From IMG/VR virus record IMGVR_UViG_3300017912_002752: a stretch of DNA of 64,000 bases; one strand, written 5' to 3'. Below, piece after piece: positions 1-64,000 of this stretch (the stretch's first letter is position 1; each line of letters starts with the position of its first letter). This DNA comes from a virus. Lineage: Duplodnaviria > Caudoviricetes. The notes beneath the pieces were generated by a model, which had not been told where the DNA came from, did not search any database, and saw only the letters and a list, made by a program, of their open reading frames with translations. The position numbers were made by a program, and so were the translations under genes.

Positions 1-795
1 CCTTGAGCACCTTGTGGACTTGCACCTTGAGCACCTTGTGGTCCTTGTGCACCTTGTGGTCCCTGTGCACCTTGAGAACCTTTTGGACTGGCACCTTGAG
101 CACCTTGAGCGCCGGTTTCACCTGCTGCACCTTGAGCACCTTGAGGACTTGAACCTTGAGCACCTTGAGCACCTTGTGGTCCTTGTGCACCTTGTGCACC
201 TTGAGAACCTTTTGGACTGGCACCTTGAGCACCTTGAGCACCTTGTTCACCTGCTGGACCTTGAGCGCCTTGAGCACCTTGAGGTGAACTACCTTGAGCA
301 CCTTGTGGTCCTGCTGGACCTTGTGCACCTTGAGCACCTTGAGAACCTTTTGGACTTGCACCTTGAGCACCTTGTGGTCCTGCTGGACCTTGTGCACCTT
401 GTGCACCTTGAGCACCTTGAGGTGAACTACCTTGAGCACCTTGTGGTCCTGGTGGACCTTGTGCACCTTGTGCACCTTGTGCACCTTGAGGACTTGAACC
501 TTGAGCACCTTGTTCACCCGCTGGTCCTTGAGCACCTTGAGCACCTTGTGGACTTGCACCTTGAGCACCTTGTGGTCCTTGAGCACCTTGAGAACCTTTT
601 GGACTTGCACCTTGAGCACCTTGGTCACCTTTAGGACTTGAACCTTGTGCACCTTGAGCACCTGTACTACCACTTGGACCTTGTGGACCTTGAGAACCTT
701 TTGAACCTGTACCACCAGTCGAACCTTGTGAACCTTGAGGACCTTGAGGACCTTGAGCTCCTTGAGCACCTTGGTTACCTTTTGCACCAGTAGGA
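1..795 (-). repeat. Collagen-like coding repeat array (9-nt ccttgagca / ccttgtgca units on the + strand)
   Basis: Tandem GGT-GCT-CAA-type triplets on the minus strand, interrupted by G-[AS]-S-P-[QK] segments. Confidence 0.9.
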
Positions 796-1244
796 CCTGT
801 GTTGTGTACTAATAAGTTACCTACAAAGTAATTATGGTCAGGTTCTACTTCAATACTTATAAGTTCAATGGATTCGTCTACCCATTTTATTGAACTTATC
901 TTAATATTATTGAAAAATAGTTTATCACCACATCCACAATTTGAACATGAACATGATGTATTACCGATTGGCGAAACCCATTCACCATCTTTGAATATTT
1001 TTATATCAACGGAAGTTTTTAATTCAGTTCCGTCAGAAAGTTTTATTTTTAAATAGGAATCTACCGTGCGTGTAAATATAGACACAACCTTGTTGTATCT
1101 TGAAACGCCATTTTCAATATCATAACCTTTTATGTAGTCACCAACTTCTATGTTGGAAAAGTTAATCGGAACACCTTGTCTTTTGTTAACTCTTCCTTTG
1201 ATGTCTACTAAGGTATCTTTATGTAATCCGTGTATCAGTTCCAT
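1..1244 (-). CDS. N-terminal Hint (intein-like) domain fused to a collagen-like (Gly-X-Y) fibre protein; 3' end runs off the window
   Basis: Not in the ORF track. Manual translation from ATG at 1244: MELIHGLHKDTLVDIKG...IEVGDYIKGYD...KIKLSDGTEL...ISIEVEPDHNYFVGNLLVHN|TGPTGAKGNQGAQGAQGPQG..., open to the window edge with GAQ/GPQ triplets. Confidence 0.9.
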   Translation of the reverse strand, partial: MELIHGLHKDTLVDIKGRVNKRQGVPINFSNIEVGDYIKGYDIENGVSRYNKVVSIFTRTVDSYLKIKLSDGTELKTSVDIKIFKDGEWVSPIGNTSCSCSNCGCGDKLFFNNIKISSIKWVDESIELISIEVEPDHNYFVGNLLVHNTGPTGAKGNQGAQGAQGPQGPQGSQGSTGGTGSKGSQGPQGPSGSTGAQGAQGSSPKGDQGAQGASPKGSQGAQGPQGAQGASPQGAQGAQGPAGEQGAQGSSPQGAQGAQGAQGPPGPQGAQGSSPQGAQGAQGAQGPAGPQGAQGASPKGSQGAQGAQGPAGPQGAQGSSPQGAQGAQGPAGEQGAQGAQGASPKGSQGAQGAQGPQGAQGAQGSSPQGAQGAAGETGAQGAQGASPKGSQGAQGPQGAQGPQGAQGASPQGAQ

Positions 1245-1253
1245 TTATACCCC

Positions 1254-1886
1254 TTAACTAACAAAATCAAGTCTTAATATTATCGTAAAACCAAATCCTC
1301 TTGACCTATTTATTGCACCCCTATTTACTAATAAGTTTAATCTATCATCACCACTAAAACTATATGATGTACCAAATTCATAGGTTGTTGGAACACCTGC
1401 GGTTGCTGAAATTGTTCCATTTACTTCGGTTGAAATATTGCCACTTTGATTTTTCCATTGTAATCCAACCGTACCACTTGTAGCCGATGCGTGAGGACTT
1501 ACAATTACTTTTTCTACATATCCATCGACAGGTGCGACATATTGCCAATATCCTGTTTGAACATCACTATCCATTTGGTTTATATTTCCAAAAGGTGCGT
1601 ATGCGGTTATTATATCAGATTTTAGTACTTCACCATTTGTTACGATGATTTGTTTTTCTTTTGTTGCGTCAAGTGTACCTGTAATTGTTACACCACTATT
1701 TTGTGCTCTTAATCTTGTTGCACCACCTGTTACAAGTACAACATTATTATTACCACTAAATCCTATTTTAGTGTCATCATCACCTAAGTGTTCAATATAT
1801 TGTGGTATAAGTATCTCACCTGATGCGGTGATATTGTTTAACTCTGCGTTAGAGCCAGATACTATAATTTTTTTCCAATTTGGCAT
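1254..1886 (-). CDS. Putative virion fibre/structural protein
   Basis: 210 aa; N-terminus WKKIIVSGS is shared with the 481-aa neighbour; beta-rich; AAGGA SD-like motif upstream. Confidence 0.55.
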   Translation of the reverse strand: MPNWKKIIVSGSNAELNNITASGEILIPQYIEHLGDDDTKIGFSGNNNVVLVTGGATRLRAQNSGVTITGTLDATKEKQIIVTNGEVLKSDIITAYAPFGNINQMDSDVQTGYWQYVAPVDGYVEKVIVSPHASATSGTVGLQWKNQSGNISTEVNGTISATAGVPTTYEFGTSYSFSGDDRLNLLVNRGAINRSRGFGFTIILRLDFVS

Positions 1887-1903
1887 ATTTTAATCCTTTT
1901 TGC

Positions 1904-1948
1904 GGTTGGTCACTCTACTGAGCCCACTTCCCTTTCGGGCCAACAACC
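1904..1948 (-). promoter_or_regulatory. Candidate structured 5' leader RNA element
   Basis: GC-rich island in an AT-rich spacer: GUUGG/CCAAC closing stem, CCC-GAAA-GGG and CUC-AGUA-GAG hairpins, between the putative promoter (1973-1980) and the ATG at 1886. Confidence 0.45.
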
Positions 1949-1999
1949 AGATTTTACTTTAATTCCTATGTATATAAGTATTGAGAAAAAAAGAAAGAA

Positions 2000-2191
2000 T
2001 TAACCTTTAATTAAAGTATCGCCTTTTTTAGGTCTTTTAGATTTTGGACTTTTTACAAAATCCAATTCCAATTCGATTTTTCGTTGTAGATTTACCATCA
2101 TTGGTGCTTCAGCACCTGTTATCTGCATTCTTTGTAATGCGATTTGAATAATTTTTAAATCTTTTTCGTTTAAACCTTCGTATTCTGTCAT
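2000..2191 (-). CDS. Small hypothetical protein
   Basis: 63-aa ORF, tightly packed in the operon; pattern similar to the neighbour at 2194-2379. Confidence 0.65.
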   Translation of the reverse strand: MTEYEGLNEKDLKIIQIALQRMQITGAEAPMMVNLQRKIELELDFVKSPKSKRPKKGDTLIKG

Positions 2192-2193
2192 AA

Positions 2194-2379
2194 CTATTTA
2201 ATTTTTTCGTAAGAGGTTTGTAATTTTACTGCTAATTTGTATACTGATTCTAAATCTGTACCTTTAAAAGTACCATTAGATATCAAAAATAAGAGAACCT
2301 CAAGCTCTTCTTTGTTGAGCTTGAGGTTTGTCTCTTTAATAGGTTGTTGTGTATTTTTAAGTTGTTTATGATTTGACAT
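2194..2379 (-). CDS. Small hypothetical protein
   Basis: 61-aa ORF, tightly packed in the operon. Confidence 0.65.
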   Translation of the reverse strand: MSNHKQLKNTQQPIKETNLKLNKEELEVLLFLISNGTFKGTDLESVYKLAVKLQTSYEKIK

Positions 2380-2398
2380 AACTAATTTTTTAATTTAT

Positions 2399-3844
2399 TT
2401 ACACATAAATATAAATTTCATTTGATTCTATTCTAATATTACCTGCGTGGTCTGCTTTTGCAGTTGCTGCGTTTGCTTCACTTCCTTCAAACACACCAGC
2501 TAAATAATAACCTGTTGTACCTGCTGCGAAGTCATCTGAGTTAGACGCTGCTTTATCAGTTACCTGTACTGCTAAACGACCATCGTTAGAATTGTAAGAA
2601 TTATCTAAAATAAGTGCGTGACCTGAGTTAGCGGTTGCGTTAGAACCACCAAATATAATACCTGAGTCTCCTGAGTTTGAACCTGAGTTTAGTAAGATAT
2701 ATTGGTCTTCTACATTTAAGTTAGCTACTTGTAATTCAGTTCTTGAACCTTCAACAGTTAAATCACCTGAGACTCTCAGGTTATTGAATGTTGGAGAATC
2801 ACTTGAAGCAACTGATTGGTCTTGACCACCTAAGTAACCCCATTGAGTATTTGAGATTGTTACTGAATCAATGTTCTCTAATTGTGCACCTTCTGCTGCA
2901 CTTAAGTTACTGATTTCAGTTACTTGTGATGCTGCTACAGTTTTACCTGAGATATCAACTTGTGCTGAAGAAGATACAATTGATGCACCTAATCCTGCTA
3001 TTGCTGTTGCTGATAATGAACCTGAGATTCCTGCTTTTGTTAATCCTTTTACAGTAGCTATTTCTGATAATTCAGAATCCATCAATGCACCTGCGCTGGT
3101 TACATTTGCAGCGTCTGTTACATCTGCACCATCTTCAACATTAATTAATGTTCTAACATTCGCTGCAGTTAATGCACTTGGTGCTGCTGCACCACCTGAT
3201 ACATTACCTAAAATTGTATCGTCTGCAATATTTTCTATTTTTGCTAATGTAACACCACTATCTTTAATTCTTAGTGCGTCTGAGTTAAGTTCGATTGTTG
3301 AATCATCAACACCTACTGCTAATGAAATACTTCCATTACTTCCTGTGTTAGTAGTAAACGAACCACCACCTGATAAACCATCACCTGCAGTTATTGTGAT
3401 TGTTGAATCATTAGTACCTGCTAAAGATGATACCTGTGCTGATGAGGATACAATTCCTATACCTAATGCTGCGATTCCTGCTGCGTCTGTTACATCTGCA
3501 CCATCCTCAACATTAATGATTGTTCTAACTTGTGCTGCAGTTAGTGCTTGAGGTGCACCTGTTCCTGCACCATTTGCTCTACCTTGAATTCTGTCTGCGG
3601 CTAAGTCAGCCTGTTTTGCGAGTGTAACACCACTATCTTTTATACTAATGGTTCTCGCACCAGAACCATCATATGTGGTTCCTGAGTTAAGTTGGATTGT
3701 CGAATCATCTACCGTAAGACTATTTCCAACTTGGGTTGCTGTCCCTGTTACATTACCAACTAAATTTCCTTTGAATCCTGCTGATGCAGATACATTAAGA
3801 AGGTCGGCACTTGAACCTGAGACAATGACTTTTTTCCATCCCAT
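2399..3844 (-). CDS. Tail-fibre-like structural protein with internal duplication
   Basis: 481 aa, Ala/Gly/Ser-rich; duplicated VDDSTI.LNS...IKDSGVTLAK...ALTAA.VRT.INVEDGADVTDAA block; C-terminal LNVEDQYILLNSG...DSGIIF fibre-type motif; AGGAG SD. Confidence 0.65.
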   Translation of the reverse strand: MGWKKVIVSGSSADLLNVSASAGFKGNLVGNVTGTATQVGNSLTVDDSTIQLNSGTTYDGSGARTISIKDSGVTLAKQADLAADRIQGRANGAGTGAPQALTAAQVRTIINVEDGADVTDAAGIAALGIGIVSSSAQVSSLAGTNDSTITITAGDGLSGGGSFTTNTGSNGSISLAVGVDDSTIELNSDALRIKDSGVTLAKIENIADDTILGNVSGGAAAPSALTAANVRTLINVEDGADVTDAANVTSAGALMDSELSEIATVKGLTKAGISGSLSATAIAGLGASIVSSSAQVDISGKTVAASQVTEISNLSAAEGAQLENIDSVTISNTQWGYLGGQDQSVASSDSPTFNNLRVSGDLTVEGSRTELQVANLNVEDQYILLNSGSNSGDSGIIFGGSNATANSGHALILDNSYNSNDGRLAVQVTDKAASNSDDFAAGTTGYYLAGVFEGSEANAATAKADHAGNIRIESNEIYIYV

Positions 3845-3948
3845 TTTTTTTCTCCTATTAATTTATTATTTTTAAACAACTGGCACACAACATTGTACCA
3901 ACCAAAACTTCTTAATTATACATAATATAAATATGTATTAATTTTTTA

Positions 3949-4569
3949 TTAACTATTACCCAATCCTAAATAAAAGTTAGAACCTGAATAAAATATTCCA
4001 CCTTCTTGATATGTAGGAGTTGAGGTTAATTCTTTAAACTTTAAAACACTACTTAATCTCATGGAACCTGTTATATCTAAATTATTAGTAGTTGATTCGA
4101 ATGAGCCAGTAGTTCTAAATATTGTCTTATCTAATGACCCTGTAAAATTATTTAATGATGTAAGTAAAGTACTAACTCCACTTTTGAATGTAGCTGAAGT
4201 TGTATCCAATGTTAAAGTTGCGTCACCACTTGTTGCTCCACCACTTAAACCATTTCCTGCTACAACACTTGTGATATCACCACTTCCACCACCACCACCT
4301 GAAATACCTAAGTTAGTAGTATGGAATGATGCTGAATCATCTGTTCCTGCATAACCTGGCGTAGAGAATGCAACAAACTTTCGTGTAACATATAATTGTT
4401 CAGAACTTTCTACCCAAATTATTTGTCCATCTCTAAGTCTGTCGTGATATATGCCTGTCATGTCTGAAGCAGAGGGTACAGTAGTCCAGCCACCTTGTAC
4501 ATATTGTACTGATGTAAATGAACCCGAAGCCCCACTTCTTACATAAATATCACCTGCCGTTGTTGCCAT
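3949..4569 (-). CDS. Putative virion structural protein
   Basis: 206 aa; GDITSVVAGNGLSGGATSGDATL fibre-type repeat motif. Confidence 0.55.
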   Translation of the reverse strand: MATTAGDIYVRSGASGSFTSVQYVQGGWTTVPSASDMTGIYHDRLRDGQIIWVESSEQLYVTRKFVAFSTPGYAGTDDSASFHTTNLGISGGGGGSGDITSVVAGNGLSGGATSGDATLTLDTTSATFKSGVSTLLTSLNNFTGSLDKTIFRTTGSFESTTNNLDITGSMRLSSVLKFKELTSTPTYQEGGIFYSGSNFYLGLGNS

Positions 4570-4587
4570 CTATTTCTTTTCCTTTTC

Positions 4588-7500
4588 CTATGGTGCTGAC
4601 GCTGAGTCAGGCATTAAATAATATCTTGAGTTATTTGTATTTTCACCTTCTGCAAAAACCATTCCCCATTTTGAATATCCTTCTACTGCATTTTCAGTAT
4701 TGAAGTAATATACACCCGTTCCAATTGTACCAGGTATGGCTGCGTCTTTTGCATATACATAGTATTCATTTGCAGTACCCGTACTATCTGGCGGTACTCC
4801 ATCATACATACTTACAGGTTTACCACCTTGATTAGATGCTGATGGGAATACTACTACTAATCTTCTTGAACCCCCACTAAAGTTTACATATCCAAAACTT
4901 GATAGTCCTGTTGCGCTACTATCTGATAATGTTGCTTTGGATGAACTTGCAAATAGTAACATTTGTCCACCTACAAATGATGGATTAAATGTTTTACCAA
5001 GTGAACCACTTTGTAAATGTGCGATTACAGAACCACTTGTTATATCAACACCATCTGCCCCACTATCACCTAATGATGCGATTGCAGCTGCTTCACTTGC
5101 TGCAGAACCACCATCCCAACCATAAACATATGTTTTAGCAACAGGGTCAAGAATTGTTATACTTCTATTGTAACTTGTTGACTTATCAAAGTTGTCAAAT
5201 ATTGATGCGCTATAGTTGTAAGTCACACCACTACTAATTGTTCCTGCACTTTGTAGTTGATATGATGATGAGTTTGCATTTTGTGGTACAAGTTTTAAAT
5301 TACCTGCGTCTGTTCCACCTAATGAAGCTGAGAATGGTGTATCCGATTCTGTATCTGATATAGTAATCGTTGTAAGATTTGTTGATGCCGCTACTGATGC
5401 GGTCATGTTTGCACCTACTTCACTAAATGTTGCAGTTGGGGCTTGATTTGCGAATACATTTACTGTTAATGAACCACTTCCTATATTATCAAACTGGTCT
5501 CTATATGTTATTGTAGATGTAATCGTATCACCACTACCTGTACTTGAACCACTAACATGAACTTTCATTGTTAAGTTACCACTATTGTTAATACCTATTG
5601 CGGCGTTAGATGATGTAAATGACTGAACTGCCGCTGAATTATATTCTGGTGCATAACTTACTGTTAATTGTGATGGACTTCCACCACCAAAACCAGTTAA
5701 ACTTCTAATTACAGAACCACTTACTGCGGATTCGATAATGTGAGATGTAGTATTACCACCTAAAGTACCTATTGGTGCTTGTGCGATTGTTAAACTATGA
5801 TTAGTAGTACCTACTCTAAATCCATGAGTATCTTTTATAGATGCTGTCATTTCATACGCCGATGCACTTAGATTATTAGTTGCTTGTATTAAATATGAAT
5901 CTCCACTCTTAACACTATTTAACTGACCACTTGGGTCTGTAAATGTAAATGAGTTATGATTTAGTGTATCACTTTCTGTATCTGTAAAAGATATTGTTGT
6001 AATTGTACTACCACTTCTTGCACCATTTGTGTTTAAGTTTGCTGATGTATTACTAAAACTTGGAACAGGTGCGTTGTTGATTGCAACTCTAACATCTACA
6101 TCAATGTATTGTTTAGTTGTTTCGAATCCGTGTTCAGATGCAGTCAATGCAACACTAATTCTATTATCACCATCGAATGAGTTGGCAGACCCACTAATGT
6201 CATTTTTAACTCTAAGTTCTGTGGTTGACCCTGTAAGGTTTGTTACCTCAATCAAATCATTTTCTGAGGTGAGTTCCCATCTTTGAGATGCAACTGATGA
6301 CCATTGAGCAATCGTTCCTGTTCTACCATTTGAGCTTATTCTTACAGAATTACCATCCACTGCGGATTCTATAATATAAGGTGCTACTGTCCAATTGTCT
6401 GATATTGTACTTTGTGTGTTATCTGCGATGTTAATTCTGATTAAACCTGTATCAGATGTTGTATTAAATGCGTCTTTTACTGTTACTTGATAAAAATATC
6501 TGTTTGCTACATCAGAATTTAGATAAACTCCATTCTTTCTTGTTACTACACCTGCAGAACTACATTGGAATGGGTCTGAGTGTGGGTCATATAATGAATT
6601 ACCACCTAAAGATGATGTAATATTTGAACCACCATCCAAATTTGCCTCTTTTAGCGTAAAGTTACTAAATGTTATTGTATCATCTGTTGGGTCTGTTGCA
6701 GTTATTGAACCTACACTTGCACCATTTGCACTATTTTCATTGATACTTCCTAATGTTTGGTCATTTACTGTTGGACCAACATTGTCAACTACTGCTATTT
6801 GGAATGGTAAGTATGCAATTGCTGCAGTATCATCACCACTTTGATAGTGTTCGTCACTTGCAGTTAAAACTAACTCATATTTTGGAGTAGTTTCGTAATC
6901 TAATGACGCCGTTGTTTGATTTAACTGAACATATGTACTTGTTTTAGTAAATGTGAACCCACTTGGTACTGAACCACTTCCTATTGTTATAGTATCACCT
7001 TCGTCATCAGTAAAATATACTCTAACTTTGTTATTTCCTGCAGTTGAGTTCTCATTTAGTGATTGTGTAAATGTAGTTACTACTGAACCACCGACTGATG
7101 TTTGTCTCCATTTAGGAGCGGTATTAGGAGTTACCCTAATGTATATTGTTTTTGAACCAACACCACTAAATGTATCTACTGCCTCTACTAAGAAAGGATG
7201 TGAACCACTACCTGGTGTATTATCAGTATTTAAAGATGATGTTGATTTAGTATTTAGAGTTATTGCACCTGCCGATGATATTCTAAACTTATCAGCGGTA
7301 TATGCACTTGCAGTTCTAAATGTAATTGATTGTCCCTCTGCGTCTGTTGCGGTAACTGTACCAACTGATGAACCACTTGATACAAACTCACCTATTGTAA
7401 ATCCATTAGTTGTAATTGAAGGTACTGTATTTGGGAAAAATACCTTTTCTATAAATTGTGACAATGAACCACTTGTACCTGCGTTGGTGTTATAAACTCC

Positions 7501-9138
7501 TGCAGGTAGATTTGTATTAGATATTACTCTGTTTCCGTCAAAGATTGTAAATCCTGATGCGAATGATGCGGTTGCAACTGACATAGAACTTGTTTGACTA
7601 TTTGAAATCGCAGAACCTGTAAAAGTATTTAATGCGTTTATACTTACTTGAGCCGAACCTGTAAAATTATTTAATGGTACTATGTTAGTTGCACCACCAC
7701 CGCCACCACCGAAACCTAATGCCGTTATTTGTGCTGAACTTGATACAATCCCACTTGGTAATTGTACTGAACTACTAATAGTTCCTGACGGAACTGAAGT
7801 TAAATATGAACTCGTAGCTGCATTTAATGCGTTTATACTTGTCTGTGCTGAACCTGTAAAGTTGTTTAAAGGTGTTGCGTTAAATGAACCACCACCACCG
7901 AAACCTAATGCGGTTATCTGTGCTGATGAAGATACCGTTCCGTCAGGAACAGATGTTAAGTATGAACTTGTAGCTGCGTTTAGTGCGTTTATACTTGTCT
8001 GTGCTGAACCTGTAAAGTTATTTAGTGGTACTATGTTGGTTGAACCACCACCAGCTGAACCTGTGTTTGCATTATCTATATAGATAACACCACCCATGTT
8101 TGCGTGAGCAGTACATTGATAATATAATACTCTTGGTGAGTCGAATTGTACATCCCAAAGTAATGTTCCGTTTGAAACATCATTGTTAGTTATACCATCA
8201 TTATATGCAGAACCTGCCGAACCATTTGGAGTTGATTGAATCCTAAATGGATGTGCACCCATGTTATTTATAAATTTATATTTTTGACCTCTCATTAAAT
8301 AAAGAGTTGGGTCATTTTCTGCACCTGTTAAACCTGGACCTCTAAATGTATAATGATTTGCACCATCTGCACCCAATGTCCATTGTGCAGTATAATTACT
8401 TAACTCTGCTACTGATGCCGAATCAACACTTGTTATTGAAGAAGATATTAATCCACTTGGTAATTGTGCCGATGAAGATAATATACCACTTGGTAATTGT
8501 GCTGAACTCGAAACCAGTCCACTTGGTAATTGTGCCGATGAAGATAATATACCACTCGGTAATTGTGCTGAACTACTTATAGTCCCACTTGGAACTGAAC
8601 CACCACCTGAACCTGTATTAATTGTTACAGTAACTGCATTACCTGAATTTGTTGCCGTAACTGCGTTACCTACAAAATCAAAACTACGAACCATTTTACT
8701 TAATGCAGTTCCTTCGTTTGATGCAGTTATATTTAATCCGGCTCCACCACCACCGCCACCTGCGAGTGACGATAAATCTACTGAATTTCCATTTGAAATA
8801 CTTAGTGCATTTGTACCATCATTAAACGATAGTGTCTGTTCTGACCCTGTATTGTCTGTTGCACTCTCTAAAGTAGTTAATCTTGTACCAATTGATGATG
8901 ATATAGATGGAAATGTTGTTTCTCTAAAATTAGTATTTGCAGTTATTGAATTTTTTTGAAAAGCCGTTATAGTTGTCGGTCTGTTTAATATTGAATTATA
9001 TTGAACTTGGTTAGAACCAGATAGAGTACCAGCTGGTAAACTTGCTGCTATTTGCGCAGATGATGAGACAACACCATTAGATGCCGTTATATCCCCAAAA
9101 AATGACCCGCTGAATGAACCTGTGAAATCAAATGCCAA
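4588..9138 (-). CDS. Large virion adhesin-like protein with cadherin-like repeats and a cupredoxin-like domain
   Basis: 1516 aa, TTG start with GGAG SD; cadherin-type motifs (VGTVTATDAEG, LDYETTPKYELVLTASD, SINENSANGASVGSITATD); SSAQLPSG repeats; HPF...YQCTAHANM. Confidence 0.7.
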   Translation of the reverse strand: MAFDFTGSFSGSFFGDITASNGVVSSSAQIAASLPAGTLSGSNQVQYNSILNRPTTITAFQKNSITANTNFRETTFPSISSSIGTRLTTLESATDNTGSEQTLSFNDGTNALSISNGNSVDLSSLAGGGGGGAGLNITASNEGTALSKMVRSFDFVGNAVTATNSGNAVTVTINTGSGGGSVPSGTISSSAQLPSGILSSSAQLPSGLVSSSAQLPSGILSSSAQLPSGLISSSITSVDSASVAELSNYTAQWTLGADGANHYTFRGPGLTGAENDPTLYLMRGQKYKFINNMGAHPFRIQSTPNGSAGSAYNDGITNNDVSNGTLLWDVQFDSPRVLYYQCTAHANMGGVIYIDNANTGSAGGGSTNIVPLNNFTGSAQTSINALNAATSSYLTSVPDGTVSSSAQITALGFGGGGSFNATPLNNFTGSAQTSINALNAATSSYLTSVPSGTISSSVQLPSGIVSSSAQITALGFGGGGGGATNIVPLNNFTGSAQVSINALNTFTGSAISNSQTSSMSVATASFASGFTIFDGNRVISNTNLPAGVYNTNAGTSGSLSQFIEKVFFPNTVPSITTNGFTIGEFVSSGSSVGTVTATDAEGQSITFRTASAYTADKFRISSAGAITLNTKSTSSLNTDNTPGSGSHPFLVEAVDTFSGVGSKTIYIRVTPNTAPKWRQTSVGGSVVTTFTQSLNENSTAGNNKVRVYFTDDEGDTITIGSGSVPSGFTFTKTSTYVQLNQTTASLDYETTPKYELVLTASDEHYQSGDDTAAIAYLPFQIAVVDNVGPTVNDQTLGSINENSANGASVGSITATDPTDDTITFSNFTLKEANLDGGSNITSSLGGNSLYDPHSDPFQCSSAGVVTRKNGVYLNSDVANRYFYQVTVKDAFNTTSDTGLIRINIADNTQSTISDNWTVAPYIIESAVDGNSVRISSNGRTGTIAQWSSVASQRWELTSENDLIEVTNLTGSTTELRVKNDISGSANSFDGDNRISVALTASEHGFETTKQYIDVDVRVAINNAPVPSFSNTSANLNTNGARSGSTITTISFTDTESDTLNHNSFTFTDPSGQLNSVKSGDSYLIQATNNLSASAYEMTASIKDTHGFRVGTTNHSLTIAQAPIGTLGGNTTSHIIESAVSGSVIRSLTGFGGGSPSQLTVSYAPEYNSAAVQSFTSSNAAIGINNSGNLTMKVHVSGSSTGSGDTITSTITYRDQFDNIGSGSLTVNVFANQAPTATFSEVGANMTASVAASTNLTTITISDTESDTPFSASLGGTDAGNLKLVPQNANSSSYQLQSAGTISSGVTYNYSASIFDNFDKSTSYNRSITILDPVAKTYVYGWDGGSAASEAAAIASLGDSGADGVDITSGSVIAHLQSGSLGKTFNPSFVGGQMLLFASSSKATLSDSSATGLSSFGYVNFSGGSRRLVVVFPSASNQGGKPVSMYDGVPPDSTGTANEYYVYAKDAAIPGTIGTGVYYFNTENAVEGYSKWGMVFAEGENTNNSRYYLMPDSASAP
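8453..8592 (-). repeat. 30-nt tandem coding repeat (SSSAQLPSG[IL][LVI])
   Basis: About four near-identical copies of ccacttggtaattgtgc.ga in tandem. Confidence 0.85.
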
Positions 9139-9169
9139 TTTTATATCTCCAATTAAATACTTTTACCTA

Positions 9170-9177
9170 TATAAATA
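9170..9177 (-). promoter_or_regulatory. Putative late promoter motif TATTTATA (representative copy)
   Basis: Same octamer upstream of minus-strand genes at 3926, 17863, 19832, 22440, 23496, 27837, 42605, 50899; variants at 1973, 9887, 12912, 31279. Confidence 0.6.
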
Positions 9178-9201
9178 TGTTATTATTTTCTAAAAATAAT
9201 C

Positions 9202-9870
9202 TTAATCAAATGAAAATAACAATTTTAAAACTTCATCTAAAGATTCGTGTCTATGATTGTCCTTTAGATTTACATTAAATACATATTCAGATTCCTTTAA
9301 TTTATGTACTTCGTGTACCGCAGAATCGTTTGCAAATTTCAAATCGATTTGTTGTGGGTCACCACATAACATCATCGTGGATTTTTTACCCAATCTACCC
9401 AATACCATAGCTAATTGTTGTTTGGTAAGATTTTGAAACTCATCTACTATAACTATTGAATTATCAAAAGTTCTTCCACGAAAATGTGATAGAGATACTA
9501 ATTCTATGTTTTCGTCACTTTCCATCTTCTGTAAAATATTTGGTTTGTTGTAAACTTTTCTCATATTAGAACGAATTGGAACTAACCAGGGTTCCATTTT
9601 CTCATCCAATGAGCCAGGAAGGAATCCATTGTCTTCATTTGATATGGTAGGTCTTGTAATAACTATTTTGTTTACTTCTCGTTTAAAAAAACAATCCAAT
9701 GCAATCTGTACTGCTAATAGAGTTTTACCACTACCTGCTTTTCCTAATATAAAATTGAATGGATGATTTCTAATTTCTGCTTTTGCGAGTTTTTGTTCTT
9801 CAGAAAGGGTGATTGAGAATCTAACATTTCCCTTCGGAGCCCGCTTAGTAATGTTTTCTGCCATAGACAA
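9202..9870 (-). CDS. phoH: PhoH-like ATPase
   Basis: Walker A GKAGSGKT, ITRP, GFLPG, FRGRTF, IVDEFQN, GDPQQID, HRH motifs. Confidence 0.93.
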   Translation of the reverse strand: MSMAENITKRAPKGNVRFSITLSEEQKLAKAEIRNHPFNFILGKAGSGKTLLAVQIALDCFFKREVNKIVITRPTISNEDNGFLPGSLDEKMEPWLVPIRSNMRKVYNKPNILQKMESDENIELVSLSHFRGRTFDNSIVIVDEFQNLTKQQLAMVLGRLGKKSTMMLCGDPQQIDLKFANDSAVHEVHKLKESEYVFNVNLKDNHRHESLDEVLKLLFSFD

Positions 9871-9905
9871 TCCTTTTGTGGTTTATAATAAATATGAGTT
9901 GGCAT

Positions 9906-9932
9906 AAAAAAAGGGTGACCGAAGCCACCCTT
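9906..9932 (-). terminator. Rho-independent terminator after the major capsid gene
   Basis: Minus strand AAGGGUGGC-UUCG-GUCACCCUUUUUUU: stem with UUCG tetraloop followed by a U tract. Confidence 0.9.
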
Positions 9933-9960
9933 AATTTAATGATAATTAGATATCTAATAA

Positions 9961-11604
9961 TTATCCAATTACTTCAAGTCCATGTACAAGAACCTTACCA
10001 TAGAACTCACCTCTTACCATTTGCTTAGCGTATCTTGTCATTACACCTTTTCTTGGTTGGAAGTTAGTTGGGTCATATACAAGTGGAGTCATGATTAATG
10101 GAATATACGGAGCGTATACAGCACCTGTTTCTAGGAACTGAGAACCTTTAAATCCAAGAAGAATCACATTCTCTTTCATGTATGGGTTTTTGTAAACTTG
10201 GTATCTGTTAGCAAAAGAACCTACTTGGCTTACACCAAATGCGAACTGAGCTTGCTCACCTGTACCATTTCCATGGAATCCTGGAATTGACTCAAGGATA
10301 GTAGCTACATCAGGAGATACTACCATGAAGTTTGCTCCACCTCTCATAGTCTTCGCGTGGATTTGGTTAGAGACTCTTTGTAACTGAGTACCTAAAGTCT
10401 GGAACCATTGTTGTTGAGTATATCTCTCAACTGCTGCGTTAAGACCACTTGATGTGAATCCTGCACCATTCCAAGAGTATCCGATTCTTGCAGACCAGTA
10501 ACCCGTAGTTAATGCATTTTCTAATAACATATCTAAGATTTCTAAGTCAATCTCTTGTGAGATGTACTCAGATAACATAGAAGTTAATTCAGCTTCAGCG
10601 TCAATTGAGTGGTATGCGTTTAAATCTTGTGCGAACTCAGGCGTCCATTGTGCTTTCAACTTTCTTGTCTTAGCTACGATTGGAACACTTCTAAGTTCAA
10701 CATTCAATTCTGGAATACCTAAATCAGAACCACCAGCTGAAGTATCTTCAAAGTCACCTCTTGTAACATCAGTAGGTTGTTTTTGATACTTAACAACTAA
10801 TTGGTCAAGAATTGCACCTGATACCATTCTTACGATTGCAGTAATACTGTTTGACCCATCATACTTAGTAAATTGTGGGTAAACTTCAGCAACACCAGAA
10901 CCAGAGATACTATATGCTTTAACACCTTCTAAATCAGGGTTAGTTAAGTTACCTTTGTGGATTGTTACTTTTCTGATTAATGCACCATATCCAGCACTAG
11001 CGATAGATGCTGAGAATGAAGTATCATAATCGAAATCAGCACCACCAGTATTTAAGTTTACTGACGCAGATGCGAACACATTAGAATCAGTAGCAGCTGC
11101 TCCGATAGATTGTGCACTTGATGCAGTTTCGTTGATTGAATAACCAAATCTACCAGAACCGTAAAGACCTTCACTTGCCTCACTTGCAGTTTCAGTAATA
11201 CCGAATACTGAGTCAGTTTGTGAATCTTTTCCAGCACCTGTTTCAAAATTTGGTTGTGCAGTACCATACTTAAAGTCTAAGTAAAATACAAGACCAGATG
11301 GTAAGTTCATTGGTTGTACAGAAACGAATTCTTTAGCAGCGATTTCGCTGAAAATTCTTCTAACCAATGGAAGTGCTACACCTGCCCACTCTTCAGAGTT
11401 TGCAGAAGTACCAGTTGAAGAAGCCTCTTTTACTAATTCTCTAGCTTGGTTCTCAAGTAGAGTAGCAATAGAACTTCTCTCGAAATCAGACTCGATACCT
11501 TCTAAAAGGCCAGTCTTTTCCCACTTAGATACAAGACCTTTTGACTCTTCAGACATTTTTCTTGTATACCCAGCGGACTCGTTTAATAATGAATTTGTAT
11601 CCAT
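9961..11604 (-). CDS. Major capsid protein, T4 gp23-like
   Basis: VQPMNLPSGLVFYLDF, AKTRKLKAQWTPEFAQDLNAYH-IDAEAEL, YAPYIPL, FQPRKGVMTRY are hallmark gp23 motifs. Confidence 0.96.
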   Translation of the reverse strand: MDTNSLLNESAGYTRKMSEESKGLVSKWEKTGLLEGIESDFERSSIATLLENQARELVKEASSTGTSANSEEWAGVALPLVRRIFSEIAAKEFVSVQPMNLPSGLVFYLDFKYGTAQPNFETGAGKDSQTDSVFGITETASEASEGLYGSGRFGYSINETASSAQSIGAAATDSNVFASASVNLNTGGADFDYDTSFSASIASAGYGALIRKVTIHKGNLTNPDLEGVKAYSISGSGVAEVYPQFTKYDGSNSITAIVRMVSGAILDQLVVKYQKQPTDVTRGDFEDTSAGGSDLGIPELNVELRSVPIVAKTRKLKAQWTPEFAQDLNAYHSIDAEAELTSMLSEYISQEIDLEILDMLLENALTTGYWSARIGYSWNGAGFTSSGLNAAVERYTQQQWFQTLGTQLQRVSNQIHAKTMRGGANFMVVSPDVATILESIPGFHGNGTGEQAQFAFGVSQVGSFANRYQVYKNPYMKENVILLGFKGSQFLETGAVYAPYIPLIMTPLVYDPTNFQPRKGVMTRYAKQMVRGEFYGKVLVHGLEVIG

Positions 11605-11627
11605 TGTTTCTTCCTCTATTTTTTAAA

Positions 11628-12800
11628 TTATTTTATTAATCCTGCTAACTTCTTAAATCTGTTAGCAACTTCGTTACCTTCAGAGATTATTCCCTTGTTA
11701 GGTGCAGTACTTGCAGTTGGTTTAGAAGCGATTCCTTCTTTAACAACAGTTTTCTTTTTTCTTGCAACATTTAAGTTTTCACCTAATGTAGCAAAAACAA
11801 GCTTAACTTCTCTTAAGTTTGCAGCTCTATCAAAGTTCTCGATAACTTTAACTTTTTGTGACTCATTCAAATCAAAAGTTCTAAATAGTTTGTTAGTATA
11901 AAGTAATTTAGCGTTTAGTAAGTTTACTTCGTTGATTGTACCTTTCAATGATTCGATAGTTGCGTATGCCTCTTCAAGTTCATTGTGATAGTCTTCATCA
12001 GCTTTTTCTTCTTCTTCTACATCTTCTACTTCTTCTACTTCCTCTTCTTCAGACACTTCTTCTTCTTCGTCCATATCTTCTTCTTCTGACATTTCTTTTA
12101 AAGTTTCAATGATTTCGTCAATGTTTAACTCGTCATCGTTTTCAACATCAGATGAATCAGATGCGTCATCAGATGGTTCAGCGTTTTCGCCATCACCAAT
12201 ATCAGATGAGTCTAATTCTTCTTTGACTTCTTCTTCCTCGTCAACTTCATCTTCTTCGTTGATTGAAGCTTCAAGTTCTTTGATTACAGATTCTAAATCA
12301 AGTTCGTCTTCTTCTTCGATTTCTTCTTCGTCCATGTCTTTCATTTCGTCTGCAGGACCTTCTTCTTCTGCGTCATCAGCAGATTCTTCGTCATGCATTT
12401 CGTCTTCGTGACCATCGACTTCTGAGTCAATCATATCTTCGACTTCTTCTTTTTCCTCTGAATCTAATTCCTCATCAGCTTTATCGTGAGAAGTTTCTTC
12501 AACTTCTTCCTCTTCGTTAGCTTCGTCTTCGACTTCGTCTATGTCTTCTTCTTCAGCAACTTCTTCACCTTCATAGGTTTCGTCAGCTACTTCTTCTTCA
12601 GATTTCATTGCCATTTCATCAGCAACTTCTTCTTCATCGACATCTTCTTCGTCTAATTCTTCAGCTATCTTATGAGAAAGCATTGATTGAAGTTTTGGAG
12701 TGAAGGCTTCTTCTAAGGCCATTTTTGCGTTTGCTAATGCAGTTTCTTTTACTGCCTTTGCGTCAGCGATAGCCTCTTTTAATAAATCAGATTTAGCCAT
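11628..12800 (-). CDS. Prohead core scaffolding protein (gp22-like), highly acidic
   Basis: Directly upstream of the MCP; Glu/Asp-rich coiled coil; C-terminal RFKKLAGLIK; many [LI]xE sites. Confidence 0.8.
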   Translation of the reverse strand: MAKSDLLKEAIADAKAVKETALANAKMALEEAFTPKLQSMLSHKIAEELDEEDVDEEEVADEMAMKSEEEVADETYEGEEVAEEEDIDEVEDEANEEEEVEETSHDKADEELDSEEKEEVEDMIDSEVDGHEDEMHDEESADDAEEEGPADEMKDMDEEEIEEEDELDLESVIKELEASINEEDEVDEEEEVKEELDSSDIGDGENAEPSDDASDSSDVENDDELNIDEIIETLKEMSEEEDMDEEEEVSEEEEVEEVEDVEEEEKADEDYHNELEEAYATIESLKGTINEVNLLNAKLLYTNKLFRTFDLNESQKVKVIENFDRAANLREVKLVFATLGENLNVARKKKTVVKEGIASKPTASTAPNKGIISEGNEVANRFKKLAGLIK

Positions 12801-12831
12801 TTCTGTCTCTCCTTAATTAAATTTTGGATAA

Positions 12832-12899
12832 TAAGATTATTGGGAATCTTAATAACGATTGTTATTATAAAAATAAGTGACCACACATTGGGGTGTGGT
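12832..12899 (-). promoter_or_regulatory. Three-hairpin leader of the scaffold-MCP operon
   Basis: Perfect stems taagatt/aatctta (12832-12851), aataac/gttatt (12851-12866) and accacac/gtgtggt (12880-12899); first and third share the loop CCCAAU on the mRNA strand. Confidence 0.55.
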
Positions 12900-12955
12900 A
12901 TTGTTTACGACAATAAATATGGTAAAACTTTATAAAACGATAAAGTGTTTGCCAT

Positions 12956-13204
12956 TTAATTTTGCTCTCTTAATCTTCGTATATATTCTTTACGGATAGC
13001 ATCTTGTTTTTGTTTCCTTCTAACCGCTGATGGTTTGATATACTCTCGTCTATCTTTTACCTCTTGTAAGATGCCTGATTCTTTTACCTGTCGTTTCCAA
13101 AACTTAAGTGCGGCTTCTAAATTACCATTTACCACTTTTGCAGCTCTGTATCTGCCAGGAATAATCATTTCCTCTTTTCTTACTTTTTTGTATTTCTTTG
13201 TCAT
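12956..13204 (-). CDS. rpsU: Phage-encoded ribosomal protein bS21
   Basis: V.NGNLEAALKFWKRQVKESGILQEVKDRREYIKPSAVRR matches the bS21 pattern (xxALxxFKR...G...E.R.R..Y.KPS..R). Confidence 0.88.
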   Translation of the reverse strand: MTKKYKKVRKEEMIIPGRYRAAKVVNGNLEAALKFWKRQVKESGILQEVKDRREYIKPSAVRRKQKQDAIRKEYIRRLREQN

Positions 13205-13246
13205 ATATTAAAGATTAAGTATTTGTAAATAAATATTAAAAAAAAG

Positions 13247-13858
13247 TTAATCAAAATAGTTTTTGTCAACTTCTTTTATCCAACTTGTATCCCAAAAGGT
13301 TCTGTCAGGTTTTCCAACAGTTTCATCTACTGCTTTCATCAAACCACTCCATTCAGGAATATAATCGTGTCCTGCAATTATACCATTAGATTTTAGTTTA
13401 GGTAGAAATAAATTTATATCTTTTAATACATCTTCATATTCATGCGATGCATCAATGTATAAAAAATCATATGAACCATTTTTAAATTTATCTGCTATGT
13501 TATAACTAAAATCTTTGTGAAGGGTAATGTTGTCAAAATGTCTTGTGTTCGTTTTAAATTCATCATATACAATATCCCAGTTAATTGCAAACATATCATT
13601 AAACTCTTCGTAACCACTAAATGGTTCTATACAATGTATCTCAGTAAAAATATTTGAACTTGCAAACATCATTGTAGACTCACCCATATATGAACCTATC
13701 TCAATCATCTTTAGATTTTCCATATCACCACGATTCCAAAAGATTTCATGTATATGGGTAAGCATATGTGCTACTCCAATAAACTGATGATTTGTTCTTT
13801 TTTCACCCAACCAATGTTTTGGATAATTAAATCTAAGAGTAGGTTTCAAATCTTTCAT
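13247..13858 (-). CDS. Class I SAM-dependent methyltransferase (Methyltransf_24-like)
   Basis: IEIGSYMGEST, DFLYIDASHEYEDV..D, LKSNGIIAGHDY. Confidence 0.88.
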   Translation of the reverse strand: MKDLKPTLRFNYPKHWLGEKRTNHQFIGVAHMLTHIHEIFWNRGDMENLKMIEIGSYMGESTMMFASSNIFTEIHCIEPFSGYEEFNDMFAINWDIVYDEFKTNTRHFDNITLHKDFSYNIADKFKNGSYDFLYIDASHEYEDVLKDINLFLPKLKSNGIIAGHDYIPEWSGLMKAVDETVGKPDRTFWDTSWIKEVDKNYFD

Positions 13859-14453
13859 AATAAAATCCGTTTTGAAAATCTTTTCCTATTGGTCTATCAG
13901 AATATACACATAGATACGCTCTTCTTGGTTTATCTGTTATATTTTTCCCTGACTTATGTAGTGTATTTCCATTCATTAACAATACATCACCTTTTTCAGG
14001 AAACAATGATATCCATTCGTTATTATCGTAGACTTGTATAAACCCATTTTCTGGTGTAAAATCATCAAGAACTAACATACAATTAATTGTAAGTAAGCTT
14101 TCATCAAAAGGATATGGACCATACTGATTATCACGATGTGATTCAAAGTCAAAGTTTTCATGTGGTTCTTTGACTACGATTTGGTCATTAAATAAAAATG
14201 GATTTGGAATGTATGGAGTTATGATATCATACATAAACTTTGATGTGTAAATATCAAATAATTTTTTGTTTTCTAAACCAGACATCGCTTCACATTTAGA
14301 TGCCATGTCTAAACCCTTCCAATAAATACCTGAACCATAAAGTTTAGAAGTTCCTTCTAATGGTTTGATTGTCTCTTTTACTTTTAAAGTGTAGTGTTGT
14401 AAATACTCTATTACTTGTTGAGGTATTTTGTTTTTTTGTAACTGATATTTCAA
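13833..14453 (-). CDS. PhyH-like Fe(II)/2-oxoglutarate dioxygenase
   Basis: HRD facial-triad start, LDDFTPENG, GDVLLMNGNTLHKSGKN...RRAY. Confidence 0.82.
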   Translation of the reverse strand: MKYQLQKNKIPQQVIEYLQHYTLKVKETIKPLEGTSKLYGSGIYWKGLDMASKCEAMSGLENKKLFDIYTSKFMYDIITPYIPNPFLFNDQIVVKEPHENFDFESHRDNQYGPYPFDESLLTINCMLVLDDFTPENGFIQVYDNNEWISLFPEKGDVLLMNGNTLHKSGKNITDKPRRAYLCVYSDRPIGKDFQNGFYYERFETYS

Positions 14454-14471
14454 TTATATAAATTTAGAGGG

Positions 14472-14630
14472 TTATGATGATAAGTCATCAACTTTTTCTT
14501 TGAAATCAACAAATGCTTTTGCAAATGCTTTTTTTGTCTTAGGGTCTAACTTGTTAATGTTCTTAAGTGCTTTCTTATACATGATAGAAAGGTCTACTGA
14601 TATGTCCTGTAAGATTTCACCTTTATCCAT
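14472..14630 (-). CDS. Small hypothetical protein (52 aa; below the ORF-track cutoff)
   Basis: MDKGEILQDISVDLSIMYKKALKNINKLDPKTKKAFAKAFVDFKEKVDDLSS; TAATG coupling to the upstream gene. Confidence 0.65.
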   Translation of the reverse strand: MDKGEILQDISVDLSIMYKKALKNINKLDPKTKKAFAKAFVDFKEKVDDLSS

Positions 14631-15082
14631 TACTTTGCCTTACCTTTTTTAACATCTCTCTTTAATTCTTCAAGAGCTCTGATTTGGTCTTGGATTGCAG
14701 TTAGTAAATCTACATTTCTATATTTAGCTTGTTTTCTAACGGCTAACATTGCGATTCTTTTTTCTTCAGTAGATGCTCCTTCGTTTACGATAGGTTCTTC
14801 ACTTACTGATTCACCTAATGCGTTTGCAACAGGAGTAAATTTATCGTAACCTTTTTTAGAAAAGAATTTTTTACTTTTATAAAGGTCCATTAATTTATCA
14901 ACAACAGGTTGTTTAATAAGATGAATATTTTTAGGAGTCAAAGTTGTTGGCACCATTCCTAAAAAGTTAACTGCTGAAGATAGTGTATACTTTTCACCAT
15001 CCGATAAACCTTTTATTTTGTCTGAAAGATTTTCGTTAACAACACTTTTATTTTCGTTTAGTATGTTTTTTAACTTAATCAT
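14630..15082 (-). CDS. Probable capsid-internal protein
   Basis: Starts MIKLKNILNE; internal VVNE, ESVSE, IVNE motifs; lies in the head module. Confidence 0.55.
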   Translation of the reverse strand: MIKLKNILNENKSVVNENLSDKIKGLSDGEKYTLSSAVNFLGMVPTTLTPKNIHLIKQPVVDKLMDLYKSKKFFSKKGYDKFTPVANALGESVSEEPIVNEGASTEEKRIAMLAVRKQAKYRNVDLLTAIQDQIRALEELKRDVKKGKAK

Positions 15083-15651
15083 TTTATTAGGTCCTTTAAT
15101 TTCATTGATTTAGATTCGTTAGTAAATTTCTTGGCATTTTCTTTATCTTTTTTGTCAACACCTTTTACAGGATATTTTTTTCCATCTACTTCAAATTCAT
15201 TTTCGCCTTTAGCAATTGCTTTAGCTCTTTCAGCGCCAAATTCGTTTCCTTCTTTAATTTCATAATATTTCGAAAGTACTTCACCGATTTCATCATAAGT
15301 GGACTCCAATCTCTGTTGTAGTGTATGAACTTCTGTTAAAGTTTTTTGGAATACTTTAAAAGATTCGTTCATGGATTTCATATGTCTATTAACTGTAACT
15401 CTATCAAACCAATCACCTGTTTCTTCAAGTGTTACTTTGTTTGCGTTTTCAACAATACCTTTAATAGCAGTATATGTTTCCATAAGGTCACCATTACGAT
15501 AAATTGTTTCACCAAATTTTTTATATGCAGATACGGCTTCAAGAAAAGCTTTCTTCTCTTCAGAAGTCATTCTCTTTTCTTCCTCTTCTTCACCGATGTT
15601 TAATCTTTTATAAGACTTAGTTGATTCGTTTAATAAGTTTTTTAATTTCAT
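15079..15651 (-). CDS. Probable capsid-internal/prohead core protein
   Basis: Starts MKLKNLLNE and ends MKLKDLIK; immediately downstream of the prohead protease. Confidence 0.55.
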   Translation of the reverse strand: MKLKNLLNESTKSYKRLNIGEEEEEKRMTSEEKKAFLEAVSAYKKFGETIYRNGDLMETYTAIKGIVENANKVTLEETGDWFDRVTVNRHMKSMNESFKVFQKTLTEVHTLQQRLESTYDEIGEVLSKYYEIKEGNEFGAERAKAIAKGENEFEVDGKKYPVKGVDKKDKENAKKFTNESKSMKLKDLIK

Positions 15652-15664
15652 AATTATTCCCTAT

Positions 15665-16297
15665 CTAAAAACATTCACAATAACCACCAACTTCACAGAT
15701 GATGTCTCTCATGATATCTTGTGCTTTGTTATATCTATAAGTATCCTGTTTTCTTTCAATACCTTCTTTTAATACACCTTCATTTTTTGGTGACATAAAT
15801 GCCCCATGAGTTGAAGGGTTGGATACAAAGTCCCAACAAATTAGTTCAAAGTCATTTTCTACTGCAACAGTTCCATCTTCACTAATCTGTTTTACCGAAC
15901 CCATACCTCTTGATGAAATACCAACCGTACATCCTGCGTTGATTATTTCTTGTAATATTTTTCCAGTTGGTGTGTTTAAAATCTCTACTGTACCAACCAC
16001 ATCGTCACCACGCCACTTTACATCTCTTACAATATGAGATGTATTTTTTAATTCTACTACTGAAGACTCTGGATGGTCAAGTTCACCATATGCTCTATTC
16101 TCGGCAATTTCTCTACCAAGATATTTGGTAACTTCTCGTTTAAGAATATCTTTTGGATAGACTCTACCATTTTGATTTTTAGCATTTGCTCTTTGAAGAA
16201 CACCATTAACTAAAAATCTACCATGTTGATTTTTTGCCTCTTTCAACATAGTAGGAGTTACTTCAAATACCATTGTGTCAATAAGTAATTCTTTCAT
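15665..16297 (-). CDS. Prohead core protease, T4 gp21-like
   Basis: NQNGRVYP, GELDHP (catalytic His), GISSRGMGS (catalytic Ser), DFVSNPS. Confidence 0.95.
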   Translation of the reverse strand: MKELLIDTMVFEVTPTMLKEAKNQHGRFLVNGVLQRANAKNQNGRVYPKDILKREVTKYLGREIAENRAYGELDHPESSVVELKNTSHIVRDVKWRGDDVVGTVEILNTPTGKILQEIINAGCTVGISSRGMGSVKQISEDGTVAVENDFELICWDFVSNPSTHGAFMSPKNEGVLKEGIERKQDTYRYNKAQDIMRDIICEVGGYCECF

Positions 16298-16447
16298 CTA
16301 GCCTTCCCATTGTTTTTTCTTACGATATAAATCAAAGAATACTCTTGCTAATTCATGTCGAATTAGTTTTCTGATTTGTTGGATGTCATTTACTTCCAAC
16401 TCCTCTTTTAAGGTCATCTTTTTATTTTCATTACATCCACAAGACAT
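16298..16447 (-). CDS. Small hypothetical protein (49 aa; below the ORF-track cutoff)
   Basis: MSCGCNENKKMTLKEELEVNDIQQIRKLIRHELARVFFDLYRKKKQWEG-TAG; fills the gap between flanking genes. Confidence 0.65.
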   Translation of the reverse strand: MSCGCNENKKMTLKEELEVNDIQQIRKLIRHELARVFFDLYRKKKQWEG

Positions 16448-16448
16448 A

Positions 16449-16997
16449 TTATGCGCTCAGTTCTTTTAGTTGTCGTGCAACTTTTAACATTCTTTCAGAA
16501 ATTTTTCCAAATCTTCTTTGAGTGGATTTCCAATATTGTCCATTGTGAACTCCCATCTCAGTTTTAAGTTTAGAGTTTTGATTTACAATCTTAGTTATTT
16601 CCCACATCAATCTATTAATCTCTTTGATTGAGGTGTTTACTTTCTGATGAGCTTTCATTGAGTCATCTCTTTTGTAATCACGATAACTTGCTTCAATCAA
16701 ACTTTCTAATTTTTTTTCTAACTTAGATTCAACCGATTCCATTTTTTTAATATTCTTGTTTGTCTTCTTAGATTTCTTATATCCGAATACTTCTATATGG
16801 TCGTTGTCTAAATCGTCTTCTGATTTAGCAAATGCGTAAGGAGTTTTTGGTGGACCTGCTCCACCATCTAAATTACCTGTAACATTTGCTTCGTCCTTAG
16901 TCTCTTCTTCCTCTTCTTCTTGTCCAAGTAGAACAGTTTTCTTTTCTTCTAATTCTTCGAATCTTTTGTCGAGTTGTTCAAGTAAAAATTTAGACAT
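16449..16997 (-). CDS. Hypothetical head-module protein
   Basis: 182 aa between portal and protease; TPYAF motif; LIE site. Confidence 0.6.
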   Translation of the reverse strand: MSKFLLEQLDKRFEELEEKKTVLLGQEEEEEETKDEANVTGNLDGGAGPPKTPYAFAKSEDDLDNDHIEVFGYKKSKKTNKNIKKMESVESKLEKKLESLIEASYRDYKRDDSMKAHQKVNTSIKEINRLMWEITKIVNQNSKLKTEMGVHNGQYWKSTQRRFGKISERMLKVARQLKELSA

Positions 16998-17833
16998 TAT
17001 TTTCTCCTTAGTTCTTCTAATAGTTGGTTATATCTTAAAAGAGCCAAAATCTGATTCTCGTTTACTACTTTGTGCTTAGTTAACTCTCTTATCAGATTAA
17101 TAGTTTCATTTAATTTTATTTGAGTAACTTTATCATTAATTTTAATTGATTTTAGTTCTCTTTTTAATCTAGCTACTTCAGAAACAACAAATTTTCTTAA
17201 GTTACCTGAATTATCAATGTTATTGATGTAATTCTTTAGTATAACTTTTTGTGATTCTGATAAACTTGAATATTTTGAGTTAAATGAATCTACCAAGAAC
17301 TTATATGCTAATAATCTGACCTCTTTTGGTTGTTTAGCATACTCTTTATTTGAAGTGTCTTCTTTTATCACAACTTTATCTGTTGTAATCGCTTCAAATA
17401 TTGTACTTTTACATTCAACATACTCTTTTGGTGAATTTGATTCTGTATGTTCAAACAATTTGTATGCTGATGCCAATTCTTTGTAATTATTAACTCTATA
17501 TTTAAAGAAGTCCTCAATTATATAAGAATCTTTTATTGATTTAATCAAATTATATTTTTCTTTCTTAAGATTTGTTTCATTTAACTTAGCTCGTTCTTTT
17601 AAAACTATATTTAAAAACTCTTGTGCTTTATATTGTGAATCAAAGTTCTCTTTTGTAAGAGCTTGGTACAATTTTAATTCCGTAGCAAGTTGAGAACCTT
17701 TTCTAAAGTGTTTTTTTATAATTTGAGTTGCATAGCAGGGTTTATCTGACAATGTATCAGAGGCAATCTGTCGAACTAATAGTTCAAAGATAATACCTGT
17801 GTTTTTAAATTTACTATGTTTTAATTTGCTCAT
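16997..17833 (-). CDS. Hypothetical head-module protein
   Basis: 278 aa, helical; starts KLKHSKFKNTGIIFELLVRQI; directly downstream of the portal. Confidence 0.65.
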   Translation of the reverse strand: MSKLKHSKFKNTGIIFELLVRQIASDTLSDKPCYATQIIKKHFRKGSQLATELKLYQALTKENFDSQYKAQEFLNIVLKERAKLNETNLKKEKYNLIKSIKDSYIIEDFFKYRVNNYKELASAYKLFEHTESNSPKEYVECKSTIFEAITTDKVVIKEDTSNKEYAKQPKEVRLLAYKFLVDSFNSKYSSLSESQKVILKNYINNIDNSGNLRKFVVSEVARLKRELKSIKINDKVTQIKLNETINLIRELTKHKVVNENQILALLRYNQLLEELRRK

Positions 17834-17882
17834 ATCTAATGCCTTGTTACTAACAACTACAATATAAATATCTAAAAAATAA

Positions 17883-19793
17883 CTAAATCGTGTCGTCTAT
17901 TAAATTCTTCTCATCTAAAAGTCCACCCTCATCATTAATTTGGGTATCATCTTTCAAAGATTCTAAGATAACCTTTTTAGTTTTTTTCTTCATTCTACTT
18001 AATGACTTGTTTAACGCTTCAGCTTGTTCATATGCTAAAGGTGAAATCTTATGTTTATCATAAGTGGTTTCTGGTTTGCCAGCTCTTCTATTAGATTTAT
18101 TACCTAATGGGTCTCTACCAAACGGATTTTTATCAGTTTTATAAGTACCTGCTTTTGGTGGTCTTCCTGCACCATCAAACCCACCCTCGGGTGCGCCGGG
18201 TTCACTTGGAACACCTGAATTTCCGTACTCATTCTGTGATTCATCGTTATTTTCACCACTTTGTTGCAATACTGCCAAATCGTGTGGAGTACCAAATGAT
18301 TCACCTGATTTTATTGGGTCATTTCCTTCGGATTCAATCTGTTCATGTCTAAATCCAAGTTTTAAGTCACCAATAACTTTACCTTGTTCTAATTTCCACT
18401 CATCATCGGACATATTAAAGATGTTTTTGTATACCCATTCTTGAGATACCATCTTAAGGTCTTTTAAGTCACTTGCCAACCTTGTTTTTTCACTCCAAAG
18501 ATTTGCTTTTTCTTGTTCGTATATAATTGATGGGTTTGTTAACTCTAATTCAAAGTTAACTAAGTCAGCATTTTCGTATCCTTGTGAGTATAAGTGGATA
18601 ATAGCAATCTTTGTTAATTCAGAAAGGATAATTTTTTGTAATCTTTCAACAGTTCTTGCGAATCTGATATCCTCTTGTGCTAATGTTGCTTTACCTTCAA
18701 CACCTTCTTCGTATCCAATGAATGCTTTTGGAACTTTAAGTGCTGCCATCATTCTATTTCTTAGATATTCGATATCATCGATACCACCAAACTCCATTCC
18801 TTGTAAAGAATCAATCTCAGTACCACTCTGACCACCTCTTACAGGTAGATAATAGTCTTCTAACATATTCATTAAGTTAAACTTAAGATTGTAGTCACCT
18901 GTATTTTGGTCTAAGTAAGGAACTTTCTTCATTTGGTCAATAATACTTCTCATGTGATTATCAACTTCACTTGGTGGAATGTTACCTACATCAATTTTGA
19001 AGATTCTTTTTTCAGGAGCTCTCATGATTCTGTGAATCATCATTGCGTCTTCCATAAGAGTCAATTGTTTCCAAGTTTTTCGTGCACCTTCTAATAGTGA
19101 ACGACCATATGGAAGGAAGTTTGTATCAGACATCAGTCTAAAGTGTGCAATTTGGTAGAATTCGAATAAGTCTTCTTTCTTATTTGATGCAACACCATGT
19201 GCAGCACCCGCCGCTCCCAATTTGAATCTTACTTCATATGGGTTCGCAGGATTAAAACCTTCTTCTCTTTCTACTTCATATGCTGATAGTGGTGATACAT
19301 TTACAATTCCAACACCTTCTTCTATATCAAGGTGTAAAAAGTAATCACCATATTTGTTCATACCTCTAATCCAAGACCAAAGATTAAATTCAATGTTTAA
19401 TACATCATAAAAAAGGTTGTGTAATATCTTTTTTACATTCTCATCATTGGTTTTGATTCTCAGTACATCACCCATGTCATTTTTTAGGGTACATTCGTCT
19501 GAGTAAATATCTAATACAGATGCGATGATTGAATCTTTATCCATCGCTTCATAATCTGTATATAATTCTAATTTATTTGAATGGTAGTTGAATTGATTAT
19601 TATAGGTTTCCCAATGTTTTCTTGTGGTATGTAATCTACCAAACCTATCATAATAAGATGAACTCCTCAAGTTACCCTGTGATTGTAGTCTTTGAGTATC
19701 GATAGCTTGGGTATTACCTCTACCTATCCTACGAACAACAACCTGAGTGTTGAATAATTTCTTTAATCTACCAAATAGTGATTTATCTGCCAT
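17883..19793 (-). CDS. Portal protein, T4 gp20-like
   Basis: LMEDAMMIHRIMRAPEKRIFKIDVGNIP, MLEDYYLPVRGG..GTEIDSLQG, DDIEYL, ALKVPK, DIRFARTVERLQ. Confidence 0.95.
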   Translation of the reverse strand: MADKSLFGRLKKLFNTQVVVRRIGRGNTQAIDTQRLQSQGNLRSSSYYDRFGRLHTTRKHWETYNNQFNYHSNKLELYTDYEAMDKDSIIASVLDIYSDECTLKNDMGDVLRIKTNDENVKKILHNLFYDVLNIEFNLWSWIRGMNKYGDYFLHLDIEEGVGIVNVSPLSAYEVEREEGFNPANPYEVRFKLGAAGAAHGVASNKKEDLFEFYQIAHFRLMSDTNFLPYGRSLLEGARKTWKQLTLMEDAMMIHRIMRAPEKRIFKIDVGNIPPSEVDNHMRSIIDQMKKVPYLDQNTGDYNLKFNLMNMLEDYYLPVRGGQSGTEIDSLQGMEFGGIDDIEYLRNRMMAALKVPKAFIGYEEGVEGKATLAQEDIRFARTVERLQKIILSELTKIAIIHLYSQGYENADLVNFELELTNPSIIYEQEKANLWSEKTRLASDLKDLKMVSQEWVYKNIFNMSDDEWKLEQGKVIGDLKLGFRHEQIESEGNDPIKSGESFGTPHDLAVLQQSGENNDESQNEYGNSGVPSEPGAPEGGFDGAGRPPKAGTYKTDKNPFGRDPLGNKSNRRAGKPETTYDKHKISPLAYEQAEALNKSLSRMKKKTKKVILESLKDDTQINDEGGLLDEKNLIDDTI

Positions 19794-19867
19794 AATTATG
19801 TTTTCTAATTATAATGTATACTTCTACAATCTATAAATATACAAAAAAAATAGTTTATTTCCAAATT

Positions 19868-21442
19868 TTATAGTAACCAAGTTAAATCTTGTTCATTACC
19901 ATGTACATCTTTCTGTTTCCAAGGGTCTCTACCAAGGTTTCTGTTACTATAAACACCTGGCTGATTCCTTTTAATATGGGTTAATGTTGTTCTTGTTAGG
20001 TCCATTCCTTGTTGTCTTAATTTCAATGCAGTATCTCTAACCCAAAGACCTGTTGAAAATGATATTACCAAGTCATCATTGTATCCTCGTTGTGCCTCTG
20101 CTCGGGATCCTGACCAAATGAACACGAATAATTCATCAATTAATCTTTTTGAACGAATTACAGGCGTTCTTTCTCTCATATATGTATCTAACTTAGATAT
20201 AACAAGCGGTCTTGTTCTTGATGTCATAGAAAAACCAGGCACCATGTCGTCTTTTCTTTTTAAATCAAATCCTTTTCTGAGATGAATGTCCTCATCTATA
20301 TAACCCAAGTCTCTATATGAGTAGTATAAGTTTGTATAGTTTCTATCAATAACCTCTTGTATTACTGCCCAACCAATATTTGCGTTTTCAATCACAAGTA
20401 ATGCGTTGTTCCAATCAGTTGCAACCGAAGTTAAGAATGCACCATATTGTTTTGTTTCAATTTTACCTTTATATTCAGCAACTTGTTCCACACTTTCGAC
20501 ATCAAAAACATGAAACGCAGAATAGTCAGTAGAATCCCCACGAGCAACATCAGCCACAACAACATAGTCACGAGAATAATTAGGATAATCCCATAACCAA
20601 TAGTTACCATCAAAACCTCTTTTTTCAATAGGGTCTTTAACATGCGTCTCTTCATACCATTTTAATGTTGAACCTTCGACAACTGTATAACCTGATGATA
20701 TAAAGTCACAATCACATTCTTGTGCTGCACCTTTTTCACCTAATAATTTTGTCTGTTGGTCTCTCCAACTTTGGTCTCTTTCAGGATGAACTGACCAATG
20801 TAGTTCTATCGGATTCCATTGTTCACCACTTTGACCTTGTAACCATATTTTATGAAACCAATTACCAACACCATTTGGAGTTGATAAAACTATTGCACCA
20901 CCACCAGTTGATAATGTTGATTGTGATGAAGTCCAAATGTCTTCTACATTATCAATGAATGCCGCCTCATCAATTACAAGTAAAGATAATGCTTCAGAAC
21001 GACCAGCATCACCTGCAGCAGATGTTGCTTTGATTTGTGAACCATTCTTTAATCTTAATGATAGTTTATTATCTTCTTCTGTATTACCCCTTAACCACGA
21101 TGGTAAGTTTTGATGCATAAATCTAACTTTAGTAACTAAGTTTTTTGCAACCTCTTGTTTAGTTGCGATTACTAAAACATTCTTGTCTTCATGAAACAAC
21201 ATAAGCCAGAGTGAGTATCCGGCTGATAGTGTTGATATACCTAATTGTCTTGATTTTAAAATTACATTGAATCTGTTTTCAGATACCGCGTCCATCAAGT
21301 CTTCTTGGAAATCATAAAGATTAAAAAGAATTTTTCCACGAGATGGGTGTTGAATGTAACAATACTTTCTGAAAAAGTATACGGGGTCTTTAGCACATTT
21401 AATGTACTCTTCTTTTATGATTTGTTTGATATTCTTCGCCAT
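19868..21442 (-). CDS. Terminase large subunit, T4 gp17-like (probable start at ATG 21442, MAKNIKQ)
   Basis: KSRQLGIST Walker A, LLVIDEAAF Walker B, LSTPNG, ADVARGDSTDYSAF nuclease Asp, NDDLV; the ORF-track start at 21529 overlaps the upstream gene. Confidence 0.95.
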   Translation of the reverse strand: MAKNIKQIIKEEYIKCAKDPVYFFRKYCYIQHPSRGKILFNLYDFQEDLMDAVSENRFNVILKSRQLGISTLSAGYSLWLMLFHEDKNVLVIATKQEVAKNLVTKVRFMHQNLPSWLRGNTEEDNKLSLRLKNGSQIKATSAAGDAGRSEALSLLVIDEAAFIDNVEDIWTSSQSTLSTGGGAIVLSTPNGVGNWFHKIWLQGQSGEQWNPIELHWSVHPERDQSWRDQQTKLLGEKGAAQECDCDFISSGYTVVEGSTLKWYEETHVKDPIEKRGFDGNYWLWDYPNYSRDYVVVADVARGDSTDYSAFHVFDVESVEQVAEYKGKIETKQYGAFLTSVATDWNNALLVIENANIGWAVIQEVIDRNYTNLYYSYRDLGYIDEDIHLRKGFDLKRKDDMVPGFSMTSRTRPLVISKLDTYMRERTPVIRSKRLIDELFVFIWSGSRAEAQRGYNDDLVISFSTGLWVRDTALKLRQQGMDLTRTTLTHIKRNQPGVYSNRNLGRDPWKQKDVHGNEQDLTWLL

Positions 21443-21446
21443 ACAT

Positions 21447-22067
21447 CTACTTTTTATCCCTGTCTTTCCTAAAGGAAATTTTCCAATACATTCTTCCGAT
21501 AACGATTGGTTGGAAATCTTGATTAACACCCAAACCTAATCCATATACATTATCTTTTTTAGATTTGTATAACAGGTCTCCTGATAAGAAGTTTATTTGT
21601 GATTTGTTACCACCGACACTTACCCCACCAAACAATTTTGCTTGGTTAAGGTAAATATCATTTGTGATGGTTGTGGTGGGTATTAATACTTGGGAGTCAA
21701 AGTTTCTGCTAAATATCTTATTTTGAGTAATGGTGTCCACAATAGTAATGTAACCCAATGAGTCTAACTTTAAAGTATCTTTATAAACATACTTGCTATA
21801 ATAGTCCTTTAAAATCTCAAGGGTATCAATTTTTGATTTTAATACTATTGTATCTGTTACAGTTTTTGTTTCAATTCTTGTAGTGTATTTTGGTACATAA
21901 ACTTTTTTCTCTACTGTTAAAGTGTCATATCTTGTTTCTATTTTTGTGACAACTCTTTCAGTAGGAATAGTTTCACCACCACCGCAAGTTCTTAAAAAAA
22001 GTAATATACAGAGGACAATGATTATTAAATTTTGGAGCTTAGTTCCAGCATTTTTAAATAGTCCCAT
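21447..22067 (-). CDS. Membrane-anchored protein, possibly spanin-like or other lysis/envelope protein
   Basis: N-terminal hydrophobic helix ending in Cys; DT[LI]-rich region; C-terminal amphipathic beta strands. Confidence 0.4.
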   Translation of the reverse strand: MGLFKNAGTKLQNLIIIVLCILLFLRTCGGGETIPTERVVTKIETRYDTLTVEKKVYVPKYTTRIETKTVTDTIVLKSKIDTLEILKDYYSKYVYKDTLKLDSLGYITIVDTITQNKIFSRNFDSQVLIPTTTITNDIYLNQAKLFGGVSVGGNKSQINFLSGDLLYKSKKDNVYGLGLGVNQDFQPIVIGRMYWKISFRKDRDKK

Positions 22068-22087
22068 TACTATGTACTCCTATGAGT

Positions 22088-22396
22088 TTATTTTTTTGTT
22101 GTTTTTCTTCTAGGTTTTCTACCTCTTCTGGTTTTACCTTTTGCAGCAGATACAACATCTTTTGTTTGTTTACCGACTTCTTTTACTGCGTCAGCAACAT
22201 CACCGAGTTCTTCTTTTACTCGTTTTGCTCTTCTTTTTACTTCTTTAGCAACTTCCTTAGCGTCTTCAACTGCGTCTTCAACCTCATCAGGAATAAAGTC
22301 ACCATCTCTGTCATTAATTTTTCCTTGCTTGTAAAAATAATAGTATACACCTGCTCCAACAAGTAGTACGCCTAAAATAATTAAGAATGTAGTCAT
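22088..22396 (-). CDS. Small membrane protein with coiled coil and basic tail
   Basis: N-terminal TM helix; DRDGDFIPD acidic loop; K/R-rich C-terminus. Confidence 0.6.
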   Translation of the reverse strand: MTTFLIILGVLLVGAGVYYYFYKQGKINDRDGDFIPDEVEDAVEDAKEVAKEVKRRAKRVKEELGDVADAVKEVGKQTKDVVSAAKGKTRRGRKPRRKTTKK

Positions 22397-22458
22397 AATT
22401 TGTCCGTTTTTTGATTATTAATTAAACTTTGATTACTAATATAAATATGTAAATAATT

Positions 22459-23475
22459 TTAATTAGTAGCTTTTGGTATTTCTCTGCAGTATTCTTTTAA
22501 TTTTTCCAAAATATCAACCCATTCATCTTTCCCAAGATATTTAATAAATTCATCATTTGTACTAATTAAACTGTTTTTTAATCTATCCCACTCTTCAAAC
22601 AATTTTTGATTGTTTTCTTCAGTAGCTTGTTCAAAAAACTTTTTTGCACCCCATAAATGAAATAGTTGTGTTGAAATTTCTTCATAAAGTTTATCAGTAG
22701 GTGCGTTATACATTTGATGTTCAAACCCAAGTGGGAATGATAATGCTCTTGTTAATGATTGAGATATAAATCCGTTTCCTCTTGGTATACCTTTTTCGTT
22801 ATATTCTTGTTGTTTGATTAGCGCTGATAGTAACCATTGTTCTATTGTAATTTGGTCACCTGTATCTTCATCTTTTCCATTTTCTTTTGTTATAACAGAT
22901 TTACCCAATTCAGTATAACCACCTTCATTATCTAATACAAATTCAAAGTATGCATCCGTGTAGTCTCTTAAAAAATCCATATCATTAAAAGCGACTGCAG
23001 CACAATTAAGTGGAAATGAATTTTTAAAAGATTCAAGGTCATACTCAGTCCATTCAAAACCTTCTGGTTTATTTAGAAAAGTTGGAAATGGATATGAAGT
23101 TGGTGATTCTGTATGTAATGCAGAAACATTAACAGTTGCAAACACATCATCTGTAAGGTTATGTAATACTAAATCTGTATCGATTATACAAAATGGTTCT
23201 TCTTGGTGTTTCATTACCCAAATTTTAGGTGAAGACCAAAATCTTTTTGATATTCTGTCACTTGGGTATGATTCAAGAACTTCTGTGTTTACTTCATCAT
23301 ATATTGTATCTAATCCAAATTTTTTATATTCAGACAAAGTGTATTCATCTGCATACAATACAATTTTTGATTTTGTTGATACCTTAAGTTTTAAAACACT
23401 AAGTAGTTGTGTTAATAGTTCTAAATCGTTGAAAGATTTACCCTCATCGAGTTTATACGCGTGGATATACTTCAT
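22459..23475 (-). CDS. Putative glycosyltransferase-like (GT-A/DxD) protein
   Basis: LYAD, WSSPKIW, CIIDTDLV (DxD), NCA, IEQW, HLWG resemble nucleotide-diphospho-sugar transferase motifs. Confidence 0.55.
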   Translation of the reverse strand: MKYIHAYKLDEGKSFNDLELLTQLLSVLKLKVSTKSKIVLYADEYTLSEYKKFGLDTIYDEVNTEVLESYPSDRISKRFWSSPKIWVMKHQEEPFCIIDTDLVLHNLTDDVFATVNVSALHTESPTSYPFPTFLNKPEGFEWTEYDLESFKNSFPLNCAAVAFNDMDFLRDYTDAYFEFVLDNEGGYTELGKSVITKENGKDEDTGDQITIEQWLLSALIKQQEYNEKGIPRGNGFISQSLTRALSFPLGFEHQMYNAPTDKLYEEISTQLFHLWGAKKFFEQATEENNQKLFEEWDRLKNSLISTNDEFIKYLGKDEWVDILEKLKEYCREIPKATN

Positions 23476-23522
23476 AACTTTTTGTTTTGTTTATATATAA
23501 ATATTAAAATAAATTTAATGAA

Positions 23523-25274
23523 TTACCAAGTTCTACAAGCCCAATATCTTGCCTTGTGTCTTGGACCAGGATTGTCACAATTATGTCTTGACCTAAATGC
23601 TTTTCTTCTTGCAGGGTCAGACTTTTTGATTCTCATGGTTTTTTCACCACCTTTACCTTTGTGACCAAAGTTTACTTTTACTACATTACCTTTTGGATTC
23701 TTAACATAGACTTTGAACTTTTTAACATCACCTTGCATTATCTTACCAAGTTTTACATCTCTACCTTGATACTCTGCTTCATTGATATCTGCTTTGTATT
23801 CTCTCATGAATTCTACAAACTCTTTGACATCTTGGTAATTTTCTACATCATATTCTTCGATTGATTCTTTTTTACCTTTTTTACCTTTTGCTTTGTATCC
23901 ACTTGCGAATGCTGCTCTTCTTTGTGCGTCACTTGAAAATCCTTCATAGATAGATTTAAGATACTTTAAAAACTCTCTATCATTTTTCATATCTTTAAAA
24001 TCAGGGTCTGAAAATATATTCTTGATGAAATCTTTTGCGTCTTTAGAATCTTGTCTAATTTGGTCTATCGTTTTAAACATTCCTTCGTTTACTGATTCTT
24101 CTATGTATCCTTGTTTTTTTAAATCTTTTCTAAATGACTCTAAGTCTTTTTTGTTTTTAAAAATTTTGATACCAAAGAAATCACTTCCGTCTTTGTGCTT
24201 TTGTTTACCATCGTGATAAGAAATTGTATATTTTGATTTACCAATACCATCTTGTTGTCTAAATCTTTTTTTACCTTCATCTATGTATCTAACATTCTTT
24301 TTAACTATCATTGTGATACCACCCAAATCTTTTGCCCACTTTTCAGCATCTTTCTTATCTTTGTAAGCTGCGGTTGTTACTGGTTTTACTCCTTTTTTTG
24401 GTGAGTACAATACAACATATGCTTCGTTTATTGATTCTTTCAAGTTAATTTTAAAACTAATTTCTCTCTTATTTGCATCATACTGCTTTTTAACTTGTCT
24501 TTCTATTTCATTATATTTATCAGAATCTTTAGCAGAATTACCTCTATCAATTTTTAATTTTTTAGCTATCATTTGTACTACATCATCAGAACCTTTAGTT
24601 CTCATTTTTGGGCCATACATTTTTACTTTGAATGATTTTTTTATACTTCCTTCGTTTACTGATTCATCTACTTTGTATTTGTAGATTACATCACTTCTAT
24701 CTTTTAAGTTTGTTTTATTTCTTTGAAAATCGTAATTAGGATTTGCAGTAGTTGCTTTTGCAAACTTACCATTCTTTAAGTAAAATGTACCAATACGAGA
24801 ATTATTATCATCAGTTACATAGAATGTTGCATTTTTCTTTTGTTTTGATAACTTAATAATATCAGTAAGATTTTTAGCCTTTACCCAATCACCGTATCCT
24901 TCGTTTACTGATTCTTTCTTTATCACACTAAATGCAACATTTACCATTTTAGGTAAAGAAAGTTTACCAAACTTATCTTTGTTGGATTTGTTGATTGCGT
25001 CATAGACTTTAACTATTGCTGACGCTGAGAACATATCAACTCTCATCATTTTACCACTCTTTGGGTCTTTGATTTTTTTGTTTTGTTTTTTGTTAACGAT
25101 ATCTCTTAATTGTGAAATTACTTCAGGTTCAGATACTTCGTTTACAAATGACTTTGCGTAAGGATTAGAAATCACTTTACCTAACTCAGGTGTGAATCCA
25201 TATTTGTCTTCCATAAATGATTTAACATTTTGGTACTCTTCCTTAATGATGTGTTTGAGTTGGTTCTTATCCAT
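23523..25274 (-). CDS. Modular basic capsid-internal-like polyprotein
   Basis: Starts MDKNQLKHIIKEE; Lys-rich modules separated by FVNE/ESVNE/ESINE/YIDE/DINE; C-terminal KVNFG...FRSRHNC...YWAC..W module. Confidence 0.6.
   Translation of the reverse strand: MDKNQLKHIIKEEYQNVKSFMEDKYGFTPELGKVISNPYAKSFVNEVSEPEVISQLRDIVNKKQNKKIKDPKSGKMMRVDMFSASAIVKVYDAINKSNKDKFGKLSLPKMVNVAFSVIKKESVNEGYGDWVKAKNLTDIIKLSKQKKNATFYVTDDNNSRIGTFYLKNGKFAKATTANPNYDFQRNKTNLKDRSDVIYKYKVDESVNEGSIKKSFKVKMYGPKMRTKGSDDVVQMIAKKLKIDRGNSAKDSDKYNEIERQVKKQYDANKREISFKINLKESINEAYVVLYSPKKGVKPVTTAAYKDKKDAEKWAKDLGGITMIVKKNVRYIDEGKKRFRQQDGIGKSKYTISYHDGKQKHKDGSDFFGIKIFKNKKDLESFRKDLKKQGYIEESVNEGMFKTIDQIRQDSKDAKDFIKNIFSDPDFKDMKNDREFLKYLKSIYEGFSSDAQRRAAFASGYKAKGKKGKKESIEEYDVENYQDVKEFVEFMREYKADINEAEYQGRDVKLGKIMQGDVKKFKVYVKNPKGNVVKVNFGHKGKGGEKTMRIKKSDPARRKAFRSRHNCDNPGPRHKARYWACRTW
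24082..24914. repeat. Dispersed exact 17-nt direct repeat ccttcgtttactgattc (three copies: 24082, 24649, 24898)
   Basis: Read directly; encodes E-S-V-N-E-G; near copy at 24422. Confidence 0.9.
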
Positions 25275-25282
25275 GTTGGTCC

Positions 25283-26824
25283 TTAACTTGCGTACTTCAT
25301 TAATTCTTTAACTTTCTTTTCCATATCAGATACTTTGAGTCCGTATGTGTTTGCCATTAACTCTTTCATGTATCCTGCTTTAAGAAAGTTTTGTAATTCT
25401 TGTTTGGTAGCTACTGATGATTTGAAATCATTTTTTGCAATCTTATCTAATTCTTGTGCAGAGATTTTACCTTTCATATAAGCAGTCATTGCGTCATCTT
25501 TGTAATTGTATTTACCTTCCATTATTTCCATTAATGGTAAAAGTTTTACCATTTTTTGAACTGTCCTCACAAATCCTTTATAGTCTTTTTTTTGCATTTT
25601 GAGTACACCATCAATTTCTCTTTTATTCATATTTATGAATTTAGAGATAACTTTTAGTTCTTTTTCATTTGCCCATGGAAAGTCTTTTTCCCAATCCATT
25701 GAACCTTCGTTCAATGATTTCAAATGTTTGATTGTAGATTCTCTCATTGCCTTTGCTAAAGTCTTGATATACTTTAACTCGTCTTTTGCACCTTTATGTT
25801 TAGCATATCTATCTAATCCGAATCCCATCATGATACCTAAAGATAAGTGTAATCTTGCTTTTTTAGCTCTTGGATACTTTCTACCATATGGTGAAGAGTT
25901 AAACCAATCTAACATCGCCTGTGCCATTGGTACAGATAATTTGATTCCTTCTACTTCACGAGTCTGTCCTTTGATTACTCTTTTCAATCCACCTTCTGCT
26001 GAGATTTCATTGATTGTTGATTCTCTCATATTACCATCATAATTCATTGCCCAATTATCAAATCCATCTAACATCTTTGCAATCTGTCTTTCATCTGATG
26101 AACCATATGGGTTGTAATCAAACTTGTCTCTCATTTGAGAAAGTTCTTTTTGTCCAAAGTTTTCGTATCCACCTTTTTGTTTCCATTTTCTCATTAGTCC
26201 TTTTTTAACTTTTGAGATTGCTGAACGAACTTGTGATGGCTTCATTGTTTCATTTACTGTATCTTCTTCTACATTTTCCTTTGTAGTTCTCCAACCACCA
26301 CCTGCAGCTTTATATTGTTTTGCTGCCCATGCATTTGCGTATGCTGATGGATATACATCAAACTTCTTTTTTGCTTGTGCTTTATAGTAAGACCATTTAG
26401 ATGGGTTTGTAGGAACATTCTTTTCAACAAGAACAGATAGGTTTTCTAATAGTTTAGATTCTTTATTTAAAGATTCGTTTTTAAGAGCTTCAATTTTTTT
26501 ACCTAATGGACCACCTACATACATTGATACAAAGAATCCAATTGCATCAAGAATATCGTGCCCATCCCATTTTGCCATTGTTGCTATATCTGCACCTTTA
26601 GACTCAAGACTATCTTCCCATTCTCTTTTACCAAAGTATTTTGCATTTTTAGCTTTTGGAAATAATTTATCTACTTTCTTAGATGTACTATGAAAGTTTG
26701 CGTCTGTCAATGCACCTTTTAAAATAAACATAATTGCGTGATGCGCTTCTGGTGAGGACGCAGATGTACCTTTAAAGTATGCGTCTAAAAATTTCTTTAC
26801 TTTTTTATTTAGTCTTGGATTCAT
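25283..26824 (-). CDS. Modular basic capsid-internal-like polyprotein
   Basis: Modules separated by LVE/TVNE/ESTINE/SLNE/IME; contains YPSAYANAWAAKQYKAAGGGW module. Confidence 0.55.
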   Translation of the reverse strand: MNPRLNKKVKKFLDAYFKGTSASSPEAHHAIMFILKGALTDANFHSTSKKVDKLFPKAKNAKYFGKREWEDSLESKGADIATMAKWDGHDILDAIGFFVSMYVGGPLGKKIEALKNESLNKESKLLENLSVLVEKNVPTNPSKWSYYKAQAKKKFDVYPSAYANAWAAKQYKAAGGGWRTTKENVEEDTVNETMKPSQVRSAISKVKKGLMRKWKQKGGYENFGQKELSQMRDKFDYNPYGSSDERQIAKMLDGFDNWAMNYDGNMRESTINEISAEGGLKRVIKGQTREVEGIKLSVPMAQAMLDWFNSSPYGRKYPRAKKARLHLSLGIMMGFGLDRYAKHKGAKDELKYIKTLAKAMRESTIKHLKSLNEGSMDWEKDFPWANEKELKVISKFINMNKREIDGVLKMQKKDYKGFVRTVQKMVKLLPLMEIMEGKYNYKDDAMTAYMKGKISAQELDKIAKNDFKSSVATKQELQNFLKAGYMKELMANTYGLKVSDMEKKVKELMKYAS

Positions 26825-27235
26825 TTATGCTCCTGTCTTAGTATTAGTAGGTGCTTTACCTTTACTTCTGTTTCCACCTTTTTTAGCGTCACCACTTTTT
26901 TTCTGTGCCGCTCTTTTTCTTCTTACAAATGCTGCTCTACCTTTTGGTCCAAGTTTTGCTGCTTTTTCTTGTGATAAACACGCGGCGTATGCACCACCTT
27001 TTTTACCATCACCACACTTACCTAACTTCTGACCATCAGAGCCATATCTATCCCAACCACCGCCTGACGCAGTACCTGTCTTTCCTTTACCGAACCATTT
27101 ACGAAGGTCTTCGTTCATTAGTCCTTCTGAAACTAATCTTTCATATACATCAGAAATGGTGTACTCCAACGCTAATGTGTGTGGGACACCATCTGTTTTG
27201 TATGATTCGTAAGTTTCCTTTATAAAGGTTTTCAT
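26825..27235 (-). CDS. Basic hypothetical protein, probably capsid-internal
   Basis: Starts MKTFIKE (resembles T4 capsid-targeting leaders); LMNE|DLRKWF; C..C with RRKR tail. Confidence 0.55.
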   Translation of the reverse strand: MKTFIKETYESYKTDGVPHTLALEYTISDVYERLVSEGLMNEDLRKWFGKGKTGTASGGGWDRYGSDGQKLGKCGDGKKGGAYAACLSQEKAAKLGPKGRAAFVRRKRAAQKKSGDAKKGGNRSKGKAPTNTKTGA

Positions 27236-27816
27236 TTTTTATCTTCCCATTTTTTGAGATAGTTATTTTTAAAAAGACGAAACTCGTTATCAATCTTCTC
27301 TTCAACCTGTTCCCACGACATATCGTTCCACTCTTCTATTGAACCATCTTCATTAACGAATCTCGCCTTTAATGCCGTCTTTAACGCTTCCTTTTCAATC
27401 TCAGCTTTTCCTAACCAAGATTTCATGTTAGCGTGAATCTTTTCTCTTTCATACTCCTCAAATGTTCCATCAAGTTTATGTTGATGTTCCATTTGTATAA
27501 CACAATCGAAACACATACCATGAATTGTTTTCATCTTGATATCGTTTCGTTTTGGATTTGTACAAGTACAAATATCTTTTTTACAATTTGGAAACTTAGT
27601 TAGTTCATCTCTTAACTTTGAAAGTTTACCAAGTTTAACTTTGTATCCTTTTCTTTGCTCCCAAATATTTCCATCATCATCGGTCCATTGGTCACCAACT
27701 TCCCTTCTGATAACTTCTTTAGTCTCACCAAAACTAACATTAGTTTTAGTTTGACTTTTATGTGTTCCAGCAATCATTTCTTTGACTGCTTTTACATTTT
27801 TCAATTTTTTCGACAT
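27232..27816 (-). CDS. Hypothetical protein with Cys cluster
   Basis: 194 aa; C..(C.C)...HGMCFDC potential metal site. Confidence 0.6.
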   Translation of the reverse strand: MSKKLKNVKAVKEMIAGTHKSQTKTNVSFGETKEVIRREVGDQWTDDDGNIWEQRKGYKVKLGKLSKLRDELTKFPNCKKDICTCTNPKRNDIKMKTIHGMCFDCVIQMEHQHKLDGTFEEYEREKIHANMKSWLGKAEIEKEALKTALKARFVNEDGSIEEWNDMSWEQVEEKIDNEFRLFKNNYLKKWEDKK

Positions 27817-27852
27817 AACACTTGTTTAATACTTTATATAAATATACAAAAA

Positions 27853-30800
27853 TTAATAGAAAAGGCCAAGTATTTGATTGAGTGGTGCAAATGTACCTGT
27901 TAACTTGTATGTACCACCTTTATATGTAAATACAATACCTTCATTTGGTACTATCTTATCTCTACCACCAATACTTTTTAATCTTTCTAATTCCATTTTT
28001 AATTTTGCAATCTTTTTTGGGTCTCCAGACTTTTTAACATCACTAATTGTTTTATCCAATTGTTTCTGAATATCTCTAAGTGCCTTATCAGGATTTACTG
28101 TTAGTGCTGATGACATAAATGACAACACCTCTGCACCAAGTCCTAAGAATATATCTTCAAATGGTTTCATATTATTCTTAGATATTTTTGCGTGGTCTTG
28201 TTTATCGGTCTTGTTTGCCCAATCTAATGTTTTTTTATCTTTGATGAATTTATTATTCAATCTAAATGATTTATCGTAGAATGCCCATCGTTTTACTAAT
28301 CCCATCTTAGTTTTATTATCTAAAGTAGATGGTGAGTTTTTATCTATAAAATTACTCCACCATGCCTGATGATAATCTGCAACTCCATTAGAATCTTTTA
28401 GTTTAAATTCTTTTTGAAGTTTACTTACCTTAGATGAGTAAATCGACTTTTTATTTGATAAATCTTGACTTCTTGGTATTTTAACAACTGGCGGTCCTTG
28501 AATTGTATAATTCTTTTGAACATCTGCATTTACTTGTTTTATCATACCTGCTAAAACTTTAGCATCTGATGTATCTGCTCCAATTGCTTTTCCACTTTCA
28601 TCATATTCCATTGTTCCGTGGAATACTAATAGGGGCTGACCATATGGTACTACATTAACTGACTCCGGCCATATAACTTCAAGGTTCATAAATTTTGAGC
28701 CATCCTTGAATATTTTACTTCGTTGCGCATCGGAGAGTTTTGAAATGGCTGATTCTAAATCTCTCATTGCGAAATTATACGCATCGGTCAACCCACCTCT
28801 ATTAGCAAACTTATCTGCGACACCTTTGATGTCTAATGCGTTAAGTCCTCTGTCTTTGAGGTGTCCTTTATTTCTGGCGGCAATAATACCTCTATCTTTA
28901 CGATATGAGATTGCTAATGCCTGTCCATCTGTTTTCTCTCTTGTAAACTCTAATGTTCCTTCGAGAGCTTTTGATATGATTGTTTTTAAATCACCAAAAG
29001 TTAAATTGATTTCTGTATCGAATGGGTGATTCATATGTCCATATGCTCCACCTTCTGTAATTAGTCCTTCACCTAAGAAGTTTTCTTTTTCTTTGTTCTT
29101 AATCCATAATCCTATTTGTGGACCTTTGATATCTGATGGTACATCTCTACCACCAACTGATAAGTTAAATTTAACAAACTTATCCATATCCTTACCAATT
29201 AACTTTCCAAACTTTTTAATTTGGTCATCTGATAAAGATGTTTTGTTTTGTGCGTTTTTATATACAACAATATCATCAGGTCTAAATGACTGAAGTGATA
29301 CTAAGAATACTATATTGTTTTTTTCTTCGTTTGAGTATGTAAGTTTGTTTAATACTTTTGATAATACTACGGGTGAGTTTTTAGATAATATTGACGACAA
29401 GAATAAAATGTAATCATTATCATTTGGATATGGTTTTGATACTTTTAGATTTGGAAGTATCTGTTGTGTAAATCCAAGCTTATCACTTATCTCTAAATAC
29501 TTAGAAGGATTCTTTGCTTTCTTTATAGACTTAACAAACTCATCTCTGATTCTTTCAGCACTTATACCTTTTAGTGATGGGTCACTTTGAAGTGCGTCAT
29601 GTAGTTCTTTATCAAGTTTACCACCTGTACTTGCTTGGAATCTTAATGCTCTTAATTTTCTAAGTGGGTCTTCATCAAATCTTTCTGATGCTTTACCAAC
29701 TGTTCTAATGTTTTTCTTTTTAAGGTCTGCAATACCACCAACTAAATCAACGATTTCTTTTTTATCAATATCATAGAATAATGCGTTGATAGTTAAATCT
29801 CTTCTTCGTACATCACCTTCGATATCTGTATAATCAACTGACGATGGTCTTCTGCCTTTACCGATATCTTTTCTAAATGTTGCAATCTCATGACCACCTA
29901 CCATTACAACTCCAAATGATTTACCAACCTCAACAGTTTTCATTCCTGTGTCTTTTGCAATCTTTAAAACTTCATCAGGTTTTGCGTCTGTTGCCAAATC
30001 ATAATCTTTTGGTGATTTACCGAGTATTGCGTCTCTTACTGCTCCACCAACTACATATAGCTTTTTACCATTCTTTTTAAATGCTTTGTGAATCTTTTGA
30101 ATATCAGATGGTATCTTTAACAATTGTTTTGCTTCATTTATTAAATCGTATCTTTCTAAAGATTCTTTTAATGTACCTGTTGTTTCTTGTTCTTTCTTAG
30201 GTTCATCGTCAAGTAGATTCTCTCTATCTCTTTCACCACTCATAGGTTTGCCAGGTTCTAAGAAGTTTAAGAACTCATATCCTAATTGTAGTGCAACACC
30301 TTTAATATGGTCTGCCCATTTTTTATATGCCGCAAGACCTTGTAAATCATCACCATATCTTACTGATAATGCGTCAAGACCTGCTTTACCACTTGGAAAG
30401 AATGATACTTGATATCTACCTGGTCCTTTTGGGTATTCTGTATCTGTAAAAGATTCCATTGAGTCTTCATCCATTAGATAGTCTATAATATCATATCCGA
30501 GAGTTCCAATTACCTCTTCCATCTCAGACTTGAATGTTTTCATATCACCATATAAAAAACCTGGTCCATCGTCAACACCTTGTGAGTTACCACCAATTGA
30601 TGTATTCGTTGTTGATTCAGATAACATTTTATTAATATTGATTGTTTCAAAAAATGATTCCATTACGGATTCTAACTTTGATAATCTGCCTGAAATAAGA
30701 TTAAATATTTTTGGGTCAAACTTACCATATACTTTTTTGAAGAATGCTTTTCTTTTAGACTCATCACCTTTTGACATCCCATCACGAACTGCAGTTCCAC

Positions 30801-31275
30801 TTATGTTACCAAATGATGGTGATACATAAACATATCCTTTATCTTTGTAGCCAGTATCCACATCACCTTTTTTGTACATTGAGAAATATTTCTGATAACC
30901 TGGACTTGCTAATCTACTTGCATCTTTTTTTCCTACTACTGTAATGAATGCAGTTGTCTTTTCAGGAAACTTGTCCATTACTTCATTTGGAGCATATGGG
31001 TTTTTAACTTGAACAATTTTATTAGAAGGGATTCTAAACATTTTAGTCATCACTTCTTTTTTCTCTTTGAAATTAAAAGGATGCCTTGGACCACCTTGTT
31101 TATTTGATGTACCTATGAATACATTGTTTTTACCAAACTTACCAACAAGATGTTTGTAAACTTCAGCGTGACCAGAATGAAATGGTTGGAATCTACCTGA
31201 GTAGACCACCACTTCTTTTTTGATGTCTTCTTTTAGTATAGAGTCTACTACCCAATTTGTTAATGTTTGTCCCAT
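27853..31275 (-). CDS. Multidomain protein: HxGH nucleotidyltransferase + class II CCA-adding/poly(A) polymerase domain + ATP-dependent ligase-like domain
   Basis: GRFQPFHSGH...ISGTAVR; VGGAVRD...DYD, RRDLTINAL, EDPLR, ERIRDE; EKTDG, NLEV, EGIVF, YK. Confidence 0.8.
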   Translation of the reverse strand: MGQTLTNWVVDSILKEDIKKEVVVYSGRFQPFHSGHAEVYKHLVGKFGKNNVFIGTSNKQGGPRHPFNFKEKKEVMTKMFRIPSNKIVQVKNPYAPNEVMDKFPEKTTAFITVVGKKDASRLASPGYQKYFSMYKKGDVDTGYKDKGYVYVSPSFGNISGTAVRDGMSKGDESKRKAFFKKVYGKFDPKIFNLISGRLSKLESVMESFFETININKMLSESTTNTSIGGNSQGVDDGPGFLYGDMKTFKSEMEEVIGTLGYDIIDYLMDEDSMESFTDTEYPKGPGRYQVSFFPSGKAGLDALSVRYGDDLQGLAAYKKWADHIKGVALQLGYEFLNFLEPGKPMSGERDRENLLDDEPKKEQETTGTLKESLERYDLINEAKQLLKIPSDIQKIHKAFKKNGKKLYVVGGAVRDAILGKSPKDYDLATDAKPDEVLKIAKDTGMKTVEVGKSFGVVMVGGHEIATFRKDIGKGRRPSSVDYTDIEGDVRRRDLTINALFYDIDKKEIVDLVGGIADLKKKNIRTVGKASERFDEDPLRKLRALRFQASTGGKLDKELHDALQSDPSLKGISAERIRDEFVKSIKKAKNPSKYLEISDKLGFTQQILPNLKVSKPYPNDNDYILFLSSILSKNSPVVLSKVLNKLTYSNEEKNNIVFLVSLQSFRPDDIVVYKNAQNKTSLSDDQIKKFGKLIGKDMDKFVKFNLSVGGRDVPSDIKGPQIGLWIKNKEKENFLGEGLITEGGAYGHMNHPFDTEINLTFGDLKTIISKALEGTLEFTREKTDGQALAISYRKDRGIIAARNKGHLKDRGLNALDIKGVADKFANRGGLTDAYNFAMRDLESAISKLSDAQRSKIFKDGSKFMNLEVIWPESVNVVPYGQPLLVFHGTMEYDESGKAIGADTSDAKVLAGMIKQVNADVQKNYTIQGPPVVKIPRSQDLSNKKSIYSSKVSKLQKEFKLKDSNGVADYHQAWWSNFIDKNSPSTLDNKTKMGLVKRWAFYDKSFRLNNKFIKDKKTLDWANKTDKQDHAKISKNNMKPFEDIFLGLGAEVLSFMSSALTVNPDKALRDIQKQLDKTISDVKKSGDPKKIAKLKMELERLKSIGGRDKIVPNEGIVFTYKGGTYKLTGTFAPLNQILGLFY

Positions 31276-31288
31276 GTATATAAGTATC

Positions 31289-31609
31289 CTATCTTTTTAC
31301 AAACTTTGTAGGTATGAAATGTCTAAATTCAGAAATTGTTGGTTTTTCCAATTCTCCTGTTGCTATACTTCCTGTTGGCCACAGATTGTGTAATTCTTCT
31401 TCTGTTGAAAAAGATGATGTAGTGATTGTATCTGGAAAATTTCTTAAAAAGTTTTTTTGATTTACTACATTTTGTTTTTCATCTTCGTCATTGTTTTCTA
31501 ATGCTCTTTGATATGCAATATCTAACTCTTTAAGTTTTCTATCTCGTCTAAATCTAAAGTGTCCTTCAAATTTCCACAATGCAAATTCTTTATTAAAATA
31601 AAATCCCAT
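31289..31609 (-). CDS. Tail fibre assembly chaperone-like protein
   Basis: R..RDRKLKELD...RALE...K..LRNFP pattern; downstream of the giant fibre gene. Confidence 0.6.
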   Translation of the reverse strand: MGFYFNKEFALWKFEGHFRFRRDRKLKELDIAYQRALENNDEDEKQNVVNQKNFLRNFPDTITTSSFSTEEELHNLWPTGSIATGELEKPTISEFRHFIPTKFVKR

Positions 31610-31947
31610 TATACAATTCCTTTTTCTTCACAATATTCTTTAAATGTAAGGTTAAAAGAACCTGTAACAGGTCGAAGTGAACCACTTGGTATATAACTAC
31701 CACTAGCGAACCCATCGTAGTCGGTATCCCATGTCCATGAATAATCATCCAAATTTGGTGGTAATTCACTTCTTGTTACTATTTTGTATTTTACACCTGT
31801 TGGTAGGTCTCTTTTTGCAACCCATTCTAATCTTGCTTCAAAAACAGATGCCGTTGGGTGATTTTCCCAATGACCTGTTAATGATGTCAGAGCTAATGCG
31901 GTTACATCGTCTTCTCTATGTGATAGTATGTATTTTTTTTCTGCCAT
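31609..31947 (-). CDS. Small tail-fibre-associated protein
   Basis: AKRDLPTGVKYKIV..SELP...WTW motif; lies between the fibre and chaperone genes. Confidence 0.5.
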   Translation of the reverse strand: MAEKKYILSHREDDVTALALTSLTGHWENHPTASVFEARLEWVAKRDLPTGVKYKIVTRSELPPNLDDYSWTWDTDYDGFASGSYIPSGSLRPVTGSFNLTFKEYCEEKGIV

Positions 31948-31982
31948 AATCTTTTTTATTAAATATACAAAATTTTTTCTTA

Positions 31983-34900
31983 TTATCCAAATACTACAAA
32001 GTAGATTTCATATGGGTCTCTACTACCATCTGAGTTATTATCTCTAAAATGCCACCTGTATGAAGTACTATAATTTTCACATGCGTGGTCAGTACAAGTT
32101 TCATTATCATTATAGTTATTATATGCATATGTTGAACTATCACCGGCTCTACCATAACAACTTAACATCGGAGCTGCCTTTTCAGTACTTAAATTATTAT
32201 CTAATGAAACTTGGTAGTATTGGTTTCTATCAGTATTACCACCCGATGAACTTGAATTAGAATATCTTGTTACAGATGAAATATTAATATGAGGGTCATC
32301 AATTGTTAAACTATCATATGTTCCTGCATATTCAGTAGATACATTCATAGTTATTTTACACATAGCTCTTGTTAATGGATATGACCTCTCATTATAGTTA
32401 ATATTAGTATTATATTGACCATATACTTTTTCTGCTAGACCACCATCTGCGGTTGAAGTATATGGTTGGAAGTAATCAACTCTCATACCACCTATGACAT
32501 CAATTATTGGTCTTGCGTCAGAATCCGTTGTAGATGACATATCTACTCTAAATACTTTTTCGTTAGATTTGTTAACCTGTAACCCTGCGTTATTAATTTC
32601 TGTACCTTGTGTTAGTGGTGTAAGCTGAAAATAAGAATCCATATCAGTTTTTATCGAGTAAGTCCTATCACTATTATCACCACTATTACTGTACTGAGCT
32701 CTAGCGTAATAATATCTTTTAAATCTATAATATTTTGTACCAGATGTCATACTAAGAGTTGTTGATTTAGAAAAAAGATATGCTAATGAAGTTGTTGCTT
32801 GTTGAGGACCTTCTGCGGTGTTGTGTGACACTATATTATTTGAAATATAGTTAAACAAACCAGGAACAGAAAATGTATAAACTTGATGTTCACCAAATAT
32901 TATTTCTAAAGATGTAACTAATTCTAATTTTATGTTATCACCATCTTTTACAAATATTTTAGATTCACCTTCTATAAGTTCATGTGCATAAATTTCTTCT
33001 TCTCTTGTTATATAAAATCCGTGTGTTTCGGATACATCAACTGATTTTCCACTTTCGGTTGTTACTCTGTATATTTTATCTACCAATCTTGTTTTTACCG
33101 AAGTGATTTCAGATACCATGTTATATTTTTTGCACTCATCATCCCATGCACAAACATTATCACCTTCTTCGATATCTTTTGCTTTCTTAATTGAACCATC
33201 GCTCATTAACATATCAGTATCACCAACTACGGATTCTACTCCACCTTCTTCCCGTAATTCTTCTAATCCAGCTTCACCTGAAGAAATATCCCATCCATAT
33301 GCAGATAAAGTTTTTAAGAAAATAGTATGTTGCAGAGTGGTATTACTAAACGCAGAACCATTGTGTATTTCTAAATATAAGATTTGGACTGCGTATGAAC
33401 CTTGACCCTTTGCAACACATTGTGTACTGGTACTTCCACCATTATATGTAAAATTAAATTGGTGGTTTGTACTTGTATTGACATAGAAATTATCTTGTGT
33501 GTTTTGATGTGGATAATCTGTCACAGGTGAAACAGTTACTGTTCCACCACTTGCATTACCACTTAAAGTGTTCATCGCACTTGCGTACTTATATTCTGTA
33601 ATAGTTGAACCTGCTTGTGGAGATTGTAGACTTGAACCTGCGTTAATATTTACAAGTGGAGTTAAAGAACTATCTGATAAAATAATATTATAATTTTCAG
33701 CATCAAGTACCATTCTACTTCCACTTGCGGTAATAGACGATTCATCAATAGTAAACTTACCAAGCGTTGCTGAATCGGATACTATATCACCTGATATCGA
33801 TGCCGTTGTTGCATACATAGCACCATCTTGAGTTACATAGAATTTTCTTCTACTAACACCATCCGTACCTGTTTCGTAACTACCGATACCAATAGTACCA
33901 CCAAGAATTGTTGAACCTGATACCGTTCCAAAGAATTGAGCATCACCTGACCCACTTAATATAAACCCTGATGCCGAGATGTCCATAATCCCATTTGATG
34001 AACTAATATTTGCGTTAGGACCGCCTATGTACATATCACCATTAGCTGCGAGTGTGAAGTTATCTGATTTAACTTCTAATTTACCTGCAGTGTGATTAAA
34101 CCTCATATAGTTACCACTAGCTTTACCAACTGCAAATTGTGCATTTGGTCCATCTATAAGAACACCATTAACACTTGTATATGCATTATATCCACCAAAG
34201 TAAGCTTTACCATTATCAAGACTTAATATTGTACCTGTGTTTGAACCAATATTATTTGATTTAATTGTTCCTGCTGATATAGCATCACCGCTAATTGTAG
34301 TAGAACCACCACCACCTTGGAATTCCGTAACTTTAATATAATCTACAAATGTAATACCTGCTTGACTATTGTAGTTTACGAGAAACATTGGTGCGAATGC
34401 AGTTGCCTCATGGTCAAGTGTACCTGGGTCGGTTATATCATTATGTTGTCCACCATTACCAGAAGTACCCGTTCCTTTAAAGTAACCTTTGTATATTGTC
34501 CAATCAGAACCTACATTCACGCCTGATGCTGCGAAGTAGTGTTGAGACCCAAAACTATTAGTTCCCGAGTTGTTTACTTTAGTAAGTGTAGTTTGACCAT
34601 TATATGCATTAAATGATGTTTTATAACCTGTTACACCACAATAGAATGTACCTGAACCTGCGGTCTTTTTTACTCTTACTTCAATTTCATATAATGAAGT
34701 TGGATTAAATGGTATTACTGTATTTGAACTACCCCAATACATATCATCACCAGCATTATTACCTACTCTTAAAACTCTACCAAAAAATTGTCCATAATCA
34801 GCATTGTCAACTGGTGGAGTGGCGCCACCATCGTATTTGTAAAATCCAACTCCCGTACCATCTAATTTGGGGTTGTCACTTTGATTAGTATATGTATTAG

Positions 34901-37900
34901 GGTCAGCAAGTGATGCTTGACTGAAGTCTTCAAAGTATAATGAGTTTGGTGTGTTTCTACCTACAAGTTCAACATCACCACTAATTTTAATATTACCATT
35001 AGAACCACTAATAGATGTTAGTCCTCTACCAAAATAAAATTCTTGTACTGCGAAGTCAACACCTGAACCTGATATTAATAATGTTTTTTCAGTATTATCC
35101 CATGCAAAGTATCCTTTACCTAATGCACCTGAACCACTACCTAAATAGAAGTTACCTGAACTATCCATAAATGCACTAAAGTCAGATATCGATGCTGGCC
35201 CCGAACCTAATGTATTATGATATCCAAATACATCTGCGTTCATTACCAATCCTGCTGGCGCTGGAGTCGGAACTGACGATAATCCACTTGCTAAGAAACT
35301 AAAGTCTTGATTATCAGCACCTTGAGCACCTGCACTACCTTGAGCACCTGATGGACCTGTTGGACCTTGAGCACCTGCACTACCTTGTGAACCTGCACTA
35401 CCTTGTGAACCTGCCGTACCTTGAGCACCATCAGCACCATCCGTTCCGTCATCACCTTGTAATGCTACTGCGACTGACATTGTTTTATTTAATGTAACTG
35501 ATGCTGAAGTTGCAGTTACAACTACCGAACCACTAAATGGTGTTGTTGCTCCTGTAATAGTTACAGTATCACCTGATAACCCTGTTGTCATGTGGGAATC
35601 GGATGTTCTTGATATTGTAAAATTATCTGTTACATCTGTTACACCTTGAAATACAATTATGTCAGTACTTGCACCTGCGAATGATATAATATTACCCGAA
35701 CTACTTAATGGTAGTGTATGAGAGTCGTTAGTCAAGAAAGCGGTTAATGCACTTGTACCATCTGTACCATCAGCACCGCCAGTACCTTGAGCACCACCAG
35801 TACCTTGAGCACCTGCTCCACCTTGAGCACCTGCCGCACCATCTGTTCCACCTTGTACCTTAAATATTTTTAATGTATCAGATAAAGAATCTTTTGATAC
35901 TGATATTGTTAGTGGTAAATCAGTTTTACTAAATGATGAGAATGCTAATGAGAATGTTCGTGTTCCACTTCCATCCGATACAGAACCACCTAACGATGGA
36001 GTTGTAAATGTACTTCCACCTGCTTTAGTAATTGTGATATCACTTGTTGCTACTGTACCACTTAAGTTTTGTTGATTTATGGTTATATTTGCTGATGAGG
36101 GGTCTGCGGATGTATCTGCCGCATTGTCAAATGCAAATGTAGGTGTATCTGAAAGTATACTCAGTAATTTAGCCGTTGTACCATCAGTACCATCATCACC
36201 TTGTCTTGCAACTTGTAAAGACATCGTCTTACTTAGTGAAGTAGATGCCGAAGTTGCAGTAATTACTACCGAACCACTAAATGGTGCGGTTGCGTTTGTT
36301 ATTGTTACTGTATCGCCTGATAAAGTTGTTGTGATATGAGAATCTTGTGTCTTTGATATTGTAAAGTCATTGGTTACATCGGTTACACCTTGGAATACAA
36401 ATATATCTGTACTTGCACCTGCGAATGATATAATTTGATTTGATGAACTTAGTGGTAATGTATGAGAGTCATTTGATAAGAATGCACTCAATGCACTAAC
36501 ACCATCTGTACCATCTGTACCATCAGTACCTTGAGCACCTGCACCCCCTTGAGCACCTGCTGCACCATCCGTACCAGATGTACCACCTTCAACTTTAAAT
36601 ACCTTAGCTTCATCAGATAATGAATCCTTAGAAACAGAAATTGTTATTGGAAGATTTGTTTTGTCTGTATTTAGACCACCCGCATTAGTGTTACCTGTAA
36701 ATGTTACACTACCACTTACTATACCTGTACCATTTGATACATCTGTACTATTTAAACTAAAGTTTGTTACACTTCCACCGTTAGCAGTAGTAATTGAAAT
36801 ATCACCAGAACCTATTGTACCACTTAAATTTTGTTGGTTAATTGAAAATATAATATTTGCTGGGTCTGCAGAATTATCACTTGCACTAAGGAAACCAAAT
36901 ACAGGCGAATCTGTTGACACCGCCAATAATTTTGCAGATGTACCATCAGTACCATCAGTACCTTGTTTTGATTTAGCAAGTGACATTGTTTTACTTAATG
37001 AAACACTTGCAGAGGTTGCCGTAATTGTTATAGAACCACTATCATGGGTCAAACCTGTAACTGTTACTGTATTAGATGAAATGGTCGAAGTTACGCCTGT
37101 ACCATTTACTCTTGCGAATGTATAACTTGAATTTTTATTAGTTACACCCTCAAATACTTCCATATCAGTTACTGCGCCATCAAATGATGCGATGTTTCCA
37201 CTTGAGTCTGCCGCCAGAGTATGATTTTCGTTTGTTAAGAAAGCAGTTACTGCATCAGTACCATCTACACCATCTGTACCATCCCCACCTTGAGCACCTG
37301 CTGCACCATCTGCACCACCCTCAACCTTAAATACTTTTATATCATCACTTAATGAATCTTTTGCTACTGCAATAGTAATTGGTAAATCAGATTTAGATAC
37401 AACCTTTCCTGCGGCTGGACTTGCTCCGTTATCGAATGTAACACTACCACTTTGTTGTCCTGAACCTGCTACTACATTTCCACCCAATGAAGGTGTTGTG
37501 ATTGTTCCACCACCTGCTTTGGTAATAGTAATATCACCAGTTGTTAAAGGTGCACTTAAGTTTTGTTGATTAATTACAAAACTTATCGAACTTGGAGTTG
37601 ATGAAGTGTCTGAGGAGTCGTCAAATGCAAATACTTGAGAGTCTACTGTTACTGATAGTATTTTTGCATCAGAACCTGCGAGACCTGCAGTACCTTGTTT
37701 TGATTTAACCAAAGACATTGTTTTTGCAAGTTGTGTACTTGCACTCACTGCAGTAATTACTACCGAACCACTATCATGTCCTAATGCTGATATTGATAAT
37801 ACATTTCCATTTGCACCAGATAGTGTTGATGTTACTCCTGCACTACCTGTTCTACTATAAGTGTAGTTTGCAGTTGAGTCTGTAACACCTTCAAACACAA

Positions 37901-40900
37901 TCATTTCTGAACTTGCATCAGCGAAACTAACTATTGTACCATCTGATTGTGCTGCGAAAGTATGTGCTTCATTTGTAAGGAATGCCGTTACTGCGTCTGT
38001 ACCATCAGTACCATCAGTACCATCAGTACCATCTGCACCACCTTCGACTTTAAATATTTTTATTGTGTCTGTTAAACTATTTTTAGTTGCAGATATTGTA
38101 AGTGGGAAGTGTGATTTTGTTCCTTCCATACCACCATTATTCAAGGCGTTTCCAAATACAATACTACCACTTGCTATACCACTAAAGTTACCACCACTAT
38201 TTGTTACATTGGTATTATTAAAATCAAAACCTGTAACTGATGAACCACCTTGTGTTGTGATTGTAATATCACTTGATTGAAGTGCGGCATTTAAGTTTTG
38301 TTGATTAAATGAGAATATAATATTTCCTGGCGTTGCCGTTGTATCACTTGAATCATCAAATGCAAATACTTGAGAACTTACACTTGCTACTAATGATTTT
38401 GCACTTGAACCATCAAGACCTGTTGAACCTTGAGCACCAGCAGCACCATCAGAACCTGCCGTAGATTTAGCAAGTGACATAGTCTTAACTAATTGAGTAC
38501 TTGCACTAACTGCAGTTATAGTTAATGACCCACTATCGTGACCCATCGCAGTAATTGTAAATGTATCTGTGCTTTGATTAAAACTAACGCCTGACGACCC
38601 CGTACCACTAAATGAGTAATTAGATGTTTTATTTGTTATACCTTCAAATACGACTATATCTGTAACGCCTGTACTAAAGTCTGATACTACACCTGACGGA
38701 TTTGCAGGGAATGTATGTGATTCGTTTGTTAGGAATGCCGTTACTGCATCTGCTCCGTCTGTTCCGTCTGCACCACCTTGTACTTTTACTACCGAGATAC
38801 TATCACTCAAAGTATCTTTACTTACTGCAATTGTTAAAGGTAAGTCTGTTTTATTTAAGGACAATCCACTAAATGATAAAGAACCACTTTGTTGTCCTGA
38901 CCCACTTATTACATTTGATGTTCCACCTAAAGATGGAGTTGATATTGTTGCACCACCTGCTTTAGTAATTGTTATATCACCTGTTGCAATTGTATCGGAT
39001 AAATTTTGTTGACTGATTGTAAAGTTAATTACATTCGGCGTTGCCGTTGTATCGTTTGAGTCATCGAATGCAAATACTTGTGAATCTAATGTTACAGAAA
39101 GTTGTTTTGCAGTATTTGATGCAGTTGCCTCATTAACTGCTTGTTGTACATCTTGACCACTTGCAAATTGTAAAGTACCTCTAACAGTCAAAGTAGATGT
39201 TGTCGGTTGCCAAATAAATTTATCACCTAAAGAAAACTGAGAACCTGAATCTACATAAAATCCTGTATCACTATTTCCGTGATTCCCTACACCAATAAAT
39301 AATTTACCAGATTCCATTTTGATTCCAGCAATAGAACCTGTTTTTGCGATTATACCACCTTGAAGGAATACATTATCTGTTGCAAGACCAAAACCTGGAT
39401 TTGAACTTCCAAACACATACTCTGAGTTTGCAAGGCCTGTTAGGTCACCAAGTCTTACTTTTAGTTGTTGGTCATATAAACCACTACCTGTTCTTTCTAC
39501 AATATCAATGTATGGAGTTTGACTATCTCTTGGATTTGCATTCATTCTAATGTAACCACTACCACTTACTCCTGTTGATACGATTACTTGTCCTTCATCA
39601 TATGATTGAGATGTTGAGATTAAGTCACCTAAGAATGCACTTCTACTTACAAACGCTTCGAAGATTTGAAACCTTGGAGATATAAAAGAAGCGGCAGGGA
39701 AATAAATTCCACCACTTTGTTCTTCAGGGTCACCTTCAACTTGAACTAATACAAGTTGGTCCGTGGTGCCTGGTCGTTGTTTTACATAAAAGAATCCATC
39801 CGTTCCTATTGTTGAACCATATGATTGTCCAAAAGTAGGCCCATTATCTCTTCTTAAATAAACATATTTGTTAAGTCCATAATCTGTCAGTACTCCATAA
39901 GTGTCAGGTTTCGATGAAGAGGCTACTATGAATGAAGATGTCATTGCCCCATAAACACCATATATACTCCTACCCGCCTGATTACCATCGTAAAAACTTC
40001 CACCACCTAATGCAGAACCTGAGTAATATTGAAGCGGTCCTTGGTATCCTCTTGTCACAAAAAGTCTACCATGTACTTCTTCTGCACCTGAGTTATCACC
40101 ATCAATAGATGCCGAGTTTACTAAAATGTATTCTGTTTGAAATCCCGTTCCATCTACTTTTTTAGCTATTAAAATTTCACCAGGTGTAAATCCACTTGCG
40201 TTCTTAACAGACATTGTTGTTGCGTTGGCAGTAATATTTGAACCTGTAAGTGTTGTTGCGTTAGCAATCCATAGTTGACCACCCACTGCGTTTACAGATT
40301 CCTTTTCAAATGTAGTTGTTCTTAGAGTACCTCTAATTCTTACATTTTCAAATTCTGCAGTTCCGTTTCCTTCCGAGGATATTTTCCAACCTTTAGTATT
40401 ACTTGCAAAATCTTTTGTTTGCAAGATACCTTGTGGTTTCATTATTAAGTTACCACCTTCAATAGAAGAAGTAGTAATATCCCACCCACCAATAGATGCC
40501 GATACGAATCTTGCAAAACCATCAGCTCTAATAGATGATGATGCATTTGTTTCTGTTGAAGGATTTCCTGCGATTTCTGCTGGAGTTCTAATACTATTTG
40601 CAGTAACCGAACCTAATATAGTTACACCATCCGTAATCGTACCACCTTCTAATAATACTCTTGATGCCGTAATGTCACCTGCCGCCTTTAATCTTAATGC
40701 TCTATCAGATGACCTTATTTCACTTGATACAACTTCAAATCCTGCAATAGATGCGGATGCGAATCTTGCAAAACCATCTTGGTCAATTGATGAAGATGCG
40801 TTTGCTTTAGTTGATGGTGCTCCGTTTACAATCGCCGGAGTTCTTATTTGATTAACAGTAAGTGATGATTTAATTGTAGCGCCTGTACCAATCACTAATT

Positions 40901-42584
40901 GGTTACTTACAGGGTCGAGGTGGAAATCAGATGAACTAATTTCAATTGCACCACCCGAACCACTAATAAATTGACTACCAGGTGTACCAATGAAAAACTT
41001 TTCTGCTTTGATATCTAATTCACCACTACCTGATGTTGTAAATTTCATATGACTTGTATCATTTGCAGATACAAATTCAAACCCAACACCTTCCATTAGG
41101 TCTGAACCTATGACAAGATTACCACTACCAGAATAGATTAAAAATCCACCAGGCCCATCGCCAGTAGATGCGGATGTAAATCCACTATAACCAACTGATT
41201 TTATAAATCCACTACTTGCACCACCGATTTCAATACCACTACCTAATGCGTTTGATATAAAAATAGAACCCGTTATCAAAGAACCTTTACCACCTATGAA
41301 AGTAGTTGACCCTGGGAAAACTATATCTTTCAATAATATAAATGTTGCAGATGGTTCATTCTTTTTATTTAAGAATTCTATTTTAATTGTTTTTGGGTCA
41401 CCAATATGTTGTGATGGTATTGGTACAGTATAGTTAAATGAATCTACTTTACTATCAAATGTATTTGTACCTATGATTTCAAACTCAGTACCCAATCCTT
41501 TTGATTTAACAGAAGTTCTTAATGTGTGAACTTCACCAGCGATTGGTTTTATATTTGATGTAGTAAATGTTGCTACTGTTTGTAAGTTTTGACTTTGTCC
41601 TACTGATGCGGATGAGAAGAATACAACATCGGTTGGAATAGTTGCACTATCCGTAAAATAATATTGGTGATTCTTACTACCTGTAAGTGTATGTTCTATT
41701 TGTAATATGTTACTACTTGAAACACTTAGTATGGATGAAGTAAACTCAGTTGGTTGTGTAACTCCTGTTTGTCTCGGAAAAACAGTTTGACTTGATAAAT
41801 CAAATCTTATTTCACCACCAACCATTTCAGAGGTAAATGCATCACCACTTGTTTTTGTAATTACTACATCATCACCAAAGTTTGACCTTTGATACTTTGT
41901 ATTAAATGACTTAGTAGTTAAAGATAACACATTATCTCTACCCTGTCCCAAGTCATCTTCTTTATTACTATCTAACTTAAATGTACTAAATGGTTGTAGA
42001 CTTGAAGATACTACTCCTAATGGTAAGACCTTTTCATCGAATATAATTTCTGAACTTGATTCCTCATTTGCTCTTACCTCTACATTTCGTGTCCATCTAA
42101 TTATTTCATTTCTATTTCCTGTACCTACGATTGTAACTTTTGCAGTACCCGATGCAGTATTTTCTTCTCGATTACTTCTACCAGAATAAACCCAAACAGA
42201 TATTATCTTACCTTTTACACTTTTTTTTACTTTTGGAATTTCATAGTATATAGGATTACCTTGAGAGTCAAGAACTTCTATGTCAATTTTAGAATTCTTT
42301 TTTAGTAAGTTAGAACCTAAAAGTCTAATCGTGTTTTTTCCTACTCCTAAGTATTCAGGAAATTCAGTAATTCTAAAAAATGTAGAGTTTGGGTCATTAT
42401 CGTTGATAACCACAGGCAAACCTAGGCGTACACGATTGCCCCCTCGTCCTATTCCAGAACCTCTTCCACTTCGTGGTAGTTCTCTAAATTCACGGGGGTT
42501 GTTGACTTCTTTCGCACCTTCTCTATCGAACATGCGGTCTTTACCTAAATTTCGTTTACCTCGTCTTCTGTATTCTAATGCCAT
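31983..42584 (-). CDS. Giant tail-fibre/host-recognition protein with Ig-like repeats, collagen linkers and an internal Hint domain
   Basis: 3533 aa; GWKISSEGNGTAEFENVRIRG and VRLGDL tail motifs; five two-domain repeats; GAQG triplets; Hint domain near the C-terminus; chaperone-like genes downstream. Confidence 0.75.
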   Translation of the reverse strand: MALEYRRRGKRNLGKDRMFDREGAKEVNNPREFRELPRSGRGSGIGRGGNRVRLGLPVVINDNDPNSTFFRITEFPEYLGVGKNTIRLLGSNLLKKNSKIDIEVLDSQGNPIYYEIPKVKKSVKGKIISVWVYSGRSNREENTASGTAKVTIVGTGNRNEIIRWTRNVEVRANEESSSEIIFDEKVLPLGVVSSSLQPFSTFKLDSNKEDDLGQGRDNVLSLTTKSFNTKYQRSNFGDDVVITKTSGDAFTSEMVGGEIRFDLSSQTVFPRQTGVTQPTEFTSSILSVSSSNILQIEHTLTGSKNHQYYFTDSATIPTDVVFFSSASVGQSQNLQTVATFTTSNIKPIAGEVHTLRTSVKSKGLGTEFEIIGTNTFDSKVDSFNYTVPIPSQHIGDPKTIKIEFLNKKNEPSATFILLKDIVFPGSTTFIGGKGSLITGSIFISNALGSGIEIGGASSGFIKSVGYSGFTSASTGDGPGGFLIYSGSGNLVIGSDLMEGVGFEFVSANDTSHMKFTTSGSGELDIKAEKFFIGTPGSQFISGSGGAIEISSSDFHLDPVSNQLVIGTGATIKSSLTVNQIRTPAIVNGAPSTKANASSSIDQDGFARFASASIAGFEVVSSEIRSSDRALRLKAAGDITASRVLLEGGTITDGVTILGSVTANSIRTPAEIAGNPSTETNASSSIRADGFARFVSASIGGWDITTSSIEGGNLIMKPQGILQTKDFASNTKGWKISSEGNGTAEFENVRIRGTLRTTTFEKESVNAVGGQLWIANATTLTGSNITANATTMSVKNASGFTPGEILIAKKVDGTGFQTEYILVNSASIDGDNSGAEEVHGRLFVTRGYQGPLQYYSGSALGGGSFYDGNQAGRSIYGVYGAMTSSFIVASSSKPDTYGVLTDYGLNKYVYLRRDNGPTFGQSYGSTIGTDGFFYVKQRPGTTDQLVLVQVEGDPEEQSGGIYFPAASFISPRFQIFEAFVSRSAFLGDLISTSQSYDEGQVIVSTGVSGSGYIRMNANPRDSQTPYIDIVERTGSGLYDQQLKVRLGDLTGLANSEYVFGSSNPGFGLATDNVFLQGGIIAKTGSIAGIKMESGKLFIGVGNHGNSDTGFYVDSGSQFSLGDKFIWQPTTSTLTVRGTLQFASGQDVQQAVNEATASNTAKQLSVTLDSQVFAFDDSNDTTATPNVINFTISQQNLSDTIATGDITITKAGGATISTPSLGGTSNVISGSGQQSGSLSFSGLSLNKTDLPLTIAVSKDTLSDSISVVKVQGGADGTDGADAVTAFLTNESHTFPANPSGVVSDFSTGVTDIVVFEGITNKTSNYSFSGTGSSGVSFNQSTDTFTITAMGHDSGSLTITAVSASTQLVKTMSLAKSTAGSDGAAGAQGSTGLDGSSAKSLVASVSSQVFAFDDSSDTTATPGNIIFSFNQQNLNAALQSSDITITTQGGSSVTGFDFNNTNVTNSGGNFSGIASGSIVFGNALNNGGMEGTKSHFPLTISATKNSLTDTIKIFKVEGGADGTDGTDGTDGTDAVTAFLTNEAHTFAAQSDGTIVSFADASSEMIVFEGVTDSTANYTYSRTGSAGVTSTLSGANGNVLSISALGHDSGSVVITAVSASTQLAKTMSLVKSKQGTAGLAGSDAKILSVTVDSQVFAFDDSSDTSSTPSSISFVINQQNLSAPLTTGDITITKAGGGTITTPSLGGNVVAGSGQQSGSVTFDNGASPAAGKVVSKSDLPITIAVAKDSLSDDIKVFKVEGGADGAAGAQGGDGTDGVDGTDAVTAFLTNENHTLAADSSGNIASFDGAVTDMEVFEGVTNKNSSYTFARVNGTGVTSTISSNTVTVTGLTHDSGSITITATSASVSLSKTMSLAKSKQGTDGTDGTSAKLLAVSTDSPVFGFLSASDNSADPANIIFSINQQNLSGTIGSGDISITTANGGSVTNFSLNSTDVSNGTGIVSGSVTFTGNTNAGGLNTDKTNLPITISVSKDSLSDEAKVFKVEGGTSGTDGAAGAQGGAGAQGTDGTDGTDGVSALSAFLSNDSHTLPLSSSNQIISFAGASTDIFVFQGVTDVTNDFTISKTQDSHITTTLSGDTVTITNATAPFSGSVVITATSASTSLSKTMSLQVARQGDDGTDGTTAKLLSILSDTPTFAFDNAADTSADPSSANITINQQNLSGTVATSDITITKAGGSTFTTPSLGGSVSDGSGTRTFSLAFSSFSKTDLPLTISVSKDSLSDTLKIFKVQGGTDGAAGAQGGAGAQGTGGAQGTGGADGTDGTSALTAFLTNDSHTLPLSSSGNIISFAGASTDIIVFQGVTDVTDNFTISRTSDSHMTTGLSGDTVTITGATTPFSGSVVVTATSASVTLNKTMSVAVALQGDDGTDGADGAQGTAGSQGSAGSQGSAGAQGPTGPSGAQGSAGAQGADNQDFSFLASGLSSVPTPAPAGLVMNADVFGYHNTLGSGPASISDFSAFMDSSGNFYLGSGSGALGKGYFAWDNTEKTLLISGSGVDFAVQEFYFGRGLTSISGSNGNIKISGDVELVGRNTPNSLYFEDFSQASLADPNTYTNQSDNPKLDGTGVGFYKYDGGATPPVDNADYGQFFGRVLRVGNNAGDDMYWGSSNTVIPFNPTSLYEIEVRVKKTAGSGTFYCGVTGYKTSFNAYNGQTTLTKVNNSGTNSFGSQHYFAASGVNVGSDWTIYKGYFKGTGTSGNGGQHNDITDPGTLDHEATAFAPMFLVNYNSQAGITFVDYIKVTEFQGGGGSTTISGDAISAGTIKSNNIGSNTGTILSLDNGKAYFGGYNAYTSVNGVLIDGPNAQFAVGKASGNYMRFNHTAGKLEVKSDNFTLAANGDMYIGGPNANISSSNGIMDISASGFILSGSGDAQFFGTVSGSTILGGTIGIGSYETGTDGVSRRKFYVTQDGAMYATTASISGDIVSDSATLGKFTIDESSITASGSRMVLDAENYNIILSDSSLTPLVNINAGSSLQSPQAGSTITEYKYASAMNTLSGNASGGTVTVSPVTDYPHQNTQDNFYVNTSTNHQFNFTYNGGSTSTQCVAKGQGSYAVQILYLEIHNGSAFSNTTLQHTIFLKTLSAYGWDISSGEAGLEELREEGGVESVVGDTDMLMSDGSIKKAKDIEEGDNVCAWDDECKKYNMVSEITSVKTRLVDKIYRVTTESGKSVDVSETHGFYITREEEIYAHELIEGESKIFVKDGDNIKLELVTSLEIIFGEHQVYTFSVPGLFNYISNNIVSHNTAEGPQQATTSLAYLFSKSTTLSMTSGTKYYRFKRYYYARAQYSNSGDNSDRTYSIKTDMDSYFQLTPLTQGTEINNAGLQVNKSNEKVFRVDMSSTTDSDARPIIDVIGGMRVDYFQPYTSTADGGLAEKVYGQYNTNINYNERSYPLTRAMCKITMNVSTEYAGTYDSLTIDDPHINISSVTRYSNSSSSGGNTDRNQYYQVSLDNNLSTEKAAPMLSCYGRAGDSSTYAYNNYNDNETCTDHACENYSTSYRWHFRDNNSDGSRDPYEIYFVVFG
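32820..33233 (-). other. Hint/mini-intein-like domain (138 aa, no endonuclease) inside the giant fibre protein
   Basis: Block A SVVGDTDMLMSDG..K.AKDI..GD.V; block B VSETHGF; blocks F/G VYTFSV...NYISNNIVSHN followed by Thr. Confidence 0.88.
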
Positions 42585-42603
42585 TCATAGACTCCATATA
42601 TAA

Positions 42604-45600
42604 CTATAAATATGAAACTTTTGAGAACCCTCTAACTTTACTGATATCTATTATTTGGTCTACCATATCCCTTGTTTTGTCAATATGTGATATCGTGACA
42701 ATAAAATCAAATTGTGTCTTAAGGTAATCAAATAATAAATATAGAGAATTAAAGTTATCAGTATCAAGTGAACCAAATCCTTCGTCAATGGCTATGAAGT
42801 TTGGTCTTGGTAAATTTGATACATTTATTAATGCGGTTCTAATCGCTATTGATGATATAAATTTTTCCATACCACTTGTTAGTTCAAGAGGCCAATATTC
42901 ATCCGTTCCATATGCAATATAAGAATTTATATTTTTTCCATCAGTATTTAATAATACTTGAAAATCTACTATTGGTGATAGTATGTTATTTATTTCTATT
43001 TCTAATTTAGGAAGTACTTCAGATATTAGTTGATATGGAATTCCATCTCGTCTAACACATTTTAGATAATACTCATATCCATCGTACTTAATTTCCATAT
43101 CACGAAGTTTTTCTATCGACTCGTTAACTTGTTGTATTGATTTTTCTGCTAATTTAATATCAGAATTAATCGACATAATCTCTTCATTAACCTCGGATAT
43201 TTTGTCTTTAAAAGTTTCTCGTGTGTCTTTAAAAGAATTTATCTTTTCATTCACTAGCTTGTTGTGCTCAACGGCTTGTTGTTGCTCATCTGCTTTTTTG
43301 ATTAATTCGTTTAAAGATTTAATTTCTGATTTGTATCTATCTACTAACTTAACACAATCATCATAAACTTTACTTGCCTCTAACCACTCTTTGTCTAATA
43401 CACGAGATTCATCTGTTAATGTTTCGTAATCTTGTAAATCGTTTTTAACATCATACTGAACTCTATCGTCTAATACTTTAATCTTTTCTTTGATTAACTT
43501 TTCAAACTTAGTATTCTGTGTCTTGATGTCTTTTTGTAGTTGTTCTGTTTGTTTTACGATTGGGGTGTTTTTGTTTTGTGTACAATGTTCACAATCATCG
43601 TCAAAGGTTAACTGACCTATCCCATCTAAGTGAGACCTCATATGTTTTAAGTCTAATTCAATAGTTTTCGTTTCTTGCTCTAACTTATTGTATTTTTTGT
43701 CTAACCTTTCGTACTTTGTATTTTTCTTCTTAAGTTCTTTGATATCTAACTTAGATAACTTAGATTCAATATCTTTTTGCTTTGCTTCAATATCATTGAT
43801 TTGTAATTTGTTAAAATCACATTCTGAGTTTTGATTATCTAAAAGAATCTGAACTTCATTTAATTTGGATTCTAAGGTTTCTTTATCGCCGATATCCTCA
43901 ACAGGTTTTAACAATCTCATTTCGAACTCCATTTTCATGTTAGTATTATCTAACTTTAATTCAAGTTCATCTTTTCTTTCTTGTAGTTCATCTAAAGAAC
44001 CTGTGATTGATGTTAGGGATTGTTCTGCTTCAATCAATTGACTTGGAAAGTCTTCCTTTTTATATTCTCTAAGTAATGTGTTTAATTCTCTAATCTCTTC
44101 ACTTGCTATCGCCCATAAATCTTCGAATATATCCATATCTAAAAATTGTGCTAATAGTTCTTTTCTTTCCTTTTGAGATTTTTCTATAAACCCACTACTA
44201 TTAGATTGTGTTGACATCGCAGTTAAAACAAAATCTTCATATGTTCCAATATACTCACGAATGATTGCATTGGTCTCTCTTCGTTGTTCACCATTCAGAG
44301 ATTCTTTTTGACCATCAATCATACGATAAAAATCAACATCTACTTTTACTGTTCCTCTTTTTGGACTCTTCTTTGCTTTTCTTTCTATAAAGTAAGCAAT
44401 ATTGTTTAACTCAAATTCAAACTTACAATCAAAGTTCATTTTAGAATAATTCAATACATCTTCTGCTCTGATTGTTCTTGAACATTTATCAAACATACAA
44501 AATGATAATGCATCCCATAATGTTGATTTACCACTTGCGTTTGGTGCAAAGATTCCATATGCACCTTTCATGTTTGTAAAATCAATTACATTATTAGTTC
44601 CATAGGAAAACATATTAGAAAACTCAAATCGTTTTGGAATCCATGTTGAGTTTGATACAATATTATGTTTACCAAGTTTATCATTTATGTCGTTGTTTAT
44701 ACTTGTAACGACTTCAAGTTGTTCTTTTGTAAGATGGTCAGTTTCTTCTAAATACTCTTGAATAAGTTTGTTCTGAAATCCTGTGTCTCTTACATTTTGT
44801 AAAACAATTGATTGATGTTCTACATCTCTTTTACGAGTTAAAACTTTTTGTACAGTAAACTCTTGTACATCTTTACCTTTTTTAATCTGTGCGATTAGTT
44901 TGTTTAGTTGAGATGTTTTCGTATCTTTTACTCGTACCCTTATTCTTGGTTTTTTTGGAATGTGGTTGTCAGAAACTATTTTACCATTTTCAATATCAAT
45001 GGTTACATACCCATAATCGTTGTGAATCGGAACGAACTCACTTGTAAGTTTTTCCATATCCCAAACTAAAATACCATGGATAGGATATTTAGCCTCACCA
45101 TGATTTTGAACTATCAATGAGCCAGGATATTTTATGTGTGATTTACCCATCACCTCATTATTTGGTTTATGGATATCACCTAATAAAACTAAATCAAAGT
45201 CTTCAAAGTGAGATACTTTTACATTTTGATTCTGTATTACAAACCCATGCTCTGTTTCGATATTATCTACTGGTCCGTGAAATATACCAATTCTACCATT
45301 GTTTTGTTTAAAACTTTTTGCAGGTGGAAATCCTTCTGATTTGTCCCAAATTGATTTATGTATAAATGTATATCCACCAATACCATAACCGCCTGTATCT
45401 TTTAGGTAATACAAATTTTTATGGTCTAATGCTGATATGATAGGACTAAGTGCGTCAAGTCTTGATGTGTTATTTAGGTTTGCGTCATGATTACCTGGTA
45501 TAACAATCGTTGGTAGTAAGTCTGCTAACTTACAGAAAAACTCTTGTGTTAAATCTACAACCTCAGGTGACATATCTGTTTTTGCGTGAACAATATCACC

Positions 45601-45774
45601 TGCAATATAGATGATGTCATTTTCCCTCATTGTAGCAAGAATATATCCGTAAAGTTGGGAAAATACTTCACGATACTCTTTGTGTCTTTTTAAGTTTCTG
45701 ATGTGGACATCTGCTATGTGATAGATTTTACCAATCTTTTCTACACCGATGTCAATGTATTTTATTTTTCTCAT
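42604..45774 (-). CDS. Fused SbcD/Mre11-like nuclease and SbcC/Rad50-like ATPase (gp47-gp46-like)
   Basis: ADVH, AGD, PGNHD, FHG, LGDIH phosphoesterase motifs; NASGKST Walker A, coiled coil with CEHC hook, TSGME signature, IAIDEGFG Walker B, ISH. Confidence 0.92.
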   Translation of the reverse strand: MRKIKYIDIGVEKIGKIYHIADVHIRNLKRHKEYREVFSQLYGYILATMRENDIIYIAGDIVHAKTDMSPEVVDLTQEFFCKLADLLPTIVIPGNHDANLNNTSRLDALSPIISALDHKNLYYLKDTGGYGIGGYTFIHKSIWDKSEGFPPAKSFKQNNGRIGIFHGPVDNIETEHGFVIQNQNVKVSHFEDFDLVLLGDIHKPNNEVMGKSHIKYPGSLIVQNHGEAKYPIHGILVWDMEKLTSEFVPIHNDYGYVTIDIENGKIVSDNHIPKKPRIRVRVKDTKTSQLNKLIAQIKKGKDVQEFTVQKVLTRKRDVEHQSIVLQNVRDTGFQNKLIQEYLEETDHLTKEQLEVVTSINNDINDKLGKHNIVSNSTWIPKRFEFSNMFSYGTNNVIDFTNMKGAYGIFAPNASGKSTLWDALSFCMFDKCSRTIRAEDVLNYSKMNFDCKFEFELNNIAYFIERKAKKSPKRGTVKVDVDFYRMIDGQKESLNGEQRRETNAIIREYIGTYEDFVLTAMSTQSNSSGFIEKSQKERKELLAQFLDMDIFEDLWAIASEEIRELNTLLREYKKEDFPSQLIEAEQSLTSITGSLDELQERKDELELKLDNTNMKMEFEMRLLKPVEDIGDKETLESKLNEVQILLDNQNSECDFNKLQINDIEAKQKDIESKLSKLDIKELKKKNTKYERLDKKYNKLEQETKTIELDLKHMRSHLDGIGQLTFDDDCEHCTQNKNTPIVKQTEQLQKDIKTQNTKFEKLIKEKIKVLDDRVQYDVKNDLQDYETLTDESRVLDKEWLEASKVYDDCVKLVDRYKSEIKSLNELIKKADEQQQAVEHNKLVNEKINSFKDTRETFKDKISEVNEEIMSINSDIKLAEKSIQQVNESIEKLRDMEIKYDGYEYYLKCVRRDGIPYQLISEVLPKLEIEINNILSPIVDFQVLLNTDGKNINSYIAYGTDEYWPLELTSGMEKFISSIAIRTALINVSNLPRPNFIAIDEGFGSLDTDNFNSLYLLFDYLKTQFDFIVTISHIDKTRDMVDQIIDISKVRGFSKVSYL

Positions 45775-46706
45775 ACACTAAACAACTGATACTCCATCAA
45801 CTTTCTTAAATCAAGTGGTGGTGTATCATATATTTTTTGGTTTATGTCGTCATATCCCATCTCAGATGGGTCTTTCTCACCTAAATCAACTAAATGCGTA
45901 TCTATTCCATAGGACATAAACTTTTTAGATAGTCCTATTGCATTAGATATAGCATCCGAATCTAAACAAATATACAACTTTTTTACTTTATTTGCAACTA
46001 TTTTTTTCTCTAATTCAGATTGTATTGATTTTCCGAATAATGGTATAGCATTTCTACGAATTGCAATTGCGTCAAATGCACCTTCACATAAAATCAAAGG
46101 AATATCCCAATTTATTAATAGGTCAAACCCTACAATGTTTTTAGATACTTTTGGATTTTTATGTTTAAACTTACTTTGATAAAATGACCTACCTACAAAA
46201 AAGTTAAGTCTGCCTCGGTCATCATATGATGGAATTATAATTTTATCTTCATATTCACCCTCTTCACAATATCCTATATTATATTTAACAATATCTTCTG
46301 GCCTTACGCCTCGTTTCAACAAATAATTTAATGCGTGTTTGTACTTAAATGATTTACTTGGTTTGTATAGTGGTTTAAATTCTTTTGGAAGTTCTACTAC
46401 TTCTGTAACACTATCATTCTGATATTCTGTATTGTATCTGTTTATTCTACTGAATATGGAATTGTACTCATCCCAAGTTTGTTTTGATACACGAAGTTTC
46501 TTGAAAAGAGTTTTGATTGTTCTACCCTTTTCATCCGATATCCAACAATGCCATGGATTCCTACCATCAGAAGTAATCTTAATATTTACTTCTAACTTAG
46601 GTTTGTAATGGTCTACAAATGGTGAATAAAACGCATAATTATCACCAGATGTTCTCTTGGATTTACCAAGAACAGACTCTAATAATTCAAGTAATCTATC
46701 TTCCAT
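45771..46706 (-). CDS. DNA primase (DnaG/TOPRIM type)
   Basis: YLLKRG, IIIP...FFVGR, LCEGAFDA, CLDSD, DPSE; degenerate N-terminal Zn-binding region (WHCW). Confidence 0.85.
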   Translation of the reverse strand: MEDRLLELLESVLGKSKRTSGDNYAFYSPFVDHYKPKLEVNIKITSDGRNPWHCWISDEKGRTIKTLFKKLRVSKQTWDEYNSIFSRINRYNTEYQNDSVTEVVELPKEFKPLYKPSKSFKYKHALNYLLKRGVRPEDIVKYNIGYCEEGEYEDKIIIPSYDDRGRLNFFVGRSFYQSKFKHKNPKVSKNIVGFDLLINWDIPLILCEGAFDAIAIRRNAIPLFGKSIQSELEKKIVANKVKKLYICLDSDAISNAIGLSKKFMSYGIDTHLVDLGEKDPSEMGYDDINQKIYDTPPLDLRKLMEYQLFSV

Positions 46707-46735
46707 TCAATACAAAATTAAGTAAATATACAAAA

Positions 46736-47170
46736 TTATTTTGAGAAATCAAAGAAATTTTCTTTTTGTTTTTCTTCAATCCATTCTTGAGGTATTTCTT
46801 TCTTTGCCCATTTGAATCCGTTCTTTTCACACCACTCTGCATAAGTCGTTTTAGAACCTTTGTATATTTTACCATTTGGGGATTGTAATACAAACCTTAA
46901 ATCCATTTGAGGATTTTGCTCTTTAATCAACAAATGTTTTTTTCTATCTTCAGGTAAAAACCACCCTTTTGATTCTATAAAAATACCATTTGGTAACTTA
47001 AAGTCGGGTTTGTATGTATGATGTGTTGCTGGTATTGTGTATGATACTTCGTGTTGTTCATACTCACCATCGATACCTTGAGCTTTTAATTGTTCATCAA
47101 TTCGTGTCTCAAGGCCGGACTTGTGTCCTTTCATTTTTTGGATGTGACTCCAATTGCCTTTTTTATTCAT
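46736..47170 (-). CDS. T7 endonuclease I-like Holliday junction resolvase
   Basis: KSGLE, YKPDFKLPNGIFIESKG, DRKKHLLIKEQ.P..DLRFV, KTTYAEWCEKNGF. Confidence 0.92.
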   Translation of the reverse strand: MNKKGNWSHIQKMKGHKSGLETRIDEQLKAQGIDGEYEQHEVSYTIPATHHTYKPDFKLPNGIFIESKGWFLPEDRKKHLLIKEQNPQMDLRFVLQSPNGKIYKGSKTTYAEWCEKNGFKWAKKEIPQEWIEEKQKENFFDFSK

Positions 47171-47172
47171 AA

Positions 47173-48885
47173 CTATTCTATGTCTAATCTAACATCGATT
47201 GTAACATCGACATCTTGTCGTTTTTTTAGAGGTGCGCCTAATTTTCCAATTGCTAATAAATCACCAGTATCATTGTATAATCCGATTGATGTGATATATG
47301 GTCTAAAATCTGAACTTGTTACAAAGTTTCTTAACTCATTTGAGTACTCACCATCACCTTTTCTCAATGTATTATTTGTTGATACATTAAACTCACCCCT
47401 ACCAATCTCACATAAATAAGATTGTTGTCTTATATCTTTTGTTGATTTATATTTAAACTCAAATCCCTTATTTGCGTAATTAAAATTACCACTACCTAAA
47501 AATGCGTTTTGATATTTTGGCCGTGGGTCTGTTACTACTATTAATCCTTTTTCATAATAAACATATCCTACATTTCTTGTTTGATATGCAGAACCACTAA
47601 TTACATGATTGTTTGATAAAGAAGATACATGGCTAGGTGTTAGGTGTCTGTTGTAGATTCTTATCTCATCGATAGAACCACTTGTTCCTGTACTTGCCGT
47701 AGCGTTATCACACATTATATTGATATCTGACTCGTTTTGGAAATATAACCTTGTATTTGTTCTTAGATTTCCTTGACTTACACCATCTATATAAAAGTCA
47801 AACTTTTGAGCTGCTGCGTTAGATGAGTTATTATGGGTTACTATAATATTATGCCATTGATTATCATTATACTTTGTAGATGAACTTATAGTCATTTGAG
47901 CTATTTTATCTCTTCTTCCATCATTATATTCAAAAACAATTTGTCCATTCTTTGCACCAGCTAATTGATTATGTACACTAATGTCAAATGGATATTGACC
48001 ATCTGTTTGTCTTGTTAATTGAGATGTTCCTGATAAGTAACTATATGGGTCTCTTTTTTGGTCTCTTTTTCTTATTAAACTATTTCTTGAACTATCTGTA
48101 TATGATTGACTTGGTGGTAGTTTTACCCATAACGAAATACCAAAATCATTTTCTGGTGTAAAGAAATTATAGTTGTTACTACCTACGCTTGTATATATGT
48201 AAGAATCTTCAGTAGTGGTTACTCCGTATCCACTTGCACTAACTTCGCCTGTTGTTGTTATACCTTTAACTATTCTTGCTTTTGATATATGAACATTATT
48301 TCTTTTTGGACTTTCTTCAACTTGTCTTTTATAAAATTTATTGGCCACCCCATCTTGAAATCCTAAATAGAATTGTAAATTTTCTTTGGGTACAAAGTTA
48401 GTATTATCTATTATACTATCATATACATATCCACATTCGGATGTATGTTTTGATTCACTTAAAAATAATGAAGCGGAGCCAGCTAACTTAGAATGGTCAG
48501 TAATTACTACTGAACCTGGCTTAATTCCTAATCCAAATTTATTTTGTGGTATAGATATTATTGATGCAGTTGGATGTAATAAGTGTCCACCATGTCCACC
48601 TTTAAAACAACTCTGGTCAATTGTACTCCATATAATTTTTTGAGGAATCTTGTTTAATTCTTTAGTTGTTGCGCCTGAACCTGTTAAGATTGTGTTGTCA
48701 TACTCAACTCCTTGATGTTTGGATTGAGATACTTCTACATGAACTCCGTTTGGCGATATTCCTCTGAATATAGATATTTCAAATGAGGACGAATAGTTAG
48801 TATCCGTTACCTCATATGATTTATATGCAGTATAGGGATAATCTGTAATCCCTTGATTGAATATCCTTTTTAACGCTTGTGCCAT
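47173..48885 (-). CDS. Baseplate/tail protein with LamG-like domain
   Basis: ISLWVK, DNQWHNI, YIDGV, GSIDEIRIYNRHL (LamG); C-terminal YITSIGLYND.GDLLAIGKL. Confidence 0.7.
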   Translation of the reverse strand: MAQALKRIFNQGITDYPYTAYKSYEVTDTNYSSSFEISIFRGISPNGVHVEVSQSKHQGVEYDNTILTGSGATTKELNKIPQKIIWSTIDQSCFKGGHGGHLLHPTASIISIPQNKFGLGIKPGSVVITDHSKLAGSASLFLSESKHTSECGYVYDSIIDNTNFVPKENLQFYLGFQDGVANKFYKRQVEESPKRNNVHISKARIVKGITTTGEVSASGYGVTTTEDSYIYTSVGSNNYNFFTPENDFGISLWVKLPPSQSYTDSSRNSLIRKRDQKRDPYSYLSGTSQLTRQTDGQYPFDISVHNQLAGAKNGQIVFEYNDGRRDKIAQMTISSSTKYNDNQWHNIIVTHNNSSNAAAQKFDFYIDGVSQGNLRTNTRLYFQNESDINIMCDNATASTGTSGSIDEIRIYNRHLTPSHVSSLSNNHVISGSAYQTRNVGYVYYEKGLIVVTDPRPKYQNAFLGSGNFNYANKGFEFKYKSTKDIRQQSYLCEIGRGEFNVSTNNTLRKGDGEYSNELRNFVTSSDFRPYITSIGLYNDTGDLLAIGKLGAPLKKRQDVDVTIDVRLDIE

Positions 48886-48896
48886 ACATCTTCATT

Positions 48897-50219
48897 TTAG
48901 AAATCTAATTTTACCTTAACTAATATTTCGTTAGAGAAAGATTTCAATATAGGTTTAGAAAGTTTAGCAATCGCCAATAATTCATTATCGTTATTGTACA
49001 GACCAACACTTGTAATATAAGTTTTTGGGTCACCGATAAATGTAGTTTGTCCTATCTTTCCTTCTGAACCTGAAACATATGTTGGATTATTACTAAAGTT
49101 ATATTCTGAGTTTTTAGCTCTAACAAAATAGAATGTTGACTTTATCTCTTCTTCATTTCTAGCTTGGAATCCATTTGATGAACCTAAATTAGCTGCAGCT
49201 CCACTAATTGCCGTAAACAATCTATTGTGGTTTTGATTATCTGCTTGAGTTCTCAATGTACCTAATGATGCGGAAGTATCAAGGAGTGCTGCTCCTAATA
49301 CTATAATACCATGTTGTGGATAAACTTCACCAAATATTCTAGTTGAATTTTGAACACCATTTAGTAGAGAACCACTTACAACATTATATTTAGTTTGTCT
49401 TGAGTTGCCTGATTGGTCTCTATCACCACTATCATCAATTAGTCTTAACATTGAATTACCACCAGAACCTGAAAGACATAATTCCCAATTTCCTGGGTCA
49501 AGTCTATCTTTTAATCTAGCTCTGTTTATTGCAATTGCGTAAACATCATCTTGGTTAGTATCATTCCATCTAAAGAATTTTTGATTTGATGGTAATAATA
49601 CTTGTTGTAATTGTGAGTATATCGCTGAAGATGGTGAATCTTCATTTGTTCCTGCAGAACCACTACCTGCATAGTGTCCGTATGCTATTGAGAATTGAGG
49701 TTCATTTGTAGATACACTTGGAAGTCCATTGTATATCTCATAGTAATATGCTTTTTGAGTATTTGATTGAAAAGACGAAGTATGAAATACTGTTAACTCA
49801 CCACTATTACCACTCCATAATCCTCTTGTTATTCTTTTAGTACCACCTTCTACTACATCTTCATTTGTAAATGCAGTATAAACTTTTCCACTACCAAAAT
49901 CATATGCGCCTGCTCCAATTATTGGAGTGTTGTCTGTATTGTTGTCACCTGCCGTAATATCACCTACGCTTGTGTTTCCACTTCCAACATTAGTGATTGA
50001 TATACCACTACCACCGCCAGTATTACCACCACCACCTGAAAGTAAAACTTGTCCACCGCTATTTAAACCACCAGAACCACCACCATTGATTCCTATGTAG
50101 TCTCCGAATAGACCACCACCATTTGGTCCGCCACCATAGCCACCATAATATGAGTCGCCATAAAGTGAGTCGTAACCACCGATACCACCGCCAAATCCAC
50201 TTCTGTTAAATATTGCCAT
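48897..50219 (-). CDS. Baseplate/tail structural protein
   Basis: Gly/Tyr-rich N-terminus; C-terminal YITSVGLYNNDNELLAIAKL paralogous to the neighbour. Confidence 0.65.
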   Translation of the reverse strand: MAIFNRSGFGGGIGGYDSLYGDSYYGGYGGGPNGGGLFGDYIGINGGGSGGLNSGGQVLLSGGGGNTGGGSGISITNVGSGNTSVGDITAGDNNTDNTPIIGAGAYDFGSGKVYTAFTNEDVVEGGTKRITRGLWSGNSGELTVFHTSSFQSNTQKAYYYEIYNGLPSVSTNEPQFSIAYGHYAGSGSAGTNEDSPSSAIYSQLQQVLLPSNQKFFRWNDTNQDDVYAIAINRARLKDRLDPGNWELCLSGSGGNSMLRLIDDSGDRDQSGNSRQTKYNVVSGSLLNGVQNSTRIFGEVYPQHGIIVLGAALLDTSASLGTLRTQADNQNHNRLFTAISGAAANLGSSNGFQARNEEEIKSTFYFVRAKNSEYNFSNNPTYVSGSEGKIGQTTFIGDPKTYITSVGLYNNDNELLAIAKLSKPILKSFSNEILVKVKLDF

Positions 50220-50232
50220 AGTTTACTCTCCT

Positions 50233-50877
50233 TTATGCGTTAGATACTACCTTTGGTCTAACCGTAACATCTATCTCAGTTCTACCACCTGTCTCATTAC
50301 CTATGATAATGATTCTTGTAGTAGTTACTTGATTCACAGGTAAACTGGTAGTAGGTTGGAATTGGAATGCCGTTCCCGTTACCGATTGTGCTTTTCCTGT
50401 TGCGTATGAATTCATGTTTACAATTGCAGTTTGTTTTCCTGGTACTGCACCTAAACCTGCTATCTGTCCTACATCACTATTAAGTAGAACTGCGGTATAT
50501 CCTAAGTTTTCATTACCACCATTCTTTGTAGTTACTGTTATAGGTACTAATACAGATTCTTCCGTAGTTATGATACTTGTCGTTGAAGCTTCGATAAATG
50601 GTAACTTAACAGTACTTTTTGGTAATGATAATAATTTATATTTCATTAGATAGTTTTCATCTGTTATAGCCTCTAATACAGGCATATTTTCTATAACGAT
50701 ACCATAGTAGTCACTACCTAATGAGTGTGCCGGATTCCAAAGGTCATAATCAACCTCATCGTCAGCCAATGCGAATTGTGTTATTAAAAATTTGTCTCTG
50801 CCTTCAGCTAACAACTCTCTACCTCTTTTGGTAAGGATTGCGTCTACCGTTACAGATGAGTTATCTAAAAATCCCAT
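50233..50877 (-). CDS. Baseplate/tail structural protein
   Basis: DAILTKRGRELLA...ITQFALADDEVDY resembles fibre/baseplate attachment N-termini. Confidence 0.6.
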   Translation of the reverse strand: MGFLDNSSVTVDAILTKRGRELLAEGRDKFLITQFALADDEVDYDLWNPAHSLGSDYYGIVIENMPVLEAITDENYLMKYKLLSLPKSTVKLPFIEASTTSIITTEESVLVPITVTTKNGGNENLGYTAVLLNSDVGQIAGLGAVPGKQTAIVNMNSYATGKAQSVTGTAFQFQPTTSLPVNQVTTTRIIIIGNETGGRTEIDVTVRPKVVSNA

Positions 50878-50948
50878 AGTTGTTTCCTCTTTTACTTATA
50901 TAAATATAGTTTTTTTTATTTTTAAATCATTTTTTTAAATAAACCTAA

Positions 50949-53900
50949 TTATCCTCCTGGAAATCGTGGTTTACTTTCTCTAACATTTCTTTGTATAGGA
51001 TTATCATTACTTGAAAACGGATTGAACACTCCACCAGCTGATGGTGCTCTTTGTTGTCTTCTTTGTGTTAATCCAATCTGTCTATTTAGTGCGTTTGAAT
51101 CTACTCTAACTGCACTCGCTCTACCAATTTGGTCTGGAACTAAAATAATAGGTTTTGAAACTACTGGTCTAGCCACAGGCCTTGGTGGTGAAAGAGTTGG
51201 TGATGATGGTCCTAAAGTAACTGTTGGTACGATAGGCGGTCCTATTGGAATTGGTCTAAATATTATTCCTGCATCTTGAACCATGTCACCTTTTCCAGTA
51301 TTTTGTTCTTGTGCCGTCTCATATGGTTTTGTTACCATGACTAAATCTAAAATATCATTAACTATAACTGGTTTTGTTATTCCGCCTGACACTTCGTCTG
51401 AGGATTCTAACCCATCTGTATTGTTTACTAATATATCAGGGTCAACACTTGTTATTTGTACAACAGGCGTGTTATCTGGTGTGTCTGGTGACTTTGTTGT
51501 TAATGAATCACTTGTTATTCTACACCCTTTAAAAAATAAATTTTCTAAACCACCAGTTAGTCTGTCGTCCTGAATTCTTGCGTAATGGAATGATGCAGAA
51601 TTTGCGAATGTAATTCCAAGAGATGCACTAACAGAGTTAGAATAAAAATACTTAGGTTCTAATGCGCTCAATGAAAGTCTTGCGTCTAATACAGTAGAAC
51701 CAGTTGGTGAATATTCCCAATATGGATTTGTATCTGTAAAGTAATCGCCTGAAGAACTGAATCTTAAAATGTTCGTGTATTTGTAAACAGACGGATTAAA
51801 TGGATTTTGTGGAATACTACTTGTATAAGTCAAGTATGAACCTGTTACAGAACTTACTACTGAAATACCATTAGAACTAAACTGATGTTGAGTAAAGTCT
51901 ATATTATCTGGTGTCTTGTAATTATTTCTTTCAAAAACATGAGGTTCAATTAATATCCCTTTATGCCAATCTGCTCTTGCAGGTACGAGTTGTTTCATTG
52001 TATCAAAAACAGACATATCGTATCTTGACAACATCCCTATTAAAATATTCAATGCAGTACCTCTATTGTACTTTTGGAAATAGTTTCTTGCTCTAAAGTC
52101 TAATAAATCATATCCGTCAATATTTCTAACATCGGTATCACCAATTAAGTCGTCTACACTAAAGTATCCCTCAGATGCGTAAATATCAAAATTAACTGTA
52201 TCTGTTGTAGAGAAATAAGTTCCTAATAAATTGGAGTCAAGTGGCGCTTGGTCGTATTGACTAAGTTCATTTGACTTATCAAATTGTAACGGACCTTGTA
52301 GTGATGAGGATTCTATTCTAACTTTATTGTTACTCAGATTCAATGCGCCTACTGATGGGATTGTTACATATTGAGTATCAACTTCACCAGACAAATGTTG
52401 TGGGTGTCCGTGTTGGAATGATGCTGATAAAATAAATCCTCTATCAGATGATGTAAACTCTTGATTAGGATGTATAGATGATATTGAACCACTAACATTG
52501 TTAAATGTACTATCAGGGAATATTCTATAAAGAACATTTTCAAATGAAGTGTCAATGTCTAAGTCTGTCGTATTATCGTCAGAATAATATGCCTCTCTAT
52601 TCTTTGCGTGTCCATCTATTACCTCGCCTGAAAGTTTTTTCTTGTAGTATCTTATTTCTTGAATACTTGCGGTTGAGGTGTTTGTAACTCCACTAAGATT
52701 TGTACCTGTAAATGGTGACATGAATTTGTTTTCATCACTTGACCCACTTGAATTCCAAATGTAGTTCCAATTGTTATCAGTAGTAGATGCAGTTGCGTGA
52801 TGTAATATTTCACCAAAGTCATCTACAAATGCAGCATCTAAGGTGTATCCACCTGATGCGGATGAGAACCCAATAACAACATCTCTTTGATTTCTATATG
52901 GAAAATATGACGAGCTAATTTGTATTACAGGACTACCACCTTTTAATCTCAATCTAGCTTGTCTTGTAACATTATTCCAATCCCAATGTAAGTCAATCTG
53001 ACCACCATCTTTTTGATTTAACCTAAATATAGTATGGTCATCTTTTGGTAACTTACCAACATATTCGATAGTCTTTGGTCTAAATCCGTTAATTGTATCC
53101 CATATATGTGACCCTCGGTTTTTACCATCTAATTGTAATTTATAAACATATCTTTCATGTTCATATATGTTTTTATCTTCAATTACTCGTGGACCACCAT
53201 ACTCTCGTATCTTCAAGAATGAACTTGGAATACCATATGAAGATATCAATGTCTTAAATGACCTTGCAGTACCTTTAGTCTTGTAAATACCTGGCAAGTT
53301 GTTTACCAATCGTCTCCAAGTCTCTTGGACAATTTCCTTAGTTGGTTTAGAATATAATGAACCTGATTGTATTGGATTACCCGATTGATTAATTCCAAAC
53401 TCGTATTGCCACAATCCAACATCAGAATATCCGTTAAATAGTTTCCAACCAAATGATTCTGCGATTATATCAATTAGGTCGTTGGATAATCCATCTTTAG
53501 GGTGTTCTTCTCTAACATTAATATCTGTTAAAGATTTAATGTAGTTCCAAGATATGTCAAAGTGTTGACCTAACATATCTACAAATATTTTGTATTCAGC
53601 ATTTAACTCATCATCGGCCAGATTTACAGGAATAATATCACTTAATGTGTTTGGGTTTTGTGCATCATATAAAGATGCGCTTGCCAATGTTGCAGTCTTC
53701 CAATTTAAACCTTGACTTGATGTACTATGATATAAAACATCGGGGTTTCTATTTGATTTTGGATATGGGTTAATTGTAAAATCAGATGATGAATAGTGTG
53801 AGTAAATCTGAGCGTCATGATTGTAGTATAACCAATATTCAAAGTCGTCAAACCCACCAATTAAATTATCTCTTCTTCTTGCAGATGAGGTTATATTTGT

Positions 53901-55370
53901 TAATGCTTCACTACCACTAACATTATTTAATACACCAATTCGTCTATTGAACGCCTCAACTCTTTGTAGTTTGTAATAAAAGTTTTCAACTCGTTCTACT
54001 GCTGATGAGAAGTTAACAAAGTTTTTAAAGTTTGAATAATCTGTATTTAACTTTACATTACCAAGAGAACCACTAAAAAACTTATCTATAATTTTTTGTT
54101 GTGTTGATGTACCAGCATCTAATAAAGATTCCCATGTTTCGAACTCAGTACTTGCTCCCTTGTTTTCACCCAAGTCAATATTAAAGTTAGGTTGAGAAAA
54201 GAAAGGTGTTTGGTCTTCACCTAATTGTTCAAATAGTATTACTCTATCGATATATGATTTTTGAAGTTGTGCGTCTAACCCAACCGTGTCGTTTACCTGA
54301 ATGTTATCAGGTAATGGATTGTATAGTTTTACAATAGCTTCATCTGTTGAAAGTATCTCATAACTAATTCTTTGATACCTTACACTCCATTGTGATGGTT
54401 GTCCTAATCCAACAACTACACCACCACCTGGACTTCCGTTGTTCCAATTACCAGCTCTTTCTACTGCACTCCTAACCATTTCTTGGGTAACATCTTGTGG
54501 AAGTGACCCTGAGTTTGTGACTGTTCCTAAAGAAAATTTTCTATCCCAACTTAATGATGTATCACCATTTTGTTTTATTTTGAACTGGTCAAATCTACCT
54601 GTTAATTCAAAGTGTGGTGTGGGTTGGCCTGTTATAGTCTTACTTCTATCGATTTTAACTTCTGCGAAAGTTTGATAGTCAGTTTCATTATTGTCATCCA
54701 ATGCACTTTCTAATGCTCTATCTTCGACTGGAAAAAATATTGCACCTGGCTCATCACCGGGAGGGTATGGAAGATAGTCGGTTACTTCACCTCTAATCTG
54801 ACCATTAAACTTTGCGTTTATAATTGGAATTAATTTATTTTGTCCTAAGTTTAAAAGTAATGGTGTATATCTATCGTTTGGAGTTATTATTGAGTTTGGA
54901 GCTTGAACATTACTATTTTTTAAAAACAACGCTTCAAATGGTCCAAGTGCACCTTGTACACCATTAATACCACCTAATCTAACTTCAGTTCTATCTCCTG
55001 ATATTTCTGTGATTTTTACACTTGGTGTACTATGTAAGAAATTATAAACAACAGAATATGTTCCGTTATTAAATCCTGCACTTCTTAAGTCTGATTCAGG
55101 TGATACATATATTGTATATCCTTCTGCGTCATTACCTAATGTCTGAAGTCCTTGTCCAACTTCAGATGCGACTAAACTTGAACCTGCGTAGTAATGTTTT
55201 TCTACATTTATTTGTGTGATTCCATCAATGCCTGTAATATCTGAAGAATTTAATCTTACAAAGTTAGCACCACCATCAAGTAGAGACTGGTCCGCATTAT
55301 CAAATATCTGACCATCAGTCGGTTGTTTTGATAATACCTCATCTTGGTTATAAAATCTATCTAATGCCAT
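50949..55370 (-). CDS. Large baseplate wedge/tail protein
   Basis: 1473 aa; DMLGQHFD, IAESFGW, NNLPGIYKTKGT.RS...YGI...IREYG resemble P2 gpI/gp7-like wedge motifs. Confidence 0.6.
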   Translation of the reverse strand: MALDRFYNQDEVLSKQPTDGQIFDNADQSLLDGGANFVRLNSSDITGIDGITQINVEKHYYAGSSLVASEVGQGLQTLGNDAEGYTIYVSPESDLRSAGFNNGTYSVVYNFLHSTPSVKITEISGDRTEVRLGGINGVQGALGPFEALFLKNSNVQAPNSIITPNDRYTPLLLNLGQNKLIPIINAKFNGQIRGEVTDYLPYPPGDEPGAIFFPVEDRALESALDDNNETDYQTFAEVKIDRSKTITGQPTPHFELTGRFDQFKIKQNGDTSLSWDRKFSLGTVTNSGSLPQDVTQEMVRSAVERAGNWNNGSPGGGVVVGLGQPSQWSVRYQRISYEILSTDEAIVKLYNPLPDNIQVNDTVGLDAQLQKSYIDRVILFEQLGEDQTPFFSQPNFNIDLGENKGASTEFETWESLLDAGTSTQQKIIDKFFSGSLGNVKLNTDYSNFKNFVNFSSAVERVENFYYKLQRVEAFNRRIGVLNNVSGSEALTNITSSARRRDNLIGGFDDFEYWLYYNHDAQIYSHYSSSDFTINPYPKSNRNPDVLYHSTSSQGLNWKTATLASASLYDAQNPNTLSDIIPVNLADDELNAEYKIFVDMLGQHFDISWNYIKSLTDINVREEHPKDGLSNDLIDIIAESFGWKLFNGYSDVGLWQYEFGINQSGNPIQSGSLYSKPTKEIVQETWRRLVNNLPGIYKTKGTARSFKTLISSYGIPSSFLKIREYGGPRVIEDKNIYEHERYVYKLQLDGKNRGSHIWDTINGFRPKTIEYVGKLPKDDHTIFRLNQKDGGQIDLHWDWNNVTRQARLRLKGGSPVIQISSSYFPYRNQRDVVIGFSSASGGYTLDAAFVDDFGEILHHATASTTDNNWNYIWNSSGSSDENKFMSPFTGTNLSGVTNTSTASIQEIRYYKKKLSGEVIDGHAKNREAYYSDDNTTDLDIDTSFENVLYRIFPDSTFNNVSGSISSIHPNQEFTSSDRGFILSASFQHGHPQHLSGEVDTQYVTIPSVGALNLSNNKVRIESSSLQGPLQFDKSNELSQYDQAPLDSNLLGTYFSTTDTVNFDIYASEGYFSVDDLIGDTDVRNIDGYDLLDFRARNYFQKYNRGTALNILIGMLSRYDMSVFDTMKQLVPARADWHKGILIEPHVFERNNYKTPDNIDFTQHQFSSNGISVVSSVTGSYLTYTSSIPQNPFNPSVYKYTNILRFSSSGDYFTDTNPYWEYSPTGSTVLDARLSLSALEPKYFYSNSVSASLGITFANSASFHYARIQDDRLTGGLENLFFKGCRITSDSLTTKSPDTPDNTPVVQITSVDPDILVNNTDGLESSDEVSGGITKPVIVNDILDLVMVTKPYETAQEQNTGKGDMVQDAGIIFRPIPIGPPIVPTVTLGPSSPTLSPPRPVARPVVSKPIILVPDQIGRASAVRVDSNALNRQIGLTQRRQQRAPSAGGVFNPFSSNDNPIQRNVRESKPRFPGG

Positions 55371-55941
55371 TTTTCAAATCCAAAAATTTACCAGTATAAG
55401 TTTTTTCTCTAATTCTTTTATTTACCTTTGATATAGTATAATAATCACTTCCTTCAATTTCATATAGTCCACTAACTAATTCTTTTACCGCTAAACTTTT
55501 TGGTAAAACTTTTTCTTGTAGTGTAATTCCATCTATTGTCTTAATACTTTTTTTGTGGTTTTTAATTCTTTTAAATTTATTGTTTACCCTACATGGTCTT
55601 TCACATTTTTTTCTAACACCCAAATGTTCTTTCCATAATGGTTCGTTACTCCATTTAATATCGATAAACATATTTCTATCAAACCCTAATATCATTGCGG
55701 TATCTAAAATATGTTTTAGTTTATCATAATCTTTTACTTCGTTTCTTAAAACAATATCAACATCCATGGTTGGTATATCTGCTCCATAAATGTTTTCTGC
55801 AAATGACCCAACTAAATAAACCTTATAGTCTGATAAATCAACTTCTTTGTCAAATTCAGACCACCACCCTTTAAAGTTGTCATACCTTGGTCGTTCCCAT
55901 GGTGTCGTTGTTTCAATATTTCCTATTCTAAAATAAAACAT
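55357..55941 (-). CDS. Pol-beta-superfamily nucleotidyltransferase-like protein
   Basis: YLVGSFAE...DVDIV (GS...DxD) and a later IDI. Confidence 0.6.
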   Translation of the reverse strand: MFYFRIGNIETTTPWERPRYDNFKGWWSEFDKEVDLSDYKVYLVGSFAENIYGADIPTMDVDIVLRNEVKDYDKLKHILDTAMILGFDRNMFIDIKWSNEPLWKEHLGVRKKCERPCRVNNKFKRIKNHKKSIKTIDGITLQEKVLPKSLAVKELVSGLYEIEGSDYYTISKVNKRIREKTYTGKFLDLKNGIR

Positions 55942-55953
55942 TTAATCTTTCTT

Positions 55954-56562
55954 TTAAGATGGGGATGGTCCACCTGGTCCCATACCACCACCACCTGCAG
56001 GCGGTGGAAGAGTTCCAAACGGATTAAACGAATATCCAAACCCGCCAAAATATCCTGTTCCACTCGAAACACCTACATTACTTGTTCCACCATATCCACT
56101 ACTTGAACCACCACTATTAATTCCACCACTACCAGGACCTACTCCAACTGTTCCGCCTGTTGCACCACCAAACTCAGGATATACATTGGTTGGAAACCCA
56201 TATCCAAACGGAACTCTTGTTCCATCATCTAAAACATTAAATGGTGGCCACTCGATTCCGTTCTCTGATTGGATAACATTAAAAGTAGCCGATGGTGTTA
56301 CTATTGCACCTTGCCTAGCTCTTTGTCTAACTACTTGGTCTGGGTTAATCGTTAATTGTGGGAAACTTAATTCTTTTATTTCTATGTCAAAGTTGTTTAC
56401 TAAATCTGCGATTGAATATCTACTTGGCTTAGTTTGCGTCCCATCTGCTTGGTCTATAAAATAAACCTTACCATACAATGTGTTGCTTGGTGCTGGATAG
56501 GATACAATCTGCCCTCTGACATTTCTTTGTACATCTCTTGTATTTACTGCTACTTCACCCAT
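55954..56562 (-). CDS. Hypothetical structural protein with Gly/Pro-rich C-terminus
   Basis: 202 aa in the baseplate block. Confidence 0.55.
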   Translation of the reverse strand: MGEVAVNTRDVQRNVRGQIVSYPAPSNTLYGKVYFIDQADGTQTKPSRYSIADLVNNFDIEIKELSFPQLTINPDQVVRQRARQGAIVTPSATFNVIQSENGIEWPPFNVLDDGTRVPFGYGFPTNVYPEFGGATGGTVGVGPGSGGINSGGSSSGYGGTSNVGVSSGTGYFGGFGYSFNPFGTLPPPAGGGGMGPGGPSPS

Positions 56563-58640
56563 TATCTAACTACCTTAAAGTAAAAGTTGTCATCGTAGTA
56601 TCTTGTATTACCACCTTGGTCAACTCTAAAAATAAATTTATAAAATCTTTCAGGTTGTAATCCGTTGAACCAAAAGTTAAAATAATTACCACTACTATCA
56701 CAACTTAACTTTGTGTAGTTAGTATCAAATGGAATGATAACTTGTTCAGTTTGTGAATCAACTACTGAATAGTATGAAGTGGTTGGTAAGTATTTAACAG
56801 TCTTCAATGGACTTGTTGAAAAAGTTCTTGCTGGATATCTTTCTCTACCAAAAACCCTAATCTTAGATTTAGAAGATTCTTTGTATTGTTGTTGTAAATT
56901 TTTAACATACAAAATAATATCATCGCCTGTTAGTGCGGATAACGAACCTGTTACGAAGGATGAGTCGTCCCATCTTACCTCTAATACAGGTGGATAAATT
57001 GTATGTGTATCTGATGAAAAGAATTTTATTGAACCAAATTTAGTAGTAGAGTTTTCATCTGCTTTAGATTTCTTGATTATAAATCCATTGTTTGCTCTTG
57101 TACCATTTATCATTTCATTTACATATTCAGTTATTGGTACATCTAAATTATTGGTTGCTTTGGTAAAACTCTGAGTATAATGTGTGCCTGCACTATATGA
57201 TGATGTGAACCATGTTCCACCACCTTCGTTTATTTTGTGATGCGCTTCCCATAATGTATCATGGAATGCGGAACCTGTTGTATCGTGATTTGCTGATTCT
57301 ATTTTAAAGTTATCAATTGAACCACTTGCGTTTAATCCACTACCACTTGCGTAGTAAGTCCATCTAAAGTTGTAATCGCCAGTTTCTCTTGCCGTGAACT
57401 TTACAGATGGTGACTGGCTTGATGTTATGTATCTTAAGTTATTGTCGTAGTCGTTTATATCTACTAGTCTACCTGTTGGTGTTTGGATTGTAAACTCAAC
57501 ACCCAATGCACTACCATCACCTCTTTGAGATGGGAAATTTCCTGGGTCGATTGTAAAACTTGCAGTATAAATTGCATCAACTTGTAAAGGATATGTTCTA
57601 TTAAGTGTTGCTCCACCAAAATCAGATGCAGTTATATTTAGTAAACCATTTGCTACAAACGCTGACCCTGTTACTCCTACCGAGTTTTCAAGTCCTTGAT
57701 TTAAAACATATGTACTTGGTAGATTGTTACCATCCACAACTGAAAATTGGTCGAATACCAATACAGTCTCATCCACAGTTCTAAAAAGTAGGAAGTTATC
57801 AATTGACCCCGCTGAACCATCTGCTCCATTGTCATCAAAGAAAGTATATTGTAGTTTATGAACTCCTGACATACTTGCTGTAAATGCCATTTTATAAGTT
57901 GCAGTAGATGTTAATGATTCTTGGAATCCGACAATATCATTATTTAGTAAAGAACCACTTGGATTGATTACATTGAAATCAACGCCTGATAATGAACCTC
58001 TGTTGAAATCAAATTGTAATTGGTATATAGAACCTGCCTCTAACGAAGATGATAGGTTTGCCGTACCACCACTAAACTGCGAAGAGGACATTTGCATTCT
58101 TCCGCCTGATACAAATAGTATTGGGTCACTTCCGTCTTGTCCTTTGATTTTGTCTACTAACTCAAACCCACCAAGACTTCCTGCGAAGTCTACTGATGCG
58201 AGTAGTGAATTAATTGTATCTGCGTCAAGAGGTTCACCTACTTTAGCTCCTGCAATATTCCAACTTGTACCTGTTGTTCTTTCTGTCCAAGTACACCCTT
58301 CTTCATGATGTGGTGTGTCTGCCTCTTGTCCTAATCCCTCTACCCAAGATTCTTTAATTGGATATACAAATAAATCATAATTATCTTGGATTGCACTTGA
58401 TTCTACATTTTCTAATCTTAATCTATATTGGGGTGATGTGATTGTACCATTAGATACTGATTGAGAAATATCGTTTAGGTTGAACTCAACTAACGCTCTA
58501 CTGTTACCTAATAGAGTTGTGTTATCAGTACCATATAATTTTCCAACCTCAAGAATTTGGTCTTTACCTGTATTCTGAGCTTTACGATTTGAATCTTCGT
58601 AAATTGTAGTATCTTTATTTGAATATATTCTATAAATCAT
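56562..58640 (-). CDS. Virion protein with DNRLRE/CBM-like domain and inserted beta-sandwich repeats
   Basis: KDTTIYE...NTG...SRALVEF N-half; NNGFIIK...FFSSD...PVLEVRW C-half; two GSIDNF-ending repeats between them. Confidence 0.55.
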   Translation of the reverse strand: MIYRIYSNKDTTIYEDSNRKAQNTGKDQILEVGKLYGTDNTTLLGNSRALVEFNLNDISQSVSNGTITSPQYRLRLENVESSAIQDNYDLFVYPIKESWVEGLGQEADTPHHEEGCTWTERTTGTSWNIAGAKVGEPLDADTINSLLASVDFAGSLGGFELVDKIKGQDGSDPILFVSGGRMQMSSSQFSGGTANLSSSLEAGSIYQLQFDFNRGSLSGVDFNVINPSGSLLNNDIVGFQESLTSTATYKMAFTASMSGVHKLQYTFFDDNGADGSAGSIDNFLLFRTVDETVLVFDQFSVVDGNNLPSTYVLNQGLENSVGVTGSAFVANGLLNITASDFGGATLNRTYPLQVDAIYTASFTIDPGNFPSQRGDGSALGVEFTIQTPTGRLVDINDYDNNLRYITSSQSPSVKFTARETGDYNFRWTYYASGSGLNASGSIDNFKIESANHDTTGSAFHDTLWEAHHKINEGGGTWFTSSYSAGTHYTQSFTKATNNLDVPITEYVNEMINGTRANNGFIIKKSKADENSTTKFGSIKFFSSDTHTIYPPVLEVRWDDSSFVTGSLSALTGDDIILYVKNLQQQYKESSKSKIRVFGRERYPARTFSTSPLKTVKYLPTTSYYSVVDSQTEQVIIPFDTNYTKLSCDSSGNYFNFWFNGLQPERFYKFIFRVDQGGNTRYYDDNFYFKVVR

Positions 58641-58650
58641 ATTTTAACCT

Positions 58651-60576
58651 TTAAAATAATGGTACTACTCTACCTCTAACATCTTGGTCTGGATATTTTA
58701 TTTCAAATATAGATGGGTCTTTTGGTGGATAAACTACACCATTTCGTGTTGCACCCTTAACATCATATCGTTTGTTTGAATATGTCCCACCATACTTGTT
58801 GGTAATTTGCAATCCACCCAATCCGTCTTTGTCTGGTCTTACAACACTTTGTACACCATCAACTTCATCCAACATTACATATAAGTCAGATAAGATTATT
58901 GGTTGATTAATACTTCGTTTGTCTACTTTAAAATAATCTCTTATTTTCTGAATACACTTTAGTAAAACATCATTTCCGTTATAGTTTGGTTTTACAACAA
59001 TTTCAAAATCAACACCAATGTTTACAATGTATCCATTTTTGATATTGATTGCATCAGTTAATATTCTATAATAAGATAAATAATTTCTTAGATTAAATTT
59101 AGTTGCATCGTTTAGTGCAGTTAATTTCTTTTCTTGGTCATATCCCAAACAATAAAAGTTTATACCTAATGGATTTGAAACTGGTCTGGCTTGAGTTGGA
59201 CCACCATCATCAAGTGGAGTTTGTATTTGAAAATCTGGAGCTACATATGCTTTTGCTATCGAACCAAATTGTGGTGGTAGTGCGTATGCTCTAACTAAGT
59301 AATCCTCTTTTGTTACACTTCTATTCTGTGCACTAAAATATGCTTTTGCATTTTCTCTTACTTCTTCTAACTCTTCTTCAAACTTACCACCTCTTGCTGG
59401 TTGGTCATTGACTACTGCAAGTGATTGTTTTATTTCGTTAAATAATGCACCATCTAATCCTGTCCCTGCAGTTTCTATTGTTACATCTGCAAGGCCCGTT
59501 AAGTCGCCTGATATTACATTGTCTGTTACTCCCTTACCAACTCTATAAGTTACAGTTAAAGTTTGGTTTGCAGGTGCAATACCATATGTTCTTGAATATA
59601 AAAAGTTAGATGGGTCTATTCCTTGATTTAAGTTTCCACTTGCGTTGTACAAAGCAGAACCAACATTATCTGGGTTAGGTAATAATTCTTCGTCTGCATT
59701 TGAAGATACTCCTGCTCCAAACTGAATTGAAATTTCCCCTTCGTCTGTAATTCGTGTTACATATCTTTTAGGAACTTTTTTTAATTTTAACAATGCTGGT
59801 GTATCTGCGTTAAATGCCGAATATCTTAATGAGTATTCAGATGTGTTTGGACTTTCTTCAAATACAGTATCTTGTCCAAGATAATCTACCTTTGTCCAAT
59901 CTTCCCCATCGTCATCTGATATTTTAATTACATCAATTAATCCGTCTTCATCTGATAACTTTATTTTGTCATATATCTTTGGTGCGCCAAAAGTAAATGT
60001 TTTTGTTTTTTCTTTTCCACTTGTCGCCTGTACATACTTCTTAAGTAAGTATTTTACTGGCAGGTTTGTACTGTCATCTATTTGATAAACAGAAACTTCA
60101 GTTGGGTCAAACGAAGATGAATAGTTAAATCTAACTTTTTGATTTGTACTGAATTCAATTTCACCATCTGACTCTGCAGTTATCTTTGCACCTTCTTTAA
60201 TTGTTAATGCGTATCTCCAATCAGGTCTTACATTTGCACCACTACCAATCGCAGGTACTAATTGGAACATAGTAATTTCTGCCGTAGCTGGAACATTTAA
60301 TTTTGGTTTATATCCATATGCCTGTGAAATAGCAAATATGTTTTTCTTTTCTTGAGCTTGTTCTAATATAGATTCTCTAAGTTGGACATCAGTATAATAA
60401 GAAAGAACATCACCTACATACGATGATAGTTCCATCATCATCATACCTGGAGATGATTCGTTGAAATCATTATAAGTTTGGGGAAAATAAGTTTTTGCAA
60501 AATCAACAAGATTACTTCTTATTGACCCAAAATCCCTTCCTATTAACTTAACATCCTTTTTAATTTTGTCTGCCAT
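58651..60576 (-). CDS. Baseplate wedge subunit (T4 gp6 / baseplate J-like)
   Basis: RDFGSIR..L, YNDFNESSPG, SYVGDVLSYY.D, GYKPK, QFGAG, AQNRSVTKEDY. Confidence 0.88.
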   Translation of the reverse strand: MADKIKKDVKLIGRDFGSIRSNLVDFAKTYFPQTYNDFNESSPGMMMMELSSYVGDVLSYYTDVQLRESILEQAQEKKNIFAISQAYGYKPKLNVPATAEITMFQLVPAIGSGANVRPDWRYALTIKEGAKITAESDGEIEFSTNQKVRFNYSSSFDPTEVSVYQIDDSTNLPVKYLLKKYVQATSGKEKTKTFTFGAPKIYDKIKLSDEDGLIDVIKISDDDGEDWTKVDYLGQDTVFEESPNTSEYSLRYSAFNADTPALLKLKKVPKRYVTRITDEGEISIQFGAGVSSNADEELLPNPDNVGSALYNASGNLNQGIDPSNFLYSRTYGIAPANQTLTVTYRVGKGVTDNVISGDLTGLADVTIETAGTGLDGALFNEIKQSLAVVNDQPARGGKFEEELEEVRENAKAYFSAQNRSVTKEDYLVRAYALPPQFGSIAKAYVAPDFQIQTPLDDGGPTQARPVSNPLGINFYCLGYDQEKKLTALNDATKFNLRNYLSYYRILTDAINIKNGYIVNIGVDFEIVVKPNYNGNDVLLKCIQKIRDYFKVDKRSINQPIILSDLYVMLDEVDGVQSVVRPDKDGLGGLQITNKYGGTYSNKRYDVKGATRNGVVYPPKDPSIFEIKYPDQDVRGRVVPLF

Positions 60577-60586
60577 ATCTTATTAC

Positions 60587-61018
60587 CTATGCTATTGATA
60601 GACCACCTTGGTTATCTACCTCTACTATAATTATCTGATTTGCTCCACTTTCTCCTACTGAAAATGAAAAAGTCATGTTTACTCTATTTTCGTCTTCAAG
60701 TGATTCAATTATTATTTCTTCCATCTTAATATAGGGTAACCAGAATTTTATATCTTTTTCTAATCCTGCTTTTAAACTATCTAAGAGTTCTCTTGTTATA
60801 TTTTCAAATAAGAATGAAGGTATATCTGTTCCAAATAATGGTTGAAAAGGTCGTTCACCTTTTCTTGTTAGTAACAAGTTTTTTAAATTAGATAACGCTT
60901 GTTCTTCTGTTGTAAATGTACTACTAAATATAGGAGTACCACCCAATGGTAATGGTATTCCTATTGCCACATTTTTTTTTAAATCTAATGGGTTTATTTT
61001 TTTAGTAGGTCTAGCCAT
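60587..61018 (-). CDS. Baseplate wedge protein, gp25-like
   Basis: NLKNLLLTRKGERPFQPLFGT.I...LFE, WLPYI. Confidence 0.9.
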   Translation of the reverse strand: MARPTKKINPLDLKKNVAIGIPLPLGGTPIFSSTFTTEEQALSNLKNLLLTRKGERPFQPLFGTDIPSFLFENITRELLDSLKAGLEKDIKFWLPYIKMEEIIIESLEDENRVNMTFSFSVGESGANQIIIVEVDNQGGLSIA

Positions 61019-61464
61019 TATACTCTACCCTTCTTCTTATCAATTGCTTTCATTAAACCTGAATAATCTTTTGTCAATGCTTGACCAACGCCTGAATTCA
61101 TAACTGCGTTTACATCTACTGCTTTTCCGTCAGAGTCAACCTGAGGTATCATTGATTGTGGTGTTGGTGCACTACTCAATCCCATCATTGATGCCATCGT
61201 AGCTCTGTCCATACCTTGTGCATTATTTGCAGTCAAAGTTCCACCACCCATAGTTGGCCAACTATCAACTGTTTCATTTAATAACTCGGAATATTTTCCT
61301 TCTTTAAATTTAACATTTGGTTTCTTAACCTTTTTAGTTGGTTGAGGTTTACTCATTTCTTGAATGATAGATTCACGAATAGCAAGTTTTTCTTTTGCTA
61401 CTTGTTTTCTAACCTCTTCTTTTATTAATGTTCGTATAGCTTTTACAAATTTATTCGTGTCCAT
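61018..61464 (-). CDS. Hypothetical protein
   Basis: 148 aa; IRTLIKEEVR, LLNET, ALTKDYS motifs. Confidence 0.6.
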   Translation of the reverse strand: MDTNKFVKAIRTLIKEEVRKQVAKEKLAIRESIIQEMSKPQPTKKVKKPNVKFKEGKYSELLNETVDSWPTMGGGTLTANNAQGMDRATMASMMGLSSAPTPQSMIPQVDSDGKAVDVNAVMNSGVGQALTKDYSGLMKAIDKKKGRV

Positions 61465-61488
61465 AGTAATAAATAGTTTTATATATAA

Positions 61489-62544
61489 TTATTGTTTCAT
61501 TAAATTTAACTCAGTTGTTATCTTTGCAATCTTACCTTTTATAGTACTTGTCTTTCCTACCAATACACCAGATTGTGCTCCTAAAAGAACATTCGGTCCA
61601 CCTGATGGTGGCGGTGGTGGAACTAAACCACCACCCGTTAAGGCGTTTGCGAATGCATTAACTGCGTTATTTAACGAATCGAGTTCATTTTTAATTTCGT
61701 CTATTTGTGTAAACATATTATCCATCGCAGCTTTCCACGCTGGTGTTGAAATATTTACATCCGATGTTCCTGCCAAGATGACTCTATCCTTTTTGGCGTT
61801 TAACAACACTCTATCTGAGTTTACTAAGAATTGTGGGTCACCATGAAGGTTTGCTGGTTTTACTCCTAATGAAAAAGGATGTGCTTGACTCAAACTAATT
61901 TTTTGTTTGGATGTCATGTATAAAGAAGTGTCGTCTTCATTAACATCTTCTATAACAAATTTATTCCAGCCACTTGTGTTTTGAGTATTTCTAAAAATTG
62001 ATATTGGTGAAGTGGAGTCTCCTGTCCAAGAAGGTGATTGTGTAGTCTGTGCATTTGATGGAGTATATCCTAATCGTATTGTTTGTCCAAACCTACCTTC
62101 AACAATAACATCACCACTAAATGGTTGTAACCCAGATACATCTTTAACTTCTTCAAAACCGAAATCAAATGAAAATGCTGATGTTGAACTTGCGTTTGCA
62201 TTTCCTGCTGCGGCTGATGCATAATCACCTGAGTCTGCACCGCCAGTTTTTATACTTGTATATCCTTTTGGTATTGCGTTGTGATTTACATTCTTCTGTA
62301 ACGATACTGGACTTGTATAATATAATTTTGGTTTACTTGCAGTTGCAGATGAATCTGCAGATACTCTTGGTACAAGATACACCATTTCACCCACAACAGG
62401 TGTTCGTTTTACATTTGTGTCTAAAGGAAATACTATTCGTTCTACTTGACTTTTTCCACTACCAATATTGGTTTTAACTTTAATGGAATATAGTAATTCA
62501 CTATCGGTATCAGTATACTTGACTTCGGTTACGATGCCAGTCAT
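61489..62544 (-). CDS. Baseplate hub/spike protein (gp5/gpV-like)
   Basis: OB-fold-like P.VGEMV, GDVIVEGRFGQTIRLG, NSDRVLLNAK; lies near gp25. Confidence 0.6.
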   Translation of the reverse strand: MTGIVTEVKYTDTDSELLYSIKVKTNIGSGKSQVERIVFPLDTNVKRTPVVGEMVYLVPRVSADSSATASKPKLYYTSPVSLQKNVNHNAIPKGYTSIKTGGADSGDYASAAAGNANASSTSAFSFDFGFEEVKDVSGLQPFSGDVIVEGRFGQTIRLGYTPSNAQTTQSPSWTGDSTSPISIFRNTQNTSGWNKFVIEDVNEDDTSLYMTSKQKISLSQAHPFSLGVKPANLHGDPQFLVNSDRVLLNAKKDRVILAGTSDVNISTPAWKAAMDNMFTQIDEIKNELDSLNNAVNAFANALTGGGLVPPPPPSGGPNVLLGAQSGVLVGKTSTIKGKIAKITTELNLMKQ

Positions 62545-62903
62545 TATTCATCTCCTGTATCTTCTTGTGGTAGGTCTTTTTCTACTTCTTCTATTGCGTC
62601 CATAAGTTGTCGTTTCTCTTCATCGGACAACATATAGTTTCCATCACCTGTATTGTTATCTTTCATCATCCTTTGAACAATTGCCGCTAACTTAACTAAT
62701 GCGTCATCATTCTTCACGGATATTTCAAGATACTCCTTTATTAAAGGAACAACTACTGAGGCATCATTTAGGTTCTTGACCATTGGTTCAAGTTGTGCTA
62801 TCAGTAGTTTTATTTGTCGGTCTTTCTTTTTCTGATTAGAATAAATGTCAGACATTATATCTGAAAAAGATTTACCTTTAAATATTTCATCGTCTTTGGT
62901 CAT
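62544..62903 (-). CDS. Hypothetical protein
   Basis: 119-aa helical ORF coupled to its neighbours. Confidence 0.6.
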   Translation of the reverse strand: MTKDDEIFKGKSFSDIMSDIYSNQKKKDRQIKLLIAQLEPMVKNLNDASVVVPLIKEYLEISVKNDDALVKLAAIVQRMMKDNNTGDGNYMLSDEEKRQLMDAIEEVEKDLPQEDTGDE

Positions 62904-63612
62904 TGAATTCCTCGATTCTGTGATTTACTTCTAAGTATCCGTTTTTTAAAAAGTCAATGTATAACTCTCTATAAATATTTTTTAATTTACCAATTACTTT
63001 AGTAATATATTGAGTTTGTACACCTGTCCTCTCTCTAATAAGTATGTAGAGTGCCTTTTTGTTGTAAGAATACAAATCATGTCTTGTTCTAAATAGTTCA
63101 TTGATAGAGTCAGCTATTTTCTGTTCTCTTTCTTTAGCAAATAACTTGTAGAGATTTGCATCAATATATCTAACATAAAAATCAAAAAAGTCTGCAACTG
63201 ATTCTCTTTGTTCTTTTTCATATACTTCGTTTCCTACATTTCTCGAAGTATCTATTGCACTTACTTTTTCTTTTTGTTTCATTCTTTGGTAGTTCTGATT
63301 ATTCTCATTAAACAGATAGTTTCTAGCTACAACTGTAAAGTATGAGAATGCTCTACCATTTGCTCCATTGAATTTGTTAATTTTTTGATTTAAGAATGCA
63401 ACTACATTTGCCTTGACATCGTCATACGGAACATCGAAGTAATAAGTCTTGTATGTGTGAATTACATTTTCAGCCAGCTTATCAAATGGGTAATGAATAA
63501 ATCTATTGTATATTTTATTCTTTAACTTATAATCATCTATACCATTATAAGCATTGATAGCTATCTCAGTAATTTTAGTGAAATATCTTTTATTCCTTCT
63601 CTTCCTCGGCAT
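62887..63612 (-). CDS. Late-transcription sigma factor-like protein (T4 gp55-like)
   Basis: KLAENVI...F...KF....GRAFSYFTVVARNY resembles the sigma region 2 of gp55 (AF.YFT). Confidence 0.65.
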   Translation of the reverse strand: MPRKRRNKRYFTKITEIAINAYNGIDDYKLKNKIYNRFIHYPFDKLAENVIHTYKTYYFDVPYDDVKANVVAFLNQKINKFNGANGRAFSYFTVVARNYLFNENNQNYQRMKQKEKVSAIDTSRNVGNEVYEKEQRESVADFFDFYVRYIDANLYKLFAKEREQKIADSINELFRTRHDLYSYNKKALYILIRERTGVQTQYITKVIGKLKNIYRELYIDFLKNGYLEVNHRIEEFNDQRR

Positions 63613-63871
63613 AATATTTTTCCAGTTTTTCTATAACTTCATATAATTGTTTAAATACAAACCCCGTCTCGTCATCCGATTCAAATGCACCTTTAGTATC
63701 TAAGTCTTTCATTTTCCCCATTGAGTCATCTACTAACTTTGCGAAATCTGAAATTAGTTTTTCTTGTTCTTCTACAACATCTTCAGTAGCTTCATTCTTT
63801 CTTAGGAGATTCCAAGTAGTGAATCCAAAAACTAAAGTCGTTATAGAAAGTATAATAATTGTTGTAATCAT
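63590..63871 (-). CDS. Small membrane-anchored coiled-coil protein
   Basis: N-terminal TM helix; FESDDETGFVF. Confidence 0.6.
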   Translation of the reverse strand: MITTIIILSITTLVFGFTTWNLLRKNEATEDVVEEQEKLISDFAKLVDDSMGKMKDLDTKGAFESDDETGFVFKQLYEVIEKLEKYYAEEEKE

Positions 63872-63872
63872 A

Positions 63873-64000
63873 TTAGTCTTCTACTATATCTTTAAATGCG
63901 TCAAATACTTTTTTAGTATCTTCAGTTGTAGTTTTAGAAGTGCTAAATGTATCTGATAGTTTTCCCTTTGAAGATGGTCTTCCGTTAGGATTACGAGTCG
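63873..64000 (-). CDS. C-terminal fragment of a gene entering from the right edge
   Basis: Open frame ...TRNPNGRPSSKGKLSDTFSTSKTTTEDTKKVFDAFKDIVED-TAA. Confidence 0.55.
   Translation of the reverse strand, partial: TRNPNGRPSSKGKLSDTFSTSKTTTEDTKKVFDAFKDIVED

Follow-up and report, generated by a model that had tools for sequence, protein, structure and literature searches.

What purpose could a phage gene serve that joins an HxGH nucleotidyltransferase, a CCA-adding enzyme and a ligase-like domain in one reading frame, with tripeptides resembling prohead protease sites at the joints? We addressed this question for P0001, a single ATG-to-stop open reading frame in a 64,000-nucleotide viral sequence (hereafter the window, meaning the whole stretch of DNA analysed). 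The phage is T4-like and aquatic. As far as the enzymes and their part in RNA repair are concerned, the product of the gene is likely to be a modular polyprotein that mends RNA ends, with constant termini and exchangeable cassettes between them. The location of its junctions at head-protease-like sites suggests that this repair kit may be carried in the virion.

Module organization of P0001

The features of the gene and of two neighbouring genes are listed in Table 1. The positions at which the original prediction had placed EKTDG, LINE and LITE were confirmed.

Table 1. Coordinates of P0001, its modules and motifs, and neighbouring genes in the window. A slash marks a module border within a peptide.
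Feature	Residues	Nucleotides	Strand	Remarks
Whole open reading frame P0001, 1140 aa	1-1140	27853..31275	-	Stop codon 27853-27855 counted in
Leader, MGQTLTNWVVDSILKE/D	1-16	31228..31275	-	Predicted helix 3-14, [LI]xE at end; candidate capsid-targeting sequence or propeptide
HxGH nucleotidyltransferase domain, NMNAT fold	17-220	30616..31227	-	Ends MLSE/S
HxGH motif GRFQPFHSGH	27-36	31168-31197	-	
ISGTAVR	158-164	30784-30804	-	
Middle cassette	221-371	30163..30615	-	Ends TLKE/S; common to closest relatives
CCA cassette	372-736	29068..30162	-	10-aa spacer, then class II tRNA nucleotidyltransferase; ends FLGE/G
Spacer end LINE/A in CCA cassette	378-381 (LINE)	30133-30144	-	
GGAVRD of CCA cassette		30031-30048	-	
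Junction pentapeptide GLITE	737-741	29053..29067	-	LITE, residues 738-741, ends at nt 29053
RNA-ligase-fold covalent nucleotidyltransferase domain (C-domain)	742-1140	27856..29052	-	
C-domain opening, N-terminal element				GGAYGHMNHPFD
C-domain motif I EKTDG	780-784	28924-28938	-	K781
Further C-domain motifs				R801, motif III E866, IIIa LVFHG, then ~170-aa helical insert
C-domain motif IV EGIVF		27928-27942	-	
C-domain motif V	K1124	27904-27906	-	
Downstream partner gene o27232, 194 aa		27232..27816	-	Cys-rich Zn-ribbon-like segment
Prohead protease, T4 gp21 homologue		15665..16297	-	phrog_207 E 2.6e-50; PDB 5jbl (T4 gp21 structure) E 1.2e-18

The N-terminal domain (N-domain) contains the GRFQPFHSGH and ISGTAVR motifs from which a CTP_transf_like match had been anticipated, and that match was found in Pfam (residues 24-103, E 7.9e-6), together with one to PHROG 395 (residues 17-200, E 3.8e-15). 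An AF2 model reached pLDDT >90 over residues 1-205. Its best folds were NMN/NaMN adenylyltransferases (VIA Z 11-11.7, Foldseek E 6.5e-6), with NadM and archaeal NMNAT at Z 11.2-11.7 and 17-24% identity, and PPAT and NaMNAT scoring nearly equally. H33, H36, S159, T161 and R164, which belong to the HxGH and ISxTxxR ATP-binding motifs, are invariant. The model points to an adenylyltransferase-like domain of the NMNAT fold. To our knowledge, no part in tRNA or RNA repair has been established for NMNAT-like domains.

The central module matched Pfam PolyA_pol (residues 406-524, E 3.9e-31) and PolyA_pol_RNAbd (residues 565-611, E 1.6e-5). In the PDB, CCA-adding enzymes matched at E 1e-30 and poly(A) polymerases also matched, at 1e-24 to 1e-25. 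GGAVRD, DYD, RRD, EDPLR and ERIRDE could all be read directly in the sequence, and by these features the module appears to be an intact, complete class II CCA-adding enzyme, in agreement with its earlier assignment to the class II tRNA nucleotidyltransferases. The window contains no tRNA genes. The middle cassette had no family match in Pfam and PHROG searches and gave a low-confidence model; we leave it unassigned.

A predicted RNA-ligase-like C-terminal domain

Even with E-values as high as 10 allowed, the C-domain matched nothing in Pfam, in PHROGs or among PDB chains, and a family profile searched against the PDB returned only spurious eS6 matches. Its model (pLDDT 93.5) folds as a covalent nucleotidyltransferase, so that a ligase fold first called from motifs alone was borne out by structure prediction and structure search. 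The top VIA matches were all RNA ligases, namely NgrRnl (5cot, Z 8.8), TbREL1 (8.7), Trl1 (8.2), T4 Rnl2 and T4 Rnl1 (both 8.1); the alignments covered 181-207 aa (about 190) at rmsd 3.8-4.8. Foldseek against the PDB placed T4 Rnl1 on top and returned RNA ligases at probabilities up to 0.91, with E-values of 4.6e-3 or weaker. Similarity to solved ligases is therefore moderate, with Z about 8-9.

Across 48 aligned sequences with 39-96% identity to the query, K781, D783, G784, R801, E866, E1112, G1113 and K1124 are invariant. Motifs Ia, III (NLEV), IIIa, IV and V follow in order and are invariant or nearly so, and the motifs lie on predicted strands 62-66, 127-134, 148-157, 379-384 and 387-391 of the domain model. 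Motif I, KxDG, is present in most of the 150 listed family representatives.

The nucleotidyltransferase fold and motifs I, Ia, III, IIIa, IV and V are shared with Rnl1 of the T4 Pnkp-Rnl1 system and with the Rnl2, Rnl3 and Rnl5 clades. Unlike these ligases, the C-domain has no sequence-level match to any ligase family, and we found neither sequence-level membership of Rnl1-Rnl5 nor the clade-specific appended domains sought (C-terminal in Rnl1 or Rnl2, N-terminal plus dimerisation in Rnl3, N-terminal in Rnl5). Its extra module is instead, in the model, the internal helical insert between IIIa and IV. The family is further set apart by a conserved GGAxGHMxHPFD N-terminal element and by linkage to the HxGH domain, and the whole fold was found otherwise only in viral proteins with CTP_transf_like, DUF5661 or DUF6267. 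We propose that the C-domain represents a new clade of putatively catalytic, ATP-dependent RNA-ligase-like enzymes. If this is correct, it adds a large, uncharacterised, virus-only clade whose sole Pfam neighbour is a DUF.

Cassette exchange among relatives

The C-domain family is virus-only and unnamed. Clustering at 50% identity gives 1816 clusters or more, and IMG/VR contributes no fewer than 540 loci. Its ligase-like domain is nearly always fused to an HxGH domain, in either order. Between these end domains, relatives carry AAA_33/Zeta_toxin P-loop kinase, HD and PolyA_pol cassettes, as well as ParB-like and basic modules; a SprT-like domain occurs in only 1 of 39 family members. One relative, P0040, has the order HxGH, DUF5661, AAA_33, HD, CCA and ligase-like. 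That a kinase, an HD phosphohydrolase and CCA modules are all inserted between this one pair of end domains, and are united with a ligase-like domain in a single relative, strengthens the reading of the gene as an RNA or tRNA repair system that had been advanced for P0001. Among cultured phages, Microcystis phage Mel-JY01 is a carrier (protein WWT39297). A literature search returned nothing on a cytidylyltransferase-RNA-ligase fusion, DUF6267 or Mel-JY01.

It had also been suggested that relatives might lack the CCA module exactly between the border sites, and five do. In the closest relatives (L007, L008, L010, L012 and L013), residues 1-373 are joined straight to 734-1140, and the CCA block is missing exactly between two [LI]xE sites. 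L013 reads ENIIKE/GLITE/GGAYGHM where P0001 reads GTLKE/[372-736]/GLITE/GGAYGHM. L006 is a mosaic, with 59% identity to P0001 in the N-domain, 93% in the middle and CCA cassettes and 86% in the C-domain; its FLDE/ and IFDE/ sites flank an additional basic cassette. In all seven family proteins examined, the CCA cassette is bordered on the left by [LIV]xE, and related loci agree. Such a cassette structure would represent a natural case of in-frame enzyme exchange at protease sites.

The combination of a ligase-like domain with kinase, phosphoesterase and CCA modules follows the healing-and-sealing logic of T4 tRNA repair. Fungal and plant Trl1 (ligase, kinase and CPDase) similarly unites sealing and healing in one chain, and its ligase domain is among the top structural matches, but its domain order and healing modules are different, and it has neither an HxGH or CCA-type nucleotidyltransferase nor protease-site punctuation.

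Distribution of [LI]xE tripeptides

Prohead proteases of the T4 gp21 type are specific for [LI]-x-E, and every one of the six [LI]xE tripeptides in P0001 sits at a module border. The four sites that the original prediction had noted at the borders are real, MLSE counting only via its L-S-E tripeptide, and two more were found, TLKE (residues 368-371) and FLGE (residues 733-736). The rest of P0001 contains none, versus about 7 expected by shuffling, while control motifs are at or above expectation; for P0001 alone this statistic is to some extent circular, since the sites themselves define the limits of the cores.

A comparison across the family gave 9 [LI]xE in CCA cassettes against 33.8 expected (0.27), compared with 22 against 25.9 (0.85) in seven free-standing phage CCA enzymes. 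Within 132 C-domains the motif stood at 0.47 of expectation, with E below every other polar residue in this place; the family sequences are related, so these counts are not independent. Directly ahead of the C-domain, [LIV][LIM]xE occurs in 101 of 130 members. The leader and junctions thus carry a motif that is avoided elsewhere, with the qualifications that 29/130 members have M, C, A or (one case) N in place of E at this junction (LLLM, LLQC), and that the N-domain shows no specific depletion (0.81, versus 0.84 for [LI]xD). Depletion had been expected only in the group with E at the junction, but both groups are depleted (E 0.42; M/C/A 0.57). The comparison thus failed to discriminate, depletion being independent of which residue occupies the junction.

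The leader type of P0001 is conserved among family members, and its sequence resembles the T4 capsid-targeting sequence (CTS). Stand-alone C-domain proteins have leaders of 7-37 aa that end in [LIM]xE directly before GG. Within the window, [LI]xE was found in the first 20 residues of 13/19 head-block ORFs and of 4/24 elsewhere (Fisher p = 0.0013).

Genomic context

The window encodes a homologue of T4 gp21, presumed to be the processing enzyme of the polyprotein. Among 80 fetched loci, the order polyprotein gene, o27232, TerL, portal and protease is largely kept; an o27232 homologue comes after the polyprotein gene in 79 of them, and TerL could be located in 75. The late-type motif TATTTATA occurs on the coding strand in intergenic gaps of the window, and none lies directly upstream of the polyprotein gene. 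On the coding strand the T4 late-promoter word TATAAATA is not in use, and TATTTATA takes its place in the window.

A model for packaging and cleavage

We propose a model in which the polyprotein would be made alongside the late head and packaging genes and carried into the prohead by its short N-terminal leader. The prohead protease would then cut it at the junctions into separate enzymes, and these would be ejected with the DNA to mend CCA ends and nuclease-broken tRNAs ahead of phage gene expression. Seen in full, the products would be an NMNAT-like adenylyltransferase, a member of a new RNA-ligase clade and cassettes that differ by lineage, such as a CCA-adding enzyme, a polynucleotide-kinase-like kinase or an HD phosphoesterase. 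From the features of P0001 and its locus we infer catalysis, substrates, cleavage, packaging and injection. That the head protease cleaves the polyprotein and that the virion contains it has, in our estimate, about an even chance. The whole explanation, a modular RNA-repair polyprotein made late, cut at [LI]xE joints, packaged and ejected, is similarly evenly poised. More tentatively, a widespread clade of T4-like aquatic phages may carry in their heads a mix-and-match RNA-repair kit, leader-targeted, cut at [LI]xE and injected, that repairs host-inflicted tRNA damage before expression begins, and the NMNAT-like and ligase-like pair may also constitute a new two-enzyme RNA-end chemistry; for this broadest form we would go somewhat below even.

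The idea of cleavage and packaging gained indirect support from the gp21 homologue, the positions of the sites, the loss of the CCA cassette between two such sites in the closest relatives, the depletion of [LI]xE in CCA cassettes, the CTS-like leader and the detection of remotely homologous cyanophage proteins in virions. Studies of CsCl-purified S-SZBM1 and S-CREM2 virions detected a 'cytidylyltransferase', and their authors themselves warn of possible carry-over (PMC9146016, PMC10665884). These proteins, S-SZBM1_140 and S-CREM2 ORF154, have a homologous HxGH domain; for S-SZBM1_140 against the P0001 N-domain, hhalign gave a probability of 92.6% at a low identity of 24% over 98 columns. Like P0001, S-SZBM1_140 has a CTS-like leader (MRFRQFIIE/A), but it has no ligase-like or CCA module.

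In T4, gp21 cuts off the CTS, a leader of 10 residues, and also trims the packaged enzyme Alt (PMC9026906). P0001 shares with such cargo (IPI-III, Alt) a gp21 homologue and a short N-terminal leader ending in [LI]xE; here, by contrast, a single precursor would bring in several enzymes, to be freed from one another by cuts at internal sites. The T4 repair enzymes are early cytoplasmic proteins that are not packaged, unlike the packaging proposed here, and if the model is true, tRNA repair, so far known from the early genes of T4, can also be loaded into the head in advance and enter the cell along with the phage DNA. Polyvalent proteins are likewise large and multidomain, with swappable enzymatic modules and proposed delivery with DNA (Iyer et al. 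2017, PMC5512222), but the P0001 family comes from T4-like myoviruses and has prohead-protease-type sites rather than its own peptidases. In a text search, that paper yielded neither an NMNAT nor a CCA-adding domain; it reports that its 2H domains had never been seen together with RNA ligases. Protease motifs kept only at joints, and depleted inside modules, may provide a signature, readable from sequence, for packaged cargo in uncultured T4-like phages.

Alternative readings

The same enzymes could instead form one uncleaved cytoplasmic multidomain repair protein, comparable to fungal Trl1 or bacterial Pnkp, with [LI]xE serving as linker or helix-capping elements or marking in-frame recombination joints. 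Healing and sealing activities are often fused, Trl1 structures are among the matches, and the junction codons of the neighbouring gene recur as near-identical DNA repeats, which fits recombination joints; the non-E junctions and the undepleted N-domain point the same way. However, this reading leaves unexplained the 3-4 fold depletion in CCA cassettes that free-standing homologues do not share, the finding that no polar residue is avoided more than E behind [LI]x in the C-domain, the [LIM]xE leaders of stand-alone C-domain proteins, and a gene position that opens the terminase-portal-protease block in 79/80 loci. We consider it rather unlikely, and retain the cleaved and packaged polyprotein as the preferred reading.

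The invariant pairing of NMNAT-fold and ligase-fold domains may conceal a new chemistry of RNA ends. One alternative is an action of this pair on NAD. In that case the NMNAT-like domain would restore NAD+ in the face of defences that deplete it, or add or remove NAD-type RNA caps, and the ligase-like domain would be a 5'-adenylylating or capping enzyme, not a strand joiner. The closest N-domain structures and sequences are NMN adenylyltransferases of the NadM/NadD type, the link between the two adenylyl-transfer domains occurs in both orders, and the cyanophage authors discuss NAD+ effects. A review names NMNATs and RNA ligases as untested candidates for post-transcriptional capping, but reports that E. 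coli NadD and NadR have no capping activity (PMC8131947). Moreover, the profile match to NMNAT spans only the first ~55 residues, the ATP-binding HxGH part; the kinase, HD and CCA cassettes point to RNA ends; and no Nampt-type partner gene was seen within the window. Action on NAD is therefore improbable beside repair of RNA ends.

A structural or assembly role for the ligase-like domain, like that of T4 gp63 (Rnl1) in tail-fibre attachment, might be reflected in the place of the gene three genes downstream of a 3533-aa fibre, after a weak tail-assembly-chaperone match, and a BFVD 'RNA ligase 1 and tail fiber attachment catalyst' is among the distant structural neighbours, but we judge this role very improbable, since the fibre lies upstream in only 7/80 loci, linkage on the TerL side is nearly universal, and the catalytic residues are invariant.

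Domain composition of the polyprotein

The N-terminal HxGH domain and the central CCA-adding module named in the original prediction were both recovered in P0001, the 1140-aa polyprotein. CTP_transf_like of Pfam matches residues 24-103 (E 7.9e-6) and PHROG 395 'cytidyltransferase' residues 17-200 (E 3.8e-15), while PolyA_pol and PolyA_pol_RNAbd match residues 406-524 (E 3.9e-31) and 565-611 (E 1.6e-5), and the CCA module matches solved CCA-adding enzymes at E 1e-30. The EKTDG motif and the ends of LINE and LITE were found exactly where they had been reported (Table). In the N-domain, H33 and H36 of HxGH and S159, T161 and R164 of ISGTxxR are invariant. Its model, with pLDDT >90 over residues 1-205, is closest in fold to NadM, NadD and archaeal NMNAT (Z 11-11.7, Foldseek E 6.5e-6); PPAT scores only slightly lower. 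Since the fold is NMNAT-like but the profile match to the PDB is confined to the ATP-binding first ~55 residues, we predict only the broader activity, and the N-domain is likely an adenylyltransferase.

Table. Coordinates of features in and around the P0001 gene (a slash marks the position after which cleavage would occur)
Feature	Position	Strand	Description
P0001 gene	27853-31275	-	one uninterrupted 1140-aa ORF
ILKE/D	after residue 16	-	leader end
MLSE/S	after residue 220	-	N-domain end
TLKE/S	after residue 371	-	ahead of CCA cassette
LINE/A	after residue 381; nt 30133	-	ahead of CCA cassette
FLGE/G	after residue 736	-	ahead of C-domain
LITE/G	after residue 741; nt 29053	-	ahead of C-domain
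EKTDG	residues 780-784; nt 28924-28938	-	motif I of C-domain
Following ORF	27232-27816	-	194 aa; Cys-rich segment CKKDICTC...CFDC; precedes TerL
Small ORF	31289-31609	-	between giant fibre and P0001 gene; weak Phage_tail_APC (tail assembly chaperone) match, E 0.0024
Small ORF	31609-31947
Head block	9961-27235
MCP N-terminus	11245-11604	-	propeptide resembling T4 gp23
Two ORFs in head block	13247-14453	-	methyltransferase-like (phrog_2675); PhyH/2OG-Fe(II) oxygenase-like (Pfam PhyH, E 8.4e-14)
ORFs in head block	15079-15651, 16997-17833, 23523-25274		2.4-2.8-fold enriched in [LI]xE
DNA repeats	24071-24103, 24413-24441, 24638-24670, 24890-24918, 25129-25157		near-identical; core CCTTCGTTTACTGATTC on + strand
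SbcCD fusion	42604-45774	-	one 1056-aa ORF; SbcD-like (residues 16-343) and SbcC-like (residues 291-1055)
TATAAATA	3926, 9170, 17863, 19832, 22440, 23496, 27837, 42605, 50899, 62970	+	read as TATTTATA on the coding (minus) strand
S-SZBM1_139	2989-4362 of L005, a stretch of Synechococcus phage S-SZBM1		457-aa Ala/Lys/Gly-rich low-complexity protein

A predicted new clade of RNA-ligase-like domains

Sequence searches of Pfam, PHROGs and PDB chains with the C-domain, residues 742-1140, gave no match up to E 10, and its family profile matched no solved relative. The AlphaFold2 model, computed from an input alignment of 48 family sequences, reached pLDDT 93.5 and pTM 0.88. When it was compared with the PDB by Foldseek, the top ranks were all RNA ligases, namely T4 Rnl1 (E 4.6e-3), Trl1, archaeal Rnl3 and T4 Rnl2. 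An independent all-against-all structure aligner returned NgrRnl (Z 8.8), TbREL1 (8.7), Trl1 (8.2), T4 Rnl2 (8.1) and T4 Rnl1 (8.1) over ~190 residues, with DNA ligases and capping enzymes ranking lower (Z 5-7). These structural scores are moderate, yet consistent with the sequence motifs. Across sequences 39-96% identical to the query, K781, D783 and G784 (motif I), R801, E866 (motif III), E1112-G1113 (motif IV) and K1124 (motif V) are invariant, and in the model these catalytic-motif residues occupy the strands expected for them.

An exhaustive HMMER search identified the C-domain in 1816 cluster representatives at E <=1e-3 (604 at E <=1e-30), at the C-terminus of nearly all of them, in proteins of 400-1900 aa. 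Its complete fold occurs in viral proteins only, DUF6267 being the sole Pfam neighbour. An all-helical module of ~170 residues lies between motifs IIIa and IV, and an N-terminal element, GGAxGHMxHPFD, is nearly invariant. Membership of Rnl1-5 was rejected on the lack of a sequence match, the helical insert and the viral-only fold. Because the ligase fold and invariant motifs are present, yet accompanied by the unusual insert, the N-terminal element and the viral-only distribution, we call the C-domain a predicted RNA-ligase-like covalent nucleotidyltransferase of a new clade. The literature searches turned up no account of this family.

Family architecture points to RNA repair

The HxGH and ligase-like domains co-occur in most family members in both orders, which argues for a functional link, and the content between them is variable. 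The Pfam domains recognised in 39 full-length members are CTP_transf_like in 28, DUF5661 in 5, P-loop kinases of the AAA_33/Zeta_toxin/KTI12 type in 4, PolyA_pol in 3, HD in 2 and SprT-like in 1. No RNA-repair role is known for an NMNAT-fold enzyme, and an NAD-related or RNA-capping function is a possible alternative. The main argument for RNA repair comes from a 1930-aa member, in which HxGH, DUF5661, AAA_33 kinase, HD, CCA and ligase-like domains follow one another; a kinase, a phosphoesterase, a CCA-adding enzyme and a ligase constitute the classical healing-and-sealing set. From this architecture, the repaired substrate would be RNA, most likely tRNA, and we consider an enzymatic role in RNA repair quite probable. 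The repair logic is similar to that of T4 Pnkp/Rnl1 and of Trl1-type fusions.

Cassette borders coincide with [LI]xE tripeptides

P0001 contains six [LI]xE tripeptides, the cleavage motif of T4 gp21-type prohead proteases (Table). The stretches between them contain none, compared with ~7 predicted by shuffling, a count that is partly circular by itself; the control tripeptides Ex[LI], [LI]xD and [LI]xK do not fall below their expected counts. Independent tests were therefore sought.

The original prediction had proposed looking for relatives that lack the CCA module exactly between these sites, and five were found (L007, L008, L010, L012 and L013, 760-769 aa), which align to P0001 residues 1-373 and then straight to residues 734-1140. 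At the join, L013 reads EPKKEQSPENIIKE/GLITE/GGAYGHM and P0001 reads EPKKEQETTGTLKE/SLERYDLINE/...CCA...NFLGE/GLITE/GGAYGHM, which delimits the CCA cassette to residues 372-736, beginning directly after one [LI]xE site and ending with another. A further relative, L006, is a mosaic (59% identity to P0001 in the N-domain, 93% in the middle and CCA cassettes, 86% in the C-domain) with an additional basic cassette, flanked by FLDE/ and IFDE/GMIME/GG. In all seven CCA-cassette family proteins examined, the conserved (I/V)P(S/A)D(I) of the cassette start is preceded by [LIV]xE at a distance of a few to ~12 residues, and related loci inspected at residue level also have [LIV]xE ahead of the CCA cassette. 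Directly before the C-domain, [LIVM]xE is present in 101 of 130 family members. In the other 29 the junction residue is M, C or A, or N in a single member, yet their C-domains are also depleted of [LI]xE, which counts against the cleavage reading. Stand-alone C-domain proteins have a leader of 7-37 residues with the same [LIVM]xE-type end. Protein WWT39297 of Microcystis phage Mel-JY01, a cultured carrier, consists of the two end domains joined at NIIAE/GG.

The junction motif could instead be a recombination joint: in the neighbouring gene, the codons for ES(V/I)NE lie in DNA repeats that are nearly identical to one another. The repeat core encodes ESVNEG on the minus strand, inside a 583-aa Lys-rich ORF (23523-25274), whose module junctions thus share both peptide motif and DNA sequence.

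Depletion of [LI]xE and its position in leaders

The cleavage reading was also examined through motif counts. Twelve family CCA cassettes contain 9 [LI]xE against 33.8 expected (0.27), and seven free-standing phage CCA enzymes 22 against 25.9 (0.85). With three obvious near-duplicates removed, the nine remaining cassettes have 8 against 25.4 (Poisson P ~6e-5), the compared sequences being related by descent, so that the counts overstate independence. For 132 C-domains the ratio is 0.47, the lowest of the polar residues after [LI]x (D 1.08, Q 1.09, K 1.37). The N-domain is not specifically depleted, a further point against the cleavage reading. Other ORFs of the window have ratios near 1, and head-core ORFs are 2-2.7-fold enriched. 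ORFs 15079-15651, 16997-17833 and 23523-25274 show 2.4-2.8-fold enrichment, the pattern anticipated for core proteins broken down during maturation of the head.

Within the first 20 residues, [LI]xE occurs in 13 of 19 head-block ORFs versus 4 of 24 elsewhere (p = 0.0013); the P0001 leader, MGQTLTNWVVDSILKE, is one of the examples. Most head-block proteins start with a short leader that ends in [LI][LI][KN]E; others are MDTNSLLNE (MCP), MAKSDLLKE (scaffold-like), MKLKNLLNE, MIKLKNILNE, MSKFLLE and MKTFIKE. The MCP propeptide includes KWEKTGLLEG and resembles that of T4 gp23, with KWKPLLEGEG. The likely MCP maturation site, ELVKE/ASSTG, is of the V-x-E type; the protease may thus accept more than the [LI]-x-E that was counted.

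Gene neighbourhood and possible packaging

Judged from its sequence, the source phage is a distant T4 relative, with an MCP identity of 57% to Microcystis phage Mel-JY01 and 51% to Flavobacterium phage immuto, RM378 being more distant. On the minus strand, an upstream block of baseplate genes, primase, SbcCD fusion and 3533-aa fibre is followed by two small ORFs, the P0001 gene, four ORFs without known family (including Lys-rich modular proteins), and then the genes for TerL, portal, prohead protease and MCP. The protease, encoded at 15665-16297, is homologous to T4 gp21 (5jbl, E 1.2e-18). Across 80 IMG/VR loci, taken from at least 540 confirmed matches, a homologue of ORF 27232-27816 directly follows the P0001-type gene in 79, and TerL lies downstream in 75, followed by portal and protease. 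The ORF 27232-27816 product has no family match and could be a small terminase or other packaging factor. Homologues of the two small ORFs upstream of P0001 were seen at only 2 of the 80 loci.

To enter T4 heads, foreign proteins need only a capsid-targeting sequence of 10 residues, which gp21 removes; T4 also packages and trims an enzyme of its own, Alt (PMC9026906). In two cyanophages, S-SZBM1 and S-CREM2, 'cytidylyltransferase' proteins have been detected in purified virions, a frequent finding for which the S-CREM2 authors considered carry-over conceivable (PMC9146016, PMC10665884). The S-SZBM1 protein, S-SZBM1_140, is homologous to the P0001 N-domain (hhalign probability 92.6%) and starts with MRFRQFIIE/A. 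We regard the cleaved-and-packaged part of the reading as evenly poised. The delivery logic is similar to that of T4 capsid-targeted cargo and of 'polyvalent proteins' (Iyer et al. 2017); that survey does not mention NMNAT or CCA-adding domains, and reports that its 2H domains did not occur together with RNA ligases in any case (PMC5512222). New here would be the ligase clade and the proposed cargo format.

The neighbour of the S-SZBM1 cytidylyltransferase gene, S-SZBM1_139, encodes a protein that was also detected in virions and looks like internal-protein-type cargo. In the window, TATAAATA has 11 matches (9.8 expected, not above chance), 10 of them on the + strand; judged by position, most or all sites lie in the short intergenic stretches directly ahead of minus-strand genes, such as portal, fibre and ORF 27232-27816. 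This striking strand bias and placement make TATTTATA a candidate late-promoter word.
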